Shown here one piece after another: positions 1 to 64,000 of a stretch of 64,000 nucleotides of DNA (positions are counted from its first letter, which is position 1; each line of letters starts with the position of its first letter). The stretch spans positions 23,446 through 87,445 of the forward strand of contig JBAYHJ010000002.1 of the NCBI GenBank assembly GCA_041666225.1. The letters are read 5' to 3'. The notes beneath the pieces were generated by a model. The model saw only the letters and a program-made list of their open reading frames with translations, had not been told where the DNA came from and made no database searches. The position numbers and the translations under genes were made by a program. This stretch comes from Minisyncoccota bacterium (GTDB lineage Bacteria > Patescibacteriota > Minisyncoccia > Phycocordibacterales > UBA9973).

Positions 1-360
1 AGAAATAAAGTCAGTAGCTTTTGTATATTCTGTAGCTGGCAAGATATTTAAAGTGTCACGATCTTTATAAAAAACATCAGTATAAAATGTTGTAAATTCT
101 TTTAGACTTTTGCCTTCTTTTTGGGATTCACGAATAGTCTTATCATCAACATCTGTAATATTCATAATATGCTTAACATTGTAACCTGTATGTGTCAGAT
201 AACGTTTAAGCATATCAGAAAAAACATACGCCCTAAAATTACCAATATGTGCATGACTATAGACAGTAGGCCCGCAAGTATACAAGCCTACGTTCATTCC
301 TGATATTGGTTTGAATTCTTCTTTCTCCCTTGATAGTGTGTTATATAATTTTAAGGTCAT
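1..360 (-). CDS. cysS: cysteinyl-tRNA synthetase, N-terminal part; the gene continues past the left window edge
   Basis: Reverse-complement translation from the ATG at 358-360 gives MTLKLYNTLSREKEEFKPISGMNVGLYTCGPTVYSHAHIGNFRAYVFSDMLKRYL, which contains the class I HIGN motif. Not in the ORF track because it is truncated by the window edge. Confidence 0.8.
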   Translation of the reverse strand, partial: MTLKLYNTLSREKEEFKPISGMNVGLYTCGPTVYSHAHIGNFRAYVFSDMLKRYLTHTGYNVKHIMNITDVDDKTIRESQKEGKSLKEFTTFYTDVFYKDRDTLNILPATEYTKATDFIS

Positions 361-692
361 ATACATATTATTATACCTTGTAAGGTTATTTTTACAAAAT
401 TATATTATTTACAACAAAAAAAATAAAGATAAAAAAAATGGTTTTTGTTACAATGATAATACTTTGAAAATAAGTATATTTTTGCTATATTCAAGCCATG
501 ACACTTAGTTTAGGAATGGCGTGAGCACACCTCGACATGCTATTCCGTTCTCCTTCACTATAGAATTACCACCACCACTTAAGAGTGGGGTAAATTATGG
601 GTTTTTGAGTTACAAAAAATAACTATATGCTCTATATACATTTAGATTATAATACTTTTAAAATTGTACATAAAGTATTATAATCTAAATGT

Positions 693-866
693 ATGGACGA
701 TGAACGAAATAAAGGCAAGGAGGATAATAAGACTAAATTAGATTCACTTTTTAGTCTTTTGAGTAAAAAAAACTCTATTATAAAAAAATATCGAAAGAAG
801 TTTGAGGACTTGAAAATCGGTCAAATTAGAAATGGCATAGATGGCAATAATTACAAAAATGAATGA
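693..866 (+). CDS. hypothetical 57-aa Lys-rich protein, possible leaderless first gene of the operon
   Basis: The ATG at 693 lies 8 nt after TATAAT (679-684). The ORF MDDERNKGKEDNKTKLDSLFSLLSKKNSIIKKYRKKFEDLKIGQIRNGIDGNNYKNE ends at TGA 864-866 and overlaps the start of the 1160-aa gene. It is below the track size cutoff. Confidence 0.3.
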   Translation: MDDERNKGKEDNKTKLDSLFSLLSKKNSIIKKYRKKFEDLKIGQIRNGIDGNNYKNE

Positions 867-3800
867 AAAACAGGAACAATTCAAACAATTAAGAGATTCT
901 CGTTTAGATAATGAGCGTTTATTGGAAGATAAAAAATCGCTTGAATTAAAAAAGGGCGAGATGAACAAAGAGGATTGGGAATTAAAAGCCAGGTCAATAG
1001 AAATTGAAATTCTAAAAACAAGAGGCGATATATATAAACTTGAGGAAACTTTGGGGTTAGATAAAAACGATCCCGAAGTTAAAAAAATAGAAGAAGAAGC
1101 TTTTACTGAAATTAATGAACTTGAAAAAGATTTTGAAAAAGTCATTGTAAGTGAAAGTACTGAAGATAAAGAATTTTTTGAAGAGATAGATGAATTAGCA
1201 AGTTGCATAAATAAGATAACAGATAAGGTTTATCAGAGGGGTTATTCTGTTGAGACACTTGAAAATCTAAGAAATTCTGAAAATATTAATGAAAAAGAAT
1301 TTTATAATGAAATAGAGTTAGATTTTGAAAAATTTAATGGGGACTCAAAAATAAAAAATTTAAAAGAGAAAAATTCAAATTTGATGCTTGACCTTCTGAT
1401 TCTAAAAATAAAAGATGAATATTTTAAAAATTATTTTTTAGTGGATTTTTCTGGTGATGAGAATATTCCACATTCTAAAATAGTTGATATTTTTATTCAT
1501 AATATTCCTAAAAATAAGGACACGAGGTCTTATAAAGATTTAGAGGACTCAGTTAATGATAGATTAACTAAGGAAAAAAGAAATGCACTTTTAAATCTTC
1601 CAGCAGAAGAAGTGCTTGATATTGTTTTAGATGATCCAGAAATATTATCTTCAGATTTAGAAAGAAATTTGTCATCAAAAGTATCAGATTTATGCCAATC
1701 ATATTTAAACGCAAATAATTTAAATGGAGTTAAAAGAATATTGGAGAAAATATTAAAAATTAAAGAGAATAAAGATATTAGTATTACTTCATTTTTACCC
1801 AAAATCAACACCTCACTTAATTTTAATGAGGAAGAAACAATTGCAATATTTTCAGGTGAAATGCCTGAATGGATTTTTGACAGATATTGTGATTCTATAA
1901 TTTGCAGTCCTTTCATTAGTTTGGTTCCTGAGAAATACATAAAAGAAAAATATTTTCATGGAGAAATTATTGTTGTATTTCCACTAACAAAAGAATCTAT
2001 AAAACAAGGTTTAGATAAAAATGGTTTAATTTTTTCAGATTTATCACCAGAAGAAAAAATTATTTGTTTAGAAAAAGGGGAAGATAATATGATTGATATT
2101 TTTTCAGTTGATGATTTAAAACAGATATTAAGTTTTGGAAAATATATTGATATAGATAAAATTCCAAAAAAATATCAGACTGAACTTAAGTATGATATAA
2201 TCGACAATTTATTCAATAATAGAAATTTAGACCATCTTGAGATTTTAAAGAAGGTATCTAAGGAATTAAACTTAAATTTTAAAGATTTATCAGATGAAAA
2301 AAACATTTCTATTTTAAATAAAATAAATTACAGCAGTGATATTGTTTCATTATTTGATCCACAAAATCTTAAAAGATTAATATTAAGAGAGGATTCTGAA
2401 TTTGAGAGTTCATATGGTTTAGAAAATTTGTTAAATATTACAGGATTAACTGTATCAGATTTTTCAGAAGCTAAACAAATCAAAATTTTTTATAAAGTTC
2501 GCTGGAGTGTAAATAAAATAAAAAATATATTTTCAATTGATGATTTACGTAAAATTGTAATAAATAAGGACATAAATCTTGATTTTGATAATATACCAAA
2601 TGAATATATTGATGGTCTAAGTAATGAAATAATCGAAATGCTGAGAAGAAAAGGAGACCTTTCTTTTGAAAAAAATAAAGTGACAAGGGAATGGTTTTTT
2701 GAAAAATTAAAAGAAAGAATAGAAAAAGATGATAATTTCGAAATTGAAAAAGATAGATATAAAAATCTTAAACGAATAAATAGAATTCAAGAATCTTTTT
2801 GGCTTTTAGATAGTCAAGAAAAATTGCCACCTCAAATAATTGAAAAATTTAATATTTTCAAAGAAAAATATGGGAAAAAGGGTGAGGGTTTAATTTCTCT
2901 TTCTATTGTGGCTCATGGGCTTGAAAATATTAATCAAACAGTCATAGAAATCGAAAAAATGGAACAAGTTATTGATTTATACGATAAAGAAAACATTCCA
3001 GAAGGGATGAGGGGTACATATGGTTTTGAATATGAAGTTGGTACAGAGCATGGTAAGTTATACGATGAAGAAAGTATATTAGGGTACGCGATTGAAGCAG
3101 AACTAATTGGAAGATCATCAAATATTAAACGAGGGGGTGGTGGTTCAGGTTCTATTTATGAACACTCAACTACTCCTACCGATAATCCATACATCGTCAT
3201 GGTTGAGATGGACTTACTTCAAAAAGCTAGAATGATTGACCCAAATGCAAAAGAATTTCCAGGTAGTTCGAGAGGGTACCATTTAAACCTCGGAGGAGAA
3301 AATGGTTTAACTTTATCTGAAAATATGTATTTTTTTGAAAATACGATGTATCTGACAGGGTTAAATAGTTTAAAAACAGGAATGGAAGTTAGTTCAATTA
3401 AAAATATACACCAAAAATTATTAGATAAAGTTTTTGAAAAAAAACAGGGTGGGGATAGGGTTGAAATAAAAAGCATGGGATTTGATTGTGTGGAACAATT
3501 TAATCGTGCTATTTTATCTGCTCACAATACTGTGATAGCGGTTCAGTTGGCAGAAAAATATCAACTAAATCCTTCTTTTGAAATATTAGAAAAATTACCT
3601 AATAATATTGAGGATTTTGATTCATTTCTTTTGTCTATTAATGACTTTGAGGAAAAAATATTTGATTCAGAACAAGAAAAGCAAATTGTTTATGCTTGGT
3701 TGAAGTTTAAAAAAGAAACATTTTTAGCAATAAAACAACACAATAACTCATTTGTTCAAAGTGAATTTGAAGGATCATTTTTTAATGAAAAAGGAGAATA

Positions 3801-4323
3801 TGTTGAGACTACTGAGAACATTGATTTGAAGGGGAACAATCAAACTATAAAAGATTTGGGTATTAATTTAAATTCAGGTGAATTTAAAAAAATTTATCAA
3901 ATTCCTGAAGATTGCTTAAATAGCGAAACATACACCAAAGAATTATCTAATTCATTAACTCGCGTGAATAATATATTTATATTTAAAGAACCAGTTTTAT
4001 CAGAAGGTAAATTTAGCGTTAACCCAATAACTAAGCAAAGACAATTAAAACCTGAACAGATAGCTAACGCGTATGCTTTCTTGACTGGAATGAGGGGGGA
4101 GGGTTACATAAAAGATATTCCAGGAAGTCCTTTTGATTCAATTATTGATACTGGGGGTAAAATTAGAGATGGATATTATTATGTTCAGAAGGCCTCAGAA
4201 GAAATGATTACTCATAAATCACAAATAATTTTAAATCGATTTAACAAAGAAATGGAGGAATTATTAACAAACTCAGTCGAAGAAGATGCGAATAAACAGA
4301 AACAATATGAAAGAGCAATATAG
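841..4323 (+). CDS. large hypothetical protein (1160 aa); Glu/Lys-rich coiled-coil N-terminus and an uncharacterised C-terminal region
   Basis: Long uninterrupted ORF. The first ~130 aa are E/K-rich heptad-like. The C-terminal part contains TYGFEYEVGTEHG, IKRGGGGSGSIYEHSTTPTDNPYIVMVEMD and RGYHLNLGGENG. I recognise no family with confidence. Confidence 0.7.
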   Translation: MAIITKMNEKQEQFKQLRDSRLDNERLLEDKKSLELKKGEMNKEDWELKARSIEIEILKTRGDIYKLEETLGLDKNDPEVKKIEEEAFTEINELEKDFEKVIVSESTEDKEFFEEIDELASCINKITDKVYQRGYSVETLENLRNSENINEKEFYNEIELDFEKFNGDSKIKNLKEKNSNLMLDLLILKIKDEYFKNYFLVDFSGDENIPHSKIVDIFIHNIPKNKDTRSYKDLEDSVNDRLTKEKRNALLNLPAEEVLDIVLDDPEILSSDLERNLSSKVSDLCQSYLNANNLNGVKRILEKILKIKENKDISITSFLPKINTSLNFNEEETIAIFSGEMPEWIFDRYCDSIICSPFISLVPEKYIKEKYFHGEIIVVFPLTKESIKQGLDKNGLIFSDLSPEEKIICLEKGEDNMIDIFSVDDLKQILSFGKYIDIDKIPKKYQTELKYDIIDNLFNNRNLDHLEILKKVSKELNLNFKDLSDEKNISILNKINYSSDIVSLFDPQNLKRLILREDSEFESSYGLENLLNITGLTVSDFSEAKQIKIFYKVRWSVNKIKNIFSIDDLRKIVINKDINLDFDNIPNEYIDGLSNEIIEMLRRKGDLSFEKNKVTREWFFEKLKERIEKDDNFEIEKDRYKNLKRINRIQESFWLLDSQEKLPPQIIEKFNIFKEKYGKKGEGLISLSIVAHGLENINQTVIEIEKMEQVIDLYDKENIPEGMRGTYGFEYEVGTEHGKLYDEESILGYAIEAELIGRSSNIKRGGGGSGSIYEHSTTPTDNPYIVMVEMDLLQKARMIDPNAKEFPGSSRGYHLNLGGENGLTLSENMYFFENTMYLTGLNSLKTGMEVSSIKNIHQKLLDKVFEKKQGGDRVEIKSMGFDCVEQFNRAILSAHNTVIAVQLAEKYQLNPSFEILEKLPNNIEDFDSFLLSINDFEEKIFDSEQEKQIVYAWLKFKKETFLAIKQHNNSFVQSEFEGSFFNEKGEYVETTENIDLKGNNQTIKDLGINLNSGEFKKIYQIPEDCLNSETYTKELSNSLTRVNNIFIFKEPVLSEGKFSVNPITKQRQLKPEQIANAYAFLTGMRGEGYIKDIPGSPFDSIIDTGGKIRDGYYYVQKASEEMITHKSQIILNRFNKEMEELLTNSVEEDANKQKQYERAI

Positions 4324-4741
4324 TCAATTTCAAAAAAAACTAGAAGAAATTCCTCAATTAAAACCCGAGGCTCATTTTGTTATAAATGATTCCGCACAGA
4401 AAATTTTAAACAACTCTCCTTTGAACAAAATAGAGCAAGACTCAATTGACGCCATATTTATTGAACTTGAAGAACTTGATAAAGATATTGTTAGTTATTT
4501 AATTAATCTTAAATCAAAAGGAATAATAACAAATGATGAATGTAATTTAATTGCTTCATATTTTACTGCTTCAAAGCAAATAGGTCCAGACAGTGGAGTA
4601 ATTCGGGATGCTTTTTATGGAAAAACAGTTAGTCAAGGTGAGTTTGAAGAATTAATGAAAAAAGTATCTATTCCAGAATATTCTAGCTCAATCATTTTAA
4701 ATGTTTACAAAAAAATCATCGAGAAAAATAATAAAATTTAA
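4286..4741 (+). CDS. hypothetical protein (144-151 aa), overlaps the upstream gene and is probably translationally coupled
   Basis: The ORF overlaps the 3' end of 841..4323 by 17-38 nt in another frame; the alternative start MKEQYSQ is at 4307. No recognisable domain. Confidence 0.5.
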   Translation: MRINRNNMKEQYSQFQKKLEEIPQLKPEAHFVINDSAQKILNNSPLNKIEQDSIDAIFIELEELDKDIVSYLINLKSKGIITNDECNLIASYFTASKQIGPDSGVIRDAFYGKTVSQGEFEELMKKVSIPEYSSSIILNVYKKIIEKNNKI

Positions 4742-4788
4742 TAATATTTTATATTGAAAATATTGACTTTTTCTGGTATATTTAGAAA

Positions 4789-5898
4789 ATGCTTAGTATA
4801 GGAATTGTAGGTTTACCAAATGTTGGAAAATCAACTCTGTTTAACGCTCTTACGAAGAAGGGTGTTGCGGCGGAGAATTATCCTTTCTGCACAATTGATC
4901 CATCTGTGGGTATTGTGCCTGTTCCTGACGAGCGTTTATGGAAACTTTCTGATTTTTCAAAATCAGCTAAAACTATTCCGGCGGTTATTGAATTTGTGGA
5001 TATTGCTGGTTTAGTTAAAGGTGCATCAAAAGGGGAAGGACTAGGGAATAAATTTTTAGCCAATATTCGCGAAGTAGATGCAATTTTAGAAATTGTCAGA
5101 ATTTTTCCACTAAAAAATGATAAAGGGAATGAAATTATTCATATCTATGGAGACATTGATCCACTTCGTGATATTGAAGTTATTAATCTTGAGCTTATCC
5201 TTGCGGACTTGGAAACTGTTGCAAAACGTCGGGTAAATATAAATAAAGATATTAAAAAAAATGATAAAGAAGCAATTATTGAAGATGGAGCTTTGGTAAA
5301 ACTAGAAGTTGCTTTTGAAAAAGCAGAACTTGCAAATACTGTAGAACTTAATGAAAAAGAAATGGAAAAAATAAAAATGTTAAATCTTCTTACTCTTAAG
5401 CCTTTCATTTATGGATTAAATAAACAAGGTGGAATGCAAAATTTAGATGAGATGAATCCTGAAATTTTTAAAGAATTAACTGACTATATTGAAAGTATGG
5501 GTTCACGTTTTGTTGTAATTGATGCTAAAATAGAGGAAGAATTGAAGGACTTTGAGGGGGATGAAAAAGAGATGTTTCGTAAAGAAATGGGTGGTGACGA
5601 TGATGGGATAAATCATCTCATTACTGAAGGATACAAGCTCCTTGGCCTCGATACTTATTTTACCACCGGTCTTGATGAAACAAGGGCTTGGACGATAAAA
5701 AGTGGAAGTACTGCTCCTGTGGCAGGAATGGCAATTCATACAGATTTTAAAGATAAATTTATTCGGGCGGAAGTTGTTTTTTGGAAGGATTTACTTGAAG
5801 CTGGAAGTTACCATGAGGCTAAGGCCAAGGGTAAAGTTAGAACCGAAGGAAAAGAATATATTGTGAAAAATGGAGATGTCGTAGAATTTAAAATTTAA
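4789..5898 (+). CDS. ychF: ribosome-binding ATPase YchF (Obg-family GTPase)
   Basis: MLSIGIVGLPNVGKSTLFNALT has the P-loop, followed by FVDIAGLVKGASKGEGLGNKFLANIREVDAI and the TGS-like C-terminus; 369 aa is the typical length. Confidence 0.9.
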   Translation: MLSIGIVGLPNVGKSTLFNALTKKGVAAENYPFCTIDPSVGIVPVPDERLWKLSDFSKSAKTIPAVIEFVDIAGLVKGASKGEGLGNKFLANIREVDAILEIVRIFPLKNDKGNEIIHIYGDIDPLRDIEVINLELILADLETVAKRRVNINKDIKKNDKEAIIEDGALVKLEVAFEKAELANTVELNEKEMEKIKMLNLLTLKPFIYGLNKQGGMQNLDEMNPEIFKELTDYIESMGSRFVVIDAKIEEELKDFEGDEKEMFRKEMGGDDDGINHLITEGYKLLGLDTYFTTGLDETRAWTIKSGSTAPVAGMAIHTDFKDKFIRAEVVFWKDLLEAGSYHEAKAKGKVRTEGKEYIVKNGDVVEFKI

Positions 5899-5929
5899 CA
5901 CATCTTGTAATAAATTAAAATATCTTTTT

Positions 5930-6505
5930 ATGAAAAACAGTTGGCAAAAAGCAGAAGAGATTTTAAATAAAGATGGGGTAGTTGTACTACCCACTGATAC
6001 TTTATATGGAATAATAGCTAGTGCCTTATCTAAAAAAGCTGTTGAAAAATTGTATAAGATTAAGGGTCGAATTGAAAATAAACCCTTTATTGTATTGATA
6101 AATTCTTATAAGGATTTAAATAAGTTTGGGATAAAAATAGACAGAGAACACTCTGTTTTTTTGCAAAAAATTTGGCCTGGAAAAGTTAGTGTTATTTTCC
6201 CTTGCACATTAGACAAATGGCATTATGTTCATCGTGGAGTAGAATCAATAGCACTTAGAATGATTAGTCCTAAAAACAAAAATTTATTTAATTTGATTAA
6301 TAAAGTAGGCCCACTTGTTGCACCAAGTGCAAATAAGGAAGGTGATAGAGCTGCAGAGGATATATTAGAAGCTAAAAAATATTTTGGAAATGAAGTATCT
6401 CTATATATAAATGGAGGCAACAGGAAATTTAAATCATCAACATTGGTTAAGTTTAAAAATAATAGTTGGGTTGTCTTAAGGCAAGGGGAAGTAATAATTA
6501 AGTAA
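5930..6505 (+). CDS. tsaC: L-threonylcarbamoyladenylate synthase TsaC/YrdC family
   Basis: VVLPTDTLYGIIASA followed by KIKGRIENKPFIVLI matches the Sua5/YciO/YrdC fold signature. Confidence 0.8.
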   Translation: MKNSWQKAEEILNKDGVVVLPTDTLYGIIASALSKKAVEKLYKIKGRIENKPFIVLINSYKDLNKFGIKIDREHSVFLQKIWPGKVSVIFPCTLDKWHYVHRGVESIALRMISPKNKNLFNLINKVGPLVAPSANKEGDRAAEDILEAKKYFGNEVSLYINGGNRKFKSSTLVKFKNNSWVVLRQGEVIIK

Positions 6506-6531
6506 AAAGAGTAGCTACTTGCTACTCTTTT
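6506..6531. terminator. bidirectional intrinsic terminator shared by the convergent tsaC and DUF1003 genes
   Basis: Perfect hairpin AAGAGTAGC-TACTT-GCTACTCTT flanked by A/T runs, lying between and overlapping the two stop codons. Confidence 0.6.
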
Positions 6532-7075
6532 TACTTAATTTAGGTATCTTTTTTATTTTATTTTGTTTTTTAAGTTCTATAACTTCTTCTATTAATTTTC
6601 CAAGGGAATCTTCAATTCTTCTCATTATTTCATCGTCTTTTTTTTGTTCTATTTCCTCAATATCTTCTTCTTCATTAATCTCATCAACATCTTTCTGAAT
6701 CTCATCCACATCTTTTTCGATTTCTTCCACGTCTTCTTGAATCTCATCAACATCTTTCTGAATCTCATCCACGTCTTCTTGAATTTCTCCGACATCACGA
6801 GCCACAGCATGCAATTTTCTTGCTTGGCGATTTACACTCATTTGTATGAAGATAGAAAGGTAAATAGCTTCAAGAGAGACAATTGTTGTTAGAACAAGAA
6901 GAATCTTATCCATAGCTATACCATAAAAATAAAGTAAAAATGCAACGATAAATAACGTCGTATGAATAACCAATGAATTAGTAGAGCCAATCCATCTAGT
7001 TGCTCTAATAGCAATTTTATCTAGACCATCTGCTGTTTTTTTTCTTGAAACTTCCATTAGGTGTTTATTATACAC
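6515..7075 (-). CDS. DUF1003-family membrane protein with an acidic heptad-repeat tail
   Basis: The N-terminal part has two TM helices and the RQ(A/E) motif typical of DUF1003. The C-terminal part is DVDEIQK-type repeats. Confidence 0.65.
   Translation of the reverse strand: MYNKHLMEVSRKKTADGLDKIAIRATRWIGSTNSLVIHTTLFIVAFLLYFYGIAMDKILLVLTTIVSLEAIYLSIFIQMSVNRQARKLHAVARDVGEIQEDVDEIQKDVDEIQEDVEEIEKDVDEIQKDVDEINEEEDIEEIEQKKDDEIMRRIEDSLGKLIEEVIELKKQNKIKKIPKLSKKSSK
6626..6799 (-). repeat. in-frame tandem 21-bp repeats encoding heptads (DVGEIQE / DVDEIQK / DVDEIQE / DVEEIEK / DVDEIQK / DVDEINE)
   Basis: Near-identical 21-nt units are visible on the plus strand (aatctcatcaacatctttctg, aatctcatccacatctttttc and so on) across about 6655-6790. 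Confidence 0.8.
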
Positions 7076-7101
7076 TCTAATTCTGATATAATAAAGTTAT
7101 T

Positions 7102-8112
7102 ATGGAAACATCAACACAAACACACTCATTAACACCAAAGTTTTTCTTTATTTCTCTAGGCGTCATTGTGACTCTCATTACTTCTGTGTCATCATTTTTA
7201 GTTTTATTATTTGAAACCCTGAATAAAAAATTTCCTGATGTTTTAAATGGAAATTATCAATATGGCTATAGTTCGTATAGTTATGATAATATCCGTGCAA
7301 CATTAGCGATTCTTATTATATTTTTCCCCATATTTTTAGTTTTGTCATATTTTTGGAAAAAGTTATCAAAATCAGAATTGGGAGCGAAGGATAATATAAT
7401 ATTTAAATGGATGATCTACTTAGTTATTTTTATTGCTAGTCTTGTTATCGCTATTGATTTAGTAACTCTTGTAAAATATTTTGTTTCCGGAGAGATTACG
7501 AATAGATTTGTGTTTAAGGTTTTAGGCACTGCTATTGTTGCTGGTTTGGCGGGGATTAACTATTTTTATGAATTAAAAAATCACGATAAATTAGAAATTA
7601 AAAGTAGGCTTCCTGTTTTATTGGCGATTAGTTCTTTGGTATTATTTTTGGCTTTGGTCATTTGGAGTTTTAATATTATGGGTAGTCCGAAAGAGCAACG
7701 CGCTTGGCGACTTGACGATAAGAGAGTTACAGATTTACAAAACATTCAATACCAAGTTATTAATTATTGGCAACAAAAGGAAAAATTACCAATTTCTTTA
7801 TCTGAATTATCAAATCCTATGACAGGATATTCCTTGCCTGTTGATCCAGAGTTTGAAAAGGGGAATAAATATGAATATATAGCTATAGATAAGATTAATT
7901 TCGAACTTTGTGCGACTTTTACATCTCCAATTCCTAAGGGATGGCAAGAAGATAGTTATAGAGGAATTATGTATGCAACAAAATCAGATATTGCTGTATC
8001 ATCTGCTCCATATCCAAGCGGTGGTGTTAATGATTCTTGGAGTCATGAATCTGGGAGAACTTGTTTTACTCGTAATATAGATAAGGATATATATCCACCG
8101 TTCAAAAATTAA
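7102..8112 (+). CDS. hypothetical integral membrane protein with a C-terminal soluble domain
   Basis: Several hydrophobic segments occupy the first 200 aa; the hydrophilic C-terminus is W/Y-rich. No confident family assignment. Confidence 0.6.
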   Translation: METSTQTHSLTPKFFFISLGVIVTLITSVSSFLVLLFETLNKKFPDVLNGNYQYGYSSYSYDNIRATLAILIIFFPIFLVLSYFWKKLSKSELGAKDNIIFKWMIYLVIFIASLVIAIDLVTLVKYFVSGEITNRFVFKVLGTAIVAGLAGINYFYELKNHDKLEIKSRLPVLLAISSLVLFLALVIWSFNIMGSPKEQRAWRLDDKRVTDLQNIQYQVINYWQQKEKLPISLSELSNPMTGYSLPVDPEFEKGNKYEYIAIDKINFELCATFTSPIPKGWQEDSYRGIMYATKSDIAVSSAPYPSGGVNDSWSHESGRTCFTRNIDKDIYPPFKN

Positions 8113-8118
8113 AGACAT

Positions 8119-10659
8119 ATGCAAAATTACGATCATAAAAAAATAGAAAAAAAATGGCAAAGTGAATGGGAAAAGAAAGAAATTTATAAAACTTTAAATT
8201 CTGGAAAAGGAAAAAAGATGTATGTTCTTGATATGTTTCCATATCCTTCTGGTGTTGGATTGCATGTCGGACATCCTCGTGGCTATATAGGGAGTGATGT
8301 TTATGCTCGAATGAAGCGCATGCAAGGTTATAACGTACTTCACCCTATGGGTTATGATGCTTTTGGATTGCCTGCTGAACAGTATGCATTAGAGCATAAA
8401 ATTCATCCCAAAAAAGCAGTAGAAGAAAATGTAAAAACTTTTGAACGTCAACTTTCTATTATTGGTCTTTCTTATGATTGGTCACGAAAAGTGAATACTA
8501 CCGATCCCAAATATTATAAATGGACACAATGGATCTTTCTTCAGATTTACAACTCTTGGTTTGATGTGATAAAAAACAAAGCAAGAAGTATAAAAGAGCT
8601 CGAATTAATTTTTGATAAAAGTGGAAATGAAAGAGTCAATGCTGTCTGTAGTAACGACACAGAAATTTTTACTGCAAAAAAATGGAAATTATTTTCTAAA
8701 AAAGAAAAGCAAGATATCCTTATGAAATATCGTCTTGCTTACGAAGGATATAGTGAAGTAAATTGGTGTCAAGAAATGGGAACAGTTTTGGCCAATGATG
8801 AAATAGTAAATGATATAAAAGGCAACTCAATTTCTGAGCGCGGAGGATATCCTGTAGAGAAAAAATTAATGCGTCAATGGTTTATGCGAATTACAGCTTA
8901 TGCAGATAGATTATTGTCTGGATTAGATGAATTGGAGTGGAGTGACCATATAAAAGAAATTCAAAGAAATTGGATAGGTAAATCAGAGGGGAGTGAAATT
9001 AGTTTTAAAGTTCGAGTTACCAAAAAGTTTTCCTCAGGTCCTCGGATGAGGGAGGACGAGGAGCCAGACCATTCAGAAAATCTTTTTGGCAACTCTCACT
9101 TGATAAAAGTATTTACAACTCGGGCAGATACTATATTTGGTGCGACTTATGTTGTGCTTGCACCAGAACATAAAATAATTACAAATTATAAATCACAAAT
9201 TACTAATTGGGAAGAAGTGGAAGAATATATTTCTGGAATTAAAAATAAGACAGATGAAGATCGTACAAAGAATGATAAAGAAAAAACAGGTGTTGAATTA
9301 AAAGGAATAAAAGCCATTAATCCCGCAAACGGAGAAGAAATTCCTATTTGGATTGCTGACTATGTTTTGGCTTCGTATGGAACAGGAGCTATAATGGCCG
9401 TGCCAATGCACGATGAGAGAGATAGAAATTTTGCGACCAAATTTAATTTACCGATAATAGATGAGCCTTTAGTTGATGCAAGTGAAATAACAAGAAAAGT
9501 TGGTGGAAAAATTGTTACTAAATACAAAATGCGAGATGCGATTTTTGCTCGTCAGAGATATTGGGGGGAGCCAATACCACTAAAACATGATAAAGATGGT
9601 ATTATTTTCGAATTAAAAAATAAAGATTTACCTTTAGAGTTACCAAAAGTAAAATCATATTCTTTTACTGGAACTGGGGAATCCCCACTTGCTGGAATAA
9701 AATCATGGGTGAAGGAAGGTTATGAGACAAATACAATGCCAGGATGGGCTGGAAGTTCTTGGTACTTCTTGCGATATATGGATCCTGAAAACAAAAAGGA
9801 GTTTGCTTCTAAAAAAGCTATAAATTATTGGAAAAATGTAGATATGTATGTAGGTGGAGCTGAGCATGCGACTGGTCATTTATTATATTCACGTTTCTGG
9901 AATAATTTTCTTTATGATATGGGTTATGTATCATTCGAAGAACCATTTAAAAGAATGAAAAATATAGGAATGGTTTTAGCTACAGATGGACGCAAAATGA
10001 GTAAGAGGTGGGGAAATGTTATTAACCCAGATGATATTGTGAAAAATTATGGAGCAGATACTCTTCGTGTTTATGAAATGTTCATGGGCCCATTTGAACA
10101 AAGTCTTCCTTGGTCCACAGAAAGTATAATAGGATCTAGGCGCTTTATTGATAGAGTTTTTAGGCTACAAGAAAAGATTAGTGATAAAAAAAGTTCTATT
10201 GAAATAGAGAAAATTCTTCATAAAACTATAAAGAAAGTTAGCGAAGATATCGAAAATTTTGCTTTCAACACAGCTATTTCTTCTATGATGATTTTAGTAA
10301 ACGAATTTGAAAAAACTGATTTTATAAATAAAGATGATTTTAAAAAATTTTTACAAATACTTTCACCATTTGCACCACATATTACAGAAGAGATCTGGCA
10401 AAATCTTGGAGAGAAGAAATCAATTCACAAGAGTTCGTGGCCGAAATGGGACAAGAAGAAAATTATAGATGAAATGATAAAAATTGCTATTCAGGTAAAC
10501 GGAAAAGTTCGAACAGAATTAATAATACCCATAGATATGACAGAACAGAAAATAAAGGATTTAGCCTTAAAAAACGAGAAAATCGTTGTATGGACACAGA
10601 ATAAAGAAATTAAAAAAATTATTTATATACCTCATAGAGTTATAAACATAGTTGTCTAG
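8119..10659 (+). CDS. leuS: leucyl-tRNA synthetase
   Basis: PYPSGVGLHVGHPRGYIGSDVYARMKRMQGYNVLHPMGYDAFGLPAEQYA has the HIGH region; KMSKRWGNV is the KMSKS motif; 846 aa. Confidence 0.95.
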   Translation: MQNYDHKKIEKKWQSEWEKKEIYKTLNSGKGKKMYVLDMFPYPSGVGLHVGHPRGYIGSDVYARMKRMQGYNVLHPMGYDAFGLPAEQYALEHKIHPKKAVEENVKTFERQLSIIGLSYDWSRKVNTTDPKYYKWTQWIFLQIYNSWFDVIKNKARSIKELELIFDKSGNERVNAVCSNDTEIFTAKKWKLFSKKEKQDILMKYRLAYEGYSEVNWCQEMGTVLANDEIVNDIKGNSISERGGYPVEKKLMRQWFMRITAYADRLLSGLDELEWSDHIKEIQRNWIGKSEGSEISFKVRVTKKFSSGPRMREDEEPDHSENLFGNSHLIKVFTTRADTIFGATYVVLAPEHKIITNYKSQITNWEEVEEYISGIKNKTDEDRTKNDKEKTGVELKGIKAINPANGEEIPIWIADYVLASYGTGAIMAVPMHDERDRNFATKFNLPIIDEPLVDASEITRKVGGKIVTKYKMRDAIFARQRYWGEPIPLKHDKDGIIFELKNKDLPLELPKVKSYSFTGTGESPLAGIKSWVKEGYETNTMPGWAGSSWYFLRYMDPENKKEFASKKAINYWKNVDMYVGGAEHATGHLLYSRFWNNFLYDMGYVSFEEPFKRMKNIGMVLATDGRKMSKRWGNVINPDDIVKNYGADTLRVYEMFMGPFEQSLPWSTESIIGSRRFIDRVFRLQEKISDKKSSIEIEKILHKTIKKVSEDIENFAFNTAISSMMILVNEFEKTDFINKDDFKKFLQILSPFAPHITEEIWQNLGEKKSIHKSSWPKWDKKKIIDEMIKIAIQVNGKVRTELIIPIDMTEQKIKDLALKNEKIVVWTQNKEIKKIIYIPHRVINIVV

Positions 10660-10729
10660 TCTTATTTTCTTTTATTGTGTATAATTATGTAATCTTATTA
10701 TTTATTATTAACCTAAATTAACCTATAAA

Positions 10730-13090
10730 ATGGAATCAAAAAAAGTAGAATTTTTTAATAAATTGTCGTTTTTAACATTATTAGTTACTATTATTGTGTG
10801 TCTTTTCTTTTTTATTCCTTACACCCCAGTTACACTAGAGGCAAGTAAGGGATTTCTTTTGTCAGTTGGAGCCACGCTCTCATTATTTTTCTGGTTGATT
10901 TCAAGACTTGGTGATGGCAAGTTTGTAATTCCTAAAGATAAATTAATTCTATTTGCGGGAGCAATTCCTGTAGTCTTTCTGGTGGCTTCATTTTTTTCTT
11001 CATCACTATATATTTCTCTTTTTGGAAGTGGTTTTGAAATCGGGACATTTGGGTCAATGCTAGTTTTATTTATTGTTTTCTTCTTGTCTTCAATATATTT
11101 CCAAACAGAAAAACGTTTATGGTTTTTTGTATGGGCAATGTTTATAGGTGGATTAATCTTGGTTATTTTTGAATTTCTCACTTTATTTATTGGTTTTGAT
11201 AGAATTTTACCAGGATTCTTACAGGGAATCTCTTCTGGTAATTTAGTTGGTAGTTGGAATAATTTTGCCTTTTTACTTGGTATTATGGTTTTGTTATCGG
11301 TATTTACAATAGAATTATTAAGAACAAAAAAACTGCTATTTAGAATAGCTCAATATGTATTATTGTTACTTGGAGTATTATTTCTAATAGTTGTAAATGT
11401 TCCACTAGTTTGGATATTAGTTGGATTATTTTCTGTTATTATCTTTGTGTATAGTATTGCGGTGCAACATTCAGGTGCAAATATTATTCAAGAAGAAAAT
11501 GAAAAGAAAAAGTTTCCTTTTGCATCTTTGATTATTATTTTTATTTCACTCTTATCTTTGATTGGAAGTAATCTTGTTGGTAACTTTCTCTCAAATTATG
11601 TAAGTATAAATAATCCAGATATTCGCCCTTCTATTGTTACCACTTCTCAAATTGCCTATAAAGCAATCAGACATAACCCTTTCTTTGGCACAGGTCCAAA
11701 TACTTTTATGATTGATTGGTCTCTATGGCAACCAAAAGAAATTGCCCAGACAATTTTCTGGAATGCTGATTTTTCAAATGGTTTTAGTCTTTTGGCAACT
11801 TTTGCAGTAACTACAGGGTTACTAGGTTTGATATCGATGTTATTTTTCTTGGTTATTTATGTTGCGAGAAGTATACAGTCAATAAGAATAGCATTACAAA
11901 ATAAACTTTCTAATTATTTTATAATGACCACATTGATGATTTCTTTGTATTCATGGATTACTGTAATTTTCTACAATCCAAATATAATAATGTTAATGTT
12001 ATCATTTGCAACTAGTGGTATGTTGATCGGAATATTGGTTTACAAGCAAGCAATACCAGTAAAAGAATTTTCCTTTCTATCTGACCCACGTAATAGTTTC
12101 TTCTCAATATTAGGATTAGTTGTTTTGATGGTGGCTTCAGTTTCTTTGACCTATGTTTATATTGAAAAATTTACTTCATTGATGTATTTCTCTAAGGGTT
12201 TAAGTAGTGAAAACACAATGGAATCGCTTTCTAAATCAGAAGGAATGTTTTTAAGAGCTATTTCTTTAGATAAGAATGATATTTATTATCGTGGATTATC
12301 TCAATTATATATTAGTAAAATTAATCTTCTTTTAAGCAATAAAGATATTTCTCAAGATGCACTTAAATCAGATCTCCAGCAGTTAATTAATCTTGCTCAA
12401 GAAAAAGCAGAATTAGCTGTTGCTCAAAATCCTAAACAATATTTAAACTACATGAATCTAGGTAATATTTACAGTACTTTAGTTCCGTTATCTGTTTCAA
12501 ATAGTTATGAAAGTGCCATTTTTGCTTATGATAAAGCAGCTCTGTTGGCTCCCAATAATCCTTCTGTCCCACTAGCAAAGGCTTCTCTTGAGTTTATAAA
12601 TAAAAATAACAGTGAATCACGAAAATTTATTAAACAAGCTCTGGATCTAAAAGCTAACTATGTAGATGCTATTTTTCTTCTTGTGCAAATTGAAACCAAT
12701 GAAGGTAATTTAGCCGAGGCTATTAAACAAGCTGAATATGCAGGAGAAATGGCTCCAAATGATGCTACGGTGTTCTTTAGATTAGGATTATTAAGATATA
12801 ATAACAATGAATATAGTAGTGCAGTTAGTGCTTTTGAGCAAGCTGTTATTAAAGATAATAGTTATTTAAACGCTCGATATTTCTTAGGTTTATCATATAA
12901 GAAAGTTGGACGTTCTAGTGATGCTCTTATCCAATTTAATATTCTAAATAAAATTGTTCCAGACAATCAAGATATAAAAGATGCTATTAATTCAATTAAT
13001 TTGCCATCTCAAACAAATACGACAAATGATACTAAAATAGATAATATTACAAACAATAAGATAAAACCACCTCTACAGGAAAAACAATAA
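10730..13090 (+). CDS. O-antigen ligase/polymerase-like polytopic membrane protein with C-terminal TPR repeats
   Basis: About 12 hydrophobic helices (Wzy_C/O-antigen-ligase-like topology) are followed by multiple TPR-like units (for example AEAIKQAEYAGEMAPNDATVFFRLGLLRYNNNEYSSAVSAFEQAV). Confidence 0.65.
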   Translation: MESKKVEFFNKLSFLTLLVTIIVCLFFFIPYTPVTLEASKGFLLSVGATLSLFFWLISRLGDGKFVIPKDKLILFAGAIPVVFLVASFFSSSLYISLFGSGFEIGTFGSMLVLFIVFFLSSIYFQTEKRLWFFVWAMFIGGLILVIFEFLTLFIGFDRILPGFLQGISSGNLVGSWNNFAFLLGIMVLLSVFTIELLRTKKLLFRIAQYVLLLLGVLFLIVVNVPLVWILVGLFSVIIFVYSIAVQHSGANIIQEENEKKKFPFASLIIIFISLLSLIGSNLVGNFLSNYVSINNPDIRPSIVTTSQIAYKAIRHNPFFGTGPNTFMIDWSLWQPKEIAQTIFWNADFSNGFSLLATFAVTTGLLGLISMLFFLVIYVARSIQSIRIALQNKLSNYFIMTTLMISLYSWITVIFYNPNIIMLMLSFATSGMLIGILVYKQAIPVKEFSFLSDPRNSFFSILGLVVLMVASVSLTYVYIEKFTSLMYFSKGLSSENTMESLSKSEGMFLRAISLDKNDIYYRGLSQLYISKINLLLSNKDISQDALKSDLQQLINLAQEKAELAVAQNPKQYLNYMNLGNIYSTLVPLSVSNSYESAIFAYDKAALLAPNNPSVPLAKASLEFINKNNSESRKFIKQALDLKANYVDAIFLLVQIETNEGNLAEAIKQAEYAGEMAPNDATVFFRLGLLRYNNNEYSSAVSAFEQAVIKDNSYLNARYFLGLSYKKVGRSSDALIQFNILNKIVPDNQDIKDAINSINLPSQTNTTNDTKIDNITNNKIKPPLQEKQ

Positions 13091-13115
13091 TTATTCTTTA
13101 ATTTAGAAATTCGCA

Positions 13116-14804
13116 ATGGTTAATCGTATTCTTACATTTCTTAATAAAGAATTTCGTGGAGTAAACGAAGCCGCCCTATTACTTGGCGGCTTTGCTTTTC
13201 TGTCTCAAATATTAGGGCTTATTCGAGATAGAACTCTTGCTCATATAGTAGGGGCAGGTCCAATGCTTGATATTTACTATGCCGCATTTAGAATTCCTGA
13301 TTTTTTATATTTATCAATTGCGTCTTTAGCCTCTGTTACTGTATTGATGCCATTTTTAATGGAAAAAATTAATACAAATAATAATAATATAGATAAGGCA
13401 AAGATTTTCATAAATAATATATTTAGTGCCTATATTCTTTTTATGATTATAGCTAGTGGAATAATTGCTATTTTGATGCCTTATATAGTTCGCTATATTG
13501 TTCCTGGTTTTAATGAGTCTCAAATTAGTTTACTAATTACAACTAGTCGCATAATGTTACTTTCCCCAATATTAATTGGATTATCTAATTTAATTGGTAC
13601 TGTTACCCAATTATTTAGAAATTTCCTTATATTTTCATTATCTCCAGTTTTTTATAATATAGGTATTCTTCTGGGTGTTATATTTCTTTATCCCAAATTT
13701 GGTGTTTATGGGTTAAGTATTGGTGTTATTTTAGGAGCATTTATGCATTTTATTATCCAAGTACCGGTAGTTCTAAAGCATAATTTTTTTCCAAAATTTA
13801 CTATTAAAATTAATTGGCGTGAAATATTTCAAGTTATAAAATTATCTGCACCAAGAACTCTAACTTTATCTTGCAATAGTTTGGCTTTTATTTTTCTTAT
13901 TGCGATGGCTTCAACCTTAAAACAAGGTTCAATATCTTTATTTACTTTTGCTTTCAACTTACAATCTGTTCCGGTTGGAATTATTGGTATATCTTATTCT
14001 GTTGCTGCCTTCCCGATTTTAGTTAAATCATTTTCTATGAAGGATATGGATAATTTTATTGGACAGATTATTTTGGCTGCTAGACAAATTATATTTTGGT
14101 CTCTACCAGTTATTGTATTATTGGTTGTTCTCCGTGCTCAGATTGTGCGTGTTGTTTTAGGTTCAAATACTTTTACATGGGCAGATACTAGATTAACTGC
14201 TGCGTCTATTGCTTTGTTTGTTGTATCTCTTGCATCTCAAGGGCTAGTCCTTTTGTTTGTTAGAGGATACTATGCAGCAGGTAATACCAAAAAACCATTA
14301 TTTATAAATGTATTTTCATCTGTAATGGTTATTGTTTTTGCTCAAATATTAATTTTTATCTTCAAAAATTACCCCAATATTCTTATTAACTTAGAATCAA
14401 TTTTAAGAGTTAAAGATGTGCCTGGAACTATAATGTTGGCGTTACCAATGGCTTATGCCATGGGTTCGCTCCTCAATTTTTTCTTGATATGGATAATGTT
14501 CAAAAAAGATTTTCTTCGTGATAAAAAACTTAATCTTTCTACTTGTTTCATCGAGAGTTCTACTAGTGCGATTATAATGGGGTTGGTTGCTTATATTTCC
14601 CTTGGATTTTTTGATGGAGTTTTGAATTTAGAAACAGGACGAGGGATTTTTCTTCAGGGATTTTTCTCAGGTGTATTAGGAATTATATCTGGTATTTTAA
14701 TTTTAATTATGTTTAAAAATAAGGAATTTTTTGACATAATAAATGCTCTAAAGAATAAATTTTGGCGTAATAGAGTTATTGCCCCAGAACAATCTGATCT
14801 CTAA
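13116..14804 (+). CDS. murJ: lipid II flippase MurJ (MviN)
   Basis: LGLIRDRTLAHIVGAGPMLDIYYAAFRIPDFLY is a MurJ N-terminal signature; the protein is polytopic and 562 aa. Confidence 0.85.
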   Translation: MVNRILTFLNKEFRGVNEAALLLGGFAFLSQILGLIRDRTLAHIVGAGPMLDIYYAAFRIPDFLYLSIASLASVTVLMPFLMEKINTNNNNIDKAKIFINNIFSAYILFMIIASGIIAILMPYIVRYIVPGFNESQISLLITTSRIMLLSPILIGLSNLIGTVTQLFRNFLIFSLSPVFYNIGILLGVIFLYPKFGVYGLSIGVILGAFMHFIIQVPVVLKHNFFPKFTIKINWREIFQVIKLSAPRTLTLSCNSLAFIFLIAMASTLKQGSISLFTFAFNLQSVPVGIIGISYSVAAFPILVKSFSMKDMDNFIGQIILAARQIIFWSLPVIVLLVVLRAQIVRVVLGSNTFTWADTRLTAASIALFVVSLASQGLVLLFVRGYYAAGNTKKPLFINVFSSVMVIVFAQILIFIFKNYPNILINLESILRVKDVPGTIMLALPMAYAMGSLLNFFLIWIMFKKDFLRDKKLNLSTCFIESSTSAIIMGLVAYISLGFFDGVLNLETGRGIFLQGFFSGVLGIISGILILIMFKNKEFFDIINALKNKFWRNRVIAPEQSDL

Positions 14805-14807
14805 GTC

Positions 14808-14835
14808 AGCTTTTATTTTAAAGCTTTTTTTGCTA
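14808..14835 (+). terminator. intrinsic terminator after murJ
   Basis: AGCTTT-TATTTT-AAAGCT hairpin followed by TTTTTTT. Confidence 0.5.
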
Positions 14836-14845
14836 GTATAGACCT

Positions 14846-16714
14846 ATGGATATTAAATCAATTAGAAATTTTTCAATTATTGCCCATATTGATCATGGCA
14901 AGAGTACTTTGGCAGATCGAATGATAGAAGTGACTGGGACGATAGAAAAACGTAAAATGAAAGACCAGGTTCTTGATTCTATGGAATTAGAAAGAGAACG
15001 TGGTATAACCATAAAAATGCAACCAGTTCGAATGGAGTATTCTTTAAAAATTAAGAATGAAGAATTAGGAATTAGGAATGAAGATACAAAAATAGAAAAA
15101 TACATTTTAAATTTAATTGATACCCCTGGACATATTGATTTCTCATATGAAGTATCTCGTGCTCTAAAGGCCGTGGAAGGCTCTATATTGCTCGTAGATG
15201 CGACTCAGGGGGTTCAAGCTCAGACACTTACAACACTACAGATGGCTCGCGATTCTGGGCTCGTAATAATTCCAGTACTTTCCAAGATAGATTCACCCCT
15301 TGCTCGGGTAGATGAAATAAAGATGGAGGTCGCATTACTTTTAGATATTGACCCAGATACTATTTTACTTGTTTCTGGTAAGACAGGTGAGGGGGTAGAA
15401 TTACTCCTTGAAGAAATAGTTAGAAAAATTCCTTGTCCTCATGTTTCTGAAAATAATACACCTTTACAAAATAATAGCGGAAGAGCTTTGGTCTTTGATT
15501 TCAAATATGACAATCATAGGGGGGTTATAGTTTATATTCGTGTAATTGATGGAAAATTTAAAAAAGGTGAATCATTGTTATTTGCTGTTTCAGCCGAGAA
15601 ATTTATTTCACTTGAAGTTGGAACATTTTCTCCAGAAGAAGAGCCTCAAGAGTTTATTGGTAAAGGTGAAATAGGTTACATTGTGACTGGTATTAAAAAG
15701 CCTGGAATTGCATCAGTTGGTGATACTATTACTTTTTTAAAAAATCCAATGCTTGCATTACCTGGATATAAAAATCCAAGACCAGTGGTTTGGGCATCAA
15801 TTTATCCAGAAAGTCAGGATGATTTTCCAAATCTTAAACAGGCTTTAGGGCGACTAAGATTATCGGATTCTTCTTTTTCATATGAAGAAGAAAATTCAGG
15901 ATCATTGGGGCGTGGTTATCGTTGTGGATTTTTAGGTATGCTTCACTTGGAGATAATTACAGAAAGATTAAATCGTGAGTTTGATTTGCAATTAATAGTA
16001 ACAATGCCTTCTATTACTTATAAAGTATTACTTCGAAATGGTAAAGAAGAAATAATATATTCCCCCCACCTTTTTCCTGATGATGGGAATATTGTAAAAG
16101 TGTTTGAACCGTGGGTAAATGTGAAAATTATTACTCCATCTAAATATTTAAGTTCACTTATGCCATTTTTATATGATCATGAAGGTCAAGTAAAAGGAAC
16201 AGATAATTTTGGAGATAATAGATCTTCTATTGATTTAGAAATGCCACTTCGTGAACTTATGCGTAATTTCTTTGACGATATGAAAAGTATTACCTCAGGG
16301 TATTCTTCTATTTCTTATGAAATAGGTGAATACAAAGAGGCTGATGTTGTGAGGTTAGATATAATCGTGGCCGATGAACCTATGGCTGCCTTTTGTAGAG
16401 TTGTCTCACGGAGGAAAGTGGAAGATGAAGCAAAATCACAAGTAGAGAAACTAAAAGATATTATTCCACGACAGCAATTTAATTTTAAGATTCAGGGAAA
16501 AGCTTTGGGTCGGATTATTTCTTCTGAGTCAGTTTCAGCTTTTCGTAAAGATGTCCTTATGCATGGAAGTAAAGTTGTTGGAGGAGGGGATGTGAGTCGA
16601 AAAAAGAAATTACTTGAGAAGCAGAAAAAGGGTAAAAAGAGAATGCAGGCTAACGCAAAAATAAACATCTCTCATGATGTCTTCTTGAAAATGATGCGGG
16701 GTACAAATAATTAA
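14846..16714 (+). CDS. lepA: elongation factor 4 (LepA)
   Basis: IRNFSIIAHIDHGKSTLADRM G1 motif, DTPGHIDF, a GTP-binding EF-G-like fold and the LepA C-terminal domain; 622 aa. Confidence 0.95.
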   Translation: MDIKSIRNFSIIAHIDHGKSTLADRMIEVTGTIEKRKMKDQVLDSMELERERGITIKMQPVRMEYSLKIKNEELGIRNEDTKIEKYILNLIDTPGHIDFSYEVSRALKAVEGSILLVDATQGVQAQTLTTLQMARDSGLVIIPVLSKIDSPLARVDEIKMEVALLLDIDPDTILLVSGKTGEGVELLLEEIVRKIPCPHVSENNTPLQNNSGRALVFDFKYDNHRGVIVYIRVIDGKFKKGESLLFAVSAEKFISLEVGTFSPEEEPQEFIGKGEIGYIVTGIKKPGIASVGDTITFLKNPMLALPGYKNPRPVVWASIYPESQDDFPNLKQALGRLRLSDSSFSYEEENSGSLGRGYRCGFLGMLHLEIITERLNREFDLQLIVTMPSITYKVLLRNGKEEIIYSPHLFPDDGNIVKVFEPWVNVKIITPSKYLSSLMPFLYDHEGQVKGTDNFGDNRSSIDLEMPLRELMRNFFDDMKSITSGYSSISYEIGEYKEADVVRLDIIVADEPMAAFCRVVSRRKVEDEAKSQVEKLKDIIPRQQFNFKIQGKALGRIISSESVSAFRKDVLMHGSKVVGGGDVSRKKKLLEKQKKGKKRMQANAKINISHDVFLKMMRGTNN

Positions 16715-16860
16715 TAAATTAAAAGTACTTATTTAATAAGCCCAGGAATGTAAAGCAAAATCATACTTACAATAACAAGTATTGATATTATAGTGAAAGC
16801 TTTCTCCATCCTTTTCTTGTTTTTTGAATTAAAATCCATGGTATAATATTACCATTAAAT

Positions 16861-17241
16861 ATGACGAAAGGAAAGAAAGATAATTATATATTTTGGCACT
16901 CACCATTGGCATTAATTTTGCTTTTTTTAGTTTTAATATTTTTTGGATATAGAATTATTGATTTGATTCAAAAGGAAAGAGAAACTTCTCAAAAAAAAGA
17001 GTTAATTTTGGATCAAATAGATAGTTTAAAACAGAGACAAAATTCTCTATCCAAAGATATTTCAAAGATAAATACGGAAGAGGGTAAAGAAGAGATAATT
17101 AGAGAAAAATATCAAGTTGCAAAAGATGGAGAAAAAATGGTAATAATAGTTGATGAAGTAGTTAAGGATGATTCAGTAGAAGGGAGGGGTAATGAAGGTC
17201 ATGGTTTTTGGAATTGGATAAAAAGAATTTTTAAAAATTAA
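16861..17241 (+). CDS. ftsB: septum formation initiator family protein (FtsB/DivIC-like)
   Basis: N-terminal TM helix, a coiled coil and the C-terminal motif IIREKYQVAKDGEKMVIIVDE, which resembles the FtsB/DivIC signature. An extended -10 TGGTATAAT lies at 16839-16847. Confidence 0.6.
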   Translation: MTKGKKDNYIFWHSPLALILLFLVLIFFGYRIIDLIQKERETSQKKELILDQIDSLKQRQNSLSKDISKINTEEGKEEIIREKYQVAKDGEKMVIIVDEVVKDDSVEGRGNEGHGFWNWIKRIFKN

Positions 17242-17244
17242 ATT

Positions 17245-17315
17245 GCGGGTATAATATAGTGGTAATATGTTTGCTTCCCAAGCAAAAAACGTGGGTTCGA
17301 TTCCCACTATCCGCA
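17245..17315 (+). tRNA. tRNA-Gly (anticodon CCC)
   Basis: Cloverleaf: acceptor GCGGGTA/TATCCGC, D-arm, anticodon stem TTTGC/GCAAA with loop TTCCCAA, and T-arm GTGGG-TTCGATT-CCCAC. No encoded CCA. Confidence 0.85.
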
Positions 17316-17335
17316 CAAAATTATTTTATAAACTT

Positions 17336-17353
17336 GACAGGCTTGTCAAGAGT
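17336..17353. promoter_or_regulatory. palindrome CTTGACA-GGCT-TGTCAAG between tRNA-Gly and the glutaredoxin gene (terminator or operator)
   Basis: 7-bp perfect inverted repeat built from -35-like TTGACA hexamers; a third TTGACG follows 12 nt downstream. Confidence 0.3.
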
Positions 17354-17419
17354 GTTATTCTTGACGGCTGTGATATACTAGAAATAGGTAAGAAATTATT
17401 AATTAATATATAAAGCATC

Positions 17420-17659
17420 ATGAATAAAATAACAATTTACAGTACACCAACTTGTCATTTTTGCCACATGGCCAAAGATTTTTTTACTTCAAAAGGTTTC
17501 CCTTTTGTGGATTACAACGTTTCGACCGACTTAGAAAAAAGAAAAGAAATGGTAGATAAAAGTGGACAAATGGGTGTTCCAGTTATAGAAATAGGTGACA
17601 AGCTTATTGTTGGTTTTGATAAACCAAAAATAATGGCTTTACTTGGAATTACAGAGTAG
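17420..17659 (+). CDS. glutaredoxin-like protein (NrdH/Grx family)
   Basis: 79 aa; CHFC active site in IYSTPTCHFCHMAKDFF, and the thioredoxin-fold motif GVPVIEIGDK. Confidence 0.8.
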   Translation: MNKITIYSTPTCHFCHMAKDFFTSKGFPFVDYNVSTDLEKRKEMVDKSGQMGVPVIEIGDKLIVGFDKPKIMALLGITE

Positions 17660-17689
17660 TAATTTTTAAAGTAATATCGTATTATAAAG

Positions 17690-17714
17690 GCACCAGAAAT
17701 GGTGTCTTTATTTT
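17690..17714 (+). terminator. intrinsic terminator after the glutaredoxin gene
   Basis: GGCACC-AGAAAT-GGTGTC hairpin followed by TTTATTTT. Confidence 0.5.
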
Positions 17715-17786
17715 GCCCCCGTAGTTCAATGGACAGAACAGTCCCGTCCTAAGGGATAGATGTCAGTTCGATTCTGGCCAGGGGCA
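17715..17786 (+). tRNA. tRNA-Arg (anticodon CCT)
   Basis: Acceptor GCCCCCG, D-arm GTTC-AATGGACA-GAAC, anticodon stem GTCCC/GGGAT with loop GTCCTAA, T-arm GTCAG-TTCGATT-CTGGC, 3' CAGGGGC-A (one C-A mismatch in the acceptor stem). Confidence 0.75.
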
Positions 17787-17824
17787 CCTTTTAATTTATA
17801 TTAAAATATGATAATATCCTTTGT

Positions 17825-18121
17825 ATGGATCCTGAAGTAAAACAATTATTAGAAGAAAATCTTAGAATTTCTAAGGAGAATAATTTGTTACTTATTAAGG
17901 TTCGTAATGTTCAACGCTGGGCTCAAATAACTAGGATTTTATATTGGGTTGTTATAATTGGAATTTCTTTTGGGGCTTTGTATTACATAAAACCATATTT
18001 AGGAAATTTAATAAATGTATATTCTGGTGGGGCATCTGGGGTTGAAAACATTAGTGATATTTCAAGTAAGCTGAAAGACCAGCAACAAATTCAAGATTTA
18101 ATAAAATCATTAAACGAATAA
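17825..18121 (+). CDS. hypothetical small membrane protein (98 aa)
   Basis: One central TM helix (ILYWVVIIGISFGALYYI); sits between two tRNA genes. Confidence 0.5.
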   Translation: MDPEVKQLLEENLRISKENNLLLIKVRNVQRWAQITRILYWVVIIGISFGALYYIKPYLGNLINVYSGGASGVENISDISSKLKDQQQIQDLIKSLNE

Positions 18122-18145
18122 TTTTTTTATTTTAAAATATAATAT

Positions 18146-18221
18146 GCCTAGATAGCTCAGTTGGTAGAGCATTCCCCTGAAGAGGGAAGGGTCCCCAGTT
18201 CAAATCTGGGTCTAGGCACCA
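18146..18221 (+). tRNA. tRNA-Phe (anticodon GAA), CCA encoded
   Basis: GCCTAGATAGCTCAGTTGGTAGAGC...TTCCC-CTGAAGA-GGGAA...CCCAG-TTCAAAT-CTGGG-TCTAGGC-ACCA. Confidence 0.9.
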
Positions 18222-18421
18222 GAATGGAACAAATGAGTTCGAGCAGAGTTATATGCCTATACATACGTATAGATGTTAAATTGGAATATATCCCTTTGAA
18301 TTGGTGCGAAGCTATTGAACCTATACGGTTTATTTGACTTTTATGTATTTTGATTGTAATATATATAAAATTTTCATGTTATTTAATAACATAAATTCCC
18401 CACAAATAAAAACATAAATAA

Positions 18422-19633
18422 ATGAAATTACATGAATTAGATTTTAAAAATCCATTTTATTCGTCTATTTATTGTGAGCGACACGTGAATGATTCAAAAG
18501 GTCGCTTTAATGAGTATTCAGAAGTGAACCCTATCTATGATCCTCAAGGATCTATACCCCAACTACAAGTACCATTTACTTGGATTCAAGAAGAAAATCT
18601 TGAAGTTTACAAAAGTAATCCATCATTAGGACTTTTATTGGATGTTTATAAAAATGGTGGATATAAATTCTTTTGGCACCCTGACACTATTCGTGCAACG
18701 TTTGTTATTAATGGTTATGCATCTATGCAACCAACAAGTTCTACTAGAACTATGCTTGAGATGAACACCATGGAGTATTATGTAAAAACTGATCTAGATA
18801 AAAAACATTTTCGTTTTGTTCGAAGATTAAAAAAAAGTTCAGTAATACATAGTATAGAAATTTGTAATGAACTACATACCTTAGTCTCAAAACTGTCAGC
18901 CGATTCAACGTACAGTTTTTTACCAGAATCTCTTGGTCTTGTGATCATGTACGGTCCTTATAAGGAATCTGGGGTTCTCTTTAGAGAAACAAAACCAGCT
19001 ATTATTTCTAAGGATAACAGAATGATTTTACCTTATCATGCATTATATGCTCTAGATTCAAATGATTTGGAATCAAAACCTTTATTGATTCAATTGTGTG
19101 AAAAAAATTCACCATTAGATCCATTAGGTTTCTTTCTAGAGTATATTGTTGGATATATTCAAGATGCATGGGTATTACTCGTTACTAAACGGGGATTATT
19201 ACCAGAATTACATGGTCAGAACTCTCTAATTGAAATTGATGAAAATTTCTTTCCTAAGAGAATTATTCATCGAGATTTCCAAGGTACTTACAGTGATTCC
19301 GAAATTCGTAAATCTCTTAATTTAAGTGTTTTTAAAAAACATGTTGCAGGAGAAGAAGATGGAACATCTAAAGCATCACAATACAGTCATGTTTATGACG
19401 GGATGATTGGACGATATTTGTTTTCAAGACTCACTAAAACATTTTGTGCTCATTATGAGAAATTTGACTACAAAACTGTTTCCAGTGAAATAGCACGTCG
19501 TTTTAATTTAATCCCTAATAACATAACTGATATGTTTCCGTTAACAACCTATAAATTTGGTAATTCTGCGAAAGAACAAGAGAATAATAATGTGTTTTTA
19601 GTAGATACAAAAGAATTACCAAACTTTCGTTGA
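18422..19633 (+). CDS. hypothetical protein with IucA/IucC-like (NRPS-independent siderophore synthetase-like) motifs; truncated relative to typical members
   Basis: 403 aa. SSTRTM and ELHGQN lie about 158 aa apart, with a Lys 12 residues after the TRT and a HRDFQG ~20 aa after HGQN. This spacing matches the S-x-R-T ... K ... H-x-Q-N ... D catalytic residues I recall for AcsD/IucA-family enzymes. Family assignment is from memory, not a search. Confidence 0.45.
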   Translation: MKLHELDFKNPFYSSIYCERHVNDSKGRFNEYSEVNPIYDPQGSIPQLQVPFTWIQEENLEVYKSNPSLGLLLDVYKNGGYKFFWHPDTIRATFVINGYASMQPTSSTRTMLEMNTMEYYVKTDLDKKHFRFVRRLKKSSVIHSIEICNELHTLVSKLSADSTYSFLPESLGLVIMYGPYKESGVLFRETKPAIISKDNRMILPYHALYALDSNDLESKPLLIQLCEKNSPLDPLGFFLEYIVGYIQDAWVLLVTKRGLLPELHGQNSLIEIDENFFPKRIIHRDFQGTYSDSEIRKSLNLSVFKKHVAGEEDGTSKASQYSHVYDGMIGRYLFSRLTKTFCAHYEKFDYKTVSSEIARRFNLIPNNITDMFPLTTYKFGNSAKEQENNNVFLVDTKELPNFR

Positions 19634-19666
19634 ATTTATTTGTTTTTAAATGTAAAATAAGAACAT

Positions 19667-20446
19667 ATGAAAGAAATATTAAAAACATCTGATTTCGGAA
19701 CAGGGTTAACAGAATTGTATATCTATGAGTCTACAAGTAAGACAGAAAGGGTTATTTTACTTCTAAAAGGTATATATGGTTACCATTTCCAATTAGATGA
19801 TTTTCAAACTAGCCTATTTGGTCTTAAATGGGATCAATCATTTATTCGCTACTTTCTTCCTCATGCTCATGTAATTTGTGTAAATACTTCTAGGCTTGAT
19901 GACTATAACCAAAATGTTTTCTCTCAAAGACGAGATGCATTTGAAGGGAAAAATTATCATCAAGAAGTGAATGATGTTGAAATTGCTTTTAATAGAGCTC
20001 TTCAATTACTTTCTGAAAGAGGTTTTAAAAATCTCCAGATTCATTTAATAGGAAAATCCTTTGGTGGAACAGTTTTTTTGGGGATGCCGGAAATAGTTCA
20101 AAAGTCTATTTCAATTTCTATGTTTGGTAGTGGTTGTGGTAAAAGAGAAGACTCAAAAAGTTCACTATTAAGAACATTACCAAACGAAGAGATTTTACTT
20201 AAAACCATAAATGACTATCGAGGATTGTTTTCTTTTTATCATGGAGAGCTTGATGAAATTGTACCTATTGAATCACAAGAAAAGATTGTGAAAGCAAGTG
20301 GTGCGAAATTAACAAGTTACATTACAATGAAAGGAGTTGATCATGAGTTTGAAAAAATGTATGGTGAAGAAAACTTAGAACCTGGAACCTTGTTAAGAAA
20401 AATGTTACTAAATAATATTTTGTTTAGTGATAATATAAAATTATAA
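19667..20446 (+). CDS. alpha/beta-fold hydrolase (dienelactone-hydrolase/esterase-like)
   Basis: Nucleophile elbow IHLIGKSFGGTVF (GxSxG) and later GELDEIVP and GVDHEF, consistent with a Ser-Asp-His triad order. Confidence 0.65.
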   Translation: MKEILKTSDFGTGLTELYIYESTSKTERVILLLKGIYGYHFQLDDFQTSLFGLKWDQSFIRYFLPHAHVICVNTSRLDDYNQNVFSQRRDAFEGKNYHQEVNDVEIAFNRALQLLSERGFKNLQIHLIGKSFGGTVFLGMPEIVQKSISISMFGSGCGKREDSKSSLLRTLPNEEILLKTINDYRGLFSFYHGELDEIVPIESQEKIVKASGAKLTSYITMKGVDHEFEKMYGEENLEPGTLLRKMLLNNILFSDNIKL

Positions 20447-20449
20447 ATA

Positions 20450-20483
20450 CCTAGTATAAATTAGAATGCTAGGTATTTTTTAA
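20450..20483. terminator. bidirectional terminator between the hydrolase (+) and hsp20 (-)
   Basis: ACCTAGTA-taaattagaatg-CTAGGT followed by TTTTTT. Confidence 0.5.
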
Positions 20484-20488
20484 TGGTT

Positions 20489-20989
20489 TTAAATTGATTT
20501 AATTTTTAACTTTGTCTCTCGGTTTTTATCTAATTTAGGAAGTTTAATGATCAATAATCCATGTCTCTCTACTGCTTCTGCTTCTTCTGGGTCAACTTCT
20601 TCGGGGAGAGAGATAGTTCTAGAAAATGACCCCCAATAAAGTTCTTGAACAAAATAGTTACCCTTATCAATCGATTGATTTTCTTCACGTTTACCTTTTA
20701 TGGTAATCATATCGCGAGTTATTGTTATAGAAAGATTGTCAGGTTGAACTCCTGCTACCATGGTTTGTACAACTATATCAGAAGGTGTTTGGTATACATC
20801 AACTGTTAATTCTGCGTCGATTTCTTCTTCCCACTTAGGTTCTTTGGGTAGATTTATTTCTCTTTGTTCAGAAACGTCTTTTGTTTTTAAATTGTTTAAA
20901 GAATTGTTTCCTTCTTCATTATTTTCCTCACTGTCTTCAAATCGAATACTTCCAGTAAGGCGCTCTAAAAATGATTTCTTTTTTGGCAT
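20489..20989 (-). CDS. Hsp20/alpha-crystallin family small heat-shock protein
   Basis: ACD-like core TVDVYQTPSDIVVQTMVAGVQPDNLSITITRDMITIKGKR...GSFSRTISLPEEVDPEEAEAVERHGLLIIKLPK; 166 aa. Confidence 0.85.
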   Translation of the reverse strand: MPKKKSFLERLTGSIRFEDSEENNEEGNNSLNNLKTKDVSEQREINLPKEPKWEEEIDAELTVDVYQTPSDIVVQTMVAGVQPDNLSITITRDMITIKGKREENQSIDKGNYFVQELYWGSFSRTISLPEEVDPEEAEAVERHGLLIIKLPKLDKNRETKLKIKSI

Positions 20990-20999
20990 AATTTTTTAT

Positions 21000-21713
21000 T
21001 TAATTTGATATAGGAATATTATTTCCCATACGTTTTAATTTCTCAAATATAAGAATATTAATAATCGTGACGACCCACAAAAATCCGAAAACAGAAAGGA
21101 AATTCTCGCCACTTCCTTTCATTATAAAAAAATTAAAGACACTATGCAATAGAATAGCACACAAAATACCAGCAATAAGATATATTACTCTATATTGTCT
21201 TAGATAAAAAGATAATCCAAGAGCGCTACCTATCATTGCACTTGATATGGCGTGCAGTAAGGTAGATCCTAAAAACCTTAAATTTCCCGTGAGCATTCCA
21301 ACGACAGTTCCACTTATGCTAATTGGGTTTAATAAATATAGAAAATTTTCTAAAGCCGCAAAACCAAGAGCTGTAGCTATGAAATACATTGGGTAATCTA
21401 TTGGTCTATCTACATTTTGATTTCCAGTAATTATTATCATTACGCCAATAAATTTTAATAACTCTTCGATTGAAGCCCAGAGTATAATTTGGATTTGATT
21501 GTCTTTTATAAAATTCAGAGAATATTTTTCAAGCGCAATCGCCAGGAAAACAATCAAACCCCCTAATATAAAAGATATTATAATAAGACCAATTGGTTCA
21601 CGTTCATCATTATCTTCTTCTCGAAGCCAAAACCAAAGCCAAAATATGGCAGGGATTACTCCACCTAAAACTGCGAATAAAAATATTTTTGGTTCTTTTA
21701 AAAAATCAATCAT
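21000..21713 (-). CDS. prsW: PrsW-family intramembrane metalloprotease
   Basis: Polytopic protein with EEDNDER/EELLK-type acidic motifs, the FIATALGFAALENFLYL (FxxxALGFAAxEN) motif and the HAISSAMIGSALG (HxxxxxxxG) motif characteristic of PrsW. Confidence 0.65.
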   Translation of the reverse strand: MIDFLKEPKIFLFAVLGGVIPAIFWLWFWLREEDNDEREPIGLIIISFILGGLIVFLAIALEKYSLNFIKDNQIQIILWASIEELLKFIGVMIIITGNQNVDRPIDYPMYFIATALGFAALENFLYLLNPISISGTVVGMLTGNLRFLGSTLLHAISSAMIGSALGLSFYLRQYRVIYLIAGILCAILLHSVFNFFIMKGSGENFLSVFGFLWVVTIINILIFEKLKRMGNNIPISN

Positions 21714-21750
21714 TTATTTTTAATTAGTACTTCGTCTTCTGACTCAGCAC

Positions 21751-23985
21751 CTACGGCCTCTCGGACTTCGGCCATTCTTCAACCATTAATAATTTTTTGT
21801 TATCTATTGGCATCATACTCCAAATCTCTTCGGTGACGAATGGCATAAAAGGATGAAGTACTTTAAGAATTTTAACTAAAGTGTCAAATAAAAATTGTTC
21901 GCGGGATTCTTTCGCAATTTTGTCATTCCCAGAAAGTATTATTTTACTTTCTTCGATTATTACATCAGCGAATCGTGACCAAGTGTATTGATATATTTTT
22001 TCTCCAACTAAGTAGAATTTGTATTCATCCATTTCTTTAGTAATTTCTTTAATAAATTCATCTCGTTCTTTTATTAATTCTAGATCAACATTGGAGTAAT
22101 TATTAAAATTAGCATCATATTTTATGTTTGGTGTACTACTTAAAACAAAACGTGTTATATTCCAGAGTTTATTTGCATAATTCTTATAAGCTCTTATTTT
22201 ATCTTCAGACATTCTACTGTCATTTCCAGGGCCTGTACCTATAATGAGAGACATTCGTACTGCATCTGCTCCATATTTTTCACTTACTTCAAGTGGGTCA
22301 AGTGCGTTACCTAGAGATTTACTCATTTTTCGTCCCTGTCCATCACGAACTAATCCATGTAAGTATACATTTTTAAATGGAATTTCACCAAGTATGTAAG
22401 TACTCATCAATATCATTCTTGCAACCCAGAAGAAAAGTATATCGTACCCAGTTTCAAGTACGTCTGTTGGGTGATATGTTTTTAAATCTTTAGCTTCTAT
22501 ATTTGGCCAACCAAGAGTAGAAAATGTCCAAAGGCCTGAAGAAAACCAAGTATCAAGGGTATCAGGATCTTGTTCCCAATTTTCAATATCTTCAGGTGGA
22601 TTTATATTACAATATATTTCTGTATTATTTTCATTCGTAATTCCTAATTCGTAATTATTAATTGTTTTTCGATACCAAACTGGAATTCTATGCCCATACC
22701 ATATTTGACGAGAAATACACCAATCGTGAAGATTTTCTATCCAATTATAATAAACCCTTTCAAAATTATTTGGTATTATTTTTATTTCACCATTTTTAAC
22801 TGGCTCGAGCATTAATTCTTTAAGAGTTTTGTTATCACGGTCTTTTATTTGTTTATTAACATTTATAAACCACTGTAATTTTGGTAATGGTTCAATTATT
22901 CCTCCTGTTCGCTCTGCGGTGGAAACATTTTGAGATATTTCTTCTTCATTTTCTAAAAGATTTTCATTTTTTAACCACTCAACGATAGCTTCACGAGCGA
23001 TGGTTGTTTTTTTATCTAAAATTCTTTCATCACCAACAGTCATTTTTGCAAATTCATTTATTACTTGTTTGGTTGGAAGATTATGTCTTTGTGCAATCTC
23101 TGCATCTATTTGAGAATGAGCTGGTGTTACCCCTAGAGCACCAGTTCCGAAATCTTTTTCAACACTTTGATCCGCAATAATTTTTATTTCCAATTTAACT
23201 CCACAAAAATCATTAATTGTAAATGTTTTACCTATATAATCGCTGTAACGAGAATCTTCTGGGTGAACAGCGACTGCTGTATCTCCAACTTTTGTTTCTG
23301 GTCTTGTTGTTGATATTGAGATAGGGAAGTCTTTTGAGTATTTAAAAGTATACATTTTAGCTTTTCTTTCTTCGTAAACTATTTCATCATCAGAAATAAC
23401 TGTTTGACCTTTTGGATCCCAGTTTACAATACGGTGACCGCGATAAATAATTTCATCATCGTACATTTTTTTAAAAGCTGTACGGACAGCAAGATTTCTA
23501 TCTGCATCTAGTGTATAGGCTTCTCGTGACCAGTCTAAAGAAGAACCCATTTTTTTTGATTGATTGATTATTGTGTCGTGAGAATCTTGTGCGAACTTCT
23601 CAACTCTTTTCAAAAATTCTTCGCGACCAAGATCACTTTTTTTAATTCCTTCTTTTTCGAGATTTTTTTCAACTCTAGATTGAGTTGCAATTGCCGCATG
23701 GTCAGTACCAGGAAGCCAAAGAGTACGTTTGCCTTGCATGCGAGCATAGCGGATCATAATATCTTCTATTGTGAGCATAGCAGCGTGACCAATATGTAGA
23801 GTTCCAGTAACATTTGGGGGAGGAAGGACCATACAAAATGGTTCGGCATTTTTATCTGTAACTCCTTTTTCTATACAAACATCGGGATTAAAAAATCCAC
23901 TTTCTTCCCATATTTTATATATTTTATCTTCTGTTTCTTTTGGGTCGTAGGGTTTTAAAAATTTAGAGTTGATATCATTTTCCAT
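21751..23985 (-). CDS. valS: valyl-tRNA synthetase (short form, 744 aa, lacking the C-terminal coiled coil)
   Basis: PPPNVTGTLHIGHAAMLTIEDIMIRYARMQG (HIGH), KMSKSLGN, and the C-terminal EEWP motif followed shortly by a stop. Confidence 0.95.
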   Translation of the reverse strand: MENDINSKFLKPYDPKETEDKIYKIWEESGFFNPDVCIEKGVTDKNAEPFCMVLPPPNVTGTLHIGHAAMLTIEDIMIRYARMQGKRTLWLPGTDHAAIATQSRVEKNLEKEGIKKSDLGREEFLKRVEKFAQDSHDTIINQSKKMGSSLDWSREAYTLDADRNLAVRTAFKKMYDDEIIYRGHRIVNWDPKGQTVISDDEIVYEERKAKMYTFKYSKDFPISISTTRPETKVGDTAVAVHPEDSRYSDYIGKTFTINDFCGVKLEIKIIADQSVEKDFGTGALGVTPAHSQIDAEIAQRHNLPTKQVINEFAKMTVGDERILDKKTTIAREAIVEWLKNENLLENEEEISQNVSTAERTGGIIEPLPKLQWFINVNKQIKDRDNKTLKELMLEPVKNGEIKIIPNNFERVYYNWIENLHDWCISRQIWYGHRIPVWYRKTINNYELGITNENNTEIYCNINPPEDIENWEQDPDTLDTWFSSGLWTFSTLGWPNIEAKDLKTYHPTDVLETGYDILFFWVARMILMSTYILGEIPFKNVYLHGLVRDGQGRKMSKSLGNALDPLEVSEKYGADAVRMSLIIGTGPGNDSRMSEDKIRAYKNYANKLWNITRFVLSSTPNIKYDANFNNYSNVDLELIKERDEFIKEITKEMDEYKFYLVGEKIYQYTWSRFADVIIEESKIILSGNDKIAKESREQFLFDTLVKILKVLHPFMPFVTEEIWSMMPIDNKKLLMVEEWPKSERP

Positions 23986-24022
23986 ATATAGAATATAGCA
24001 TTTTAAGGCTATATTGGGAAGT

Positions 24023-25225
24023 TTATAAGGATAAGTTTCCTTTAGCTTTAATAGATTTTATATTTTTAACTATTTTTCTGTTTTTATACTGAAAATATCC
24101 CACAATTGCTATCATAAGAGCATTGTCTCCAGTTAGGTTTTTAGAAGGGAAGTATATTTTTGTTCTTAGTTTATTTTTTTTAACATCGTTCGTCATTACT
24201 TCTTGTAAGTATTTATTTGCTGAGACTCCTCCGCCAACTATAAGGGTTTTAATTTTGTATTGCTTAATTGCTTTAATTGTTTTATAAGTTAATGTTTCAA
24301 CGACTGCATTTTCGAATTCTTTAGCAATTTCTTGTTTTATTTTAATATTATCGAGAACATTAGGATTTTTTTCTGTTAAATCTCTTATCAAATACAAGAC
24401 TGCAGTTTTTAGTCCAGAAAAAGAAAAATCATAATCCTTTGAGTATATCATTGGGCGGGGAAGTATTATTGGGTTTTTTGAATTTTTATTAGAACGGCCT
24501 ATGGCTGCTAGTTTTGATATTTCAGGACCTCCTGGGTACGGAAGACCGAGCATACGAGCAACTTTATCGAATGCTTCTCCCGCTGCATCATCTCTTGTTT
24601 GTCCTATTTTTTTATATTTCATCCAATCTTTAACAAGTATTAGTTCAGTATGTCCACCTGAAACCAAAAGAGAAAGCATTGGGAATATTTTTTTATCAGA
24701 ATCAATAATAAAAGTTTTATTCTTTTTAGGAAATATTGAAAAAATATGTCCTTCCATGTGGTTAACTTCCACTATGGGGATATTCCAATAAGTACTAAGT
24801 GCTTTTGCAAAACTTATTCCAACCCAAAGGGCAGGTTCAAGTCCTGGTCCAGTGGTAACTGCGATCGCATCAATTTTCGGTTTTACTATGAATGGCATTA
24901 TTGTGGGCCATAATTCATTTAATTCATTTTCTCTACTTAAAAGAATATTAATTTTTTCATCCAGTTTTTTATCTATCTTAGGATTTTTATTTATTTTATG
25001 AATTTTTGCTTTTTTTAAAACATTTTCTAAAACACTTAAAATATTTTTTCCATGCTCACGTTTTGCCATCATCGGGAAAACACCTCCATATTGAGTGTGA
25101 AGTGCTATTTGGGAAGATATGTCATTACCAAGAATTTTAAATTTAGTTTTTGAATTCACTTTTTGAGCTTCTATAATAGCTATAGCTGTCTCATCGCAAG
25201 ATGTTTCAATGGCTAACAATTTCAT
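24023..25225 (-). CDS. tsaD: tRNA N6-adenosine threonylcarbamoyltransferase TsaD (Kae1/YgjD family)
   Basis: MKLLAIETSCDETAIAII, the metal-binding HMEGHI motif, VSGGHTEL and GGVSANKYL; 400 aa, so it carries an insertion relative to the ~340-aa norm. Confidence 0.9.
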   Translation of the reverse strand: MKLLAIETSCDETAIAIIEAQKVNSKTKFKILGNDISSQIALHTQYGGVFPMMAKREHGKNILSVLENVLKKAKIHKINKNPKIDKKLDEKINILLSRENELNELWPTIMPFIVKPKIDAIAVTTGPGLEPALWVGISFAKALSTYWNIPIVEVNHMEGHIFSIFPKKNKTFIIDSDKKIFPMLSLLVSGGHTELILVKDWMKYKKIGQTRDDAAGEAFDKVARMLGLPYPGGPEISKLAAIGRSNKNSKNPIILPRPMIYSKDYDFSFSGLKTAVLYLIRDLTEKNPNVLDNIKIKQEIAKEFENAVVETLTYKTIKAIKQYKIKTLIVGGGVSANKYLQEVMTNDVKKNKLRTKIYFPSKNLTGDNALMIAIVGYFQYKNRKIVKNIKSIKAKGNLSL

Positions 25226-25281
25226 AAAATTACTATACCATAAGGGTTTTTATTTGACTATTTTTATGATAAACTTGATTT

Positions 25282-25860
25282 ATGGATAAAAAACATATTA
25301 TTACCATTGCTGGTAAACTCGGAAGTGGTAAATCTTCAACCGCAAAAATGGTTGCTGAAATTTTAAACTATAAACATTTCTCTACTGGTGATTTTATGAG
25401 GTCTATTGCAGATAAAAGAGGAATTTCATTAGGTGACTTAAGTCAAATTGCAGAAACTGATCCATCTATAGATAAGGAGTTGGATGATCATAATATTGAA
25501 ATAGGTAATATGAATAACATAGTACTAGATTCAAGATTGGGTTTCTATTTTATTCCAGATTCTTTTAAGGTTTTTCTTGAGTTAGATCCAGAAACTGCAT
25601 CAGAAAGAATTTTAGAAGATAAAAAAAATAATTTAAATAGAAGCAAAGAGGCAACAGGGGCTTTTGATACAAAAGAGAATATTTTGGAAAAAATAAACCA
25701 CCGTCTTCTAAGTGAAAGAAAAAGATATAAAGAATTATATGGAATTGAAGATCAAACCTCTCATGATAATTTTGACTTAGTTATAGATACAAAAGAAATA
25801 AATCTAAAAGATGTATCAAATAAAATAATAGAAGAATATAGTAATTGGTTAAATAAATAA
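25282..25860 (+). CDS. cmk: cytidylate kinase-like nucleoside monophosphate kinase
   Basis: P-loop IAGKLGSGKSSTAKMVAEILNYKHFSTGDFMR plus an NMP-kinase-like layout; 192 aa. Confidence 0.6.
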   Translation: MDKKHIITIAGKLGSGKSSTAKMVAEILNYKHFSTGDFMRSIADKRGISLGDLSQIAETDPSIDKELDDHNIEIGNMNNIVLDSRLGFYFIPDSFKVFLELDPETASERILEDKKNNLNRSKEATGAFDTKENILEKINHRLLSERKRYKELYGIEDQTSHDNFDLVIDTKEINLKDVSNKIIEEYSNWLNK

Positions 25861-25862
25861 TT

Positions 25863-27281
25863 ATGAAAATATTAAGTGAAATATTAGAAGATGTGCAAAT
25901 ATTAGAGAGCCATGGTAACTTAGAGGCTCACGTTTCTTCTATTTCACTTTCCTCAAAAAATATTGAGTTGCATTCCGTTTATATTGCCATTGTTGGTAAT
26001 GTGGTAGATGGTCATATTTTCATAGATGAAGTTATTAAAAGTGGAGCAACTACAATAATTTACGAGCGTGATCCTTCTGATTTTAAAAATGGAGTTACTT
26101 ATATTAAAGTGATGGATACTCACAGTGCTTTAGGTATTATTTCCGATAATTTTTACGGAAATCCATCTTCTAAACTGAAACTTATTGGAGTGACTGGAAC
26201 AAATGGGAAAACCACCACTGCTACATTATTACATAAACTTTTCCTTAATTTAGGATATAAGGCTGGAATGATAGGAACAGTAGTTAATAAAATAAATGAT
26301 AAATCATATGAGGCTATCCGAACAACTCCAGATTCTATTAGTTTGAATAAACTACTTGCCGAAATGGTAGATAGTGGTTGTGAGTATTGTTTTATGGAAG
26401 TCTCATCTCATTCTGTTTGTGAGAAACGTATTGAGGGACTCACTTTTTTGGGTGGAATATTTACAAATCTTACATTAGACCATTTGGATTACCATAAGAC
26501 AATTGAAAATTATTGTGATGCTAAAAAAAGTTTTTTTGATATTTTACCTGCCAATGGTTTTGCGATTGCAAACATTGATGATGATAAAGGGGAATATATG
26601 CTAAGTTCGACTAAGGCACGTAAATATACATTAAGTTTAAAAAAAGAAGCAGATTTTAATGAAAGGTTTACTACAAAACTTATTGGAGAATTCAATGCTT
26701 ATAACATTTTGGGTATTTATGCTGTAGCAGTATTGCTTGGAGAAAATAAAGAAAAAGTAAAAGAAATTATAAAAAATCTTGATTCAGTTCCTGGGAGGTT
26801 TCAATCAATTAAAAGTGCTAACAATATTACGGGAATTGTAGATTATGCTCATACCCCCGATGCGCTCGAGAATGTTTTAAAAACTATCAACAAAATGAAA
26901 CATGTACCAGTCGGACTGGTACATGGGAAAGTTATTACAGTTATTGGTTGTGGAGGAGATCGAGATAAAAGTAAACGTCCAATAATGGCCAAAATTGGTT
27001 ATGAAATGAGTGATATTTTAATACTTACTTCTGATAATCCTCGAACTGAAAAACCAGAAGATATTTTAAATGATATGCAAAAGGGATTGCCGATGGATTA
27101 TGAAGGTAAAACATTTATTATTATTGATCGACATTTTGCAATTGAAAAAGCATATGAGCTTGCAAAATCTGGTGATTATATTTTAGTTGCAGGAAAGGGA
27201 CACGAAAATTATCAAGAAATAAATGGACTCAAAACTCATTTTGATGATGTGGAAGAATTAGAAAAATACCTTAATCAGTAA
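25863..27281 (+). CDS. murE: UDP-N-acetylmuramoyl-L-alanyl-D-glutamate--2,6-diaminopimelate ligase (MurE)
   Basis: GVTGTNGKTTTATLL Mur ligase P-loop and the DNPR motif (TSDNPRTE) indicative of meso-DAP specificity. Confidence 0.9.
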   Translation: MKILSEILEDVQILESHGNLEAHVSSISLSSKNIELHSVYIAIVGNVVDGHIFIDEVIKSGATTIIYERDPSDFKNGVTYIKVMDTHSALGIISDNFYGNPSSKLKLIGVTGTNGKTTTATLLHKLFLNLGYKAGMIGTVVNKINDKSYEAIRTTPDSISLNKLLAEMVDSGCEYCFMEVSSHSVCEKRIEGLTFLGGIFTNLTLDHLDYHKTIENYCDAKKSFFDILPANGFAIANIDDDKGEYMLSSTKARKYTLSLKKEADFNERFTTKLIGEFNAYNILGIYAVAVLLGENKEKVKEIIKNLDSVPGRFQSIKSANNITGIVDYAHTPDALENVLKTINKMKHVPVGLVHGKVITVIGCGGDRDKSKRPIMAKIGYEMSDILILTSDNPRTEKPEDILNDMQKGLPMDYEGKTFIIIDRHFAIEKAYELAKSGDYILVAGKGHENYQEINGLKTHFDDVEELEKYLNQ

Positions 27282-27358
27282 GTAGTCATGTCCAAGCCTT
27301 GCCTGGACATATGATCAAGTTAAGGGAAAAATTAAGGTTAATTAACTAAAATAATTTT

Positions 27359-27562
27359 ATGGCAAAAGAAATAGAGAAAAAATATACAAAAAAACAGACA
27401 TTGAAAATACTTAAAAGATTGGTTGATTCTTTGGAAAAAGAAAAAGCATTTAAAATGCAGATAAAAGGTAAAAAAGTCTATCTTTCTAAAGAATCAGAAA
27501 TTGAGATTGAATATGAAAGAAATAAAAAAGAAGAAAAAATAGAAATTGAAATTAAATGGTAG
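27359..27562 (+). CDS. hypothetical small Lys/Glu-rich protein (67 aa)
   Basis: Charged, helix-prone sequence ending ...IEIEIKW; overlaps the murC start by 17 nt. Confidence 0.4.
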   Translation: MAKEIEKKYTKKQTLKILKRLVDSLEKEKAFKMQIKGKKVYLSKESEIEIEYERNKKEEKIEIEIKW

Positions 27563-28892
27563 TATTAAAAATATGGATTTAGATTTATTAAAAATTAAAA
27601 ATGTGCATTTTATTGGAATCGGAGGGATCGGTATTTCGGCTATTGCGCGAATGATGTTTTTTGAAGGAAAGAATGTAACTGGTCAAGATATGCAAGAAGG
27701 TGAAATAGTCACAGAATTAAAAAAAAATGGGATAAATATTAAAATAGGTCAAACGTATGAGAATATTCCAGAAGATACTGATTTGATAATTTATACTATT
27801 GCGATTGAGTATTATGATCCTGAGCTTTTTAAAAAAATAAAAAATCAAACACAGATTCAAGTAAGGTCATACCCAGAAATGCTTGGGGTGATAAGTAAAG
27901 ATAAATATACAATCGCTATTTGTGGCACACACGGCAAGACAACAACAACAGGTATGATTTCACAAATTTTAGTTGATAATAAAAAAGACCCAACGGTTAT
28001 TGTAGGGAGTTTACTAAAGGGGCGGACAAATTTTATTAAAGGGGAAAGTGATTTATTTGTTGTTGAAGCTTGCGAATACCGAAGGTCATTTTTAAATATT
28101 TACCCCAATATTTTAGTTATTACAAATATTGATGAAGATCATTTGGATTATTATAAAGATATAGAAGATATAAAAGAGGCCTTTCATGCGATGGCAAATA
28201 AGGTTCCCAAAGACGGGTTTATTATTTGTAATCCTAATGATAAAAATATATTTGATGTGATAAAAGATGTCAAAGCTAAGGTTATTGATTGGCAAGATTA
28301 TTTTAGTCCAGAACTAAAATTAAAAATTCCAGGAATACACAACAAGAAAGATGCGGCGGCGGCTAAAGCCGCCGCCGTCATCCTCGGAATCTCAGAAGAG
28401 TATGCTGATATTGCATTAGCTCAATTTCCTGGAACTTGGAAACGTTTTGAATTTAGGGGTGAATTACAAAACGGGGCACTTCTTTATGACGACTACGCAC
28501 ATCATCCCACAGAAATAAAAGCAACACTTGAGGGTTTCCGAGAACTTTATAAAAAAGAAGATGGATGGAAAATTACAGTCGTATTTCAGCCTCACTTATT
28601 TAGTCGTACCAAATTACTTCTGAATGATTTTGCGCAAAGTTTTAAAGATACTGATGAAGTTATTCTACTACCAATATATTATGCTCGTGAAGTTAATGAT
28701 GGAAGTATAAGTTCTAAGAATTTAGAAAATGAAATAAATAAAAATACAGATAATGCAAAATCATTTATTAATTTTGAATCTTTAGAAAAATTGTTGGAAG
28801 TCCGACTTCCAACAATGGGGGAGAAAAATATAATTGTTACGATGGGAGCAGGTGAAGCTTCAAAGATCGGAGATTTTCTATTAAAAAATTAA
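27546..28892 (+). CDS. murC: UDP-N-acetylmuramate--L-alanine ligase (MurC)
   Basis: VHFIGIGGIGISAIARMM Rossmann N-domain and ICGTHGKTTTTGMISQIL. An alternative start lies at 27573. Confidence 0.9.
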   Translation: MKLNGSIKNMDLDLLKIKNVHFIGIGGIGISAIARMMFFEGKNVTGQDMQEGEIVTELKKNGINIKIGQTYENIPEDTDLIIYTIAIEYYDPELFKKIKNQTQIQVRSYPEMLGVISKDKYTIAICGTHGKTTTTGMISQILVDNKKDPTVIVGSLLKGRTNFIKGESDLFVVEACEYRRSFLNIYPNILVITNIDEDHLDYYKDIEDIKEAFHAMANKVPKDGFIICNPNDKNIFDVIKDVKAKVIDWQDYFSPELKLKIPGIHNKKDAAAAKAAAVILGISEEYADIALAQFPGTWKRFEFRGELQNGALLYDDYAHHPTEIKATLEGFRELYKKEDGWKITVVFQPHLFSRTKLLLNDFAQSFKDTDEVILLPIYYAREVNDGSISSKNLENEINKNTDNAKSFINFESLEKLLEVRLPTMGEKNIIVTMGAGEASKIGDFLLKN

Positions 28893-28917
28893 ATTATGAT
28901 ATACTTATAAAGTTAAT

Positions 28918-29781
28918 TTGTTTTTATTTTTAATTATTTATTTTAAAATGAAAAGATATTTTTTCCCTACATTAATTATAATTTTTACTATTTTATCACT
29001 TCCAGCTTATGCTGAAACAGAAGTTAATTCTGGTTTTATTCCGGGCCAGATTTGGTATTCAAAATTAACTTTGATAGAGGGGGAAACAGTAAATATTCAT
29101 ACGGCAGTCTGGAATGGGGAAAAGGATTTATTGTCAGCTAAGATTGAATTTTATGATAAAAATGTAATTTTAGGGAGTCGAGATGTAACCTTAAAACCAC
29201 TTGAATTAAAAGATATTTATATTCCTTGGAAAATAACATCTGGAGATCATGTCATTTCTGCGAAAATTATTTCTTCTATATCAACTATTTCTGGTAAAAA
29301 AGAAAAGGTAGTTCCCGATAGGAGTGTGACTTCTCTCGATAGGCAATTTGTTTCTGTTATAGCAAAAGATAGTGAGGGAGCTGCAGTTGGTAGTTCTGAT
29401 TCTTTATTAAAAGATCAAATAGACAAAACGACATCTGAAATAAATAAAATTATTCCAGAAAAAGTAAGCACTTCAGTTTCTAAAAGTTTTACTTCTTTAG
29501 ATGACTTGCGGGATAAAACTTTTACACAAGTGGATGCGATAAAAAAAGAAACCAAAGAAGAAATAGCTTCAATAATAAATAAAGAAAAAGCAATTAGTCA
29601 ATCTTTAGATAAAAAAGCAAGTACCGGAGATGGGACAGAGAAGCCAATTGCGTATATAAAATTGTTTTTGTTTGGGGTTTTATCTTTTGTCTTTGGAAAT
29701 AAAATAATTTTTTATGGACTACTTTTATTTATTGTTTTTTATATTATCCGTGCAATATATCGCAAAATAAGAAACAGATAA
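28918..29781 (+). CDS. hypothetical secreted/membrane-anchored protein
   Basis: Signal-peptide-like N-terminus (the MKRYFFPTLIIIFTILSLPAYA start is probably 28948), a Ser/Thr/Lys-rich middle and a C-terminal TM helix. Confidence 0.5.
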   Translation: MFLFLIIYFKMKRYFFPTLIIIFTILSLPAYAETEVNSGFIPGQIWYSKLTLIEGETVNIHTAVWNGEKDLLSAKIEFYDKNVILGSRDVTLKPLELKDIYIPWKITSGDHVISAKIISSISTISGKKEKVVPDRSVTSLDRQFVSVIAKDSEGAAVGSSDSLLKDQIDKTTSEINKIIPEKVSTSVSKSFTSLDDLRDKTFTQVDAIKKETKEEIASIINKEKAISQSLDKKASTGDGTEKPIAYIKLFLFGVLSFVFGNKIIFYGLLLFIVFYIIRAIYRKIRNR

Positions 29782-29786
29782 TATAT

Positions 29787-30095
29787 TTGTCAAATAACCA
29801 TATTTGTTGTTATAATAACTTGATAATGAAAAGGGTTATTTTTGATATAGTATTGTTTCTTTCCGCCTTTATATTTCCTTGGTATTTTGTTGTTTTACTA
29901 CTACTAGTGGGTATTTTTGTCTTTGTTAGTTTTTACGAATTTATTTTTGTGAGTGTAATTATTTATAGTTTATATTCTGTTCCCAGTGATAAAATAATTT
30001 CTTCTCCTATTTTTTTCTCTTTAATGATTATTTTCTCATATACTTTAATTCAAATTATTCGAAATAATATAATTTTATATAAAAATGAGATTTAA
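29787..30095 (+). CDS. hypothetical small polytopic membrane protein
   Basis: Three hydrophobic helices in 102 aa; the stop overlaps the mrdA start. Confidence 0.4.
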   Translation: MSNNHICCYNNLIMKRVIFDIVLFLSAFIFPWYFVVLLLLVGIFVFVSFYEFIFVSVIIYSLYSVPSDKIISSPIFFSLMIIFSYTLIQIIRNNIILYKNEI

Positions 30096-31782
30096 TATTA
30101 AACATAAAAGAATAAAAAGAGACATTGATCCAGATGAGATTTTTCTTGATTCAAAAAATTTACCAAATTTTAATACACAACAATTCGAAGGCAGGTTAGA
30201 AAAAGCAATACCAAAACATTCCATATTTATTATTGGACTTTTTTTCATATTTGTAGCGGTTATTTTTATTTGGCAAGCTATCAATCTTCAAATAATAAAA
30301 GGAGAAGCATATTTCAAAAAAAGTGAAAATAATACATTACAAAAACAACCTATTTTTGCAGATAGAGGTCTTATATATGATAGGAATGGAGTATTACTTT
30401 CTTGGAATACTTGGACGAAAGAAGATATAAATAAATTATCTTCACCTATAAGGTCCTACTATGAAGCTTCAGGATTTGGACTTCTTCTTGGTTATGTTAG
30501 TACTCCTGCAAAAGATTCAAGTGGTTTTTATTGGCAAGAAAATTTTATTGGCAAGGATGGAGTTGAAAAATATTTCAATGATAGTCTGACTGGAGAAAAT
30601 GGAGTTCGTATAACTGAGACAGATGTTAGTGGAATCATTCAATCTGAAAATATTATTTTACCACCAAAAGCCGGTGAGGATATAACTCTTTCTATTGATT
30701 CAAGAATTCAAAAAAAGATGTATGAATCAATTTCAAATATGGCAAAGAATTCTAGTTTTCAAGGTGGATCAGGAGTACTTATGGATATAAAGACAGGGGA
30801 GTTGTTGGCTATAACAAGTTTTCCTGAATATAATGGAAATATTTTATCAAAAGGTGATGATAGTAAAATTATAAGTGGATATTTTTCTGATAAAAGAAAG
30901 GTCTTCTTAAATCGTGCTGTTTCCGGGCTTTATAGTCCAGGATCTATAATTAAACCATTTTTAGGATATGGTGCTTTGGTTGAAAATATTATATCTCCGC
31001 TTAAGGTAATTTTTGCTAATGGGTCAATCTCAATTCCGAATCCATATTTTCCTGAGAAAAAATCAATTTTTAAAGACCACGGAACTTTCGGTTATGTTGA
31101 TATGAGAAAAGCTATAGCTATTTCTTCTGATGTATATTTCTATGAAATAGGTGGCGGATTTGAAAGTCAGAAAGGTTTAGGAATTGCAAATATTGATAAA
31201 TATTCAAAATTGTTTGGTATCGGAGACAAGACGGGAATTAATTTAAATGGTGAAAAAGATGGAAATGTTCCAACTCCAGATTGGAAGACAAAAACTTTTA
31301 AAGGGGATCCGTGGAGAATTGGAGATACTTACAATACTTCTATTGGTCAATATGGTTTTCAGGTTACACCAATTCAGATGACTCGAGCTGCTGCTGGAAT
31401 TGCAAATATGGGGACAATAAATACTCCACATATCACGCATGCCGATAATTTTTTTGAATCACAAAAAATAATTATTCCAGTTGATGAAAGTAAAATGAAA
31501 GTTATTTATGAAGGAATGCGAATGGCTGTAACAGAAGGAACTTGTACGGCTTTGAATATTCCAAATGTTAAAGTTGCAGCGAAGTCTGGTACGGCTCAAG
31601 TTGGACTTGGTAATACAAATACAAACTCGTGGATTATAGGATTTTTCCCTTACGAAAATCCTCGCTATTCATTTGCCTTAGTTATGGAGCGTGGACCGAA
31701 AGCTGCTTCAGGTAATGCCACACGCGTTATGAGTGAAGTTATAGATTATATGAGTGTATATACTCCAGAATATTTGCAGTAA
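30085..31782 (+). CDS. mrdA: class B penicillin-binding protein (PBP2-like transpeptidase)
   Basis: N-terminal TM helix, SxxK (LYSPGSIIKPF), SxN (SSDVYF) and KTG-like (KSGTAQV) motifs; 565 aa. It lies outside the dcw cluster, which has its own ftsI. Confidence 0.8.
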   Translation: MRFNIKHKRIKRDIDPDEIFLDSKNLPNFNTQQFEGRLEKAIPKHSIFIIGLFFIFVAVIFIWQAINLQIIKGEAYFKKSENNTLQKQPIFADRGLIYDRNGVLLSWNTWTKEDINKLSSPIRSYYEASGFGLLLGYVSTPAKDSSGFYWQENFIGKDGVEKYFNDSLTGENGVRITETDVSGIIQSENIILPPKAGEDITLSIDSRIQKKMYESISNMAKNSSFQGGSGVLMDIKTGELLAITSFPEYNGNILSKGDDSKIISGYFSDKRKVFLNRAVSGLYSPGSIIKPFLGYGALVENIISPLKVIFANGSISIPNPYFPEKKSIFKDHGTFGYVDMRKAIAISSDVYFYEIGGGFESQKGLGIANIDKYSKLFGIGDKTGINLNGEKDGNVPTPDWKTKTFKGDPWRIGDTYNTSIGQYGFQVTPIQMTRAAAGIANMGTINTPHITHADNFFESQKIIIPVDESKMKVIYEGMRMAVTEGTCTALNIPNVKVAAKSGTAQVGLGNTNTNSWIIGFFPYENPRYSFALVMERGPKAASGNATRVMSEVIDYMSVYTPEYLQ

Positions 31783-31838
31783 AATTGTATCTATTTTTCC
31801 TTTACTTATTACTAAAAACCATGTAATATACACCTATC

Positions 31839-32303
31839 ATGGATGAAATAAATTATATAACTGAAGAAAAAAAGAAAGCCTTACAAGAGGAATTACTCAA
31901 TTTAAAGACCATAAAACGTAAAGAAATACTTGAGTCATTGGAAGCTGCCCGTGCTCTTGGCGATTTATCAGAAAATGCAGAGTACCATCAAGCTCGCGAA
32001 GACCAGGGTAAAACAGAAGATCGTATTACTCAGATAGATCACATGCTAAAGTCTGCTGTAGTTGTTAAGAAGCACTCGAGTTCAAATGTTGAAATAGGAA
32101 CAACTGTTACTGTTAAAAAAGAAAATTCAAAAGAAGGGATTATTTACAGTATTGTTGGTGCAGAAGAAGCTGATATGGCAAGTAACAAAATATCAAATAA
32201 ATCTCCACTTGGAGAAGCCCTTTTTGGAAAAACAAAAGGGGATGTAGTTTCTATTAAAACTCCCAAGGGGCTAGTCAAATACACTCTACTTGATATACAA
32301 TAG
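31839..32303 (+). CDS. greA: transcription elongation factor GreA
   Basis: N-terminal coiled coil with LSENAEYHQAREDQG and a C-terminal FKBP-like domain; 154 aa. Confidence 0.9.
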   Translation: MDEINYITEEKKKALQEELLNLKTIKRKEILESLEAARALGDLSENAEYHQAREDQGKTEDRITQIDHMLKSAVVVKKHSSSNVEIGTTVTVKKENSKEGIIYSIVGAEEADMASNKISNKSPLGEALFGKTKGDVVSIKTPKGLVKYTLLDIQ

Positions 32304-33795
32304 AGCTATGGCCTCAATAGATGAATTACGCGATACGCGTATTAAAAAAATAGAATTATTAAAAGAAGCGGGGATGAATCCTTATCCTTCTTCTGTCTTG
32401 CGTGATTTTTCAATAAAAGAAGTAAAAGATTCTTTTGAAAAACTAACTTCAGTTTCTGAAGAAAAACATATATCTATTGCAGGTAGAGTTATTGTTGTAC
32501 GTGGACAAGGAGCAATTCTTTTTGTTGTTTTACAAGATGCTAGTGAAAGATTTCAAGCAGTCTTGAAAAAGGATTCGATAGATGAAAAGTTATTTAATTT
32601 ATTTATCAATACTATTGATAATGGAGATTTTATTTCTGTCACTGGAACTTTATTTGTCACTGCAAGGGGAGAGCAAAGTATTTTGATAAAAAATTGGTGT
32701 ATAGCAACAAAAGCTCTTCTCCCACTTCCTGACAAATGGCACGGGCTACAAGACGTGGAGGAAACATATCGAAAAAGATATCTTGATATTTTGATGGATA
32801 AAGAAGTTTATGATCGTTTTATCTATAGATCAAAAATAATTAAAGCTATTAGAGAATTTTTTGATAATAAAAACTTTTTAGAAATAGAAACTCCTATTTT
32901 GCAAAACCAAGCGGGAGGTGCAATGGCTAAAGTTTTTGAAACACATCACAATGACTACGACATGCCCATGGTTCTCCGAATTGCTCTTGAATTAGAACAT
33001 AAAATGCTTATAGCGGGAGGGTATGAGAGAGTTTATGAAATTGGTAAAAATTTTAGAAATGAAGGATCAGACCCAACTCATTTACAAGAATTTACAATGA
33101 TAGAGTGGTATGCAGCATATGAGACCCTAGAGACAAATATGGCTTGGACAGAAGAGCTTATAAGGTCTATAGCAAATAATCTATTCAAAAAGACTATTTT
33201 TAAGGTTTATGACAATGATGGAACTAATGTAGATGTGGATCTGGGGGGAGAATGGTCATGTGTTTCCTTTGGCTCACTTTTGAAAAAAGATGCCAATATT
33301 GATATCGAAACTATTACACTAGAAGAAGCTCGCACGGAAGCTTTAAAGTGGGGAGTAAAAGAAGACGAAGTTAAAAAACTTGGTCTTGGAAATTTACTTG
33401 ATAAAATTTACAAAAAGTCTTCAAGAAGTAAAATTATAAATCCAACTTTTGTCACAGATTTTCCAGGAGATTTGAAACCCCTAGCTCAACAAAATAAAAA
33501 TAAAACAGCCAAGGTTTGCCAGCTTATTATTGCTGGAGCAGAAATTACAAATCAATATGCTGAATTGGTTGATCCTCAGATTCAAAGAGAACTTTTAGTT
33601 TCTCAATCAAAAGCCAAAGAAAACGGCGATGAAGAAGCGATGGATGTAAACGAAGGTTTTATCACAGCCATGGAGCATGGTATGCCACCAATGACAGGTT
33701 TTGGAATGGGAATCGATAGACTAGTTGCAATATTTACTGAACAAAAAAATCTACGAGATGTTATTTTCTTTCCAATAATGAAACCGAAAGAATAA
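32290..33795 (+). CDS. lysS: lysyl-tRNA synthetase (class II)
   Basis: OB-fold N-domain, class II motif 2 FRNEGSDPTHLQEFTMIEWY and motif 3 GFGMGIDRLV; 501 aa. The start may be MASIDEL at 32308. Confidence 0.95.
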   Translation: MIYNRAMASIDELRDTRIKKIELLKEAGMNPYPSSVLRDFSIKEVKDSFEKLTSVSEEKHISIAGRVIVVRGQGAILFVVLQDASERFQAVLKKDSIDEKLFNLFINTIDNGDFISVTGTLFVTARGEQSILIKNWCIATKALLPLPDKWHGLQDVEETYRKRYLDILMDKEVYDRFIYRSKIIKAIREFFDNKNFLEIETPILQNQAGGAMAKVFETHHNDYDMPMVLRIALELEHKMLIAGGYERVYEIGKNFRNEGSDPTHLQEFTMIEWYAAYETLETNMAWTEELIRSIANNLFKKTIFKVYDNDGTNVDVDLGGEWSCVSFGSLLKKDANIDIETITLEEARTEALKWGVKEDEVKKLGLGNLLDKIYKKSSRSKIINPTFVTDFPGDLKPLAQQNKNKTAKVCQLIIAGAEITNQYAELVDPQIQRELLVSQSKAKENGDEEAMDVNEGFITAMEHGMPPMTGFGMGIDRLVAIFTEQKNLRDVIFFPIMKPKE

Positions 33796-33799
33796 AAGA

Positions 33800-33828
33800 A
33801 AAACCTGCTATATGGCAGGTTTTTTATT
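33800..33828. terminator. intrinsic terminator after lysS
   Basis: AAAACCTGC-TATATG-GCAGGTTTTTT. Confidence 0.6.
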
Positions 33829-33847
33829 GCGTGGTCGAGGTTAAAAT

Positions 33848-34150
33848 TTACCCAAAAAAAATATTTTCCCCACCACCAGGATTGGGAGTACTTTCTGTGT
33901 ATCCATTTTGAAAAATTTCAGGATAGCCAAAATTTATTGGGCTAAGTTTAACGTTAATGCTACTTTCAGATTGATTAACCTCTATGAGATACGGTCTTTC
34001 AGAGAGAGCAATTTGGGTTTTTCCTTTGGTTGGCTCCGGGGTTTTTTGAGTTTCCATATTTATTTTTTTGAAAATTTGTACTATTTTATTGTTTATAATA
34101 ATAAAATATATATGACCAAATGTCAAATCTAATTCTTTTCGGTTATCCAC
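33848..34150 (-). CDS. hypothetical protein (69-100 aa), doubtful
   Basis: ORF with an internal METQKTPEP start and the C-terminal motif NPGGGENIFFG. Its 5' part overlaps the mraZ promoter region. No support other than ORF length. Confidence 0.25.
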   Translation of the reverse strand: MDNRKELDLTFGHIYFIIINNKIVQIFKKINMETQKTPEPTKGKTQIALSERPYLIEVNQSESSINVKLSPINFGYPEIFQNGYTESTPNPGGGENIFFG

Positions 34151-34158
34151 AGTTTAAA

Positions 34159-34226
34159 GTGGGAGGACTTGTTTGTTTTGTGGGATGAAGTGGTGTATAA
34201 TATAATCAAGTGGGATACAGTGGGAA
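34159..34226 (+). promoter_or_regulatory. MraZ operator: five direct GTGG(G/T) repeats phased at ~10/20 bp, overlapping an extended -10 promoter (TGGTGTATAAT) of the dcw cluster
   Basis: GTGGGAG at 34159, GTGGGAT at 34180, GTGGTGT at 34190, GTGGGAT at 34210 and GTGGGAA at 34220; the spacings (21, 10, 20, 10 bp) keep them on one helical face. TATAAT lies at 34195-34200, about 60 nt upstream of mraZ. Confidence 0.7.
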
Positions 34227-34259
34227 AATAATTTTTTCGCAATAATAATTATATTTCAC

Positions 34260-34703
34260 TTGATTATTATGCTCATAGGAGAATATACACACACATTAGA
34301 TGACAAGAATAGAATGTCACTACCCGTAAAGTTCCGAAAGGAGATGGGTAAGAGTGTTGTTGTTGCACCTGGGCTAGATAATTGTCTTGCAATTTATACT
34401 TCGCGAGAGTGGCAAAAGATTTCAGAAAAATTATCTGACTCCTCGATGCTAGCATCTGATAATAGAAGTTTCTCGAGATTTATGTTTGGTCAGGCTGTGA
34501 TTGTAGATGTAGATACAAATGGCCGAATACTAATCCCGGAAAATTTAAAAAATCGTTCAGGCCTCACTTCAAAGGTTGTTGTTATTGGAGTGCAAAACCG
34601 TGCAGAAATTTGGAATGAAAAAGCATGGAACGATTACAAGAAAGTAGTTGAAAAACAGGCAGACGCCCTCGCAGATAAATTGGGGCAGATAGGTGTTCTT
34701 TAA
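34260..34703 (+). CDS. mraZ: transcriptional regulator MraZ
   Basis: MLIGEYTHTLDDKNRMSLPVKFRKEMG ... second DxxxR repeat GRILIPENLKN; 147 aa. Confidence 0.9.
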   Translation: MIIMLIGEYTHTLDDKNRMSLPVKFRKEMGKSVVVAPGLDNCLAIYTSREWQKISEKLSDSSMLASDNRSFSRFMFGQAVIVDVDTNGRILIPENLKNRSGLTSKVVVIGVQNRAEIWNEKAWNDYKKVVEKQADALADKLGQIGVL

Positions 34704-35598
34704 TATGAAACATATTCCCGTATTACTAAACGAATCCATTGATGGTCTTTGTATAAAACCAGGCTATGTGATTGTTGATGGAACTCTGGGTGCAGGTGGT
34801 CACACATTAGAAATAATTCGTCGCTTTGGTAAAACTGTAAAAATTATTTGTTTAGATTTAGATTCCGATGCAGTAGCAAGAGCAAAAAAACTTATTGAAG
34901 AGACAGATGGAGATGTAATTTACAAGACAGAAGGTTTCCAAAATATTGATAAAATTCTCAACGAATTAAAGATAGAAAAAGTAAATGGCATATTGCTTGA
35001 TTTGGGGATTAGCTCGTTTCAATTAGAAGAAGGAGAAAGGGGATTCACGTTTACAAAAGATGAACCATTGCTCATGACACTAAAGCGAAATCCAGGTGGT
35101 AATGATATTACAGCTTACTCAATCGTAAATACATGGAGCGAAGAAACGATAGCAGATATAATTTATGGTTTTGGAGAAGAAAGATATTCACGCAAGATCG
35201 CAAAAGCTATCGTCGAAGCAAGGTTAGAAAAAGAGATAAAGACAACTCTTGAACTGGTTGCAATTATAGATAAAACTGTTGGTAAATTCTATAAAGGTAA
35301 AAAAATAAATCCTGCCACAAAAACTTTCCAAGCTCTGCGGATTGCGACCAATAGTGAATTGTCAAATTTAGAAGAAGTAATACAAAAAGGTTTTAAAAGG
35401 TTATCAGTTGGAGGACATATGGCAATCATTAGTTTTCATAGTTTAGAAGATCGAATCGTAAAAAAAGCATTTGTAGATTTAAAAGAAAAAAGATTAGGAG
35501 ATGTTATAACCAAAAAACCAATAGTTCCAAGTATAAATGAGATAAAATCAAATCCACGTTCACGAAGTTCAAAATTAAGATTATTAAAAAAATTATAA
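34693..35598 (+). CDS. rsmH: 16S rRNA (cytosine1402-N4)-methyltransferase RsmH (MraW)
   Basis: HIPVLLNESIDGL...VDGTLGAGGHT and the SAM-MTase fold; the start is probably MKHIPV at 34705. Confidence 0.9.
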   Translation: MFFNMKHIPVLLNESIDGLCIKPGYVIVDGTLGAGGHTLEIIRRFGKTVKIICLDLDSDAVARAKKLIEETDGDVIYKTEGFQNIDKILNELKIEKVNGILLDLGISSFQLEEGERGFTFTKDEPLLMTLKRNPGGNDITAYSIVNTWSEETIADIIYGFGEERYSRKIAKAIVEARLEKEIKTTLELVAIIDKTVGKFYKGKKINPATKTFQALRIATNSELSNLEEVIQKGFKRLSVGGHMAIISFHSLEDRIVKKAFVDLKEKRLGDVITKKPIVPSINEIKSNPRSRSSKLRLLKKL

Positions 35599-35615
35599 AT
35601 TAACTAAAAAAATAT

Positions 35616-35939
35616 ATGACAAGAGCAAAACAAATTACAAACGATATATCAGAAAATATTGATACTCAAAAAATGATATTTCGTATTTTATGTACAGGTT
35701 CAATATTGTTATTTGCTGTATATATTTATTTAGTTGGTTCTATTACTTTCAATGTCATTGCTCGAAAATCACTAGAGAATACTGTTATTAGTTTAAATAG
35801 TGAAGTAAATAATCTTGAATTAACTTATTTAAATAATATAAATGAAATAAATAAAGAATATGCCTTTTCTAAGGGTTTTGTAGAAGTGCGTCAAAATATT
35901 TTTGCTTCACGTGATATTAACCATGTCGCAATTCGCTAA
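35616..35939 (+). CDS. ftsL: cell division protein FtsL-like (assigned by position and topology)
   Basis: 107 aa with a single TM helix and a coiled coil, sitting between rsmH and ftsI as in the canonical dcw order. Confidence 0.55.
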   Translation: MTRAKQITNDISENIDTQKMIFRILCTGSILLFAVYIYLVGSITFNVIARKSLENTVISLNSEVNNLELTYLNNINEINKEYAFSKGFVEVRQNIFASRDINHVAIR

Positions 35940-37645
35940 TGAAATTATCATCGTTTCAATTCAGAATAAGAATCGTAATAGCTTGTATTTTTTTTGTGGC
36001 TATTGTTCTTATCAGTAGACTTTTTTTTGTTCAAATCATACATAAAAATTTTTATACCGAGAGGGCAGACAAACAATATGTAACTCCATCTAGTAATATT
36101 TTTAATAGAGGCTCAATATTTTTTTCAAAAAAAGATAATTCTCTAGTAACAGCTGCCACTGTTTCTTCTGGTTTTAAAATAGCTATAAACCCCAAGGAAA
36201 TAATTGATGGTCAATCTGTCTATTCTCAATTATCTCAATATTTAAAAATGGATCAAGAAACTTTTTTATCTAAAGTATCAAAAAAAGATGACCCTTATGA
36301 AGAAGTTGCTACAGGTTTAACAAAAGAACAAGCAGATTATGTTTCTGGATTAAAAATAAAAGGCATTTCTATATTTAAAGACAATTGGCGTTTTTATCCA
36401 AGTTCCAATCTTTCTTCTCATACTTTGGGATTTCTGGCATATAAAGACAATTCTTTGATTGGTCAATATGGTTTGGAACGTTTTTATAATAGTACTCTTT
36501 CAAAACCTCAAGATGAAGCTTATGTTAATTTTTTTGCTGAAGTATTTTCCAATATAAGAGATACGATTTCAAGTTCAAATAAAGGAGATATTATAACTAC
36601 GATAGAACCTACTGTAGAATTTACTTTGGAGCAAGAATTATTGGATATTGTAAATAAATGGGATGCAGATCAAGCTGGAGGAATAATAATGAATCCTCAA
36701 ACGGGTGAGATTTATGCTATGGCGGGAATACCAGATTTTGATTTAAATAATTTTAAAACAGTATCGAATACAAGCGTATATCGTAATCCACTTGTAGAAA
36801 ATGTTTTTGAATTTGGATCAGTTATAAAGCCTTTAGTTATGGCAGGGGCGATTGACCAAGGAGTAGTAACTCCACTTACTAAATATAACGATGCAGGGTT
36901 TGTGATTGTTGATAAAAAAACCATTAACAATTTCGATAAAAAAGGTCGTGGAATAGCTACAATGCAAGATGTTTTAGATCAATCTTTAAACACAGGAATG
37001 GTTTTTGTTGAAAATAAAATGGGTCATGATAAATTTCGTTCATATATGAAATCATATGCAATAGGTGAGAAAACTGGGATTGATCTTCCAAATGAGACTT
37101 CAGGACTAATAAAGAATTTAGATAGCCCGAGAAATATTGAGTATGCCAATGCAGCTTTTGGACAAGGTATCGCCCTTACTCCCATAGAAGCCATAAGAGC
37201 TTTTTCTATTATTGCAAATGGTGGCAGATTGATAACTCCGCATTTAGCAAAAGAAATAAAATATGATAATGGTTTATCAAAAGTAATTGATTATCCTATT
37301 GTAAGGGAAAATATTTTAAAAAAAGAATCTACAGATACCGTAACTCGCATGCTTATTCATGTTTTTGAAACTTATGATAGTGGTGCCCATAAATTCAACA
37401 ATCATAGTGTTGCAACAAAAACAGGGACAGCACAAGTAGCCCAAGAAGACGGTAAGGGGTATTATACAGATCGTCATATGCACTCGTTCTTTGGATATTT
37501 CCCCGCTTATGATCCCAAGTTTATTGTCTTTTTGTTTGTAAAGAATCCAAAGGGTATAAAATATGCTTCTCAAACCCTAATTCCACCATTTGTAAATATC
37601 ACTAAATTTATTATAAACTATTATAATGTTCCTCCAGATAGATAA
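35939..37645 (+). CDS. ftsI: peptidoglycan D,D-transpeptidase FtsI (class B PBP)
   Basis: N-terminal TM helix, SxxK (FEFGSVIKPLV), SxN-like region and KTGTAQV; 568 aa. Confidence 0.85.
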   Translation: MKLSSFQFRIRIVIACIFFVAIVLISRLFFVQIIHKNFYTERADKQYVTPSSNIFNRGSIFFSKKDNSLVTAATVSSGFKIAINPKEIIDGQSVYSQLSQYLKMDQETFLSKVSKKDDPYEEVATGLTKEQADYVSGLKIKGISIFKDNWRFYPSSNLSSHTLGFLAYKDNSLIGQYGLERFYNSTLSKPQDEAYVNFFAEVFSNIRDTISSSNKGDIITTIEPTVEFTLEQELLDIVNKWDADQAGGIIMNPQTGEIYAMAGIPDFDLNNFKTVSNTSVYRNPLVENVFEFGSVIKPLVMAGAIDQGVVTPLTKYNDAGFVIVDKKTINNFDKKGRGIATMQDVLDQSLNTGMVFVENKMGHDKFRSYMKSYAIGEKTGIDLPNETSGLIKNLDSPRNIEYANAAFGQGIALTPIEAIRAFSIIANGGRLITPHLAKEIKYDNGLSKVIDYPIVRENILKKESTDTVTRMLIHVFETYDSGAHKFNNHSVATKTGTAQVAQEDGKGYYTDRHMHSFFGYFPAYDPKFIVFLFVKNPKGIKYASQTLIPPFVNITKFIINYYNVPPDR

Positions 37646-37647
37646 TT

Positions 37648-38949
37648 ATGAAAAAAATTTTTAAAAAAATTATAGTAAAAATAATAACTTGGCAAGCCAA
37701 GCTGATAATTTCTAAATATCACCCCAAGATTATAGCCATCACTGGTTCTGTTGGTAAAACTTCTACAAAGGATGCTATTTTTACTGTGCTTTCAAAATTT
37801 AAAATAGTTAGAAAAAGTGAAAAAAGTTTTAATAGTGAAGTTGGTTTACCTCTCACTATACTAGGTTCACCAAATGGCTGGAATGATCCATTTATTTGGC
37901 TTGAAAATGTTATTCATGGATTTTATCTTATTCTCTGGAGACAATCTTATCCTGAATATTTAATTCTTGAAGTTGGAGTAGGGAAGCCAGGAGATATTGT
38001 AAAAAATGTTATTCCTTGGCTTCGTCCAGATATTGTTATTATTACTCGATTCCCCGATAAACCTGTTCATATAGAATTTTTTGGATCAGTAGAAAAGATA
38101 ATAGAGGAAAAAAGTGCCCTTGTTTCTTCTTTGAAAAAAGATGGTTTGCTGATATTAAATCATGATGATGAAAAAGTTTATTCTTTACATCAAAAATTTA
38201 ATTATAAAACCGTATCTTTTGGTATGCATGAAAATGCAACATATCATTCTATTTATCCTAGTTATACATACATAACTCGAGATAAAATAAAAATTCCAGA
38301 TGGAATAAATTTTAAATTAGAACATGAAGGTCATACTTTCCCGGTTATGTTGCCAAATGTTTTAGGAATACACAACATAGGCCAAGCTCTCGCGGCTATT
38401 GCTTGTGCTCATGAGTTGGGGTGTGATTTACTCGACTCCATAAAAGCTGTGAGTGGGTATATTACTCCACCCGGTAGACTTTCTCTATTAGAAGGTATAA
38501 ATAATTCTGTAATTATTGATGATACTTACAATTCTTCTCCTGTTGCGATGGATGCGGCTCTTTTGGTATTAAAAGAATTAGAAGGGAAAAGAAAAATTGC
38601 TGTACTAGGAGATATGCTTGAATTAGGAAAATTTACACAGGAAGAACATTATTTAATTGGTGAAAAAATAGTAGGAGTCGCAGATATTTTAATAGCTGTC
38701 GGACCAAGGGCTAAATCGATAGTAGAAGGTGCTCTTGAAAAAGGATTTCCACAAAAAGAAATCTATAGTTTTGATTCATCTAAAACTGCAGCTAAATTCC
38801 TCGAAGGAGTGGTGGAAAAAGGGGATATAATCTTGGTTAAGGGTTCTCAGGGAGTACGCTTAGAACGCACGGTAGAGGCCATTATGGAGCATAAAGAGCT
38901 CAAAAAGAGCCTTTTATGCCGTCAGGATAAAGAGTGGAAGAATAGGTAA
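37648..38949 (+). CDS. murF: UDP-N-acetylmuramoyl-tripeptide--D-alanyl-D-alanine ligase (MurF)
   Basis: IIAITGSVGKTSTKDAI Mur-ligase P-loop with the MurF domain order; 433 aa. Confidence 0.9.
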   Translation: MKKIFKKIIVKIITWQAKLIISKYHPKIIAITGSVGKTSTKDAIFTVLSKFKIVRKSEKSFNSEVGLPLTILGSPNGWNDPFIWLENVIHGFYLILWRQSYPEYLILEVGVGKPGDIVKNVIPWLRPDIVIITRFPDKPVHIEFFGSVEKIIEEKSALVSSLKKDGLLILNHDDEKVYSLHQKFNYKTVSFGMHENATYHSIYPSYTYITRDKIKIPDGINFKLEHEGHTFPVMLPNVLGIHNIGQALAAIACAHELGCDLLDSIKAVSGYITPPGRLSLLEGINNSVIIDDTYNSSPVAMDAALLVLKELEGKRKIAVLGDMLELGKFTQEEHYLIGEKIVGVADILIAVGPRAKSIVEGALEKGFPQKEIYSFDSSKTAAKFLEGVVEKGDIILVKGSQGVRLERTVEAIMEHKELKKSLLCRQDKEWKNR

Positions 38950-38952
38950 AAT

Positions 38953-38981
38953 TAAAACCCGTCTTATGGCGGGTTTTTTCT
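38953..38981 (+). terminator. intrinsic terminator after murF
   Basis: AAAACCCGTC-TTAT-GGCGGGTTTTTTC. Confidence 0.6.
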
Positions 38982-39275
38982 ATAATATTAATATATTTTT
39001 TTGACATGAGATCTCCATTGTTTCTGGATTCTCTTGTTTCTGATTTTGTATCTTATATTCGCTATTTTAATAGCGAAATATTTGTGCTGAATTCTCAGCC
39101 AATTAAAAAAATTTTTCTTTTTCCTCATATTCTTAATTTTTCCCATAATTTTATTTTTTTTTTAAATAACTAATTTGGTTGATTGCTTTATAATATAATA
39201 TGTTTTAAGCTTTTTGTCAAATTAAAAAATGTTGATTAAAAATACTAAGAGATTATTATTTTCCCCAATTTTTGA

Positions 39276-39304
39276 TTGACAATAATTTTATTCATCTATA
39301 AAAT
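39276..39304 (+). promoter_or_regulatory. sigma70-like promoter (TTGACA-17-TAAAAT) for the cupredoxin gene
   Basis: TTGACA at 39276-39281, a 17-nt spacer, and TAAAAT at 39299-39304. Confidence 0.4.
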
Positions 39305-39440
39305 ATAACTTAGATAACTTCTATTTGTTTTATTGTGTTAAATATGGGATCTCCTCTTATCAAATTATTATTAATTATTTATAAATTAGTAGGTGAAGAC
39401 ACAGAGTAATTCTAGTCAGTCATCTACTTGATCAAAATAT

Positions 39441-39902
39441 ATGAAAAAAATATTTATTACCATTGTGCCGATAGTTTTAGTCATTGTCATAATCATTATT
39501 ATTGCCAATAAAAATCCTAAAATAGAAGTAACAAAAGAAATAGAAAATACTAATTCGTTACAATCTACAACATCTGCTGTTTCCCCAGAACCACAAATGC
39601 CAGACACCTCAGTAAGTGCTACTTCTAAAGAAGTTTCTTTTACTGTGAACGGTGGGAATTTTTATTTTAAGCCAAATATTATAAAAGCAAAATTGGGTGA
39701 TGTAGTTAGTTTAAAATTTAAAAATGATGAAGGTTTTCACAATCTTATAATTGATGAATTTAAAGTTGCTACTCAAAATATAAAAAGTGGTGCAGAAGAA
39801 ACTATTACTTTCACTGCCAGTAAAAAGGGAAGTTTTGAGTATTATTGTTCTGTTGGTACTCATCGCCAAATGGGCATGAAGGGGACTCTGATTGTGGAAT
39901 AA
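39441..39902 (+). CDS. cupredoxin-fold (plastocyanin/amicyanin-like) blue copper protein, membrane-anchored
   Basis: N-terminal TM/signal anchor, and type-1 Cu ligands in GFHNL ... YYCSVGTHRQMGMKG (His ... Cys-x4-His-x4-Met). Confidence 0.75.
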   Translation: MKKIFITIVPIVLVIVIIIIIANKNPKIEVTKEIENTNSLQSTTSAVSPEPQMPDTSVSATSKEVSFTVNGGNFYFKPNIIKAKLGDVVSLKFKNDEGFHNLIIDEFKVATQNIKSGAEETITFTASKKGSFEYYCSVGTHRQMGMKGTLIVE

Positions 39903-40057
39903 AAAAATTCTTGACTTTATTTTTTAAAAATGTAAATATAAAAATATGGCACAAATTATCAAAAATCAAAATAAAAACTTCTGGAAGATTTTTATTTATA
40001 CCTCAATTTTGAAGGTTGATTTTTGATAATAAATGTAAACTCTAAAAAATTTATTTT

Positions 40058-40096
40058 TAAAAACCAGCTTTCAAACGAAGCTGGTTTTGTTCTTTA
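40058..40096 (+). terminator. intrinsic terminator after the cupredoxin gene
   Basis: AAAACCAGCTT-TCAAACG-AAGCTGGTTTTGTTCTTT. Confidence 0.6.
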
Positions 40097-40138
40097 AATA
40101 AATCAATAATTAATAACCATTTTAAAAAAGGAGGCCTT

Positions 40139-40549
40139 ATGTTGAATTATTTTGTGAAAACCCGTTATGATGGTGATTCTCATGAATCGTCAAAAATTAA
40201 CTTATCAGAAAAAAAAGAAAAATTTACGGAAAAAGAACCCACATTTTCAATAGATGGGGCAAATAACGACGGAGAGTTTGAACTCGATGTTAAAAGTTTT
40301 TTTGGACTCTCAGGTTATCCTAAAAAAGTAATTGTACTTTGTGTAGTAACTAAAGGTAAGGTTACTGATGAGAATAATATTACTTTAAATTTTAAAAACG
40401 GAGAATCAGTTGAAGAGCAAATCAAACGAATTGAGGTTTGGAAAAAAGGAGTTAATTTTGCTATCACAGGACAACATGTCGGACTTTGTTTATCTAAGCT
40501 TTCTCTCCGTCAATTGAGGCGACTCAATGAAAAGGAAAAAGGGAGTTAA
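40139..40549 (+). CDS. hypothetical protein (136 aa)
   Basis: Strong SD AAAGGAGG 8 nt upstream and its own terminator downstream; no recognisable domain. Confidence 0.6.
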   Translation: MLNYFVKTRYDGDSHESSKINLSEKKEKFTEKEPTFSIDGANNDGEFELDVKSFFGLSGYPKKVIVLCVVTKGKVTDENNITLNFKNGESVEEQIKRIEVWKKGVNFAITGQHVGLCLSKLSLRQLRRLNEKEKGS

Positions 40550-40570
40550 TTATTGAGGAATGATTTAAAT

Positions 40571-40598
40571 AGCCACCCAAAAGGTGGCTTTTTTATAT
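40571..40598 (+). terminator. intrinsic terminator
   Basis: AGCCACC-CAAAA-GGTGGCTTTTTT. Confidence 0.6.
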
Positions 40599-40626
40599 AT
40601 TAATAAATTAGTGGTATGATAAATAC

Positions 40627-41058
40627 ATGTTAAAAGAAGGAACAAAAATAATAGATTTTAATCTTGTTGATCAAAATGGTGTAGCACATAAATTATCAGA
40701 TTACTCTGGTCGTGTACTTTTGTATTTCTACCCCAAAGATGATACTCCAGGATGCACAAAGGAAGCTTGTATGATTACCGAAGTATATGATGATTTTAAA
40801 AAAGCTGGTATCACAGTTTTGGGAGTGTCATCTGATTCTCCAGAGAGTCATAAAAAGTTTGCAGAAAAATACAATTTACCGTTTACTCTTTTGTCTGATC
40901 CAAGCAAGATTGCCATTAAGGCGTATGGAGCCTCTTCAATGCTTTTCACCAAACGAATTTCTTATCTTATAGACAAAGGAATAATAATAAAAGTTTACCC
41001 CAAAGTAGACCCAGCCAGTCACGCAAGGGAGATATTGAAGGAAATAAGTAAGAAATAA
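40627..41058 (+). CDS. bcp: thiol peroxidase Bcp (peroxiredoxin)
   Basis: LLYFYPKDDTPGCTKEAC peroxidatic-Cys motif within a thioredoxin fold; 143 aa. Confidence 0.85.
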   Translation: MLKEGTKIIDFNLVDQNGVAHKLSDYSGRVLLYFYPKDDTPGCTKEACMITEVYDDFKKAGITVLGVSSDSPESHKKFAEKYNLPFTLLSDPSKIAIKAYGASSMLFTKRISYLIDKGIIIKVYPKVDPASHAREILKEISKK

Positions 41059-41144
41059 AAAGTTATGTAAGGAAAAGTCTTTCGATTCTATGACACAAGT
41101 AAACCCAGTAGGTCATTTTACTAAATAAGCAGTTTATTTGCTTA

Positions 41145-41195
41145 GGGTCACAACGAAAATAACCTTATTTTATAAGGCTTTTTTCGTTGTGACCC
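41145..41195. terminator. long inverted repeat that includes the tRNA-Glu 3' acceptor strand; probably a bidirectional terminator
   Basis: GGGTCACAACGAAAA (41145-41159) pairs with TTTTCGTTGTGACCC (41181-41195); an inner AACCTTAT-TT-TATAAGG stem-loop is followed by CTTTTTT. Confidence 0.5.
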
Positions 41196-41261
41196 TACAG
41201 AGAATCGAACTCTGATTACCGCCTTGAGAAGGCGATGTCCTAACCGTTAGACGATAGGGCC
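41190..41261 (-). tRNA. tRNA-Glu (anticodon CTC)
   Basis: The reverse complement is GGCCCTATCGTCTAACGGTTAGGACATCGCCTTCTCAAGGCGGTAATCAGAGTTCGATTCTCTGTAGGGTCA. Anticodon stem TCGCC/GGCGG with loop TTCTCAA; T-arm CAGAG-TTCGATT-CTCTG. Confidence 0.85.
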
Positions 41262-41421
41262 AAGGATAATTACTAATTAATAATTAGAAATTAAAAATTT
41301 AAAAGACAATACTAATACAAAAGCATACTCTAAAAATAACAGAATATTGGCTATTTTACAAGGGCTTTTAATAATAAAGATAAGAATATATTCAAATATT
41401 AATATATGTTATAATCATCTT

Positions 41422-42114
41422 ATGACAGAAGAAATTGGAACTTTGTATATAGTAGCGACTCCAATAGGGAATTTGGAAGATATTACTTTCCGGGCTATTC
41501 GTATACTTAAGGAAGTTGATTATATTTTATGTGAAGATACGAGAACAACACAAGTTCTATTAAATAAATATGAAATTAAAACCAAGACGATGAGTTATCA
41601 TGCTCATAGTACTGAGGGAAGGGAAACATCTATAATAAATTTACTTAAGGGTGGTAAAAATTTAGCTCTAGTTTCTGATGCGGGGACTCCTTGTATTTCT
41701 GACCCCGGGGTTATGCTTGTTTCTAATGTTAGAAAAGAATTTGGTCTTGATGCAAAAGTTTCTCCAATTCCTGGGCCTAGTGCTCTGATTTCCGCACTTT
41801 CAGCGAGTGGTATATCTTCAGCAGAATTTATTTTCTTGGGATTCTTGCCACACAAAAAAGGAAGAGAAACGATTTTTAAAGAAATTGCTTCATCAGACAA
41901 AGTGATAGTATTTTATGAATCAACTCACAGAATTTTGAAAACTCTCACATCTCTCGATAAATATTCACCAAAATGTAAGATCATGATTGCTCGCGAAATA
42001 ACAAAGCAGTTTGAGGAATTTGTAGATGGGACGCCAAGTGAATTATTAAAATATTTGAGCGATAATAAAGTAAAACAAAAAGGGGAATTTGTCGTAATTG
42101 TTTCTCCGTTATAA
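41422..42114 (+). CDS. rsmI: 16S rRNA (cytidine1402-2'-O)-methyltransferase RsmI
   Basis: GTLYIVATPIGNLEDITFRAIRILKEVDYILCEDTRTT (tetrapyrrole-methylase fold). TATAAT at 41409-41414 lies 7 nt before the ATG, so the gene is probably leaderless; the upstream in-frame ORF from 41347 is unlikely. Confidence 0.8.
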   Translation: MTEEIGTLYIVATPIGNLEDITFRAIRILKEVDYILCEDTRTTQVLLNKYEIKTKTMSYHAHSTEGRETSIINLLKGGKNLALVSDAGTPCISDPGVMLVSNVRKEFGLDAKVSPIPGPSALISALSASGISSAEFIFLGFLPHKKGRETIFKEIASSDKVIVFYESTHRILKTLTSLDKYSPKCKIMIAREITKQFEEFVDGTPSELLKYLSDNKVKQKGEFVVIVSPL

Positions 42115-42348
42115 ATGTTATATAATACGTATATGAGAAAAGAAAAAACGTTGTTTATCATAGGTTTGTGGGTATCAGCACTGTCTTTTTTAGGTTTTCC
42201 TAAGATGTGGCGTGATATATTGTTTTTGATTACAGGATTTGCAATTATTTATCTCGCTTATCTTTTTTATATTGAAGTTAAAGCTCGTTTATCAAAAGAT
42301 ATAAATCACAGCAAAACATTTGTTGATAATATTGGAGCTGGTGAATAA
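42115..42348 (+). CDS. hypothetical small membrane protein (77 aa)
   Basis: Two hydrophobic helices; the stop of rsmI overlaps its start (TAAATG). Confidence 0.4.
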   Translation: MLYNTYMRKEKTLFIIGLWVSALSFLGFPKMWRDILFLITGFAIIYLAYLFYIEVKARLSKDINHSKTFVDNIGAGE

Positions 42349-43576
42349 TATGTCATTTAAAAACAATAAAAAAAGATTTATCTTAATCTGCCTCGCAATA
42401 TTATTATGCGGGGTTGTTGTTTATTTTACCTTACCCTATGTGTATAGTGATGATATTGAATATAATATAAATAATGAAATATCTAGTGATAAAAATAATA
42501 AATTAAATAATTTAACAGAAAAACAAAAAGAAGAAAATATAATTAAAACGAGTGTGGAGACAATTATTCCAGTTACTCACATAGCGACACCAGAACATGT
42601 CAGAGCACTTTATATGTCAGGTTGGGTAGCTGGTTCAAAAGATTTTCGTGATTCACTTATAAAAATAATCGACCAAACAGAATTAAATTCTGTTGTAATA
42701 GATATAAAAGATTCTACTGGACGATTAAGTTTTGAAATAAATGATCCTGAGATAAAAAAAATTGGAAGTGCAGAAGGGCGAATAAAGAATATAAATGAAC
42801 TTATTACATTACTCCATTCAAAAAATATTTATATAATAGGACGTATCTCAACATTTCAAGATCCATATTTAACCAAATTAAAACCAGAGTGGGCAATAAA
42901 AAGACTTAGCGATGGGGGAGTTTGGAAAGATAGAAAAGGTTTATCATTTTTAGATCCGACAAATAAAAATGTACATGGATATATTTTATCAATTGCTAAA
43001 AATTCATATGAAATAGGTTTTGATGAATTAAATTTTGATTATATCAGATATCCCTCTGATGGAAATATGAAAGATATAAATTATAATCTTGCTACCGGTA
43101 AAACTCGAGCAGACAATATAGAAACATTTTTTAAATATCTATCAGAAGAATTAAAAAAAGATGAAAACATTCCTATCTCTGGTGATTTATTTGGTTTAAC
43201 AACAGAGGTTAATAATGATATGGGAATAGGTCAGGTCTGGGAGAAAGCATTACCTTATTTTGATTATCTTTGTCCAATGGTGTATCCATCTCATTATCCA
43301 TCAAATCATGCTGGATACAAGAATCCAGCTTTATATCCTTATGAAGTAGTAAATAGGGCGTTACTTGGAGCAATTGCTAAAACTAAAGCGATTAATCAAC
43401 CTGTAGCTAAAATCCGACCATGGATACAAGATTTTGATATGGGAGCAACTTACACTAAAGAAATGGTCAAAGCACAAATCAAGGCAACTTATGATAATGG
43501 ATTAAATTCTTGGTTACTTTGGGATCCAAGCAATAAATATACTCCATCAGCATTAAAACTTGAAACATTAAATTAA
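42320..43576 (+). CDS. putative glycoside-hydrolase-like TIM-barrel protein (GHL/DUF4015-like), membrane-anchored
   Basis: N-terminal TM helix (the MSFKNNKKRF start is probably 42350); motifs HVRALYMSGW, VVIDIKD, FDELNFDYIRYP and LCPMVYPSHY, which I recall from the hypothetical glycosyl hydrolase family. Family assignment is from memory. Confidence 0.45.
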   Translation: MLIILELVNNMSFKNNKKRFILICLAILLCGVVVYFTLPYVYSDDIEYNINNEISSDKNNKLNNLTEKQKEENIIKTSVETIIPVTHIATPEHVRALYMSGWVAGSKDFRDSLIKIIDQTELNSVVIDIKDSTGRLSFEINDPEIKKIGSAEGRIKNINELITLLHSKNIYIIGRISTFQDPYLTKLKPEWAIKRLSDGGVWKDRKGLSFLDPTNKNVHGYILSIAKNSYEIGFDELNFDYIRYPSDGNMKDINYNLATGKTRADNIETFFKYLSEELKKDENIPISGDLFGLTTEVNNDMGIGQVWEKALPYFDYLCPMVYPSHYPSNHAGYKNPALYPYEVVNRALLGAIAKTKAINQPVAKIRPWIQDFDMGATYTKEMVKAQIKATYDNGLNSWLLWDPSNKYTPSALKLETLN

Positions 43577-43613
43577 TTTTGTAATAATGAAATAGTGTTA
43601 AACAAAAAATAAA

Positions 43614-44843
43614 ATGAATAATAAAAAAATAATTTTTAAAAAAATAGGTTACATTATAATTTCATTGATATTTACCGTTGGTATTTTGGGGCTTGGTGTT
43701 TATATTGGGTATTCTCATAGGCCAGAAATTGAAAAAATTTCCGGAGTTATAAATAAAACCCCACAAACAGAAACTAGTGCAGATTTTAGTTCATTTTGGA
43801 AGACATGGAATCTTTTGAATGAAAAATCTATCTATGCTAAAAAAGTAACAGATCAAGACCGTGTTTGGGGTGCTATATCAGGGCTTGCTTCATCCCTTGG
43901 GGATCCTTACACAGTATTTTTTCCACCCAAAGAAAATAAATCTTTTAATGAAGAAATAATGGGTTCGTTTGAAGGTATAGGTGCCGAAATTGGAATCAAA
44001 GATCAAGTTCTGACAGTTATTGCTCCATTAAAAGATACCCCAGCTTGGAGATCTGGAGTTAAAGCAGGAGATAAAATAATAAAGATCAATAAACTTAGTA
44101 CAAATGATATGACCGTAGATGGAGCGATAGATCTTATCCGTGGACCTGAAGGAACAGATGTTACTCTTACCGTTATTCGTCTTGGGGAAAATGAAACTCG
44201 TGATATTGTAGTAAAGAGGGAAAGGATACAAGTTCCTACTTTAGACGCAGAATTACGTGACGACGGGATTTTTGTTATTAGACTTTATAGCTTTTCTGAA
44301 AACTCCGATAATTTATTTAAAGACGCTATTGTTCAATTCTTGAATTCAGGTTCCAGTAAATTAATTTTAGATTTAAGAGGTAATCCAGGTGGGTACTTAA
44401 GTTCTGCAGTAAATATTGGTTCTTGGTTTATAGACGAAGGTAAAACAATTCTTAGTGAAGATTCTGAAGATGGAAGTAAACCTAAAATCTATAGAAGTCA
44501 TGGCCCTAAACTATTTGACGAGAAACTTTCTTTTGTTGTGCTTGTTGATGGTGGCTCTGCCTCTGCTTCTGAGATTTTAGCAGGTGCACTTCGTGAGCAT
44601 AAGGTTGCAACACTAGTTGGAGAAAAGACTTTTGGAAAAGGTTCTGTCCAAGAATTGGTCAAAATCACAGATGATACATCATTGAAGGTTACAGTTGCTC
44701 ACTGGTTTACTCCAAATGGCGTCTCGATTTCTCTAAAAGGAATTGATCCAGATATAAAAGTTTCTATCACGGCAAAAGATTTTGAAAATAAAAAAGATCC
44801 TCAAATGGATAAGGCGGTTGAAATATTAAATAATAAAAAATAA
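43614..44843 (+). CDS. ctpA: carboxy-terminal processing peptidase (S41 family, Ctp/Prc) with a PDZ domain
   Basis: N-terminal TM helix, PDZ region GVKAGDKIIKIN, and the catalytic region LDLRGNPGGYL ... LVDGGSASASEILAGAL ... GEKTFGKGSVQ (Ser/Lys dyad context). Confidence 0.85.
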   Translation: MNNKKIIFKKIGYIIISLIFTVGILGLGVYIGYSHRPEIEKISGVINKTPQTETSADFSSFWKTWNLLNEKSIYAKKVTDQDRVWGAISGLASSLGDPYTVFFPPKENKSFNEEIMGSFEGIGAEIGIKDQVLTVIAPLKDTPAWRSGVKAGDKIIKINKLSTNDMTVDGAIDLIRGPEGTDVTLTVIRLGENETRDIVVKRERIQVPTLDAELRDDGIFVIRLYSFSENSDNLFKDAIVQFLNSGSSKLILDLRGNPGGYLSSAVNIGSWFIDEGKTILSEDSEDGSKPKIYRSHGPKLFDEKLSFVVLVDGGSASASEILAGALREHKVATLVGEKTFGKGSVQELVKITDDTSLKVTVAHWFTPNGVSISLKGIDPDIKVSITAKDFENKKDPQMDKAVEILNNKK

Positions 44844-44849
44844 AATTAT

Positions 44850-45293
44850 ATGAAAGTTATTTTACTCACAGATATACCAAAGGTTGGAAATAAATACGAT
44901 GTAAAAGAATTTAAAGAAGGTTATGCTCAAAATGTTCTTTTGTCAAAAGGTCTTGCTTGTCTTGCAACCAAAGCTGAACTTGCCAAGTTAGAAGATAGAA
45001 AAAAACAAATGCAAAAGAAAAAAGAAGAAGAGATGGAATCCTTCAATAATTTAATTGCTTCAGTAGATAATAAAGTTATTACAATAAAAGTCAAGGCCAA
45101 TGAAAAAGGGCATTTATTTAAAGCTGTTGGACCACATGATGTTGTTTTGGCTATTAAAGATATAACTGGGATAGATTTAGATGAAAAATCTTTAACTATG
45201 GAACATATCAAAGTTTTAGGAATACATAAAGTTTTAATTAAAAAAGGAGACAAAAAAGGGGAGTGTGAAATAGAAGTAATTAATGAAAGATAA
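44850..45293 (+). CDS. rplI: 50S ribosomal protein L9
   Basis: MKVILLTDIPKVGNKYDVKEFKEGYAQNVLLSKGLA is the N-domain signature; 147 aa. Confidence 0.9.
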   Translation: MKVILLTDIPKVGNKYDVKEFKEGYAQNVLLSKGLACLATKAELAKLEDRKKQMQKKKEEEMESFNNLIASVDNKVITIKVKANEKGHLFKAVGPHDVVLAIKDITGIDLDEKSLTMEHIKVLGIHKVLIKKGDKKGECEIEVINER

Positions 45294-45316
45294 AGTAGAA
45301 AAAAGAGATATGTTAA

Positions 45317-45347
45317 CCCCAGATAGCTGCTTAGCAGCTATCTGGGG
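45317..45347. other. perfect 14-bp stem-loop CCCCAGATAGCTGC-TTA-GCAGCTATCTGGGG without an adjacent T-run
   Basis: Directly visible GC-rich palindrome located between rplI and the downstream terminator. Confidence 0.6.
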
Positions 45348-45356
45348 GAGAGAATT

Positions 45357-45386
45357 AAAAAATCCTCATTAATGAGGATTTTTTAA
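45357..45386. terminator. bidirectional intrinsic terminator between rplI (+) and rpmA (-)
   Basis: AAAATCCTCATT-AATGAGGATTTTTT is a perfect palindrome flanked by A and T runs. Confidence 0.65.
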
Positions 45387-45399
45387 TTTTAATTTAAAT

Positions 45400-45672
45400 T
45401 TATATTACGTGAACTACTTTCTTAACTGAGGATGTTCTGTTGAAATTTATTTTTCTTTTTGTTCCAAATTTTATAGTACCAGGTTTTAAAGCAAACAAAG
45501 TGTGGTCTTTACCCATACTAACATTATTACCAGGAAGGATTTTTGTTCCTCGTTGACGGATGATAATACTTCCTGCTTTAGCTTTTTCACCAGCATAAAG
45601 CTTAGTACCTAGATACTTTGGATTTGAGTCTTTTAAGTTTTTCGCCGAACCTCCGGCTTTCCTATGTGCCAT
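45400..45672 (-). CDS. rpmA: 50S ribosomal protein L27
   Basis: [61 protein letters not shown] is the bL27 signature. Confidence 0.9.
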
Positions 45673-45722
45673 ATATTATTATGCTAGCCAATAGCCAATT
45701 TATTATTTATAATCAAGTAAGT

Positions 45723-46121
45723 ATGAGTATACCTAATATATTCGATAAAATCAAGGGGAAGATAGGTGTTGACAAGATTACTATTTTGTATTTATTTATA
45801 ATAGTTGGGGTAGGGGTGGGGTCCTTTGGTTTAGGTCGATTTTCGGCCAATAATAGTTTAAATGATAGTGAACCTATATCAATAATTGATAATAGTAGTA
45901 TTGATACTTCCTTGGATAAAAATATTGATAATAATAAAATTTCAAATTTACAATCAGATCAACCACAAGAGCGTAGGTATGTGGCATCAAAAAATGGTAA
46001 AATGTATTATAGTTTAGGTTGTAGTGGAGCTAAACGTATCAAGAAAGAGAATGAAGTCTGGTTTAGCACTTCTCTAGATGCAGAAAAATCAGGATATACA
46101 CGTTCGTCCACTTGTAAATAA
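45723..46121 (+). CDS. membrane-anchored protein with a C-terminal Ada-type metal-binding domain
   Basis: The MSIPNIF start at 45723 is chosen because the track's 45618 start overlaps rpmA. TM helix ILYLFIIVGVGVGSFGLG; the C-terminus YYSLGCSGAKRIKKENEVWFSTSLDAEKSGYTRSSTC resembles the Ada Zn-binding domain. Confidence 0.5.
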   Translation: MSIPNIFDKIKGKIGVDKITILYLFIIVGVGVGSFGLGRFSANNSLNDSEPISIIDNSSIDTSLDKNIDNNKISNLQSDQPQERRYVASKNGKMYYSLGCSGAKRIKKENEVWFSTSLDAEKSGYTRSSTCK

Positions 46122-46124
46122 TAT

Positions 46125-47021
46125 ATGAAAATAATTTATCAATTTTTTATAGTTCTTTTTATTTTGGGGTCTCTTTATATTATGAGAGATGATCTTGGTT
46201 CTGTTGCTCAAAATATTTATTCCAAAATTAATGTGAGTAAAAATAATAGTCAATTTATTACTTTAGATAAGAAAGAAGAAAATTCAATACTAAATAAAAT
46301 AGAAACTCCAGGAGCTCTTCGTGTTACTGAAAATTACTTCAATATTAACAATGTAAAATTATCACAGAATAAAGTTATTGAGATTACTAATATCTATAGA
46401 AATAATAATAATTTATCATCTTTGAAAGAAAATCAAAAACTAAACTTATCAGCAGAAAAGAAATTACAAGATATGTTTGATAAGCAGTATTTTGAACATG
46501 TGTCTCCGTCTGGGGTTGGAGTAGGAGATTTGGGTGGTCAAGTTGGTTATGAATATATTATTATAGGAGAAAATTTGGCTATGGGTAATTTTAAAGATGA
46601 TCAAGCATTAGTTGATGCTTGGATGGCAAGTGAGGGTCATAGAGCAAATATTTTAAATAAAAATTATACAGAAATAGGAGTCGCCGTTGGTCAAGGTAAT
46701 TTTGAAGGTAAAAGTATATGGATGTCAGTTCAACACTTTGGAACTCCAAGAAATATTTGTCCGTCGGTTGATAAAATTCTTTATGGTGTAATAGATATTA
46801 ATCAAAAGAAAATAAAGGAAATGGAAGTAGAATTGATTATTCGTAAGGAATACATTGATAAAGGAATTTTATACGAGGGGAGTACTTATTCTGAGCAAGT
46901 TGAATATTATAATAATTTAGTAAATGAATATAATAATTTAATAATTGATACAAAACAAAAAATTGATAATTATAATAATCAAATTAAAACACTCAATTTT
47001 TGTTTAATTGGCAACCAATAA
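46125..47021 (+). CDS. CAP/SCP/PR1-like (YkwD-type) secreted protein
   Basis: N-terminal TM/signal helix; CAP core NYTEIGVAVGQGNFEGKSIWMSVQHFG with GHRANILN upstream. Confidence 0.65.
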   Translation: MKIIYQFFIVLFILGSLYIMRDDLGSVAQNIYSKINVSKNNSQFITLDKKEENSILNKIETPGALRVTENYFNINNVKLSQNKVIEITNIYRNNNNLSSLKENQKLNLSAEKKLQDMFDKQYFEHVSPSGVGVGDLGGQVGYEYIIIGENLAMGNFKDDQALVDAWMASEGHRANILNKNYTEIGVAVGQGNFEGKSIWMSVQHFGTPRNICPSVDKILYGVIDINQKKIKEMEVELIIRKEYIDKGILYEGSTYSEQVEYYNNLVNEYNNLIIDTKQKIDNYNNQIKTLNFCLIGNQ

Positions 47022-47164
47022 TTTTACCGATCAATGTCAATAGGGCAGTACTTTATTGTGGATTTAGACTTATATATAAAACATAGTATAGTGTCGCACA
47101 ATATATCTTTTGCGACACTGAAATAAAGAAAAAAGCTATATTATATTTAGTTTAATAATTAAAT

Positions 47165-48334
47165 CTAATTTTTATTCTTTCTATTCTCTCTTTGAATCAA
47201 GTATTTTTTATTTTTTAATTTATCAGGCATTAAATCTTTATTTGTGTACTTCTCATACCCTTTTCCATATCCTAGATCCTTCATAAGCTCTGTTGACGGA
47301 TTTCTTAGTTCTAGAGGTATTGGAAGATTCCCATATTTAGAGACGTCTCCTTGAGCCATTTTAAACGCCTCATAAGCACTTCTATCTTTTTTGGCTTGTG
47401 ATAAATAAACCACCCCATGAGATAAATTTATTCCACACTCAGGATAACCAATTGTTTCTACAGCTCTAAATACTGCATTTGCTACAACTAATGCAGTTGG
47501 TTGTGCGATTCCAATATCTTCTGAAGCAAAAATTACCATTCGACGTGCAATAAATTTAGGATCTTCACCAGCTTCAATCATCCTTGACAAATAATATAAA
47601 GCGGGGTCTGGTTGTGAGGCTCTCATACTCTTAATAAATGCACTTATAAGATTGTAGTGCTCATCACCTTTTTTATCATAACGAAGAAATTTTGACTGAA
47701 GAGTATTTTTAAAATTTTCAATACTTATTTCTTTATAAAGCGACATGGTGTTTTCAATCATTGCAATAGCTTGGCGAGCATCACCGCCTGACATTCCGAT
47801 TAGCCAATCGATTGCATCTTTTTTTATTTTACATCCAGTTCTTTTGATAATCTTTTTCATGTCATCATTTGAAAATTCTTCTAAGACAAAAACGCGACAA
47901 CGTGAAAGTAGCGCTGGAATAACTTCAAAGCTTGGATTCTCGGTTGTAGCTCCAATGAGAATCAATCTTCCACTTTCTACATATGGTAAAAGAAAATCTT
48001 GCTGGGCTTTATTAAAGCGGTGTATTTCATCAAGAAAAAGAATTTTAGGACCTAAAAGTTCTCCAGTTCCTTTAATTCCAGTATCCACGATCTGCCTTAT
48101 ATCATCTTTGCCAGCAGAAACTGCAGATAATTCATGATAATCAGCGTTTAAGGATTTAGCATATATTCTTGCCAGTGTTGTTTTTCCAACTCCCGGAGGA
48201 CCCCAAAGAATAAAAGAAAAGATGTGTTTCTGGTTAATTGCCATAAAAAGAGGCTTATTGGGGCCTACGAGGTGCTCTTGGCCTATAAATTGGGATAGAT
48301 TCTCGGGTCTGATTTTAGATGCTAATGGTTCCAT
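47165..48334 (-). CDS. rarA: replication-associated recombination protein A (RarA/MgsA AAA+ ATPase)
   Basis: [24 protein letters not shown] ... [18 protein letters not shown] (Walker A) ... [23 protein letters not shown]; 389 aa. Confidence 0.9.
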
Positions 48335-48341
48335 TTGTTTA

Positions 48342-49862
48342 TTATAAACTTATAGAATTTAAAATTCCATCTATGTATTCTCGTCCATTTGATACGCGTT
48401 GAACTTTAAATTGTCCACCAAGTCGGTCATTTTTTTTCATCCAATTATAGAAAGTTCCTTTTTTTACTGAGTGTACGATTGGTAATCTAAGAACGCAGTC
48501 ATTTACCCTCCTTGACGCATAATCATTATTTTCTTCTATTAATTTTTTGTCTAAAATTTTTATAAATTTATTTAAATCATCTGGCTCTTTATCAAATTCT
48601 ATTACCCACTCATGACTCCCTCTTCCCTCTTTGTCTGGCAATGTAGCGGACATTGTAAAATTTTCTACCTGAGAATTTGTTTCTTTACAAGTTTTTTCAA
48701 TTGCATTCTCTACATTATCGACTGTAATTTCTTCATCATATGTATTTAAATATTGTTTAGTTCTTCCTGTTATTTTGATTCGATATGGTGAGAGTGATGT
48801 AAACATAATAGTGTCACCAATAATGTAGCGCCATAAGCCACTATTTGTTGTGATCACTAGTACATAATTTATATTAAGTTTTATTTCAGAAATTGTGAGT
48901 GCTGTATAATCATTTTTCTCGTAATTTACTAATGGAATAAATTCATAAAATACTCCATAGTCAAAGATAAGTCGCATTTCATTTTCTTTTCTCATATCAT
49001 CTTGAATAGCAAAATATCCTTCTGAAGCATTGTAGCTTTCTATATATTTAATGTTCCTACCCTCAAATAATTCATTAAAAATTTTACGATAAGGTTTAAA
49101 TGAAATTCCACCATGCATAAATACTTCTAGGTTCGGCCAAACTTCAAAGATTGATTTTTTGCCTGATTTTTCTAATACTTTTTTTATAAAAACTATAGTC
49201 CACATTGGTACTCCAACAATAGCTGTAATATTTTGTTTAATAGCAAGTTCTGATATTTTTTCAATTTTGCTTTCCCATCCATCACGAAGCGCCAATTCTG
49301 GTCCAGGAAAACGAAATAATTGTGCCGATAATGGTAAATTTTTTGTTATAATCGCTGAAATATCTCCTGTTTCAACTTCAGGATTTTTCTCATATGGATA
49401 AAATGTTCCACAAAGAGAAAGGACTTTACCAGTAAAAATTTTGGTCTCAGGATTATTTTTTAAATAAAAAGCCACCATATCTTTTCCTCCTTTAAAATGA
49501 CATCGATAAAGAGCGTTTTTAGTGACAGGAATATATTTACTTAAAGATGTTGTGGCCGATGATTTTGCAAAAAAATGTGTTTTACCTGGCCATAGGATAT
49601 TACTTTTACCAGCAAGCATGTCTATGATATCATTCTCTAAATTAACATAATGAGATATGGGGACATTTTTTTGAAAATCTTTTATTGACCGTATCTTTAA
49701 AAATTTGTGTTGTTTTCCAAAGCGAGTATTTTGGGCATTAAGAATAAGCCAGAAAAGTATAGATTTTTGGACCAAATTTGCCCTTTGGTCGTTACTGTCT
49801 AGCTGTTTTGTTCGTAGAATTATAAACTCACGAAATATATATGACAGGGTATCTCTAAACAT
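48342..49862 (-). CDS. GH3-family acyl-acid amido synthetase-like adenylating enzyme
   Basis: 506 aa. Motifs recalled from plant/bacterial GH3 (JAR1-like) proteins are present: SSATTSLSKYIPVT (first adenylation box), YIESYNASEGYFAIQ, YRIKITGRTKQ. Confidence 0.6.
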   Translation of the reverse strand: MFRDTLSYIFREFIILRTKQLDSNDQRANLVQKSILFWLILNAQNTRFGKQHKFLKIRSIKDFQKNVPISHYVNLENDIIDMLAGKSNILWPGKTHFFAKSSATTSLSKYIPVTKNALYRCHFKGGKDMVAFYLKNNPETKIFTGKVLSLCGTFYPYEKNPEVETGDISAIITKNLPLSAQLFRFPGPELALRDGWESKIEKISELAIKQNITAIVGVPMWTIVFIKKVLEKSGKKSIFEVWPNLEVFMHGGISFKPYRKIFNELFEGRNIKYIESYNASEGYFAIQDDMRKENEMRLIFDYGVFYEFIPLVNYEKNDYTALTISEIKLNINYVLVITTNSGLWRYIIGDTIMFTSLSPYRIKITGRTKQYLNTYDEEITVDNVENAIEKTCKETNSQVENFTMSATLPDKEGRGSHEWVIEFDKEPDDLNKFIKILDKKLIEENNDYASRRVNDCVLRLPIVHSVKKGTFYNWMKKNDRLGGQFKVQRVSNGREYIDGILNSISL

Positions 49863-49895
49863 AGTTATAATTATATTATATTAAAATAATATTTT

Positions 49896-49938
49896 AAACA
49901 AATAAATCCCTCCATTGGATGGAGGGATTTATTTGTTT
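49896..49938. terminator. perfect 19-bp palindromic terminator
   Basis: AAACAAATAAATCCCTCCA-ttgg-ATGGAGGGATTTATTTGTTT. Confidence 0.6.
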
Positions 49939-49942
49939 AAAA

Positions 49943-50197
49943 CTAAAGATTTTGCAATTCTTTATCCACAGTTTTTAATTCATCATTCCCCGTTGTGTCA
50001 TTAACTTCTATACTATTTAAATTTTCATTTATAGATACAGTTGTATCTGACTCAACAGCTTTATTAAGTTCTATCTCTGATTGAGTTAGTGGGACTACTT
50101 CGTTTTTTTGATTTCTACTTTTTAAAGCCACTATTGCAACTATTGCAAGGATTATAATCACAACCACTGCAATTATTGTATTATTTTTTGAATTCAT
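49943..50197 (-). CDS. hypothetical small membrane-anchored protein (84 aa)
   Basis: N-terminal TM helix IIAVVVIIILAIVAIVAL; ends immediately before the palindromic terminator. Confidence 0.45.
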   Translation of the reverse strand: MNSKNNTIIAVVVIIILAIVAIVALKSRNQKNEVVPLTQSEIELNKAVESDTTVSINENLNSIEVNDTTGNDELKTVDKELQNL

Positions 50198-50253
50198 ATA
50201 TTTAATATAGTAGGATTACCTACTTTTATAAATTATTATTATATAATTTATAA

Positions 50254-51327
50254 TTAGTTATTAACTGTAGTATTTACGGTTGTACTACTTTCGACTTTTA
50301 TAGTTTTATCTTCTGTTTTAGTTTCGTTTTCAACTTCAACACTACTTTCTACTTCATCAACCTTGGGAATTTGTATTAATACGGTTGTTGCTTCTTTTAC
50401 GGCAATGTGAGCTTTTTTAACTTGTTCGCGTAAAGCTTTTATATCTTTTGTGAAAGAGTCACGAAGATTTTTCATTGCAATCTTAAGAGTTACTTCATCT
50501 GTAATAGTTCCTATCTCGTAAGTCTTTTTGGATTGTATGTCTATTGCTTCTCTTGTGGATGCTATAACTGTCTTAGCGGCTTCTATTTTTAGTTTAATAG
50601 CAGTTACATCTAAACCTTTAGCTTCTGCTTTTGTTGTTCGAGATTCTATACTAACAAGGACATTTTCAATTTGATCTGTTTTAACAGAAAGACTTTCTGT
50701 TATTTTTAAATTTAATCCCAATATAATATCAACAATTTTTTCTGCTGAGATTTTTTTATTCTCATCTTTTATTTTATTAAGATTTTCTTTAAAAGTAACT
50801 TTTGTTTCTTCTATTTTTTGTTTAGCTTGTTCTCTGTTTAATTCAATTTTAGCTTTAAATTCTTCGCGTTTAATTTTTACTAATTCAACCATTTGTTCAA
50901 GTTGGTTTTTATATACCTCTTTTTCATTTTCTAATTCATCTTTTAGAGTTTTGACTTCACCCTTGAATTCATCACGTTTAATCTTAATATCTTCTCTATT
51001 ACCTTTTAAATCACCTCTTATTTCTTTAAATTTATTTTTAATTTCTTCACCCTTTGAATCATCATCATCATCTTCTTTTAAATCTGAATCATCTTTCTCG
51101 TCATCAGGACAGACAAATTCACAATCAGGACCTGTTCTTCCAACTGAGGTACCATCTGAGCACAATTTTGCATCCATTGTGCAAGCAACAACTGACGCAT
51201 CTTCTTCTATTTCTATGCCATCTTTAGCATAAGCAACAAAACCAAACATTAATGATAAAACTAAAACAATTGATGACACGCTAATTTTTATTTTTTTACT
51301 CATTTTTTGAAGATAGACCATAGCCAT
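50254..51327 (-). CDS. hypothetical secreted coiled-coil protein with a Cys-rich N-terminal segment and an acidic linker
   Basis: Signal-like start (MSKKIKISVSSIVLVLSLMFGFVAYA, probably at 51303), a four-Cys segment, a DDDDD run, then long K/E heptad-rich sequence. Confidence 0.55.
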   Translation of the reverse strand: MAMVYLQKMSKKIKISVSSIVLVLSLMFGFVAYAKDGIEIEEDASVVACTMDAKLCSDGTSVGRTGPDCEFVCPDDEKDDSDLKEDDDDDSKGEEIKNKFKEIRGDLKGNREDIKIKRDEFKGEVKTLKDELENEKEVYKNQLEQMVELVKIKREEFKAKIELNREQAKQKIEETKVTFKENLNKIKDENKKISAEKIVDIILGLNLKITESLSVKTDQIENVLVSIESRTTKAEAKGLDVTAIKLKIEAAKTVIASTREAIDIQSKKTYEIGTITDEVTLKIAMKNLRDSFTKDIKALREQVKKAHIAVKEATTVLIQIPKVDEVESSVEVENETKTEDKTIKVESSTTVNTTVNN

Positions 51328-51489
51328 TTTTTAAATAAGCTAAATCTACATAAATTAATTTATAAAACAAACATTACACTTAAACTGCTCATTATTAACT
51401 TTTAATGAGACTCATTAATTATAATATTATTATAATTTTCATGCAAACAAGAAAAACCTGTAATTTATGGTTATTTATTAAGGTGTTTT

Positions 51490-52461
51490 TTATTTTATAA
51501 CATTGTTAATAACTTTTCCTGTTTCAAGGGCAGAAATTATATTTCGGGCGACAAGCTCAGCCATCATATCACGTGCTGATTGACGAGCTGACGCAATATG
51601 AGGAGTTAAAATAATATCTGGCAATTTAGTAAGACCTTTTGTTAATTTAGGTTCAAATTCAAAAACATCGAGTGCTGCACCACGAATAATATTATTTTTT
51701 AGGGCGTACACCAATGCTTTTTCATCGATAACTGGACCTCTTGAAGTATTTACAAGAAAAGCAGTTTTCCTCATACTTTCTAATGATTTTTTATTTATTA
51801 AATGATGTGTGCTAGGTAAAAGTGGTACATGAAGAGAAACAATATCAGCTTCACAAAGAACTTCCTCTGTCGTTTTTCTTATTGTTTCATTAATATTATC
51901 TAATTCAACAGATTCTTTAATATCGCTATAAATAATTTTTGATCCAAAACCATAGTGAAGAATTTTGGCTACTTCTGTCCCTATTTGGCCAGCTCCAATT
52001 AAGCCGATTACCTTCCCTTTCATGTCAGTTCCAACAAATAAATCTGGATCCCAACCTTTATATTTACCACGACGAATAAATTCATCTCCTTCAACTAATC
52101 GAGTAGTTAAAGCAAGCATGAGGGCTACTGTATGTTCTGCTACAGCTGTCGCTGAGGTTCCTGGAGTATTTGAAATACAGATATTTCTTTTTTGAGCTTC
52201 TTCTAAATCAATATTATTATAACCAACAGAAAAGTTTGCACAGACTTTTGATGTTGGACAAGAATCAAAAATTTCTTTATCTATTGGGTCTGTTAGAAAA
52301 GAAATAACACCATCGTAAGGTTTCTTTTTTAATTCTTTCATCAATTCTTTTTTTGTTGGTGGCTTTTTAAATTTACCAATGTCAAAAGTTATTCCTTTCT
52401 CTCTTAATAATCTAAGCCCAGCTTCTGGAATTTTTCTTGTAATGTAAATATGTTTAGTCAT
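51490..52461 (-). CDS. D-isomer-specific 2-hydroxyacid dehydrogenase (GyaR/HprA/SerA-like)
   Basis: NAD-binding GLIGAGQIGTEVAKIL and the catalytic R/E/H context (TSRGPVIDEKAL ... TPHIAS). Confidence 0.8.
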   Translation of the reverse strand: MTKHIYITRKIPEAGLRLLREKGITFDIGKFKKPPTKKELMKELKKKPYDGVISFLTDPIDKEIFDSCPTSKVCANFSVGYNNIDLEEAQKRNICISNTPGTSATAVAEHTVALMLALTTRLVEGDEFIRRGKYKGWDPDLFVGTDMKGKVIGLIGAGQIGTEVAKILHYGFGSKIIYSDIKESVELDNINETIRKTTEEVLCEADIVSLHVPLLPSTHHLINKKSLESMRKTAFLVNTSRGPVIDEKALVYALKNNIIRGAALDVFEFEPKLTKGLTKLPDIILTPHIASARQSARDMMAELVARNIISALETGKVINNVIK

Positions 52462-52470
52462 ATATTATAT

Positions 52471-53265
52471 TTAACCAATTTTAGTTGTATTAATATGTTG
52501 CTCAGCGACCAAAGAAATTTTTTCCATCATCGAAATTGCTTCTACTGGATATTTTCCTTTTGCCGATTCTTCTGAAAGCATAACTCCATCGGCGCCATCT
52601 AGTATTGCATATGCAACATCCGATACTTCTGCTCGAGTAGGAATTGGATTATCAACCATTGAGAGTAACATTTGAGTAGCAACAATAACCATTTTACCAG
52701 CTTTTTTGCATTCTTCTATTATATAGTGTTGAACAAAAGGAATTTTTTCAAGTGGGAATTCATTGCCCAAGTCGCCACGTGCAACCATTATTGCATCAGT
52801 TTCTTTTATAATTTCATCAAGGTTTTCTACTGCTAATTGACGTTCAATTTTTGCAATTACTTTTTGATTACCCCCTTTTTCTTTTATAAGTTTTTTTAAT
52901 TGGATAATATCTGAAGCTTTTCCAACAAAAGACAATGCGATATAATCAACATTTTGTTTAATTCCAAAATCTAAATTCTCAATATCTTTTTCTGTTATTA
53001 CGTCTTGTTCTTCTTCTCCGCCATAATGATGCCCATCATCATCTTGGACTCGTGGCCCAGATAAATCTTGGATTATCTCTATATTTTTATTTTGCTCTTT
53101 AGCAGAATCTCTTATATTTTTAATAACTTCTGTAAACCATTCATAATTGCCCCAAGAGAAATTTAAACGAGCAATATCCATATGGTGTTCTATCATTTTT
53201 GAAATAATTTCTTTACCCTCACTTGCTGGTCCTATCGTTGCGATAATTTTTGTTTCAGATTCCAT
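52471..53265 (-). CDS. pyk: pyruvate kinase, barrel domain only (264 aa; C-terminal regulatory domain absent)
   Basis: [11 protein letters not shown], the [11 protein letters not shown] region, ARGDLG and [12 protein letters not shown] are all PK signatures. Confidence 0.75.
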
Positions 53266-53295
53266 ACAATTAATTTTCTTTGGCTCGCCGAAGTT

Positions 53296-54525
53296 TTAAC
53301 TTAGGTGGCTTGTTATTTTAATAATTCTTTCATACTTAACATCTCTTTCTTTTGGGCCAAGTGCTCCAGCTTTAATTCCAAAACATCCATATGCACAGAC
53401 CAAATCAGCAATAAAGTCATCCATAGTTTCTCCACTTCTGTGACTTACAACACAATCAATGTTATTATCTCGCGCCATTTTCATTGTAGAAAGAGTTTCT
53501 GTAAGTGTCCCAATTTGGTTTGGTTTTATGAGTATACATTTAATACTTTTCTTATCAATTGCTATTTGTAATCTTTCAATATTTGTGACAGTTAAATCAT
53601 CTCCGATTACTTTAATATCCCCAATTTTTTCTTGTAGTTTAGTAAAGCCATCGAAATCTTCTTCGTCCAGCGGGTCTTCTATTGAAAGCATTGGGAATTC
53701 ATTACAGATTTTTTCATATAGCTCTATCATTTCATCTGTTGACCAAGTCTTATTCATAAATTTATAAATTCCTAAATCATGATCATAAAATGAACTAGCG
53801 GCAACATCGAGAGCAAATTTTATTTTATCAAAATAACCCAATTCTTCCACTGCTTTTTTCATTAAATTAAGTGGTGTCATAATATCATCTACATCAAGAG
53901 CAACCCCACCTTCATCACCTTTTATAACAGCCCCAAATTCACTTTCTAACATCTCATCTAATCTTTTTTGAATGTTGCGACTTATTTCTACACTTTCAAC
54001 AGATGTTTCAACTTGAGGAACAATATGAAATTCTTGAAAAGCTAAACGTGTAGCAGCGTGTTTCCCTCCATTGATTAAATTAAAATATAAAAATGGTTGA
54101 TTTCTAGATGGTTTTATTTCTGCTAATGTTCTTAAATATTCATAAACTTCCATATTTAATACCTTAGCTGCAGTTTTAGCACAAGCAATACTGACCCCAA
54201 TTAAACTATTACCTCCAAGATTTGTCTTTTGATGAGTTCCATCTAGTTTAATCATTATCTCATCAATTTGTTTTTGCTTATCGACTTCGATTCCAATTAA
54301 GGCATTTTTGATTTCAGTATTAATTTTATTAACTGCGTTTAAAACTCCGCTTTTTCCACCTAAAGCATCACGAAGTTCGCAGGCCTCATATTTTCCAGTA
54401 CTTGCTCCTGATGGAACGTCAAAACTTCCTACTATATCACCAACATAAACAGAAACCCTGAGAGTCGGATTTTTACGTGAATCTAATATTTGCTCGGCTT
54501 GTATGTTTGTGATCTTTTTATCCAT
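53296..54525 (-). CDS. eno: enolase
   Basis: ITNIQAEQILDSRKNPTLRVSV ... SGASTGKYEA, with metal/substrate ligands in the ILIKPNQIGTLTET and SHRSGET motifs. Confidence 0.95.
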   Translation of the reverse strand: MDKKITNIQAEQILDSRKNPTLRVSVYVGDIVGSFDVPSGASTGKYEACELRDALGGKSGVLNAVNKINTEIKNALIGIEVDKQKQIDEIMIKLDGTHQKTNLGGNSLIGVSIACAKTAAKVLNMEVYEYLRTLAEIKPSRNQPFLYFNLINGGKHAATRLAFQEFHIVPQVETSVESVEISRNIQKRLDEMLESEFGAVIKGDEGGVALDVDDIMTPLNLMKKAVEELGYFDKIKFALDVAASSFYDHDLGIYKFMNKTWSTDEMIELYEKICNEFPMLSIEDPLDEEDFDGFTKLQEKIGDIKVIGDDLTVTNIERLQIAIDKKSIKCILIKPNQIGTLTETLSTMKMARDNNIDCVVSHRSGETMDDFIADLVCAYGCFGIKAGALGPKERDVKYERIIKITSHLS

Positions 54526-54593
54526 GTATTTATATTCTAATGATAATTATGCTTGTATTATATAATAAATATAGTTATTTTCCAATAATTAAA

Positions 54594-54623
54594 AATACCT
54601 CACACAAATGAGGTATTTTTAAT
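54594..54623. terminator. intrinsic terminator, minus-strand sense, for the 22-aa ORF
   Basis: AAAAATACCTCA-CACAAA-TGAGGTATTTTT. Confidence 0.55.
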
Positions 54624-54627
54624 AGAT

Positions 54628-54696
54628 TTATTTCTTGGGTGCTTTAACTTTCTTTGGTTTTTTTACTTCTTTTCTGTGCCCATCTCCTTTTGCCAT
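54628..54696 (-). CDS. putative 22-aa ultra-basic peptide (MAKGDGHRKEVKKPKKVKAPKK); possibly a bTHX-like small ribosomal protein
   Basis: ATG..TAA ORF immediately followed by a dedicated terminator hairpin. MAKGD-basic resembles the MGKGD start of Thx that I recall. Below the ORF-track cutoff. Confidence 0.3.
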   Translation of the reverse strand: MAKGDGHRKEVKKPKKVKAPKK

Positions 54697-54873
54697 ATAG
54701 TTTTTAACGCGAAACAAATTATTTTATAAAAAAATGTCTTCCTTTTCCCTCATACAGTTTTTTTAGAATATAATTTGTGAAGCTTCTTATTAATAATATT
54801 TTATATTATAACATAATTAAAATATTTTTAAAAATATTTGCCTATATTATTATCTCTTTGATATAATAGATGG

Positions 54874-55038
54874 ATGGATGATGAAAATGAAAAAATTGAA
54901 GAAACATCAAAAGATCCCGTTTGCCCTCGTTGTGGACTACGTTCTTATGATAGCGTCTGCCAAGCTTGCGGTACCCCAATCGTTGATAAAAAAGACGATG
55001 AAGAGGAAGACTATGATTGGCGAGAAAAACACCGATAA
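54874..55038 (+). CDS. 54-aa zinc-ribbon protein (double CxxC)
   Basis: MDDENEKIEETSKDPVCPRCGLRSYDSVCQACGTPIVDKKDDEEEDYDWREKHR. TATAAT at 54862-54867 lies 6 nt before the ATG (leaderless-like). A terminator hairpin overlaps the stop. The two track ORFs in this interval are alternative frames of the same DNA. Confidence 0.5.
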   Translation: MDDENEKIEETSKDPVCPRCGLRSYDSVCQACGTPIVDKKDDEEEDYDWREKHR

Positions 55039-55057
55039 AAGTTTTGTCGGTGTTTTT
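55027..55057. terminator. bidirectional terminator between the zinc-ribbon gene (+) and the 55062..55853 gene (-)
   Basis: ACACCGA-TAAAAGTTTTG-TCGGTGTTTTT. Confidence 0.6.
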
Positions 55058-55061
55058 AAAT

Positions 55062-55853
55062 TTATTTAACCACTTCAAATTTTGTGACTTTAACACTTTG
55101 CGGATTTTTGGTGTATGTATAAATTATGTTAGCTTTACTTTGAATATGTCCGTCTTCATATGTGGCTTCTGCTGTATGAGTAGCAGGATTTACTGATACA
55201 GATATTACATACCACTCACCTCCTAGTACTGGCTTGTTTATGGCGAGAGTTTTTATATTGTCGCGGATATATTTTTCTGTAAATAATTTTTCATCAAGTG
55301 TATCACAATCCATTTGGCTCATTGCTTTAATATAATAAAGATTTGTTTTGTCTTTATAAACGTAAACTCCATCCCCTCTATCTACCATTTCTCCAAAACC
55401 AACTGTGGCACTACCATCTCCAAATTGAATCGCAAGTTCTTCTTTTACTTCCATTCCTTCAGCCCTTGAATCCCACCAAACACTTGCCTTCCTTGCCATA
55501 ATTTTTTGATCAAGTGGTCCAACTGTTCCCTCAAATTTTCCAACTTTTGAATCGGATTCAGCTGGGAGGTTTTGGAATTCTCCTGTTACTTTATCATTTA
55601 CACTTCCGTTAGTATTTATTTTAAGCCAAGCTACCTCATAGAAACCACTTGTCATTTTTTCTCCCCTATAGTAACAAAGACTGATTGGTTTTTGATCTTC
55701 TTCTTTTGGTTTATCGATTGTATCTATTTGTTCATCTGGAATTAGAACCACAGGAGTTTCTTTTTTATAATAAATACTAAAAACTACTCCACCAACGATT
55801 AGTATAATAAGCGCTATTAAAATTATTTGTTTGATTTTATATTTATTTTCCAT
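55062..55853 (-). CDS. hypothetical membrane-anchored extracytoplasmic protein (263 aa)
   Basis: N-terminal TM helix followed by a beta-rich soluble domain; last gene of the lexA-helicase transcription unit. Confidence 0.55.
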   Translation of the reverse strand: MENKYKIKQIILIALIILIVGGVVFSIYYKKETPVVLIPDEQIDTIDKPKEEDQKPISLCYYRGEKMTSGFYEVAWLKINTNGSVNDKVTGEFQNLPAESDSKVGKFEGTVGPLDQKIMARKASVWWDSRAEGMEVKEELAIQFGDGSATVGFGEMVDRGDGVYVYKDKTNLYYIKAMSQMDCDTLDEKLFTEKYIRDNIKTLAINKPVLGGEWYVISVSVNPATHTAEATYEDGHIQSKANIIYTYTKNPQSVKVTKFEVVK

Positions 55854-55886
55854 AGTTTAATTATAGCACTTTATGAAAGACGCTAC

Positions 55887-57608
55887 TCATATAAATAATT
55901 TTGCAATCCTAATCTCTTCAAAAGAGAGATTAGCCCCTTCTTTATCTAGAATAGTTTTAAGAGGGCTTAGTTTACCCTTATCATCCCCTTTCAATTGATT
56001 ATTTGCTTTTCTAACTAATTCTAAATTTTTCTTTGTTGGTTGCTCTATGTGCTTGAGATTGATATTTTTATCTATTTCTTTTAATTCTTCTATATGACTG
56101 ACTATCGTTCCAAATACTAAACCTCTCTCTTTGGCGATAGTCTTAATATTTTTACCGCTATCCAATAATTCTTTTGTAATTTGGATTGAAGGAATTTTTG
56201 TGTCTTTTATCTTTGTTTTAATATTTTTTTTAGTACCAATTTTAATATTACCCCCCATTTTATTAATAAAATCTTCTTCTAGCTTATTTTGCTCAGTATC
56301 ACTTAATTTTTTAAATAATAATTCATTATTAAAACTCTGGTTTTTTAGGTCTTGATCAAACTCTAAAATAGCAGGGTCAACCATAAGTGAGTCATTGTTA
56401 AAACCTACCAAACTAATCCCCTCTAGCGTTCTAACTCGTGATAATGCCACATAACCCATTCCGTACGAAAAAGTCCTCGACAGGTCGATTAGAGCGTTAT
56501 CTAGAGACATTCCTTGGCTCTTGTGGATGGTTATCGCCCATGCAAGACGAAGTGGAATTTGGGAAAGTGAAGCCTTGATTTTACCATCTTCTTCTATTGC
56601 CCATATCTCAGGTTTCAGGTCTATTTTCTTACCATTGTAAAGCTCAACTATTGGGTTGCCATTTTCTTTAATAAAACCAATAACCTTACCGCGTGAACCA
56701 TTTACATACCCTTCTTCAAAATTATTTTTAATACACATCACTTCTGCTCCGATTTTTAATTTTAATTTTTCATGAGCAAGGCAACTTTTTTTTAAAATAT
56801 CAACCAACATCTCTGGACCTTGTGTTGTCATTTGGCATACTCTCTCATCTTCATTGATTAATGAAAGTTCAATATTATTTATATCATCTACGTTTATATT
56901 GTGAGTATAGAGTTTTGTGGCTTTTACTCCGTCTTTCAATTTAGCTCCCACTCTACTTCGTAATAATTCGAAATGTTTTTCCTCAATGGAGTTTGTACGA
57001 ATTGTATTTAAAATCTCAGTTAGATCATTATCATCTTGACGATGCTGTTCTTCCAAATAACAAATAGCAGGATTTAGTATTTGCCAAGAGGTACTATTAA
57101 AAATCATTGGTGAGCCATAAGTCGGACTTAGGGCTGGATCATTTGCCCTAAGTCCGACATAGGGCGCTTTTTCTATTGGTGGTAATTGAAAAAAGTCCCC
57201 GGAAAGGATTACTTGCAATCCCCCGAAGGGTTTATTGTTCCTTTTGAATCTTTGGCAGACTTTTTCGATCATATCGAGTTGTGAAGCGTGAAGCATTGAG
57301 ACTTCATCAATTATCAAAACACGTGCCTTCTCGAATCTTTTCCAAAGATATTTTTTTTCTTCCAATTGCTCTAAACCTTTTTCGTCTAAAAAATTACGAA
57401 TACCGATTCCTGACCAAGAGTGAATTGTCATACCGTTCATGTGAGTTGCGGCAATTCCTGTTGAAGCAGTGACTGCACAAGCGATATCATGCTCGTCTAG
57501 ATATGAAATATATTTGTTTAATAAAAAAGTCTTTCCACTACCAGCACTACCGGTTAGATATATATTTACCCCGGTTTTCATTATTTTCAAAGCCTGTTCT
57601 TGAGTCAT
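55887..57608 (-). CDS. Pif1/RecD-family ATP-dependent DNA helicase with a C-terminal HTH
   Basis: Walker A LTGSAGSGKTF, Walker B LIIDEVSM, QLPPI motif III-like segment and ITIHKSQGMS; the C-terminal GKNIKTIAKERGLVFGTIVSHIEEL is HTH-like. Confidence 0.8.
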   Translation of the reverse strand: MTQEQALKIMKTGVNIYLTGSAGSGKTFLLNKYISYLDEHDIACAVTASTGIAATHMNGMTIHSWSGIGIRNFLDEKGLEQLEEKKYLWKRFEKARVLIIDEVSMLHASQLDMIEKVCQRFKRNNKPFGGLQVILSGDFFQLPPIEKAPYVGLRANDPALSPTYGSPMIFNSTSWQILNPAICYLEEQHRQDDNDLTEILNTIRTNSIEEKHFELLRSRVGAKLKDGVKATKLYTHNINVDDINNIELSLINEDERVCQMTTQGPEMLVDILKKSCLAHEKLKLKIGAEVMCIKNNFEEGYVNGSRGKVIGFIKENGNPIVELYNGKKIDLKPEIWAIEEDGKIKASLSQIPLRLAWAITIHKSQGMSLDNALIDLSRTFSYGMGYVALSRVRTLEGISLVGFNNDSLMVDPAILEFDQDLKNQSFNNELLFKKLSDTEQNKLEEDFINKMGGNIKIGTKKNIKTKIKDTKIPSIQITKELLDSGKNIKTIAKERGLVFGTIVSHIEELKEIDKNINLKHIEQPTKKNLELVRKANNQLKGDDKGKLSPLKTILDKEGANLSFEEIRIAKLFI

Positions 57609-57625
57609 AGAAACTTATTATACCA

Positions 57626-58192
57626 TTAGTATTTTCTAATGACAGCTTTTACAACAGCGATAATATTTAAATATATTTTAGGGTGTATGGGTTTGAAGTC
57701 TTTATTGGCAGGTATGAGCCAAACTTTGTCACCATCTTTTTTAAAATATTTCATTGTAAACTCTCCATCAACATTGGCGATAACTATTTGCCCATCTTTT
57801 GCTTGATTTGTTTTCTCTACTAGTATCATATCTCCATCCGCAATATGAGCATCGATCATAGAGTCACCATCTACAGTGAGCATATATGAGTTCTCTTTTT
57901 TATTAATTAAATATTCATCGATATTTATAGTATCAGTTAATTCTTCTGTTACATCAGCAGGAAAACCGGCTTTCACAGAGCCAAGCATTGGGATAGAAGA
58001 CAATGATATATCAGCAACAAGCCGACCAAGATGATCTTTGGCGACTATTCCTTCTTCTATGAATTTATCAACAAGTCGAGCTACTGCATTTTTGGATTTG
58101 AAACCAAATAAGCTCATCATCTCTCTGTATGTCGGCATGCGATTATCTTTGTTGTAAAATCGAATGAGTTTTTCTTTGTAATTATTATACAT
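57626..58192 (-). CDS. lexA: LexA repressor (S24 peptidase)
   Basis: N-terminal winged HTH, Ala-Gly cleavage site in LGSVKAGFP, and Ser/Lys dyad context VDGDSMIDA ... TMKYFKK; 188 aa. Confidence 0.85.
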   Translation of the reverse strand: MYNNYKEKLIRFYNKDNRMPTYREMMSLFGFKSKNAVARLVDKFIEEGIVAKDHLGRLVADISLSSIPMLGSVKAGFPADVTEELTDTINIDEYLINKKENSYMLTVDGDSMIDAHIADGDMILVEKTNQAKDGQIVIANVDGEFTMKYFKKDGDKVWLIPANKDFKPIHPKIYLNIIAVVKAVIRKY

Positions 58193-58210
58193 ATAACTTA
58201 CTTTATTATA

Positions 58211-58423
58211 TTAGATATTAGAAAATTGTGGAAATCTATTTAGTGAATTAAGAAAGTGTCCCCAGAAACCCTTTCTTTTGTGTTGACGAATTTTATGAAG
58301 AAGTTGTTTGTGCTCACGAGCTTCTTTTGAATAATCAATCCCTTTGATTATTTTGTCATCAATTTTTTTATTGATGTTGTGAATCTCACGTTCTATAATT
58401 TTTAAATATTGTTCTCTACTCAT
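58211..58423 (-). CDS. hypothetical small basic protein (70 aa), first gene of the lexA operon
   Basis: Only 18 nt separate it from lexA on the same strand; a Cheo-type box/promoter lies ~40 nt upstream of its start. Confidence 0.5.
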   Translation of the reverse strand: MSREQYLKIIEREIHNINKKIDDKIIKGIDYSKEAREHKQLLHKIRQHKRKGFWGHFLNSLNRFPQFSNI

Positions 58424-58459
58424 AAATATATATAATTACTATTAATTAACTACATTTAT

Positions 58460-58489
58460 AGTATATGTGAACGCTCGTTCACTGTCAAG
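58460..58489 (-). promoter_or_regulatory. promoter TTGACA-17-TATACT whose spacer is a Cheo-type SOS box GTGAACGAGCGTTCAC (GAAC-N4-GTTC)
   Basis: The minus strand reads TTGACA GTGAACGAGCGTTCACA TATACT. The 16-bp palindrome at 58467-58482 fits the Gram-positive-type LexA operator consensus CGAAC-N4-GTTCG. Confidence 0.6.
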
Positions 58490-58549
58490 AAAATACCTGT
58501 GGATAACCACCACATCCAAAAGAGAAATTAGAGATTTGTTTTCTTTAAT

Positions 58550-59578
58550 TTAATTCTGTACCCAACCTGTAAATTTGAAAGTTTTAATTAGGTTTTCAAG
58601 TCCAACCGTATTTGTTCCACCAAACTCATATCCTACATTACCTTTTTTAAACCAATAAAAAGTAGCTCCGCTGTATGTATAAACTTTAAAAGTAGTCTCT
58701 CCAATTTTTTGGTCTTTTACATATGTATAACTAGAAATAGTAGATTTCTCCCAAAAAGAAGAATCTGTTACATAACCAAGACTTCCGACGGGCATAGAAA
58801 TTCTTATAATCGGTCCAGTTGTTAGTTGTTCTTCTTTCGGAATAAATCCTTTTGGTAATTCAATAGTGAATCCATGATTTTGATAAGTAATTGAATTAGA
58901 ATTTAACTCTGATTGATCAGTGTTATATTTTGTATCCCCTACTGGAATTTGTTTTTCTTTTATTAAATTATTTTCTTCAAAACAAAAAGTGTCCGCGTTA
59001 ACAATTGATTGGTATCTTGAAGTTGTTATTGATTCTGTGCTTCCCGCTGAGTCTACACAAAAATAATCATAACCATAATAACGATCATCTTTTTTAGGTT
59101 TTTTCTTTAACTCTGCAGCTAAAACAAAACTATCATTATCACTAAAGCATTTAGTTTTAACTTCTATTTCATTAATTTTATTTAACAATTCCGCAACAAT
59201 TTTATCTTCGCATGCATTTGAATATGAATTATTAGAATCAAAATTATATTGAATTTGTGCACGCGCATTTGCTAAATTGGCTTTTATCATTCGATTTACT
59301 GATGGATTGAAATCATTTCCATGTGTATACATCCAAACTGCTAAAATCAAAGTTGGCAAACTCAATATTATTAATATCAGAGCAATTGATTTTTGTTTAT
59401 TAATTTTAGTAAATCCTACTATAAGAGATACTATATTTATTATAATAAATAATAATATATAACCACCACCTCCCGTATCATTAGCAATAAAACCACCGGA
59501 GATAAAAGCATTAATATAAACAAAATCTGAAATGATTAAAAAAAATATTAATATACCATAAATTATTTTATTTTTCAT
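58550..59578 (-). CDS. hypothetical membrane protein with an extracytoplasmic C-terminal domain (342 aa)
   Basis: Three N-terminal TM helices with a GGGG segment, then a Cys-containing soluble domain. Promoter GTGACT-17-TATAAT at 59585-59613 with the ATG 6 nt after the -10 (leaderless). Confidence 0.55.
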   Translation of the reverse strand: MKNKIIYGILIFFLIISDFVYINAFISGGFIANDTGGGGYILLFIIINIVSLIVGFTKINKQKSIALILIILSLPTLILAVWMYTHGNDFNPSVNRMIKANLANARAQIQYNFDSNNSYSNACEDKIVAELLNKINEIEVKTKCFSDNDSFVLAAELKKKPKKDDRYYGYDYFCVDSAGSTESITTSRYQSIVNADTFCFEENNLIKEKQIPVGDTKYNTDQSELNSNSITYQNHGFTIELPKGFIPKEEQLTTGPIIRISMPVGSLGYVTDSSFWEKSTISSYTYVKDQKIGETTFKVYTYSGATFYWFKKGNVGYEFGGTNTVGLENLIKTFKFTGWVQN

Positions 59579-59637
59579 AGTTAAATTATATTACGAATAA
59601 AGCTAAAAGTCACCTTAATATATAAGGTGACTCTATT

Positions 59638-59680
59638 GGCTCCGAACTTGGGATGATGTTCGAATGGAAATTATAAAAGG
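59638..59680. repeat. intergenic repeat copy A (GCTCCGAACTT ... GATGTTCGAATGGAAATTATAAAA)
   Basis: Shares >80% identity over its two arms with copies at 60404-60478 and 61268-61300; lies ~50-100 nt upstream of the promoter of the 58550..59578 gene. Confidence 0.6.
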
Positions 59681-59697
59681 ATAATTAATGGATATAT

Positions 59698-59742
59698 AAA
59701 TAGAAACCGCTAGTAGATAGAGTCTCTATCAAACTAGCGGTT
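59698..59742. terminator. intrinsic terminator (minus sense) after the 59747..60199 gene
   Basis: AACCGCTAGT-AGATAGAGTCTCTATCAA-ACTAGCGGTT, with a T-run on the minus strand. Confidence 0.55.
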
Positions 59743-59746
59743 CATT

Positions 59747-60199
59747 TTAATTAGCACAAAATAGTTGTTTCTTGGACTGTAATACAAAGAATATTGAATC
59801 CTCCAGTAAACGCTTGCGGTCAAAATCATTTCTCCATGGTTCGATAAAGAAATTTACATTTTGATGTTCACATATACAGTAAGTTCCCTCTTCCCATACG
59901 GTCACATGAACCCAATGATATGTACCACACACACCACATTTTCTTAAGAAGAAAATATTCTTACTGGCCAATAATTTATCTTCCAGAAAGAACTTATTCT
60001 TTGTCATGAGTTCTTCAAATACATCATAAAAAGAAAGTGATTCAAGGGTTACACCATTAAATAAAGGGAGGTCATCCATGATGTCGCTATACTTAGGAGG
60101 CACGGCCCCTTTAACAAGCTTGTAGCCCTTCACTGCGATAAGAAGTGATGCTTCATGTAATTCAACATGGAAGCCAATTGTTGGTTCTAAATATTTCAT
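59747..60199 (-). CDS. hypothetical Cys-cluster protein (150 aa)
   Basis: Contains CGVCGTYHWVHVTVWEEGTYCICEH (CxxC ... CxC); no recognised family. Confidence 0.5.
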   Translation of the reverse strand: MKYLEPTIGFHVELHEASLLIAVKGYKLVKGAVPPKYSDIMDDLPLFNGVTLESLSFYDVFEELMTKNKFFLEDKLLASKNIFFLRKCGVCGTYHWVHVTVWEEGTYCICEHQNVNFFIEPWRNDFDRKRLLEDSIFFVLQSKKQLFCAN

Positions 60200-60265
60200 A
60201 GTATTAATTTTTAGAGATTTAACATTTTTTTTTCACATTACTTCTAACTATGTGTAAAGTCAATA

Positions 60266-60330
60266 GGTTCGAACTTCTACTAACCCCTGCCAGCCCTCCT
60301 GTAGTCGGGAGCAGGCTGGTTCAAAAAATA
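60266..60330. repeat. partial repeat copy D (GGTTCGAACTTC) fused to a GC-rich stem-loop CCAGCC-CTCC-TGTAGTCG-GGAG-CAGGCTGG
   Basis: CGAACTTC is identical to the core of copy B. The adjacent 44-nt segment is >65% GC in a ~30% GC genome and folds into a nested hairpin. Confidence 0.5.
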
Positions 60331-60403
60331 ACCATTATAAAATATGGCTGAAAATTGCACATTCGGTCTACTGACCTCAGTATCTTCCTCATTCCCATTC
60401 GTC

Positions 60404-60478
60404 GAGCTCCGAACTTCATTTCCCTAAATGACCTACTAATTACTGAAAGGGAGAATGTTCGAATGGAAATAATAAAAA
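60404..60478. repeat. intergenic repeat copy B (the same two arms separated by a ~40-nt insert)
   Basis: GAGCTCCGAACTT (60404-60416) ... GAATGTTCGAATGGAAATAATAAAAAA (60453-60478). Confidence 0.6.
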
Positions 60479-60479
60479 A

Positions 60480-60510
60480 TAGTGGTATGAAATTTAATCC
60501 ATACCACCAT
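60480..60510. terminator. intrinsic terminator (minus sense) after the 60519..61139 gene
   Basis: GTGGTATG-AAATTTAATC-CATACCAC, with a T-run on the minus strand. Confidence 0.5.
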
Positions 60511-60518
60511 TTCGATGA

Positions 60519-61139
60519 TTAAAATTGAAGCACAAAGTCATTTCTTACAAATGTATTCCATGAAGAATACCATCCTATCCTGAGACTTCTGTTTTTTGAT
60601 ACATCAACTGATACACAAGGAAAGTAAATGTCATCATTTATAACAAAAGCACTTCTGAGGGCATATATAACTCCTTGGAAATATTGCAAAAAGAAATCAT
60701 AACCCCTCAAATAAATTGCCCACAATTGAAACATATCTAACTGTCTTTCAATTATTTTTTCTCTTTCAATAAAAGCTAGTAGATTGTGGGGGTTAGAAAG
60801 ATGCCCAAACATGTCCTTTACCTCAATAGTATTTACATCTCTGACATCAAAAATATAACCCCTCTCTAATAGATCAGTGTTATCTTTAAAATAAAAAGAT
60901 CCATCAAGATTTTCATTGTGGGGCAACTTAAATGGAATTGGTCTACGCACTCTTATTTTTGGATCATTAACATTTTCCAAAAAATAAAAAGCGTCCTTTA
61001 GTACTATTTGCAATATGTCAGGATGACAATTCTCCCAATATGTAAGCACTTCTGTGGGTATAACACCACGAGGAAATTGAAGTTGAATCTTTTGTGTTAA
61101 CTCCAATTCCTGATTTGAAATAAAAGTCTTTTTACTCAT
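60519..61139 (-). CDS. hypothetical protein (206 aa)
   Basis: Strong SD (AAAAAAGGAGG on the minus strand) and promoter TTGACA-17-TAATCT at ~61190-61218; no recognisable domain. Confidence 0.55.
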   Translation of the reverse strand: MSKKTFISNQELELTQKIQLQFPRGVIPTEVLTYWENCHPDILQIVLKDAFYFLENVNDPKIRVRRPIPFKLPHNENLDGSFYFKDNTDLLERGYIFDVRDVNTIEVKDMFGHLSNPHNLLAFIEREKIIERQLDMFQLWAIYLRGYDFFLQYFQGVIYALRSAFVINDDIYFPCVSVDVSKNRSLRIGWYSSWNTFVRNDFVLQF

Positions 61140-61267
61140 GGTAAACCTCCTTTTTTAAATTGTTTAGAACTATGTTTATTATCCATTTTAGATTAATCCT
61201 AAATAGATATATTGTCAAACACATAATAATTCTCTATATAAGGTTCACAATATTCACAAAGTTCGCA

Positions 61268-61300
61268 GAGCTCCGAATTTAGGATGATGTTGGAGATTTA
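61268..61300. repeat. intergenic repeat copy C (GAGCTCCGAATTT-AGGATGATGTTGGAGATTTATTGAATAAAG)
   Basis: Left arm identical to copy B (GTTCG-N6-TCCGAA context); right arm diverged. Lies upstream of the promoter of the 60519..61139 gene. Confidence 0.5.
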
Positions 61301-61320
61301 TTGAATAAAGTAGATAAATA

Positions 61321-61361
61321 GAAAAACCCGCCCAAGAAGAACGGATCTTCCTAAACGGGTT
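61321..61361. terminator. intrinsic terminator (minus sense) after the 61368..61799 gene
   Basis: AACCCG-[GAAGAACGGATCTTC inner stem]-CGGGTT, then TTTTC on the minus strand. Confidence 0.55.
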
Positions 61362-61367
61362 AATTGT

Positions 61368-61799
61368 TTAAATCTCTTCTTTACTTATTCTGTTCATTAA
61401 AAAACAGTGACCAATAGCATCTTTTACGGCATCTCCCAAACTGTTACCTTTACCTGCTTTTGAAGAACTCCATCCTGGTATTTCTATCCAGATTTCATAC
61501 CGACCAGAAACATGATCTAAAACATGATCTTTACCTCTGAATAATTTTGTTACTTTAAAGCCAATCCCATCGGCAATGCGACAAAGATCTACAAATTGAT
61601 CAACACCACTAGGATAATCAGATAATTGTTTGCATAATTTTTCACGCATTTCTTTGACGTGAGTTTCCTTAATTTCCAATTTTTCGTCAGCTTCTTTCTT
61701 AATTAAAAGATCAGCTAATTCTTGTCCAGTTGGGATAAATGATCCAGGGTTCATTTCCCTTATAACATCTATCGGCTTTTTGTTTTCAGAATTTTCCAT
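61368..61799 (-). CDS. hypothetical protein (143 aa)
   Basis: No recognisable family; charged N-terminus; C-terminal motif LGDAVKDAIGHCFLMN. Confidence 0.5.
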   Translation of the reverse strand: MENSENKKPIDVIREMNPGSFIPTGQELADLLIKKEADEKLEIKETHVKEMREKLCKQLSDYPSGVDQFVDLCRIADGIGFKVTKLFRGKDHVLDHVSGRYEIWIEIPGWSSSKAGKGNSLGDAVKDAIGHCFLMNRISKEEI

Positions 61800-61837
61800 A
61801 ATTACAAAATGTTAAGTTAGACAATTTTTTAGGAATT

Positions 61838-62116
61838 TTACCAGCCTCCGGTGCCAGTGATGAATTGTTTTACCCTATTCTCAAACCTAGAGGGTATTTT
61901 TTTCTGCTTTTTAAAGAATGAATTTGGATTCTTTCCAATACCAAGTAGAACTTTACCTTTCTCAGTAATGAATCCATCCCAATATCCTTTTTCTTCTAGC
62001 TTACCAACTTGATAGCTGGGAACAAATCCTAGTCCTCCACCACTGTAAAGCTTCTTAAGTATCTTAATCAATCCAGTTGAAATTTTCGGTTTTCTGACAT
62101 TTTTTTTCTTTTTCAT
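61838..62116 (-). CDS. hypothetical Gly/Lys-rich small protein (92 aa)
   Basis: Basic N-terminus with GGGLGF and GTGGW Gly-rich segments; no family assignment. Confidence 0.4.
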   Translation of the reverse strand: MKKKKNVRKPKISTGLIKILKKLYSGGGLGFVPSYQVGKLEEKGYWDGFITEKGKVLLGIGKNPNSFFKKQKKIPSRFENRVKQFITGTGGW

Positions 62117-62235
62117 ATAGATGGTTTTTAATTGGTCCTCATAAAAGACAAAAATTTCTCTTCTCTGAGGGCCAATAAAACGATATGTCGAAAAACTATT
62201 ATTATTTGTACAATAACATATAAATATTAATTTGT

Positions 62236-63126
62236 CTACAGAAAAAATTCTTCGATTTTTTTAGGATGAATATCGGGGAATAGTTCTAAAGCGCGGTTAT
62301 TTGTCACTATCATTTCGTTTTTAAAACTACTTAGCATACATCTACCTACGTTTGTTTGTTCTTTGGAAGTAAAAAGATTTAAAAATAATCCAGCTATTTT
62401 TTCAGGGAGTATCGGTATTCTAAAAATTATCATTTTTTTATTTTTAAACTTAGCATATTTTTTTACAAATTCTAGATAAGACATTGTCTCGCTTCCACCT
62501 ATTTCAATAATTTCATGGCTATCAATTTCAACATCAATAGAGTTTTCTAAATACAAAAGAGCGTCAGTTATTCCGATCGGTTGAGTTTTGGTTTTAGACC
62601 ATTTAGGAAGTGTTATGATTGGAGATTTCTCAACCAAATTTTTTACTATTTCGAAAGAGATACTTCCCTTCCCTATGATCATAGAAGCTCGAAATTCAAT
62701 AACTTCTTTTACATATTTACGTAAAATATTCCCAGTGTTATGCCTACTTAAAAGATGTTTTGAGAGTTTCTCATCATCATTTCCTAGTCCGCTCATATAA
62801 ATAAGCCTTCTAATATTTTTGGATTTTAGTGCACGGCCTGTTGTCTTGGCTGCTCGTGTTTCTTTGTCATAGAAATCATTTTTATCGCTTGCCATCATAT
62901 GAATAAAATAATATGCAATATCAATATCATAAAGAGCATTTTCTATTTCATCATAGTTTAAAACATTAGCTTTTATTATCTTTACGCGGTCTTTATATTT
63001 TTCATCAATATGGATATCATGTGGATTAATCGAAATAGCTGATATTTGGTGGTCAGTATTTAAAAGTAAATACCTCGTTAGATTTATTCCAACAAAACCC
63101 GATGCTCCAATAATAGCTATTTTCAT
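62236..63126 (-). CDS. NAD(P)-binding SDR-family epimerase/dehydratase-like protein (NmrA-like)
   Basis: MKIAIIGASGFVGINLTRYLL Rossmann GxxGxxG; 296 aa. Confidence 0.7.
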   Translation of the reverse strand: MKIAIIGASGFVGINLTRYLLLNTDHQISAISINPHDIHIDEKYKDRVKIIKANVLNYDEIENALYDIDIAYYFIHMMASDKNDFYDKETRAAKTTGRALKSKNIRRLIYMSGLGNDDEKLSKHLLSRHNTGNILRKYVKEVIEFRASMIIGKGSISFEIVKNLVEKSPIITLPKWSKTKTQPIGITDALLYLENSIDVEIDSHEIIEIGGSETMSYLEFVKKYAKFKNKKMIIFRIPILPEKIAGLFLNLFTSKEQTNVGRCMLSSFKNEMIVTNNRALELFPDIHPKKIEEFFL

Positions 63127-63128
63127 AT

Positions 63129-63662
63129 TTATTTAAAAAATATAGAAACTAAATCCCAAGGTAAATTCATAGTGAAAATGACAGTATATAAAACGATGAA
63201 AATTATTGGAATTTTCTTTTCGATAGATGACAATTTACGATATTTTGATGTATCTATTCCTTTCCCTAGTAATTCCCATTCAGTTTTAAAAAGAGATAAT
63301 GGTAATTTTTCTTCAATGGTGTGTATTACTCTAAATTTTGCTCTGTTAATATTTTTGTATGAAATAATTATTTCATACCAACAATAACAAATGGCAATCC
63401 CGACAAATGGGGCAAATAAAAATATTACAGAATTATTGTCAGTTAGATTTTTTGTTTCTAAATAACCAAGGACTCCGATGATAGCTGTATTTAAACCAAG
63501 AAAAAAATCGTTGGATTTATTTCCCCTGTCATTGGTGCTGTTATAAATGTGAAGATACATTCGGTATTGTTCCAAGTAATGATTTTCATAATTTAAATCT
63601 TCCCCATCATTATAATTTTTAACCCTAGAATACAAGAGACTGTCTAATTTATCTTTGTCCAT
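63129..63662 (-). CDS. hypothetical membrane protein (177 aa; soluble N-terminus, TM hairpin, C-terminal TM)
   Basis: Hydrophobic segments FFLGLNTAIIGVLGYL, VIFLFAPFVGIAICYCWYEIIISY and IPIIFIVLYTVIFTM; the overall layout resembles 2TM SLATT-like effectors. This is an impression only. Confidence 0.45.
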   Translation of the reverse strand: MDKDKLDSLLYSRVKNYNDGEDLNYENHYLEQYRMYLHIYNSTNDRGNKSNDFFLGLNTAIIGVLGYLETKNLTDNNSVIFLFAPFVGIAICYCWYEIIISYKNINRAKFRVIHTIEEKLPLSLFKTEWELLGKGIDTSKYRKLSSIEKKIPIIFIVLYTVIFTMNLPWDLVSIFFK

Positions 63663-63759
63663 AGTTTTATGTTTTTAATATTATATCTATATTTTAACAA
63701 ATATTTATTTAAATGTCAGGTACAAGGAAAGACCCAAAGCAATTGGGTGCCAAAATCAT

Positions 63760-64000
63760 TTATTTTTTATTTTTTGAGAGATAATTTTTTATTACTAAAA
63801 AGACTAAGAAAAGTAGAACTACGATAAGAATCCAAAAAGAAACATTTGATATACCTAAAATATTTCCTGCTGATGCTCCTAAAATGTTACCACCAGTATT
63901 ATTTAAATCTTCTGAATTTTGATCACTGTCTTGTTTTGTTGTTTCTGGTATTGATTCTTCTCTAGATGCTCCTAACACTTGTCCTTTATTATTTAAAGCC
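63760..64000 (-). CDS. hypothetical small membrane protein, N-terminus possibly beyond the right window edge
   Basis: The open frame continues to the window edge; the track start is a GTG. Gly/Asn-rich N-terminus followed by a C-terminal TM helix. Confidence 0.3.
   Translation of the reverse strand, partial: ALNNKGQVLGASREESIPETTKQDSDQNSEDLNNTGGNILGASAGNILGISNVSFWILIVVLLFLVFLVIKNYLSKNKK

Follow-up and report, generated by a model that had tools for sequence, protein, structure and literature searches.

What is the short repeat that separates the last genes of this locus? The window, which is the whole stretch of DNA that was analysed (64 kb), belongs to a Candidatus Paceibacterota (CPR) genome and contains a run of eight consecutive genes on one strand. 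The initial annotation described this run correctly, took the repeat in its intergenic regions for a shared transcription-factor site or a small dispersed repeat, and saw the block as a co-regulated accessory module. The evidence makes it probable that the element is a site-specific recombination junction, namely an attachment-site repeat of a large serine recombinase (LSR) that marks accreted cassettes. Most likely, it is not a regulator's binding site. The features concerned are the following.

58550-59578, minus strand: gene for a 342-aa protein whose N-terminus has membrane segments; it follows copy 1 downstream
59605-59634, minus strand: hairpin and T-run, immediately right (in the sense direction) of copy 1
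59637-59676, minus (gene-sense) strand: element copy 1 ('A'), canonical, profile E = 7e-13; sense-strand sequence TTATAATTTCCATTCGAACATCATCCCAAGTTCGGAGCCA
59747-60199, minus strand: 150-aa gene, alone in the unit that copies 2 and 1 enclose
60264-60283, minus strand: module C, a related half-motif (GAAGTTCGAACC; also written TTAGTAGAAGTTCGAACCTA)
60284-60321, strand not assigned: GC-rich hairpin between modules B and C
60322-60356, minus strand: module B (A-tract, hairpin, T-tract), resembling a bidirectional terminator
60404-60475, minus strand: element copy 2, interrupted; left arm 60449-60475, right part AAGTTCGGAGC at 60404-60416
60519-61139, minus strand: 206-aa gene, the sole gene of the unit bounded by copies 3 and 2
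61268-61302, minus strand: element copy 3, profile E = 0.028, located between the 143-aa gene and the unit of the 206-aa gene
61368-62116, minus strand: 92-aa and 143-aa genes, upstream of copy 3
62236-63662, minus strand: SDR/NmrA-like NAD(P)-binding gene (296 aa) and 8xMP membrane protein gene (177 aa)

The repeat is present where it had been reported. A 17-mer search allowing up to three mismatches found three matches against 0.4 expected, a count that no shuffle reached. In total, the window holds one canonical copy, two damaged copies, and one related half-copy. Only copy 1, the divider between the 150-aa gene unit and the 342-aa gene (the final gene before the lexA operon), is intact. 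The arms of copy 2 are separated by a 32-nt hairpin insertion (60417-60448), and this copy is probably inactive. The 'variable spacing' once ascribed to the inverted CGAAC/GTTCG half-sites is due to this insertion. Copy 3 has a degenerate left arm (CTCCAAC where TTCGAAC is expected), and its ...AAATTCGGAGC is intact. Where a partial fourth copy had been annotated, there is indeed a related sequence, but it is a half-motif (module C) rather than a full copy, and it lies directly upstream of the -35 box TTGACT of the 150-aa gene. The predicted -35 distances of about 26, 52, and 141 nt do not fit the range of 50-120 nt upstream of the promoter boxes given previously.

The sequences around the copies have counterparts elsewhere. 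A hairpin and T-run of the kind found to the right of copy 1 follow many copies in other loci; this flank starts with CAATAG and resembles the recombinase-proximal flank GGAGCC(C)AATAGG of L100 and L103. Module B recurs in many loci, after the element or after tRNA-Asn, and GC-rich palindromes like the hairpin at 60284-60321 sit inside the element in other loci.

The accessory, variable character proposed for the block is borne out by its genes. The 150-aa gene has 26 homologues and the 206-aa gene 15; their neighbourhoods are different in every other genome examined, and they usually adjoin the same element. One homologue of the 206-aa gene lies within another array of the element (L105), and one is part of a six-gene insert within a ribosomal-protein operon (L104). 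As part of the recombination-junction reading, these two genes are probably two cassettes of a small array away from a tRNA. The 150-aa protein had been called a Cys-cluster protein, but its cysteines are not conserved across its family; its AlphaFold model is confident (pLDDT 83.5) and has no significant match in the PDB. The 177-aa membrane protein, listed earlier as having no assignable function, is a clear member of the 8xMP family (PF24838, E = 4.6e-37). The SDR-like and 8xMP genes share the strand of the block without an adjoining element. The 43 nt upstream of the 92-aa gene, beginning at the SDR stop codon (62196-62238), show homology to the sequence that flanks the element on the right at L064, L079, and L013, and in the window the element itself is absent from this site.

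The idea of a small dispersed repeat holds. The gene-strand consensus of the element is ATTCGAACATC-N-TCCCAAGTTCGGAGC, and an exact 23-nt pattern of it matched 77 metagenome stretches, with about one match expected by chance on our own rough estimate. A profile gave 146 matches in 611 kb, with up to about 10 copies per locus, and weaker copies adjoin homologues of window genes in other genomes. No matches were found among IMG/VR viral contigs. A generic REP- or MITE-like repeat, the outcome named initially as speaking against a co-regulated module, would occur genome-wide irrespective of context. The element does not behave like one: the profile had no further match in the remaining 58 kb of this stretch, and elsewhere the copies are clustered in arrays. 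The array units consist of one or two genes of unrelated function in either orientation. Among 63 inter-copy intervals, the median spacing is 855 nt, and 36 contain one gene and 17 contain two. The largest cluster among the 675 neighbouring ORFs has only eight members, and the cargo includes toxin-antitoxin pairs, NYN proteins, kinases, and Nudix proteins.

The arrangement of the copies bears directly on regulation. A transcription-factor operator or UP-type site, LexA-related sites included, that co-regulates accessory genes would suit the window element, which lies upstream of promoters. It would also suit the -35 sequence TTGAC(A/T), which begins 0-15 nt past GGAGC in several loci, and the resemblance of CGAAC/GTTCG to the LexA half-sites of this genome. 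However, the element has a single orientation in all 34 loci with at least two copies, regardless of gene orientation: 74 flanking genes are co-oriented with it and 26 are opposite. Copies occupy terminator/promoter gaps, but many are flanked by two terminators or by a stop codon on one side and a terminator on the other, and the -35 box may follow at once or more than 140 nt away. Moreover, a tRNA end takes the place of the element at the array head. The LexA box of this genome is GAAC-N4-GTTC (58460-58488), whereas the element has N10 and copy 2 has N42; the element is thus not the LexA (SOS) operator of this genome. The fixed orientation, combined with the variable context of gene, terminator, and -35 box, fits a DNA recombination junction and not an operator. 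The shared transcription-factor site and the co-regulation inferred from it are not supported by these data, and we consider an operator very improbable.

The same placement weighs on the proposal that the element is a structured or small RNA, acting as a stabiliser of the 3' UTR or as a processing site, or belonging to a short transcript that stops at module B. The element is often followed by a terminator-like hairpin and often preceded by a TATAAT-like hexamer, and the points at which variable hairpins are inserted are fixed. Stem transitions produce G·U pairs when the sense strand is read, and folding of the 231-nt spacer is somewhat better than that of shuffled sequences (z about -2.7). 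Yet this z-score is equal on both strands, the element hairpin shows no compensatory changes among copies, and the Rfam 15 covariance models gave no match to the element even at E up to 10. Many copies lie past a strong terminator and ahead of a promoter, so they would be untranscribed, and their orientation is independent of the flanking genes. An RNA function is hardly to be expected.

The array heads support the recombination-junction reading. The array begins at tRNA-Asn(GTT) in 11 loci, where this gene lies upstream of the array and is co-oriented with it; no other tRNA type is so placed, and core genes are found on the opposite side of the tRNA. The same kinds of flank modules follow the GGAGC that ends tRNA-Asn and the GGAGC of the element. 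TTCGA and GGAGC are 11 nt apart in 11 tRNA-Asn genes and 16 nt apart in 71 of 82 element copies. This difference equals the 5-bp shift of the zinc-ribbon-domain motif published for the attB and attP half-sites of serine integrases (PMC3783163). The candidate far-end sites of two LSR islands (L051 and L102) also have a 16-nt gap, measured from TTCTA. The use of TTCGA as the recognition motif is an assumption, since TTCGA is also the universal T-loop motif of tRNAs. In our own alignment, the far-end arm of these two islands matches the element at only 15 of 27 positions, and the enzyme acting on the canonical element may therefore be a sister recombinase.

Anchoring at tRNA-Asn could also mean that the copies are passive scars, that is, displaced and decaying 3' fragments of tRNA-Asn without present function, left behind as islands of the tycheposon or tyrosine-integrase type integrated one after another. 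Degraded recombinase genes occur within the arrays, TTCGA and CGGAGC(C)A are common to the element and the tRNA end, and a model of accretion and decay has been described for tycheposons (bioRxiv 10.1101/2020.12.28.424599). However, these two motifs are all that is shared. The element has 5 extra nt between them and thus is not a copy of the 3' part of its target tRNA; this constant difference in spacing, together with other substitutions, separates it from every tRNA-Asn 3' end seen. The element is nearly identical over 77 stretches from many samples, whereas homologues of the neighbouring proteins are less conserved (55-86% identical). Decay would spread sequences around that of the tRNA and not yield a distinct, sharp consensus. 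Passive scars are therefore an unlikely explanation.

The candidate enzyme for a recombination junction is found at the same sites. In all five loci where an LSR gene adjoins the tRNA (L026, L051, L100, L101, and L102), the ORF terminates antisense on the 3' end of tRNA-Asn. In three other loci, it is the element that this ORF end abuts, two with LSR remnants (L045 and L061) and one (L103) with an intact 513-aa LSR and an adjoining HTH_17 gene inside an array of six profile matches in one orientation. These LSR genes, with Resolvase, Recombinase, and zinc-ribbon domains, are directly seen to abut the tRNA end or the element at the same core. The HTH_17 gene could encode an excision factor. Among 120 LSR homologues, the tails of 31 read into the antisense tRNA T-arm, a further 51 (47 by a stricter pattern and 4 by a looser one) end right after ...P-x-(W/G)-L-R, and one has the element-type (A-type) tail. 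In the window and a 7-kb extension (71 kb), no LSR, tRNA-Asn, or other recombinase was found; homology of the element is what suggests a link of this locus to the LSR system.

Conservation at the element is about 2 bits and drops to about 0.2 bits immediately past GGAGC; 23 of the conserved positions were set by the search pattern, an ascertainment bias that touches neither GAGC nor the copies found independently. Conservation is strong in the left arm. In serine-integrase sites, two imperfectly symmetric half-sites of 20-25 bp can normally be recognised around a central dinucleotide, and the absence of conservation in the right arm at most junctions counts against the main reading. Dyad symmetry is partial and, in our own reading of the sequence, present only where the end of the LSR gene forms the right arm (L061).

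This one-sided conservation also recalls integrons, whose attC sites are conserved mostly left of the junction. The element, or the A-B-C unit of about 100 nt, might then be an attC-type folded site for a tyrosine (IntI-like) integrase and the genes its cassettes, which would fit the same-orientation arrays and the small, diverse genes with toxin-antitoxin pairs. Inverted ..AAC/GTT.. boxes occur in the element (TTCGAAC...GTTCGGA) and across A-B-C (TTCGAAC...GTTCGAA), and A-B-C has a constant length (13 of 14 units measure 99-103 nt and one 114 nt) and folds into a long, imperfect hairpin. An attC site spans 57-141 nt and has R''/R' (RYYYAAC/GTTRRRY) and L''/L' box pairs with extrahelical bases. 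However, 83 of 97 full copies lack B-C, leaving the palindrome of about 100 nt in only 14 of 97. The element alone is 34-40 nt long without a second (L) box pair, and TTCGAAC and GTTCGGA each fit the R''/R' consensus at 5 of 7 positions. What is conserved is sequence and not structure: changes weaken the hairpin through mismatches or G·T wobbles, and none is compensating. The cassettes have their own promoters and terminators, and a serine recombinase gene physically overlaps the core. The tyrosine-recombinase motif is absent from the 675 neighbour ORFs, and no tyrosine-recombinase family (Phage_integrase) is among the best 25 families with at least two matches in either half of the set of 267 neighbour ORFs that reach 180 aa. 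Neither attC anatomy nor an IntI gene at the array head was found, and an integron-like system is improbable.

A recombination junction thus stands as the preferred reading. Of an LSR attachment site, the element would comprise the crossover core (C)GGAGC and a single arm, which is conserved. The natural chromosomal target of the family in Paceibacterota, a group of tiny uncultured bacteria (CPR), would be the 3' end of tRNA-Asn(GTT). Mobile units may integrate beside this tRNA, each leaving the attP-type arm (the element) at its distal end, and newer insertions would displace older ones outward. Later loss of the recombinase genes would leave short promoter-gene-terminator cassettes bounded by the element, possibly still mobilised in trans. 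We infer recombination at the element from flank combinations, the one trace of it that is seen: L079, L047, and L064 have left or right flanks in common in differing combinations, with the changeover at the element. Growth of an array in this way needs an incoming site to recombine with an attL- or attP-type junction, which is non-canonical for serine integrases and speaks against the reading.

Several known systems share parts of this organisation. Integrons resemble it in anatomy: each small gene is followed by a junction site, with all sites in the same orientation, the cargo is very diverse and includes toxin-antitoxin pairs, cassettes are occasionally inverted, and the head site is fixed (attI in integrons, the tRNA-Asn end in these arrays). 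Unlike integrons, no IntI or other tyrosine recombinase was found here, the site is short and conserved in sequence, and the cassettes carry their own promoters and terminators. Phage serine integrases (A118/LI, Bxb1, and phiC31) are similar in that the element-type arm has its distal motif 5 bp farther out than the host-type arm does, as in the model for attP and attB (PMC3783163). Their recombinase gene likewise adjoins its own site, and here an HTH_17 gene lies beside the LSR. In contrast to phage sites, the right half-site is mostly not conserved here and many sites stand in tandem, and in the loci seen, the LSR-carrying elements hold restriction-modification genes and not phage genes.

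In the composite islands of the staphylococcal cassette chromosome (SCC), a single conserved gene receives elements at its 3' end through the large serine recombinases CcrAB or CcrC. Elements accumulate at this target in tandem, and the repeats that delimit them are integration-site repeats in the same orientation. Among the SCC units are some without a recombinase of their own, the pseudo-SCC elements (bioRxiv 10.1101/336396). The system described here appears to resemble SCC in its serine recombinase, conserved 3' gene-end target, stacked units, same-orientation repeats, and recombinase-less units. However, the SCC target is rlmH and not tRNA-Asn, SCC units span tens of kb and not mostly single genes at a median spacing of 855 nt, and the host here is a CPR bacterium. 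The repeat here is a 26-34-nt arm with attP-type spacing, whereas that of SCC reproduces the end of the target gene.

The tycheposon islands of Prochlorococcus lie beside tRNA genes, where repeated integration at the same site pushes older elements outward, and carry integrase fragments along with att repeats at scattered positions (bioRxiv 10.1101/2020.12.28.424599). A minority of tycheposons carry a large serine recombinase, as here. However, 910 of 937 tycheposon elements use tyrosine recombinases, while the only recombinase linked to the present arrays is of the serine type. Tycheposon repeats are partial tRNA copies, whereas the repeat described here is distinct from the tRNA end.

Eight minus-strand open reading frames (ORFs) follow one another in the block at 58550-64000, and the repeat that the initial annotation placed among them is correctly located, as exact matches to GCTCCGAAYTT are found at 59639, 60406, and 61270. 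The 17-mer GATGTTCGAATGGAAAT has a perfect match at 59655 and a one-mismatch match at 60454. Allowing up to three mismatches, it has three matches versus 0.4 expected. The copies of this 35- to 40-base element, hereafter A, are as follows:

59637-59676, gene strand (minus): element copy 1, complete
60404-60475, gene strand (minus): element copy 2, split by a 32-nt insertion
61268-61302, gene strand (minus): element copy 3, left part degenerate

A profile built from later-found copies detected no others in the 64-kb window. The partial fourth copy proposed at 60264-60283 does contain a motif, directly upstream of the -35 box TTGACT, but this is the related motif GAAGTTCGAACC instead of a true copy.

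Among the encoded proteins, the 296-aa protein is NAD(P)-binding and NmrA/SDR-like. The 177-aa protein (63129-63662) is an octameric membrane protein of the 8xMP family (PF24838), with additional weak PADLOC matches to the 2TM effector (E = 4e-4) and PycTM (E = 3e-3) models. No family or defence-system match was found for the 342-, 150-, 206-, 143-, and 92-aa proteins. The 150-aa protein (59747-60199) is identical to an NCBI-listed protein of a Candidatus Paceibacterota MAG and has 26 homologues (55-100% identity). The AlphaFold model of this family is confident (pLDDT 83.5, pTM 0.82) and has no significant PDB neighbour. About one-third of the family carries a C-terminal CxxC...CxxC extension (alignment A1), and the cysteines of the window protein are not conserved in the family. 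A 5'-leader hairpin, ATTGG...TCAGAG...CCAAT, precedes the 92-aa gene (62131-62176, minus). A similar hairpin precedes an unrelated gene, a homologue of the 150-aa gene, in another contig (L015, ~7950); the two may represent a common leader or regulatory structure.

Two contigs overlap the block. One, from ENA (L001), matches window positions 50519-64000 without a difference and reaches 7.1 kb further; the extension lacks a recombinase, and its genes all lie on one strand. A second (L002) shares 99.95% identity with the window from 58432 up to its end at 64000 and continues past it, versus ~80% across the 70-aa, lexA, and PIF1-helicase genes (our calculation from mismatch counts). The break is sharp (window ~58432, L002 ~7706), with the low-identity side opening 9 nt upstream of the start codon of the 70-aa gene, and suggests a recent recombination or transfer boundary. 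The promoter of the 70-aa/lexA/PIF1-helicase operon holds a textbook LexA box (58460-58488, minus) between its -35 and -10 boxes, TTGACA-gt-GAAC-gagc-GTTC-acaTATACT. It suggests that the SOS response of this CPR genome is under autoregulated control. The element itself was rejected as a LexA site on account of its spacing.

Outside the window, the element occurs in spacers adjoining the 150-aa homologues, whose neighbourhood differs from genome to genome. An exact search with the 23-nt ATTCGAACATCNTYCYAMGTTCG over metagenome stretches gave 86 matches in 77 stretches, against a chance expectation of roughly one by our own estimate, and the profile of those copies gave 146 matches at E < 0.01 in 611 kb. 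The copies form arrays: seven profile matches at E < 0.01 in L041 (about ten at E < 1), six within 4.2 kb in L056, and six in L090. All copies within a locus share one orientation in 34/34 loci with at least two copies. Neighbouring copies are separated by a median of 855 nt (63 intervals), an interval that holds one gene in 36 cases and two in 17. Genes run in the direction of the element in 74 cases and opposite to it in 26. The element's orientation and position contradict the shared transcription-factor site initially proposed, and an operator therefore fails as an explanation.

On its left, the element is flanked by a stop codon or terminator. The right flank carries a terminator-like palindrome with or without a sigma-70 -35 box, or that box alone. 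The same left flank can be joined to different right flanks, and vice versa, with the element as the switch point (L079, L047, and L064). The cargo is highly diverse, the biggest cluster among 675 ORFs having eight members, and includes RelE/RelB-like pairs, NYN proteins, kinases, Nudix proteins, and membrane proteins. All-against-all clustering of these ORFs produced no dominant family, so a recurring neighbour gene was discarded as the recombinase. A homologue of the 206-aa protein lies inside another element array (L105), beside a HicA toxin gene. Another is found in L104 with a diacylglycerol kinase, among six small genes that interrupt a ribosomal-protein operon between rplB and rpsS (3509-6630); no element copy is present at this insert.

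A structured-RNA reading lacks support, as neither covariation nor an Rfam match was found. A conserved hairpin was eliminated because divergent copies differ by substitutions that weaken the pairing or produce G·T wobbles, with no compensatory change among them. The consensus fold of A with its two downstream modules, B and C, consists of invariant outer pairs and a terminator stem only. A tRNA fragment or tRNA-like fold was likewise rejected, since ARAGORN and Rfam returned no match and no T-arm could be drawn by hand.

At 11 loci the array is preceded by a tRNA-Asn(GTT) gene of the same orientation, and no other tRNA type occupies such a position among the loci surveyed. Conserved core genes (fmt, a hibernation factor, and a GIY-YIG gene) lie on the far side of the tRNA. 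The modules that follow its final ...GGAGC match the set that follows the element's ...GGAGC, namely the B-C unit, long palindromic terminators, a TTGACT promoter, and a GTGAAC-repeat module that also lies to the right of window copy 3. This shared set implies that arrays follow the pattern tRNA / unit / A / unit / A / ..., with a common core (C)GGAGC. Conservation falls from ~2 to ~0.2 bits immediately past GGAGC; the GAGC positions are unbiased because they lay outside the search pattern.

Several of these flanking modules have features of their own. The B-C unit (60264-60356) follows the element or tRNA-Asn in L062, L034, L051, L096, and other loci. Module B is an A-tract/hairpin/T-tract, and module C (..GTAGAAGTTCGAACC) contains the 8-bp palindrome GTTCGAAC just upstream of the -35 box. 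Thirteen of 14 A-B-C units total 99-103 nt, and the remaining one 114 nt. The unit may serve as a promoter element or an insulator, or it may supply a second recombinase arm. Within an AT-rich genome, insertions at fixed points consist of GC-rich palindromes with the form CCTGCC...GGCAGG (60284-60321; also L029, L040, L046, L096, L099, and L017 ~3330), several of them exactly between the element's GTTCG and GAGC. These could represent either a small mobile hairpin or an extension that is tolerated where crossover occurs. Direct G(C/T)GAAC repeats (TGCGAACTTTGTGAATATTGTGAACC), with half-sites resembling the LexA half-site GTGAAC, recur as a right-flank module at 61242-61267, after tRNA-Asn in L040, and after the element in L061 and L047.

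The recombinase families that recur among 267 ORFs of at least 180 aa combine Recombinase and Zn_ribbon_recom domains, the signature of large serine recombinases (LSRs); two rve transposases recur as well. The LSR ORFs of L051 and L026 terminate (..WLRG* and ..LLRG*) antisense on the tRNA-Asn 3' end, as do three more independently fetched homologues (5/5 in total). Among 120 LSR homologues, 31 tails continue into the antisense T-arm (..GSNLRP..), and another 51 end right past ..P-x-(W/G)-L-R (47 by a stricter pattern and 4 by a looser one). LSR remnants adjoin an element copy at the same core in L045 and L061. In L103, which has six profile matches on one strand, an intact 513-aa LSR adjoins the element at that core, and its tail (..GLRVWEDVRTCIKEKP) is the element translated antisense. 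The LSR islands examined span ~8-10 kb and carry restriction-modification genes. A 59- to 60-aa HTH_17 (excisionase-type) gene lies immediately 5' of the LSR gene in L101-L103, and in L100 a 58-aa HTH_17 gene precedes two restriction-modification genes and then the LSR; these are candidate recombination directionality factors. The LSR-adjoining tRNA-Asn gene of L026 (1390-1860) is interrupted in the anticodon loop by a ~430-nt insert, possibly a case of a group I intron within a tRNA of CPR bacteria.

An integron-like reading fails here. The site anatomy does not fit, and neither a tyrosine integrase nor a tyrosine-recombinase motif was found in the neighbour ORFs. Among the top 25 families listed, no tyrosine-recombinase family with at least two members was found in either half of the 267 ORFs.

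The TTCGA-GGAGC gap is 11 nt in 11/11 tRNA-Asn genes and 16 nt in 71/82 element copies; in the L051 and L102 LSR islands, the candidate far-end sites have 16 nt between TTCTA and GGAGC. Because TTCGA is also the universal tRNA T-loop sequence, we can only infer from these distances that the tRNA-Asn end would be a host-type arm and the element an element-type arm, with crossover within CGGAG. A shift of the same size is described for serine integrases, in which the zinc-ribbon-domain motif occupies half-site positions 11-19 in attB and 16-24 in attP, 5 bp nearer the centre in attB (PMC3783163). A phage attachment site was rejected, as an IMG/VR scan with a pattern able to match canonical copies gave chance-like matches only.

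The best-supported reading is that the element is an attachment-site repeat. It would mark units accreted at tRNA-Asn or, as in the window, at a secondary site, with recombinase genes gradually lost from the accreted units. If the copies were instead passive scars, their sharp consensus, distinct from tRNA, would be left unexplained. The attachment-site model has difficulties: arrays could be built only through non-canonical site pairing, a conserved right arm is missing at most junctions, and canonical A is unlike the arm at the far end of the islands in L051 and L102. A possible but rather doubtful alternative is a serine-recombinase counterpart of the integron, in which an LSR encoded elsewhere captures, excises, and shuffles single cassettes in trans. 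Each promoter-gene-terminator cassette would carry one attP-type half-site (A) and be captured singly at the tRNA-Asn end. If true, CPR bacteria, with their reduced genomes, would possess a platform dedicated to gene capture.

CPR/Patescibacteria genomes are tiny, and little is known of how these bacteria exchange genes. A conserved junction, a candidate recombinase, and a tRNA-Asn anchor would make the CPR flexible gene pool findable and testable. The 26-nt core can serve as bait for cassettes in metagenomes, and the recombinase and two site types are amenable to in vitro testing. Functional work would gain a defined set of targets in the cargo, which consists mainly of uncharacterised small proteins, toxin-antitoxin pairs, and restriction-modification genes.

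In a limited full-text search of the literature, neither integrons nor serine-recombinase islands nor such cassette arrays were found described for Patescibacteria/CPR. The proposed accretion of attachment-site-bounded units is analogous to tycheposon islands and to SCC composite islands. Islands targeted to tRNA genes and serine-recombinase cassette accretion are of an already known kind, whereas the mostly single-gene units, the attP-type arm as the repeat, and the CPR host appear to be new.
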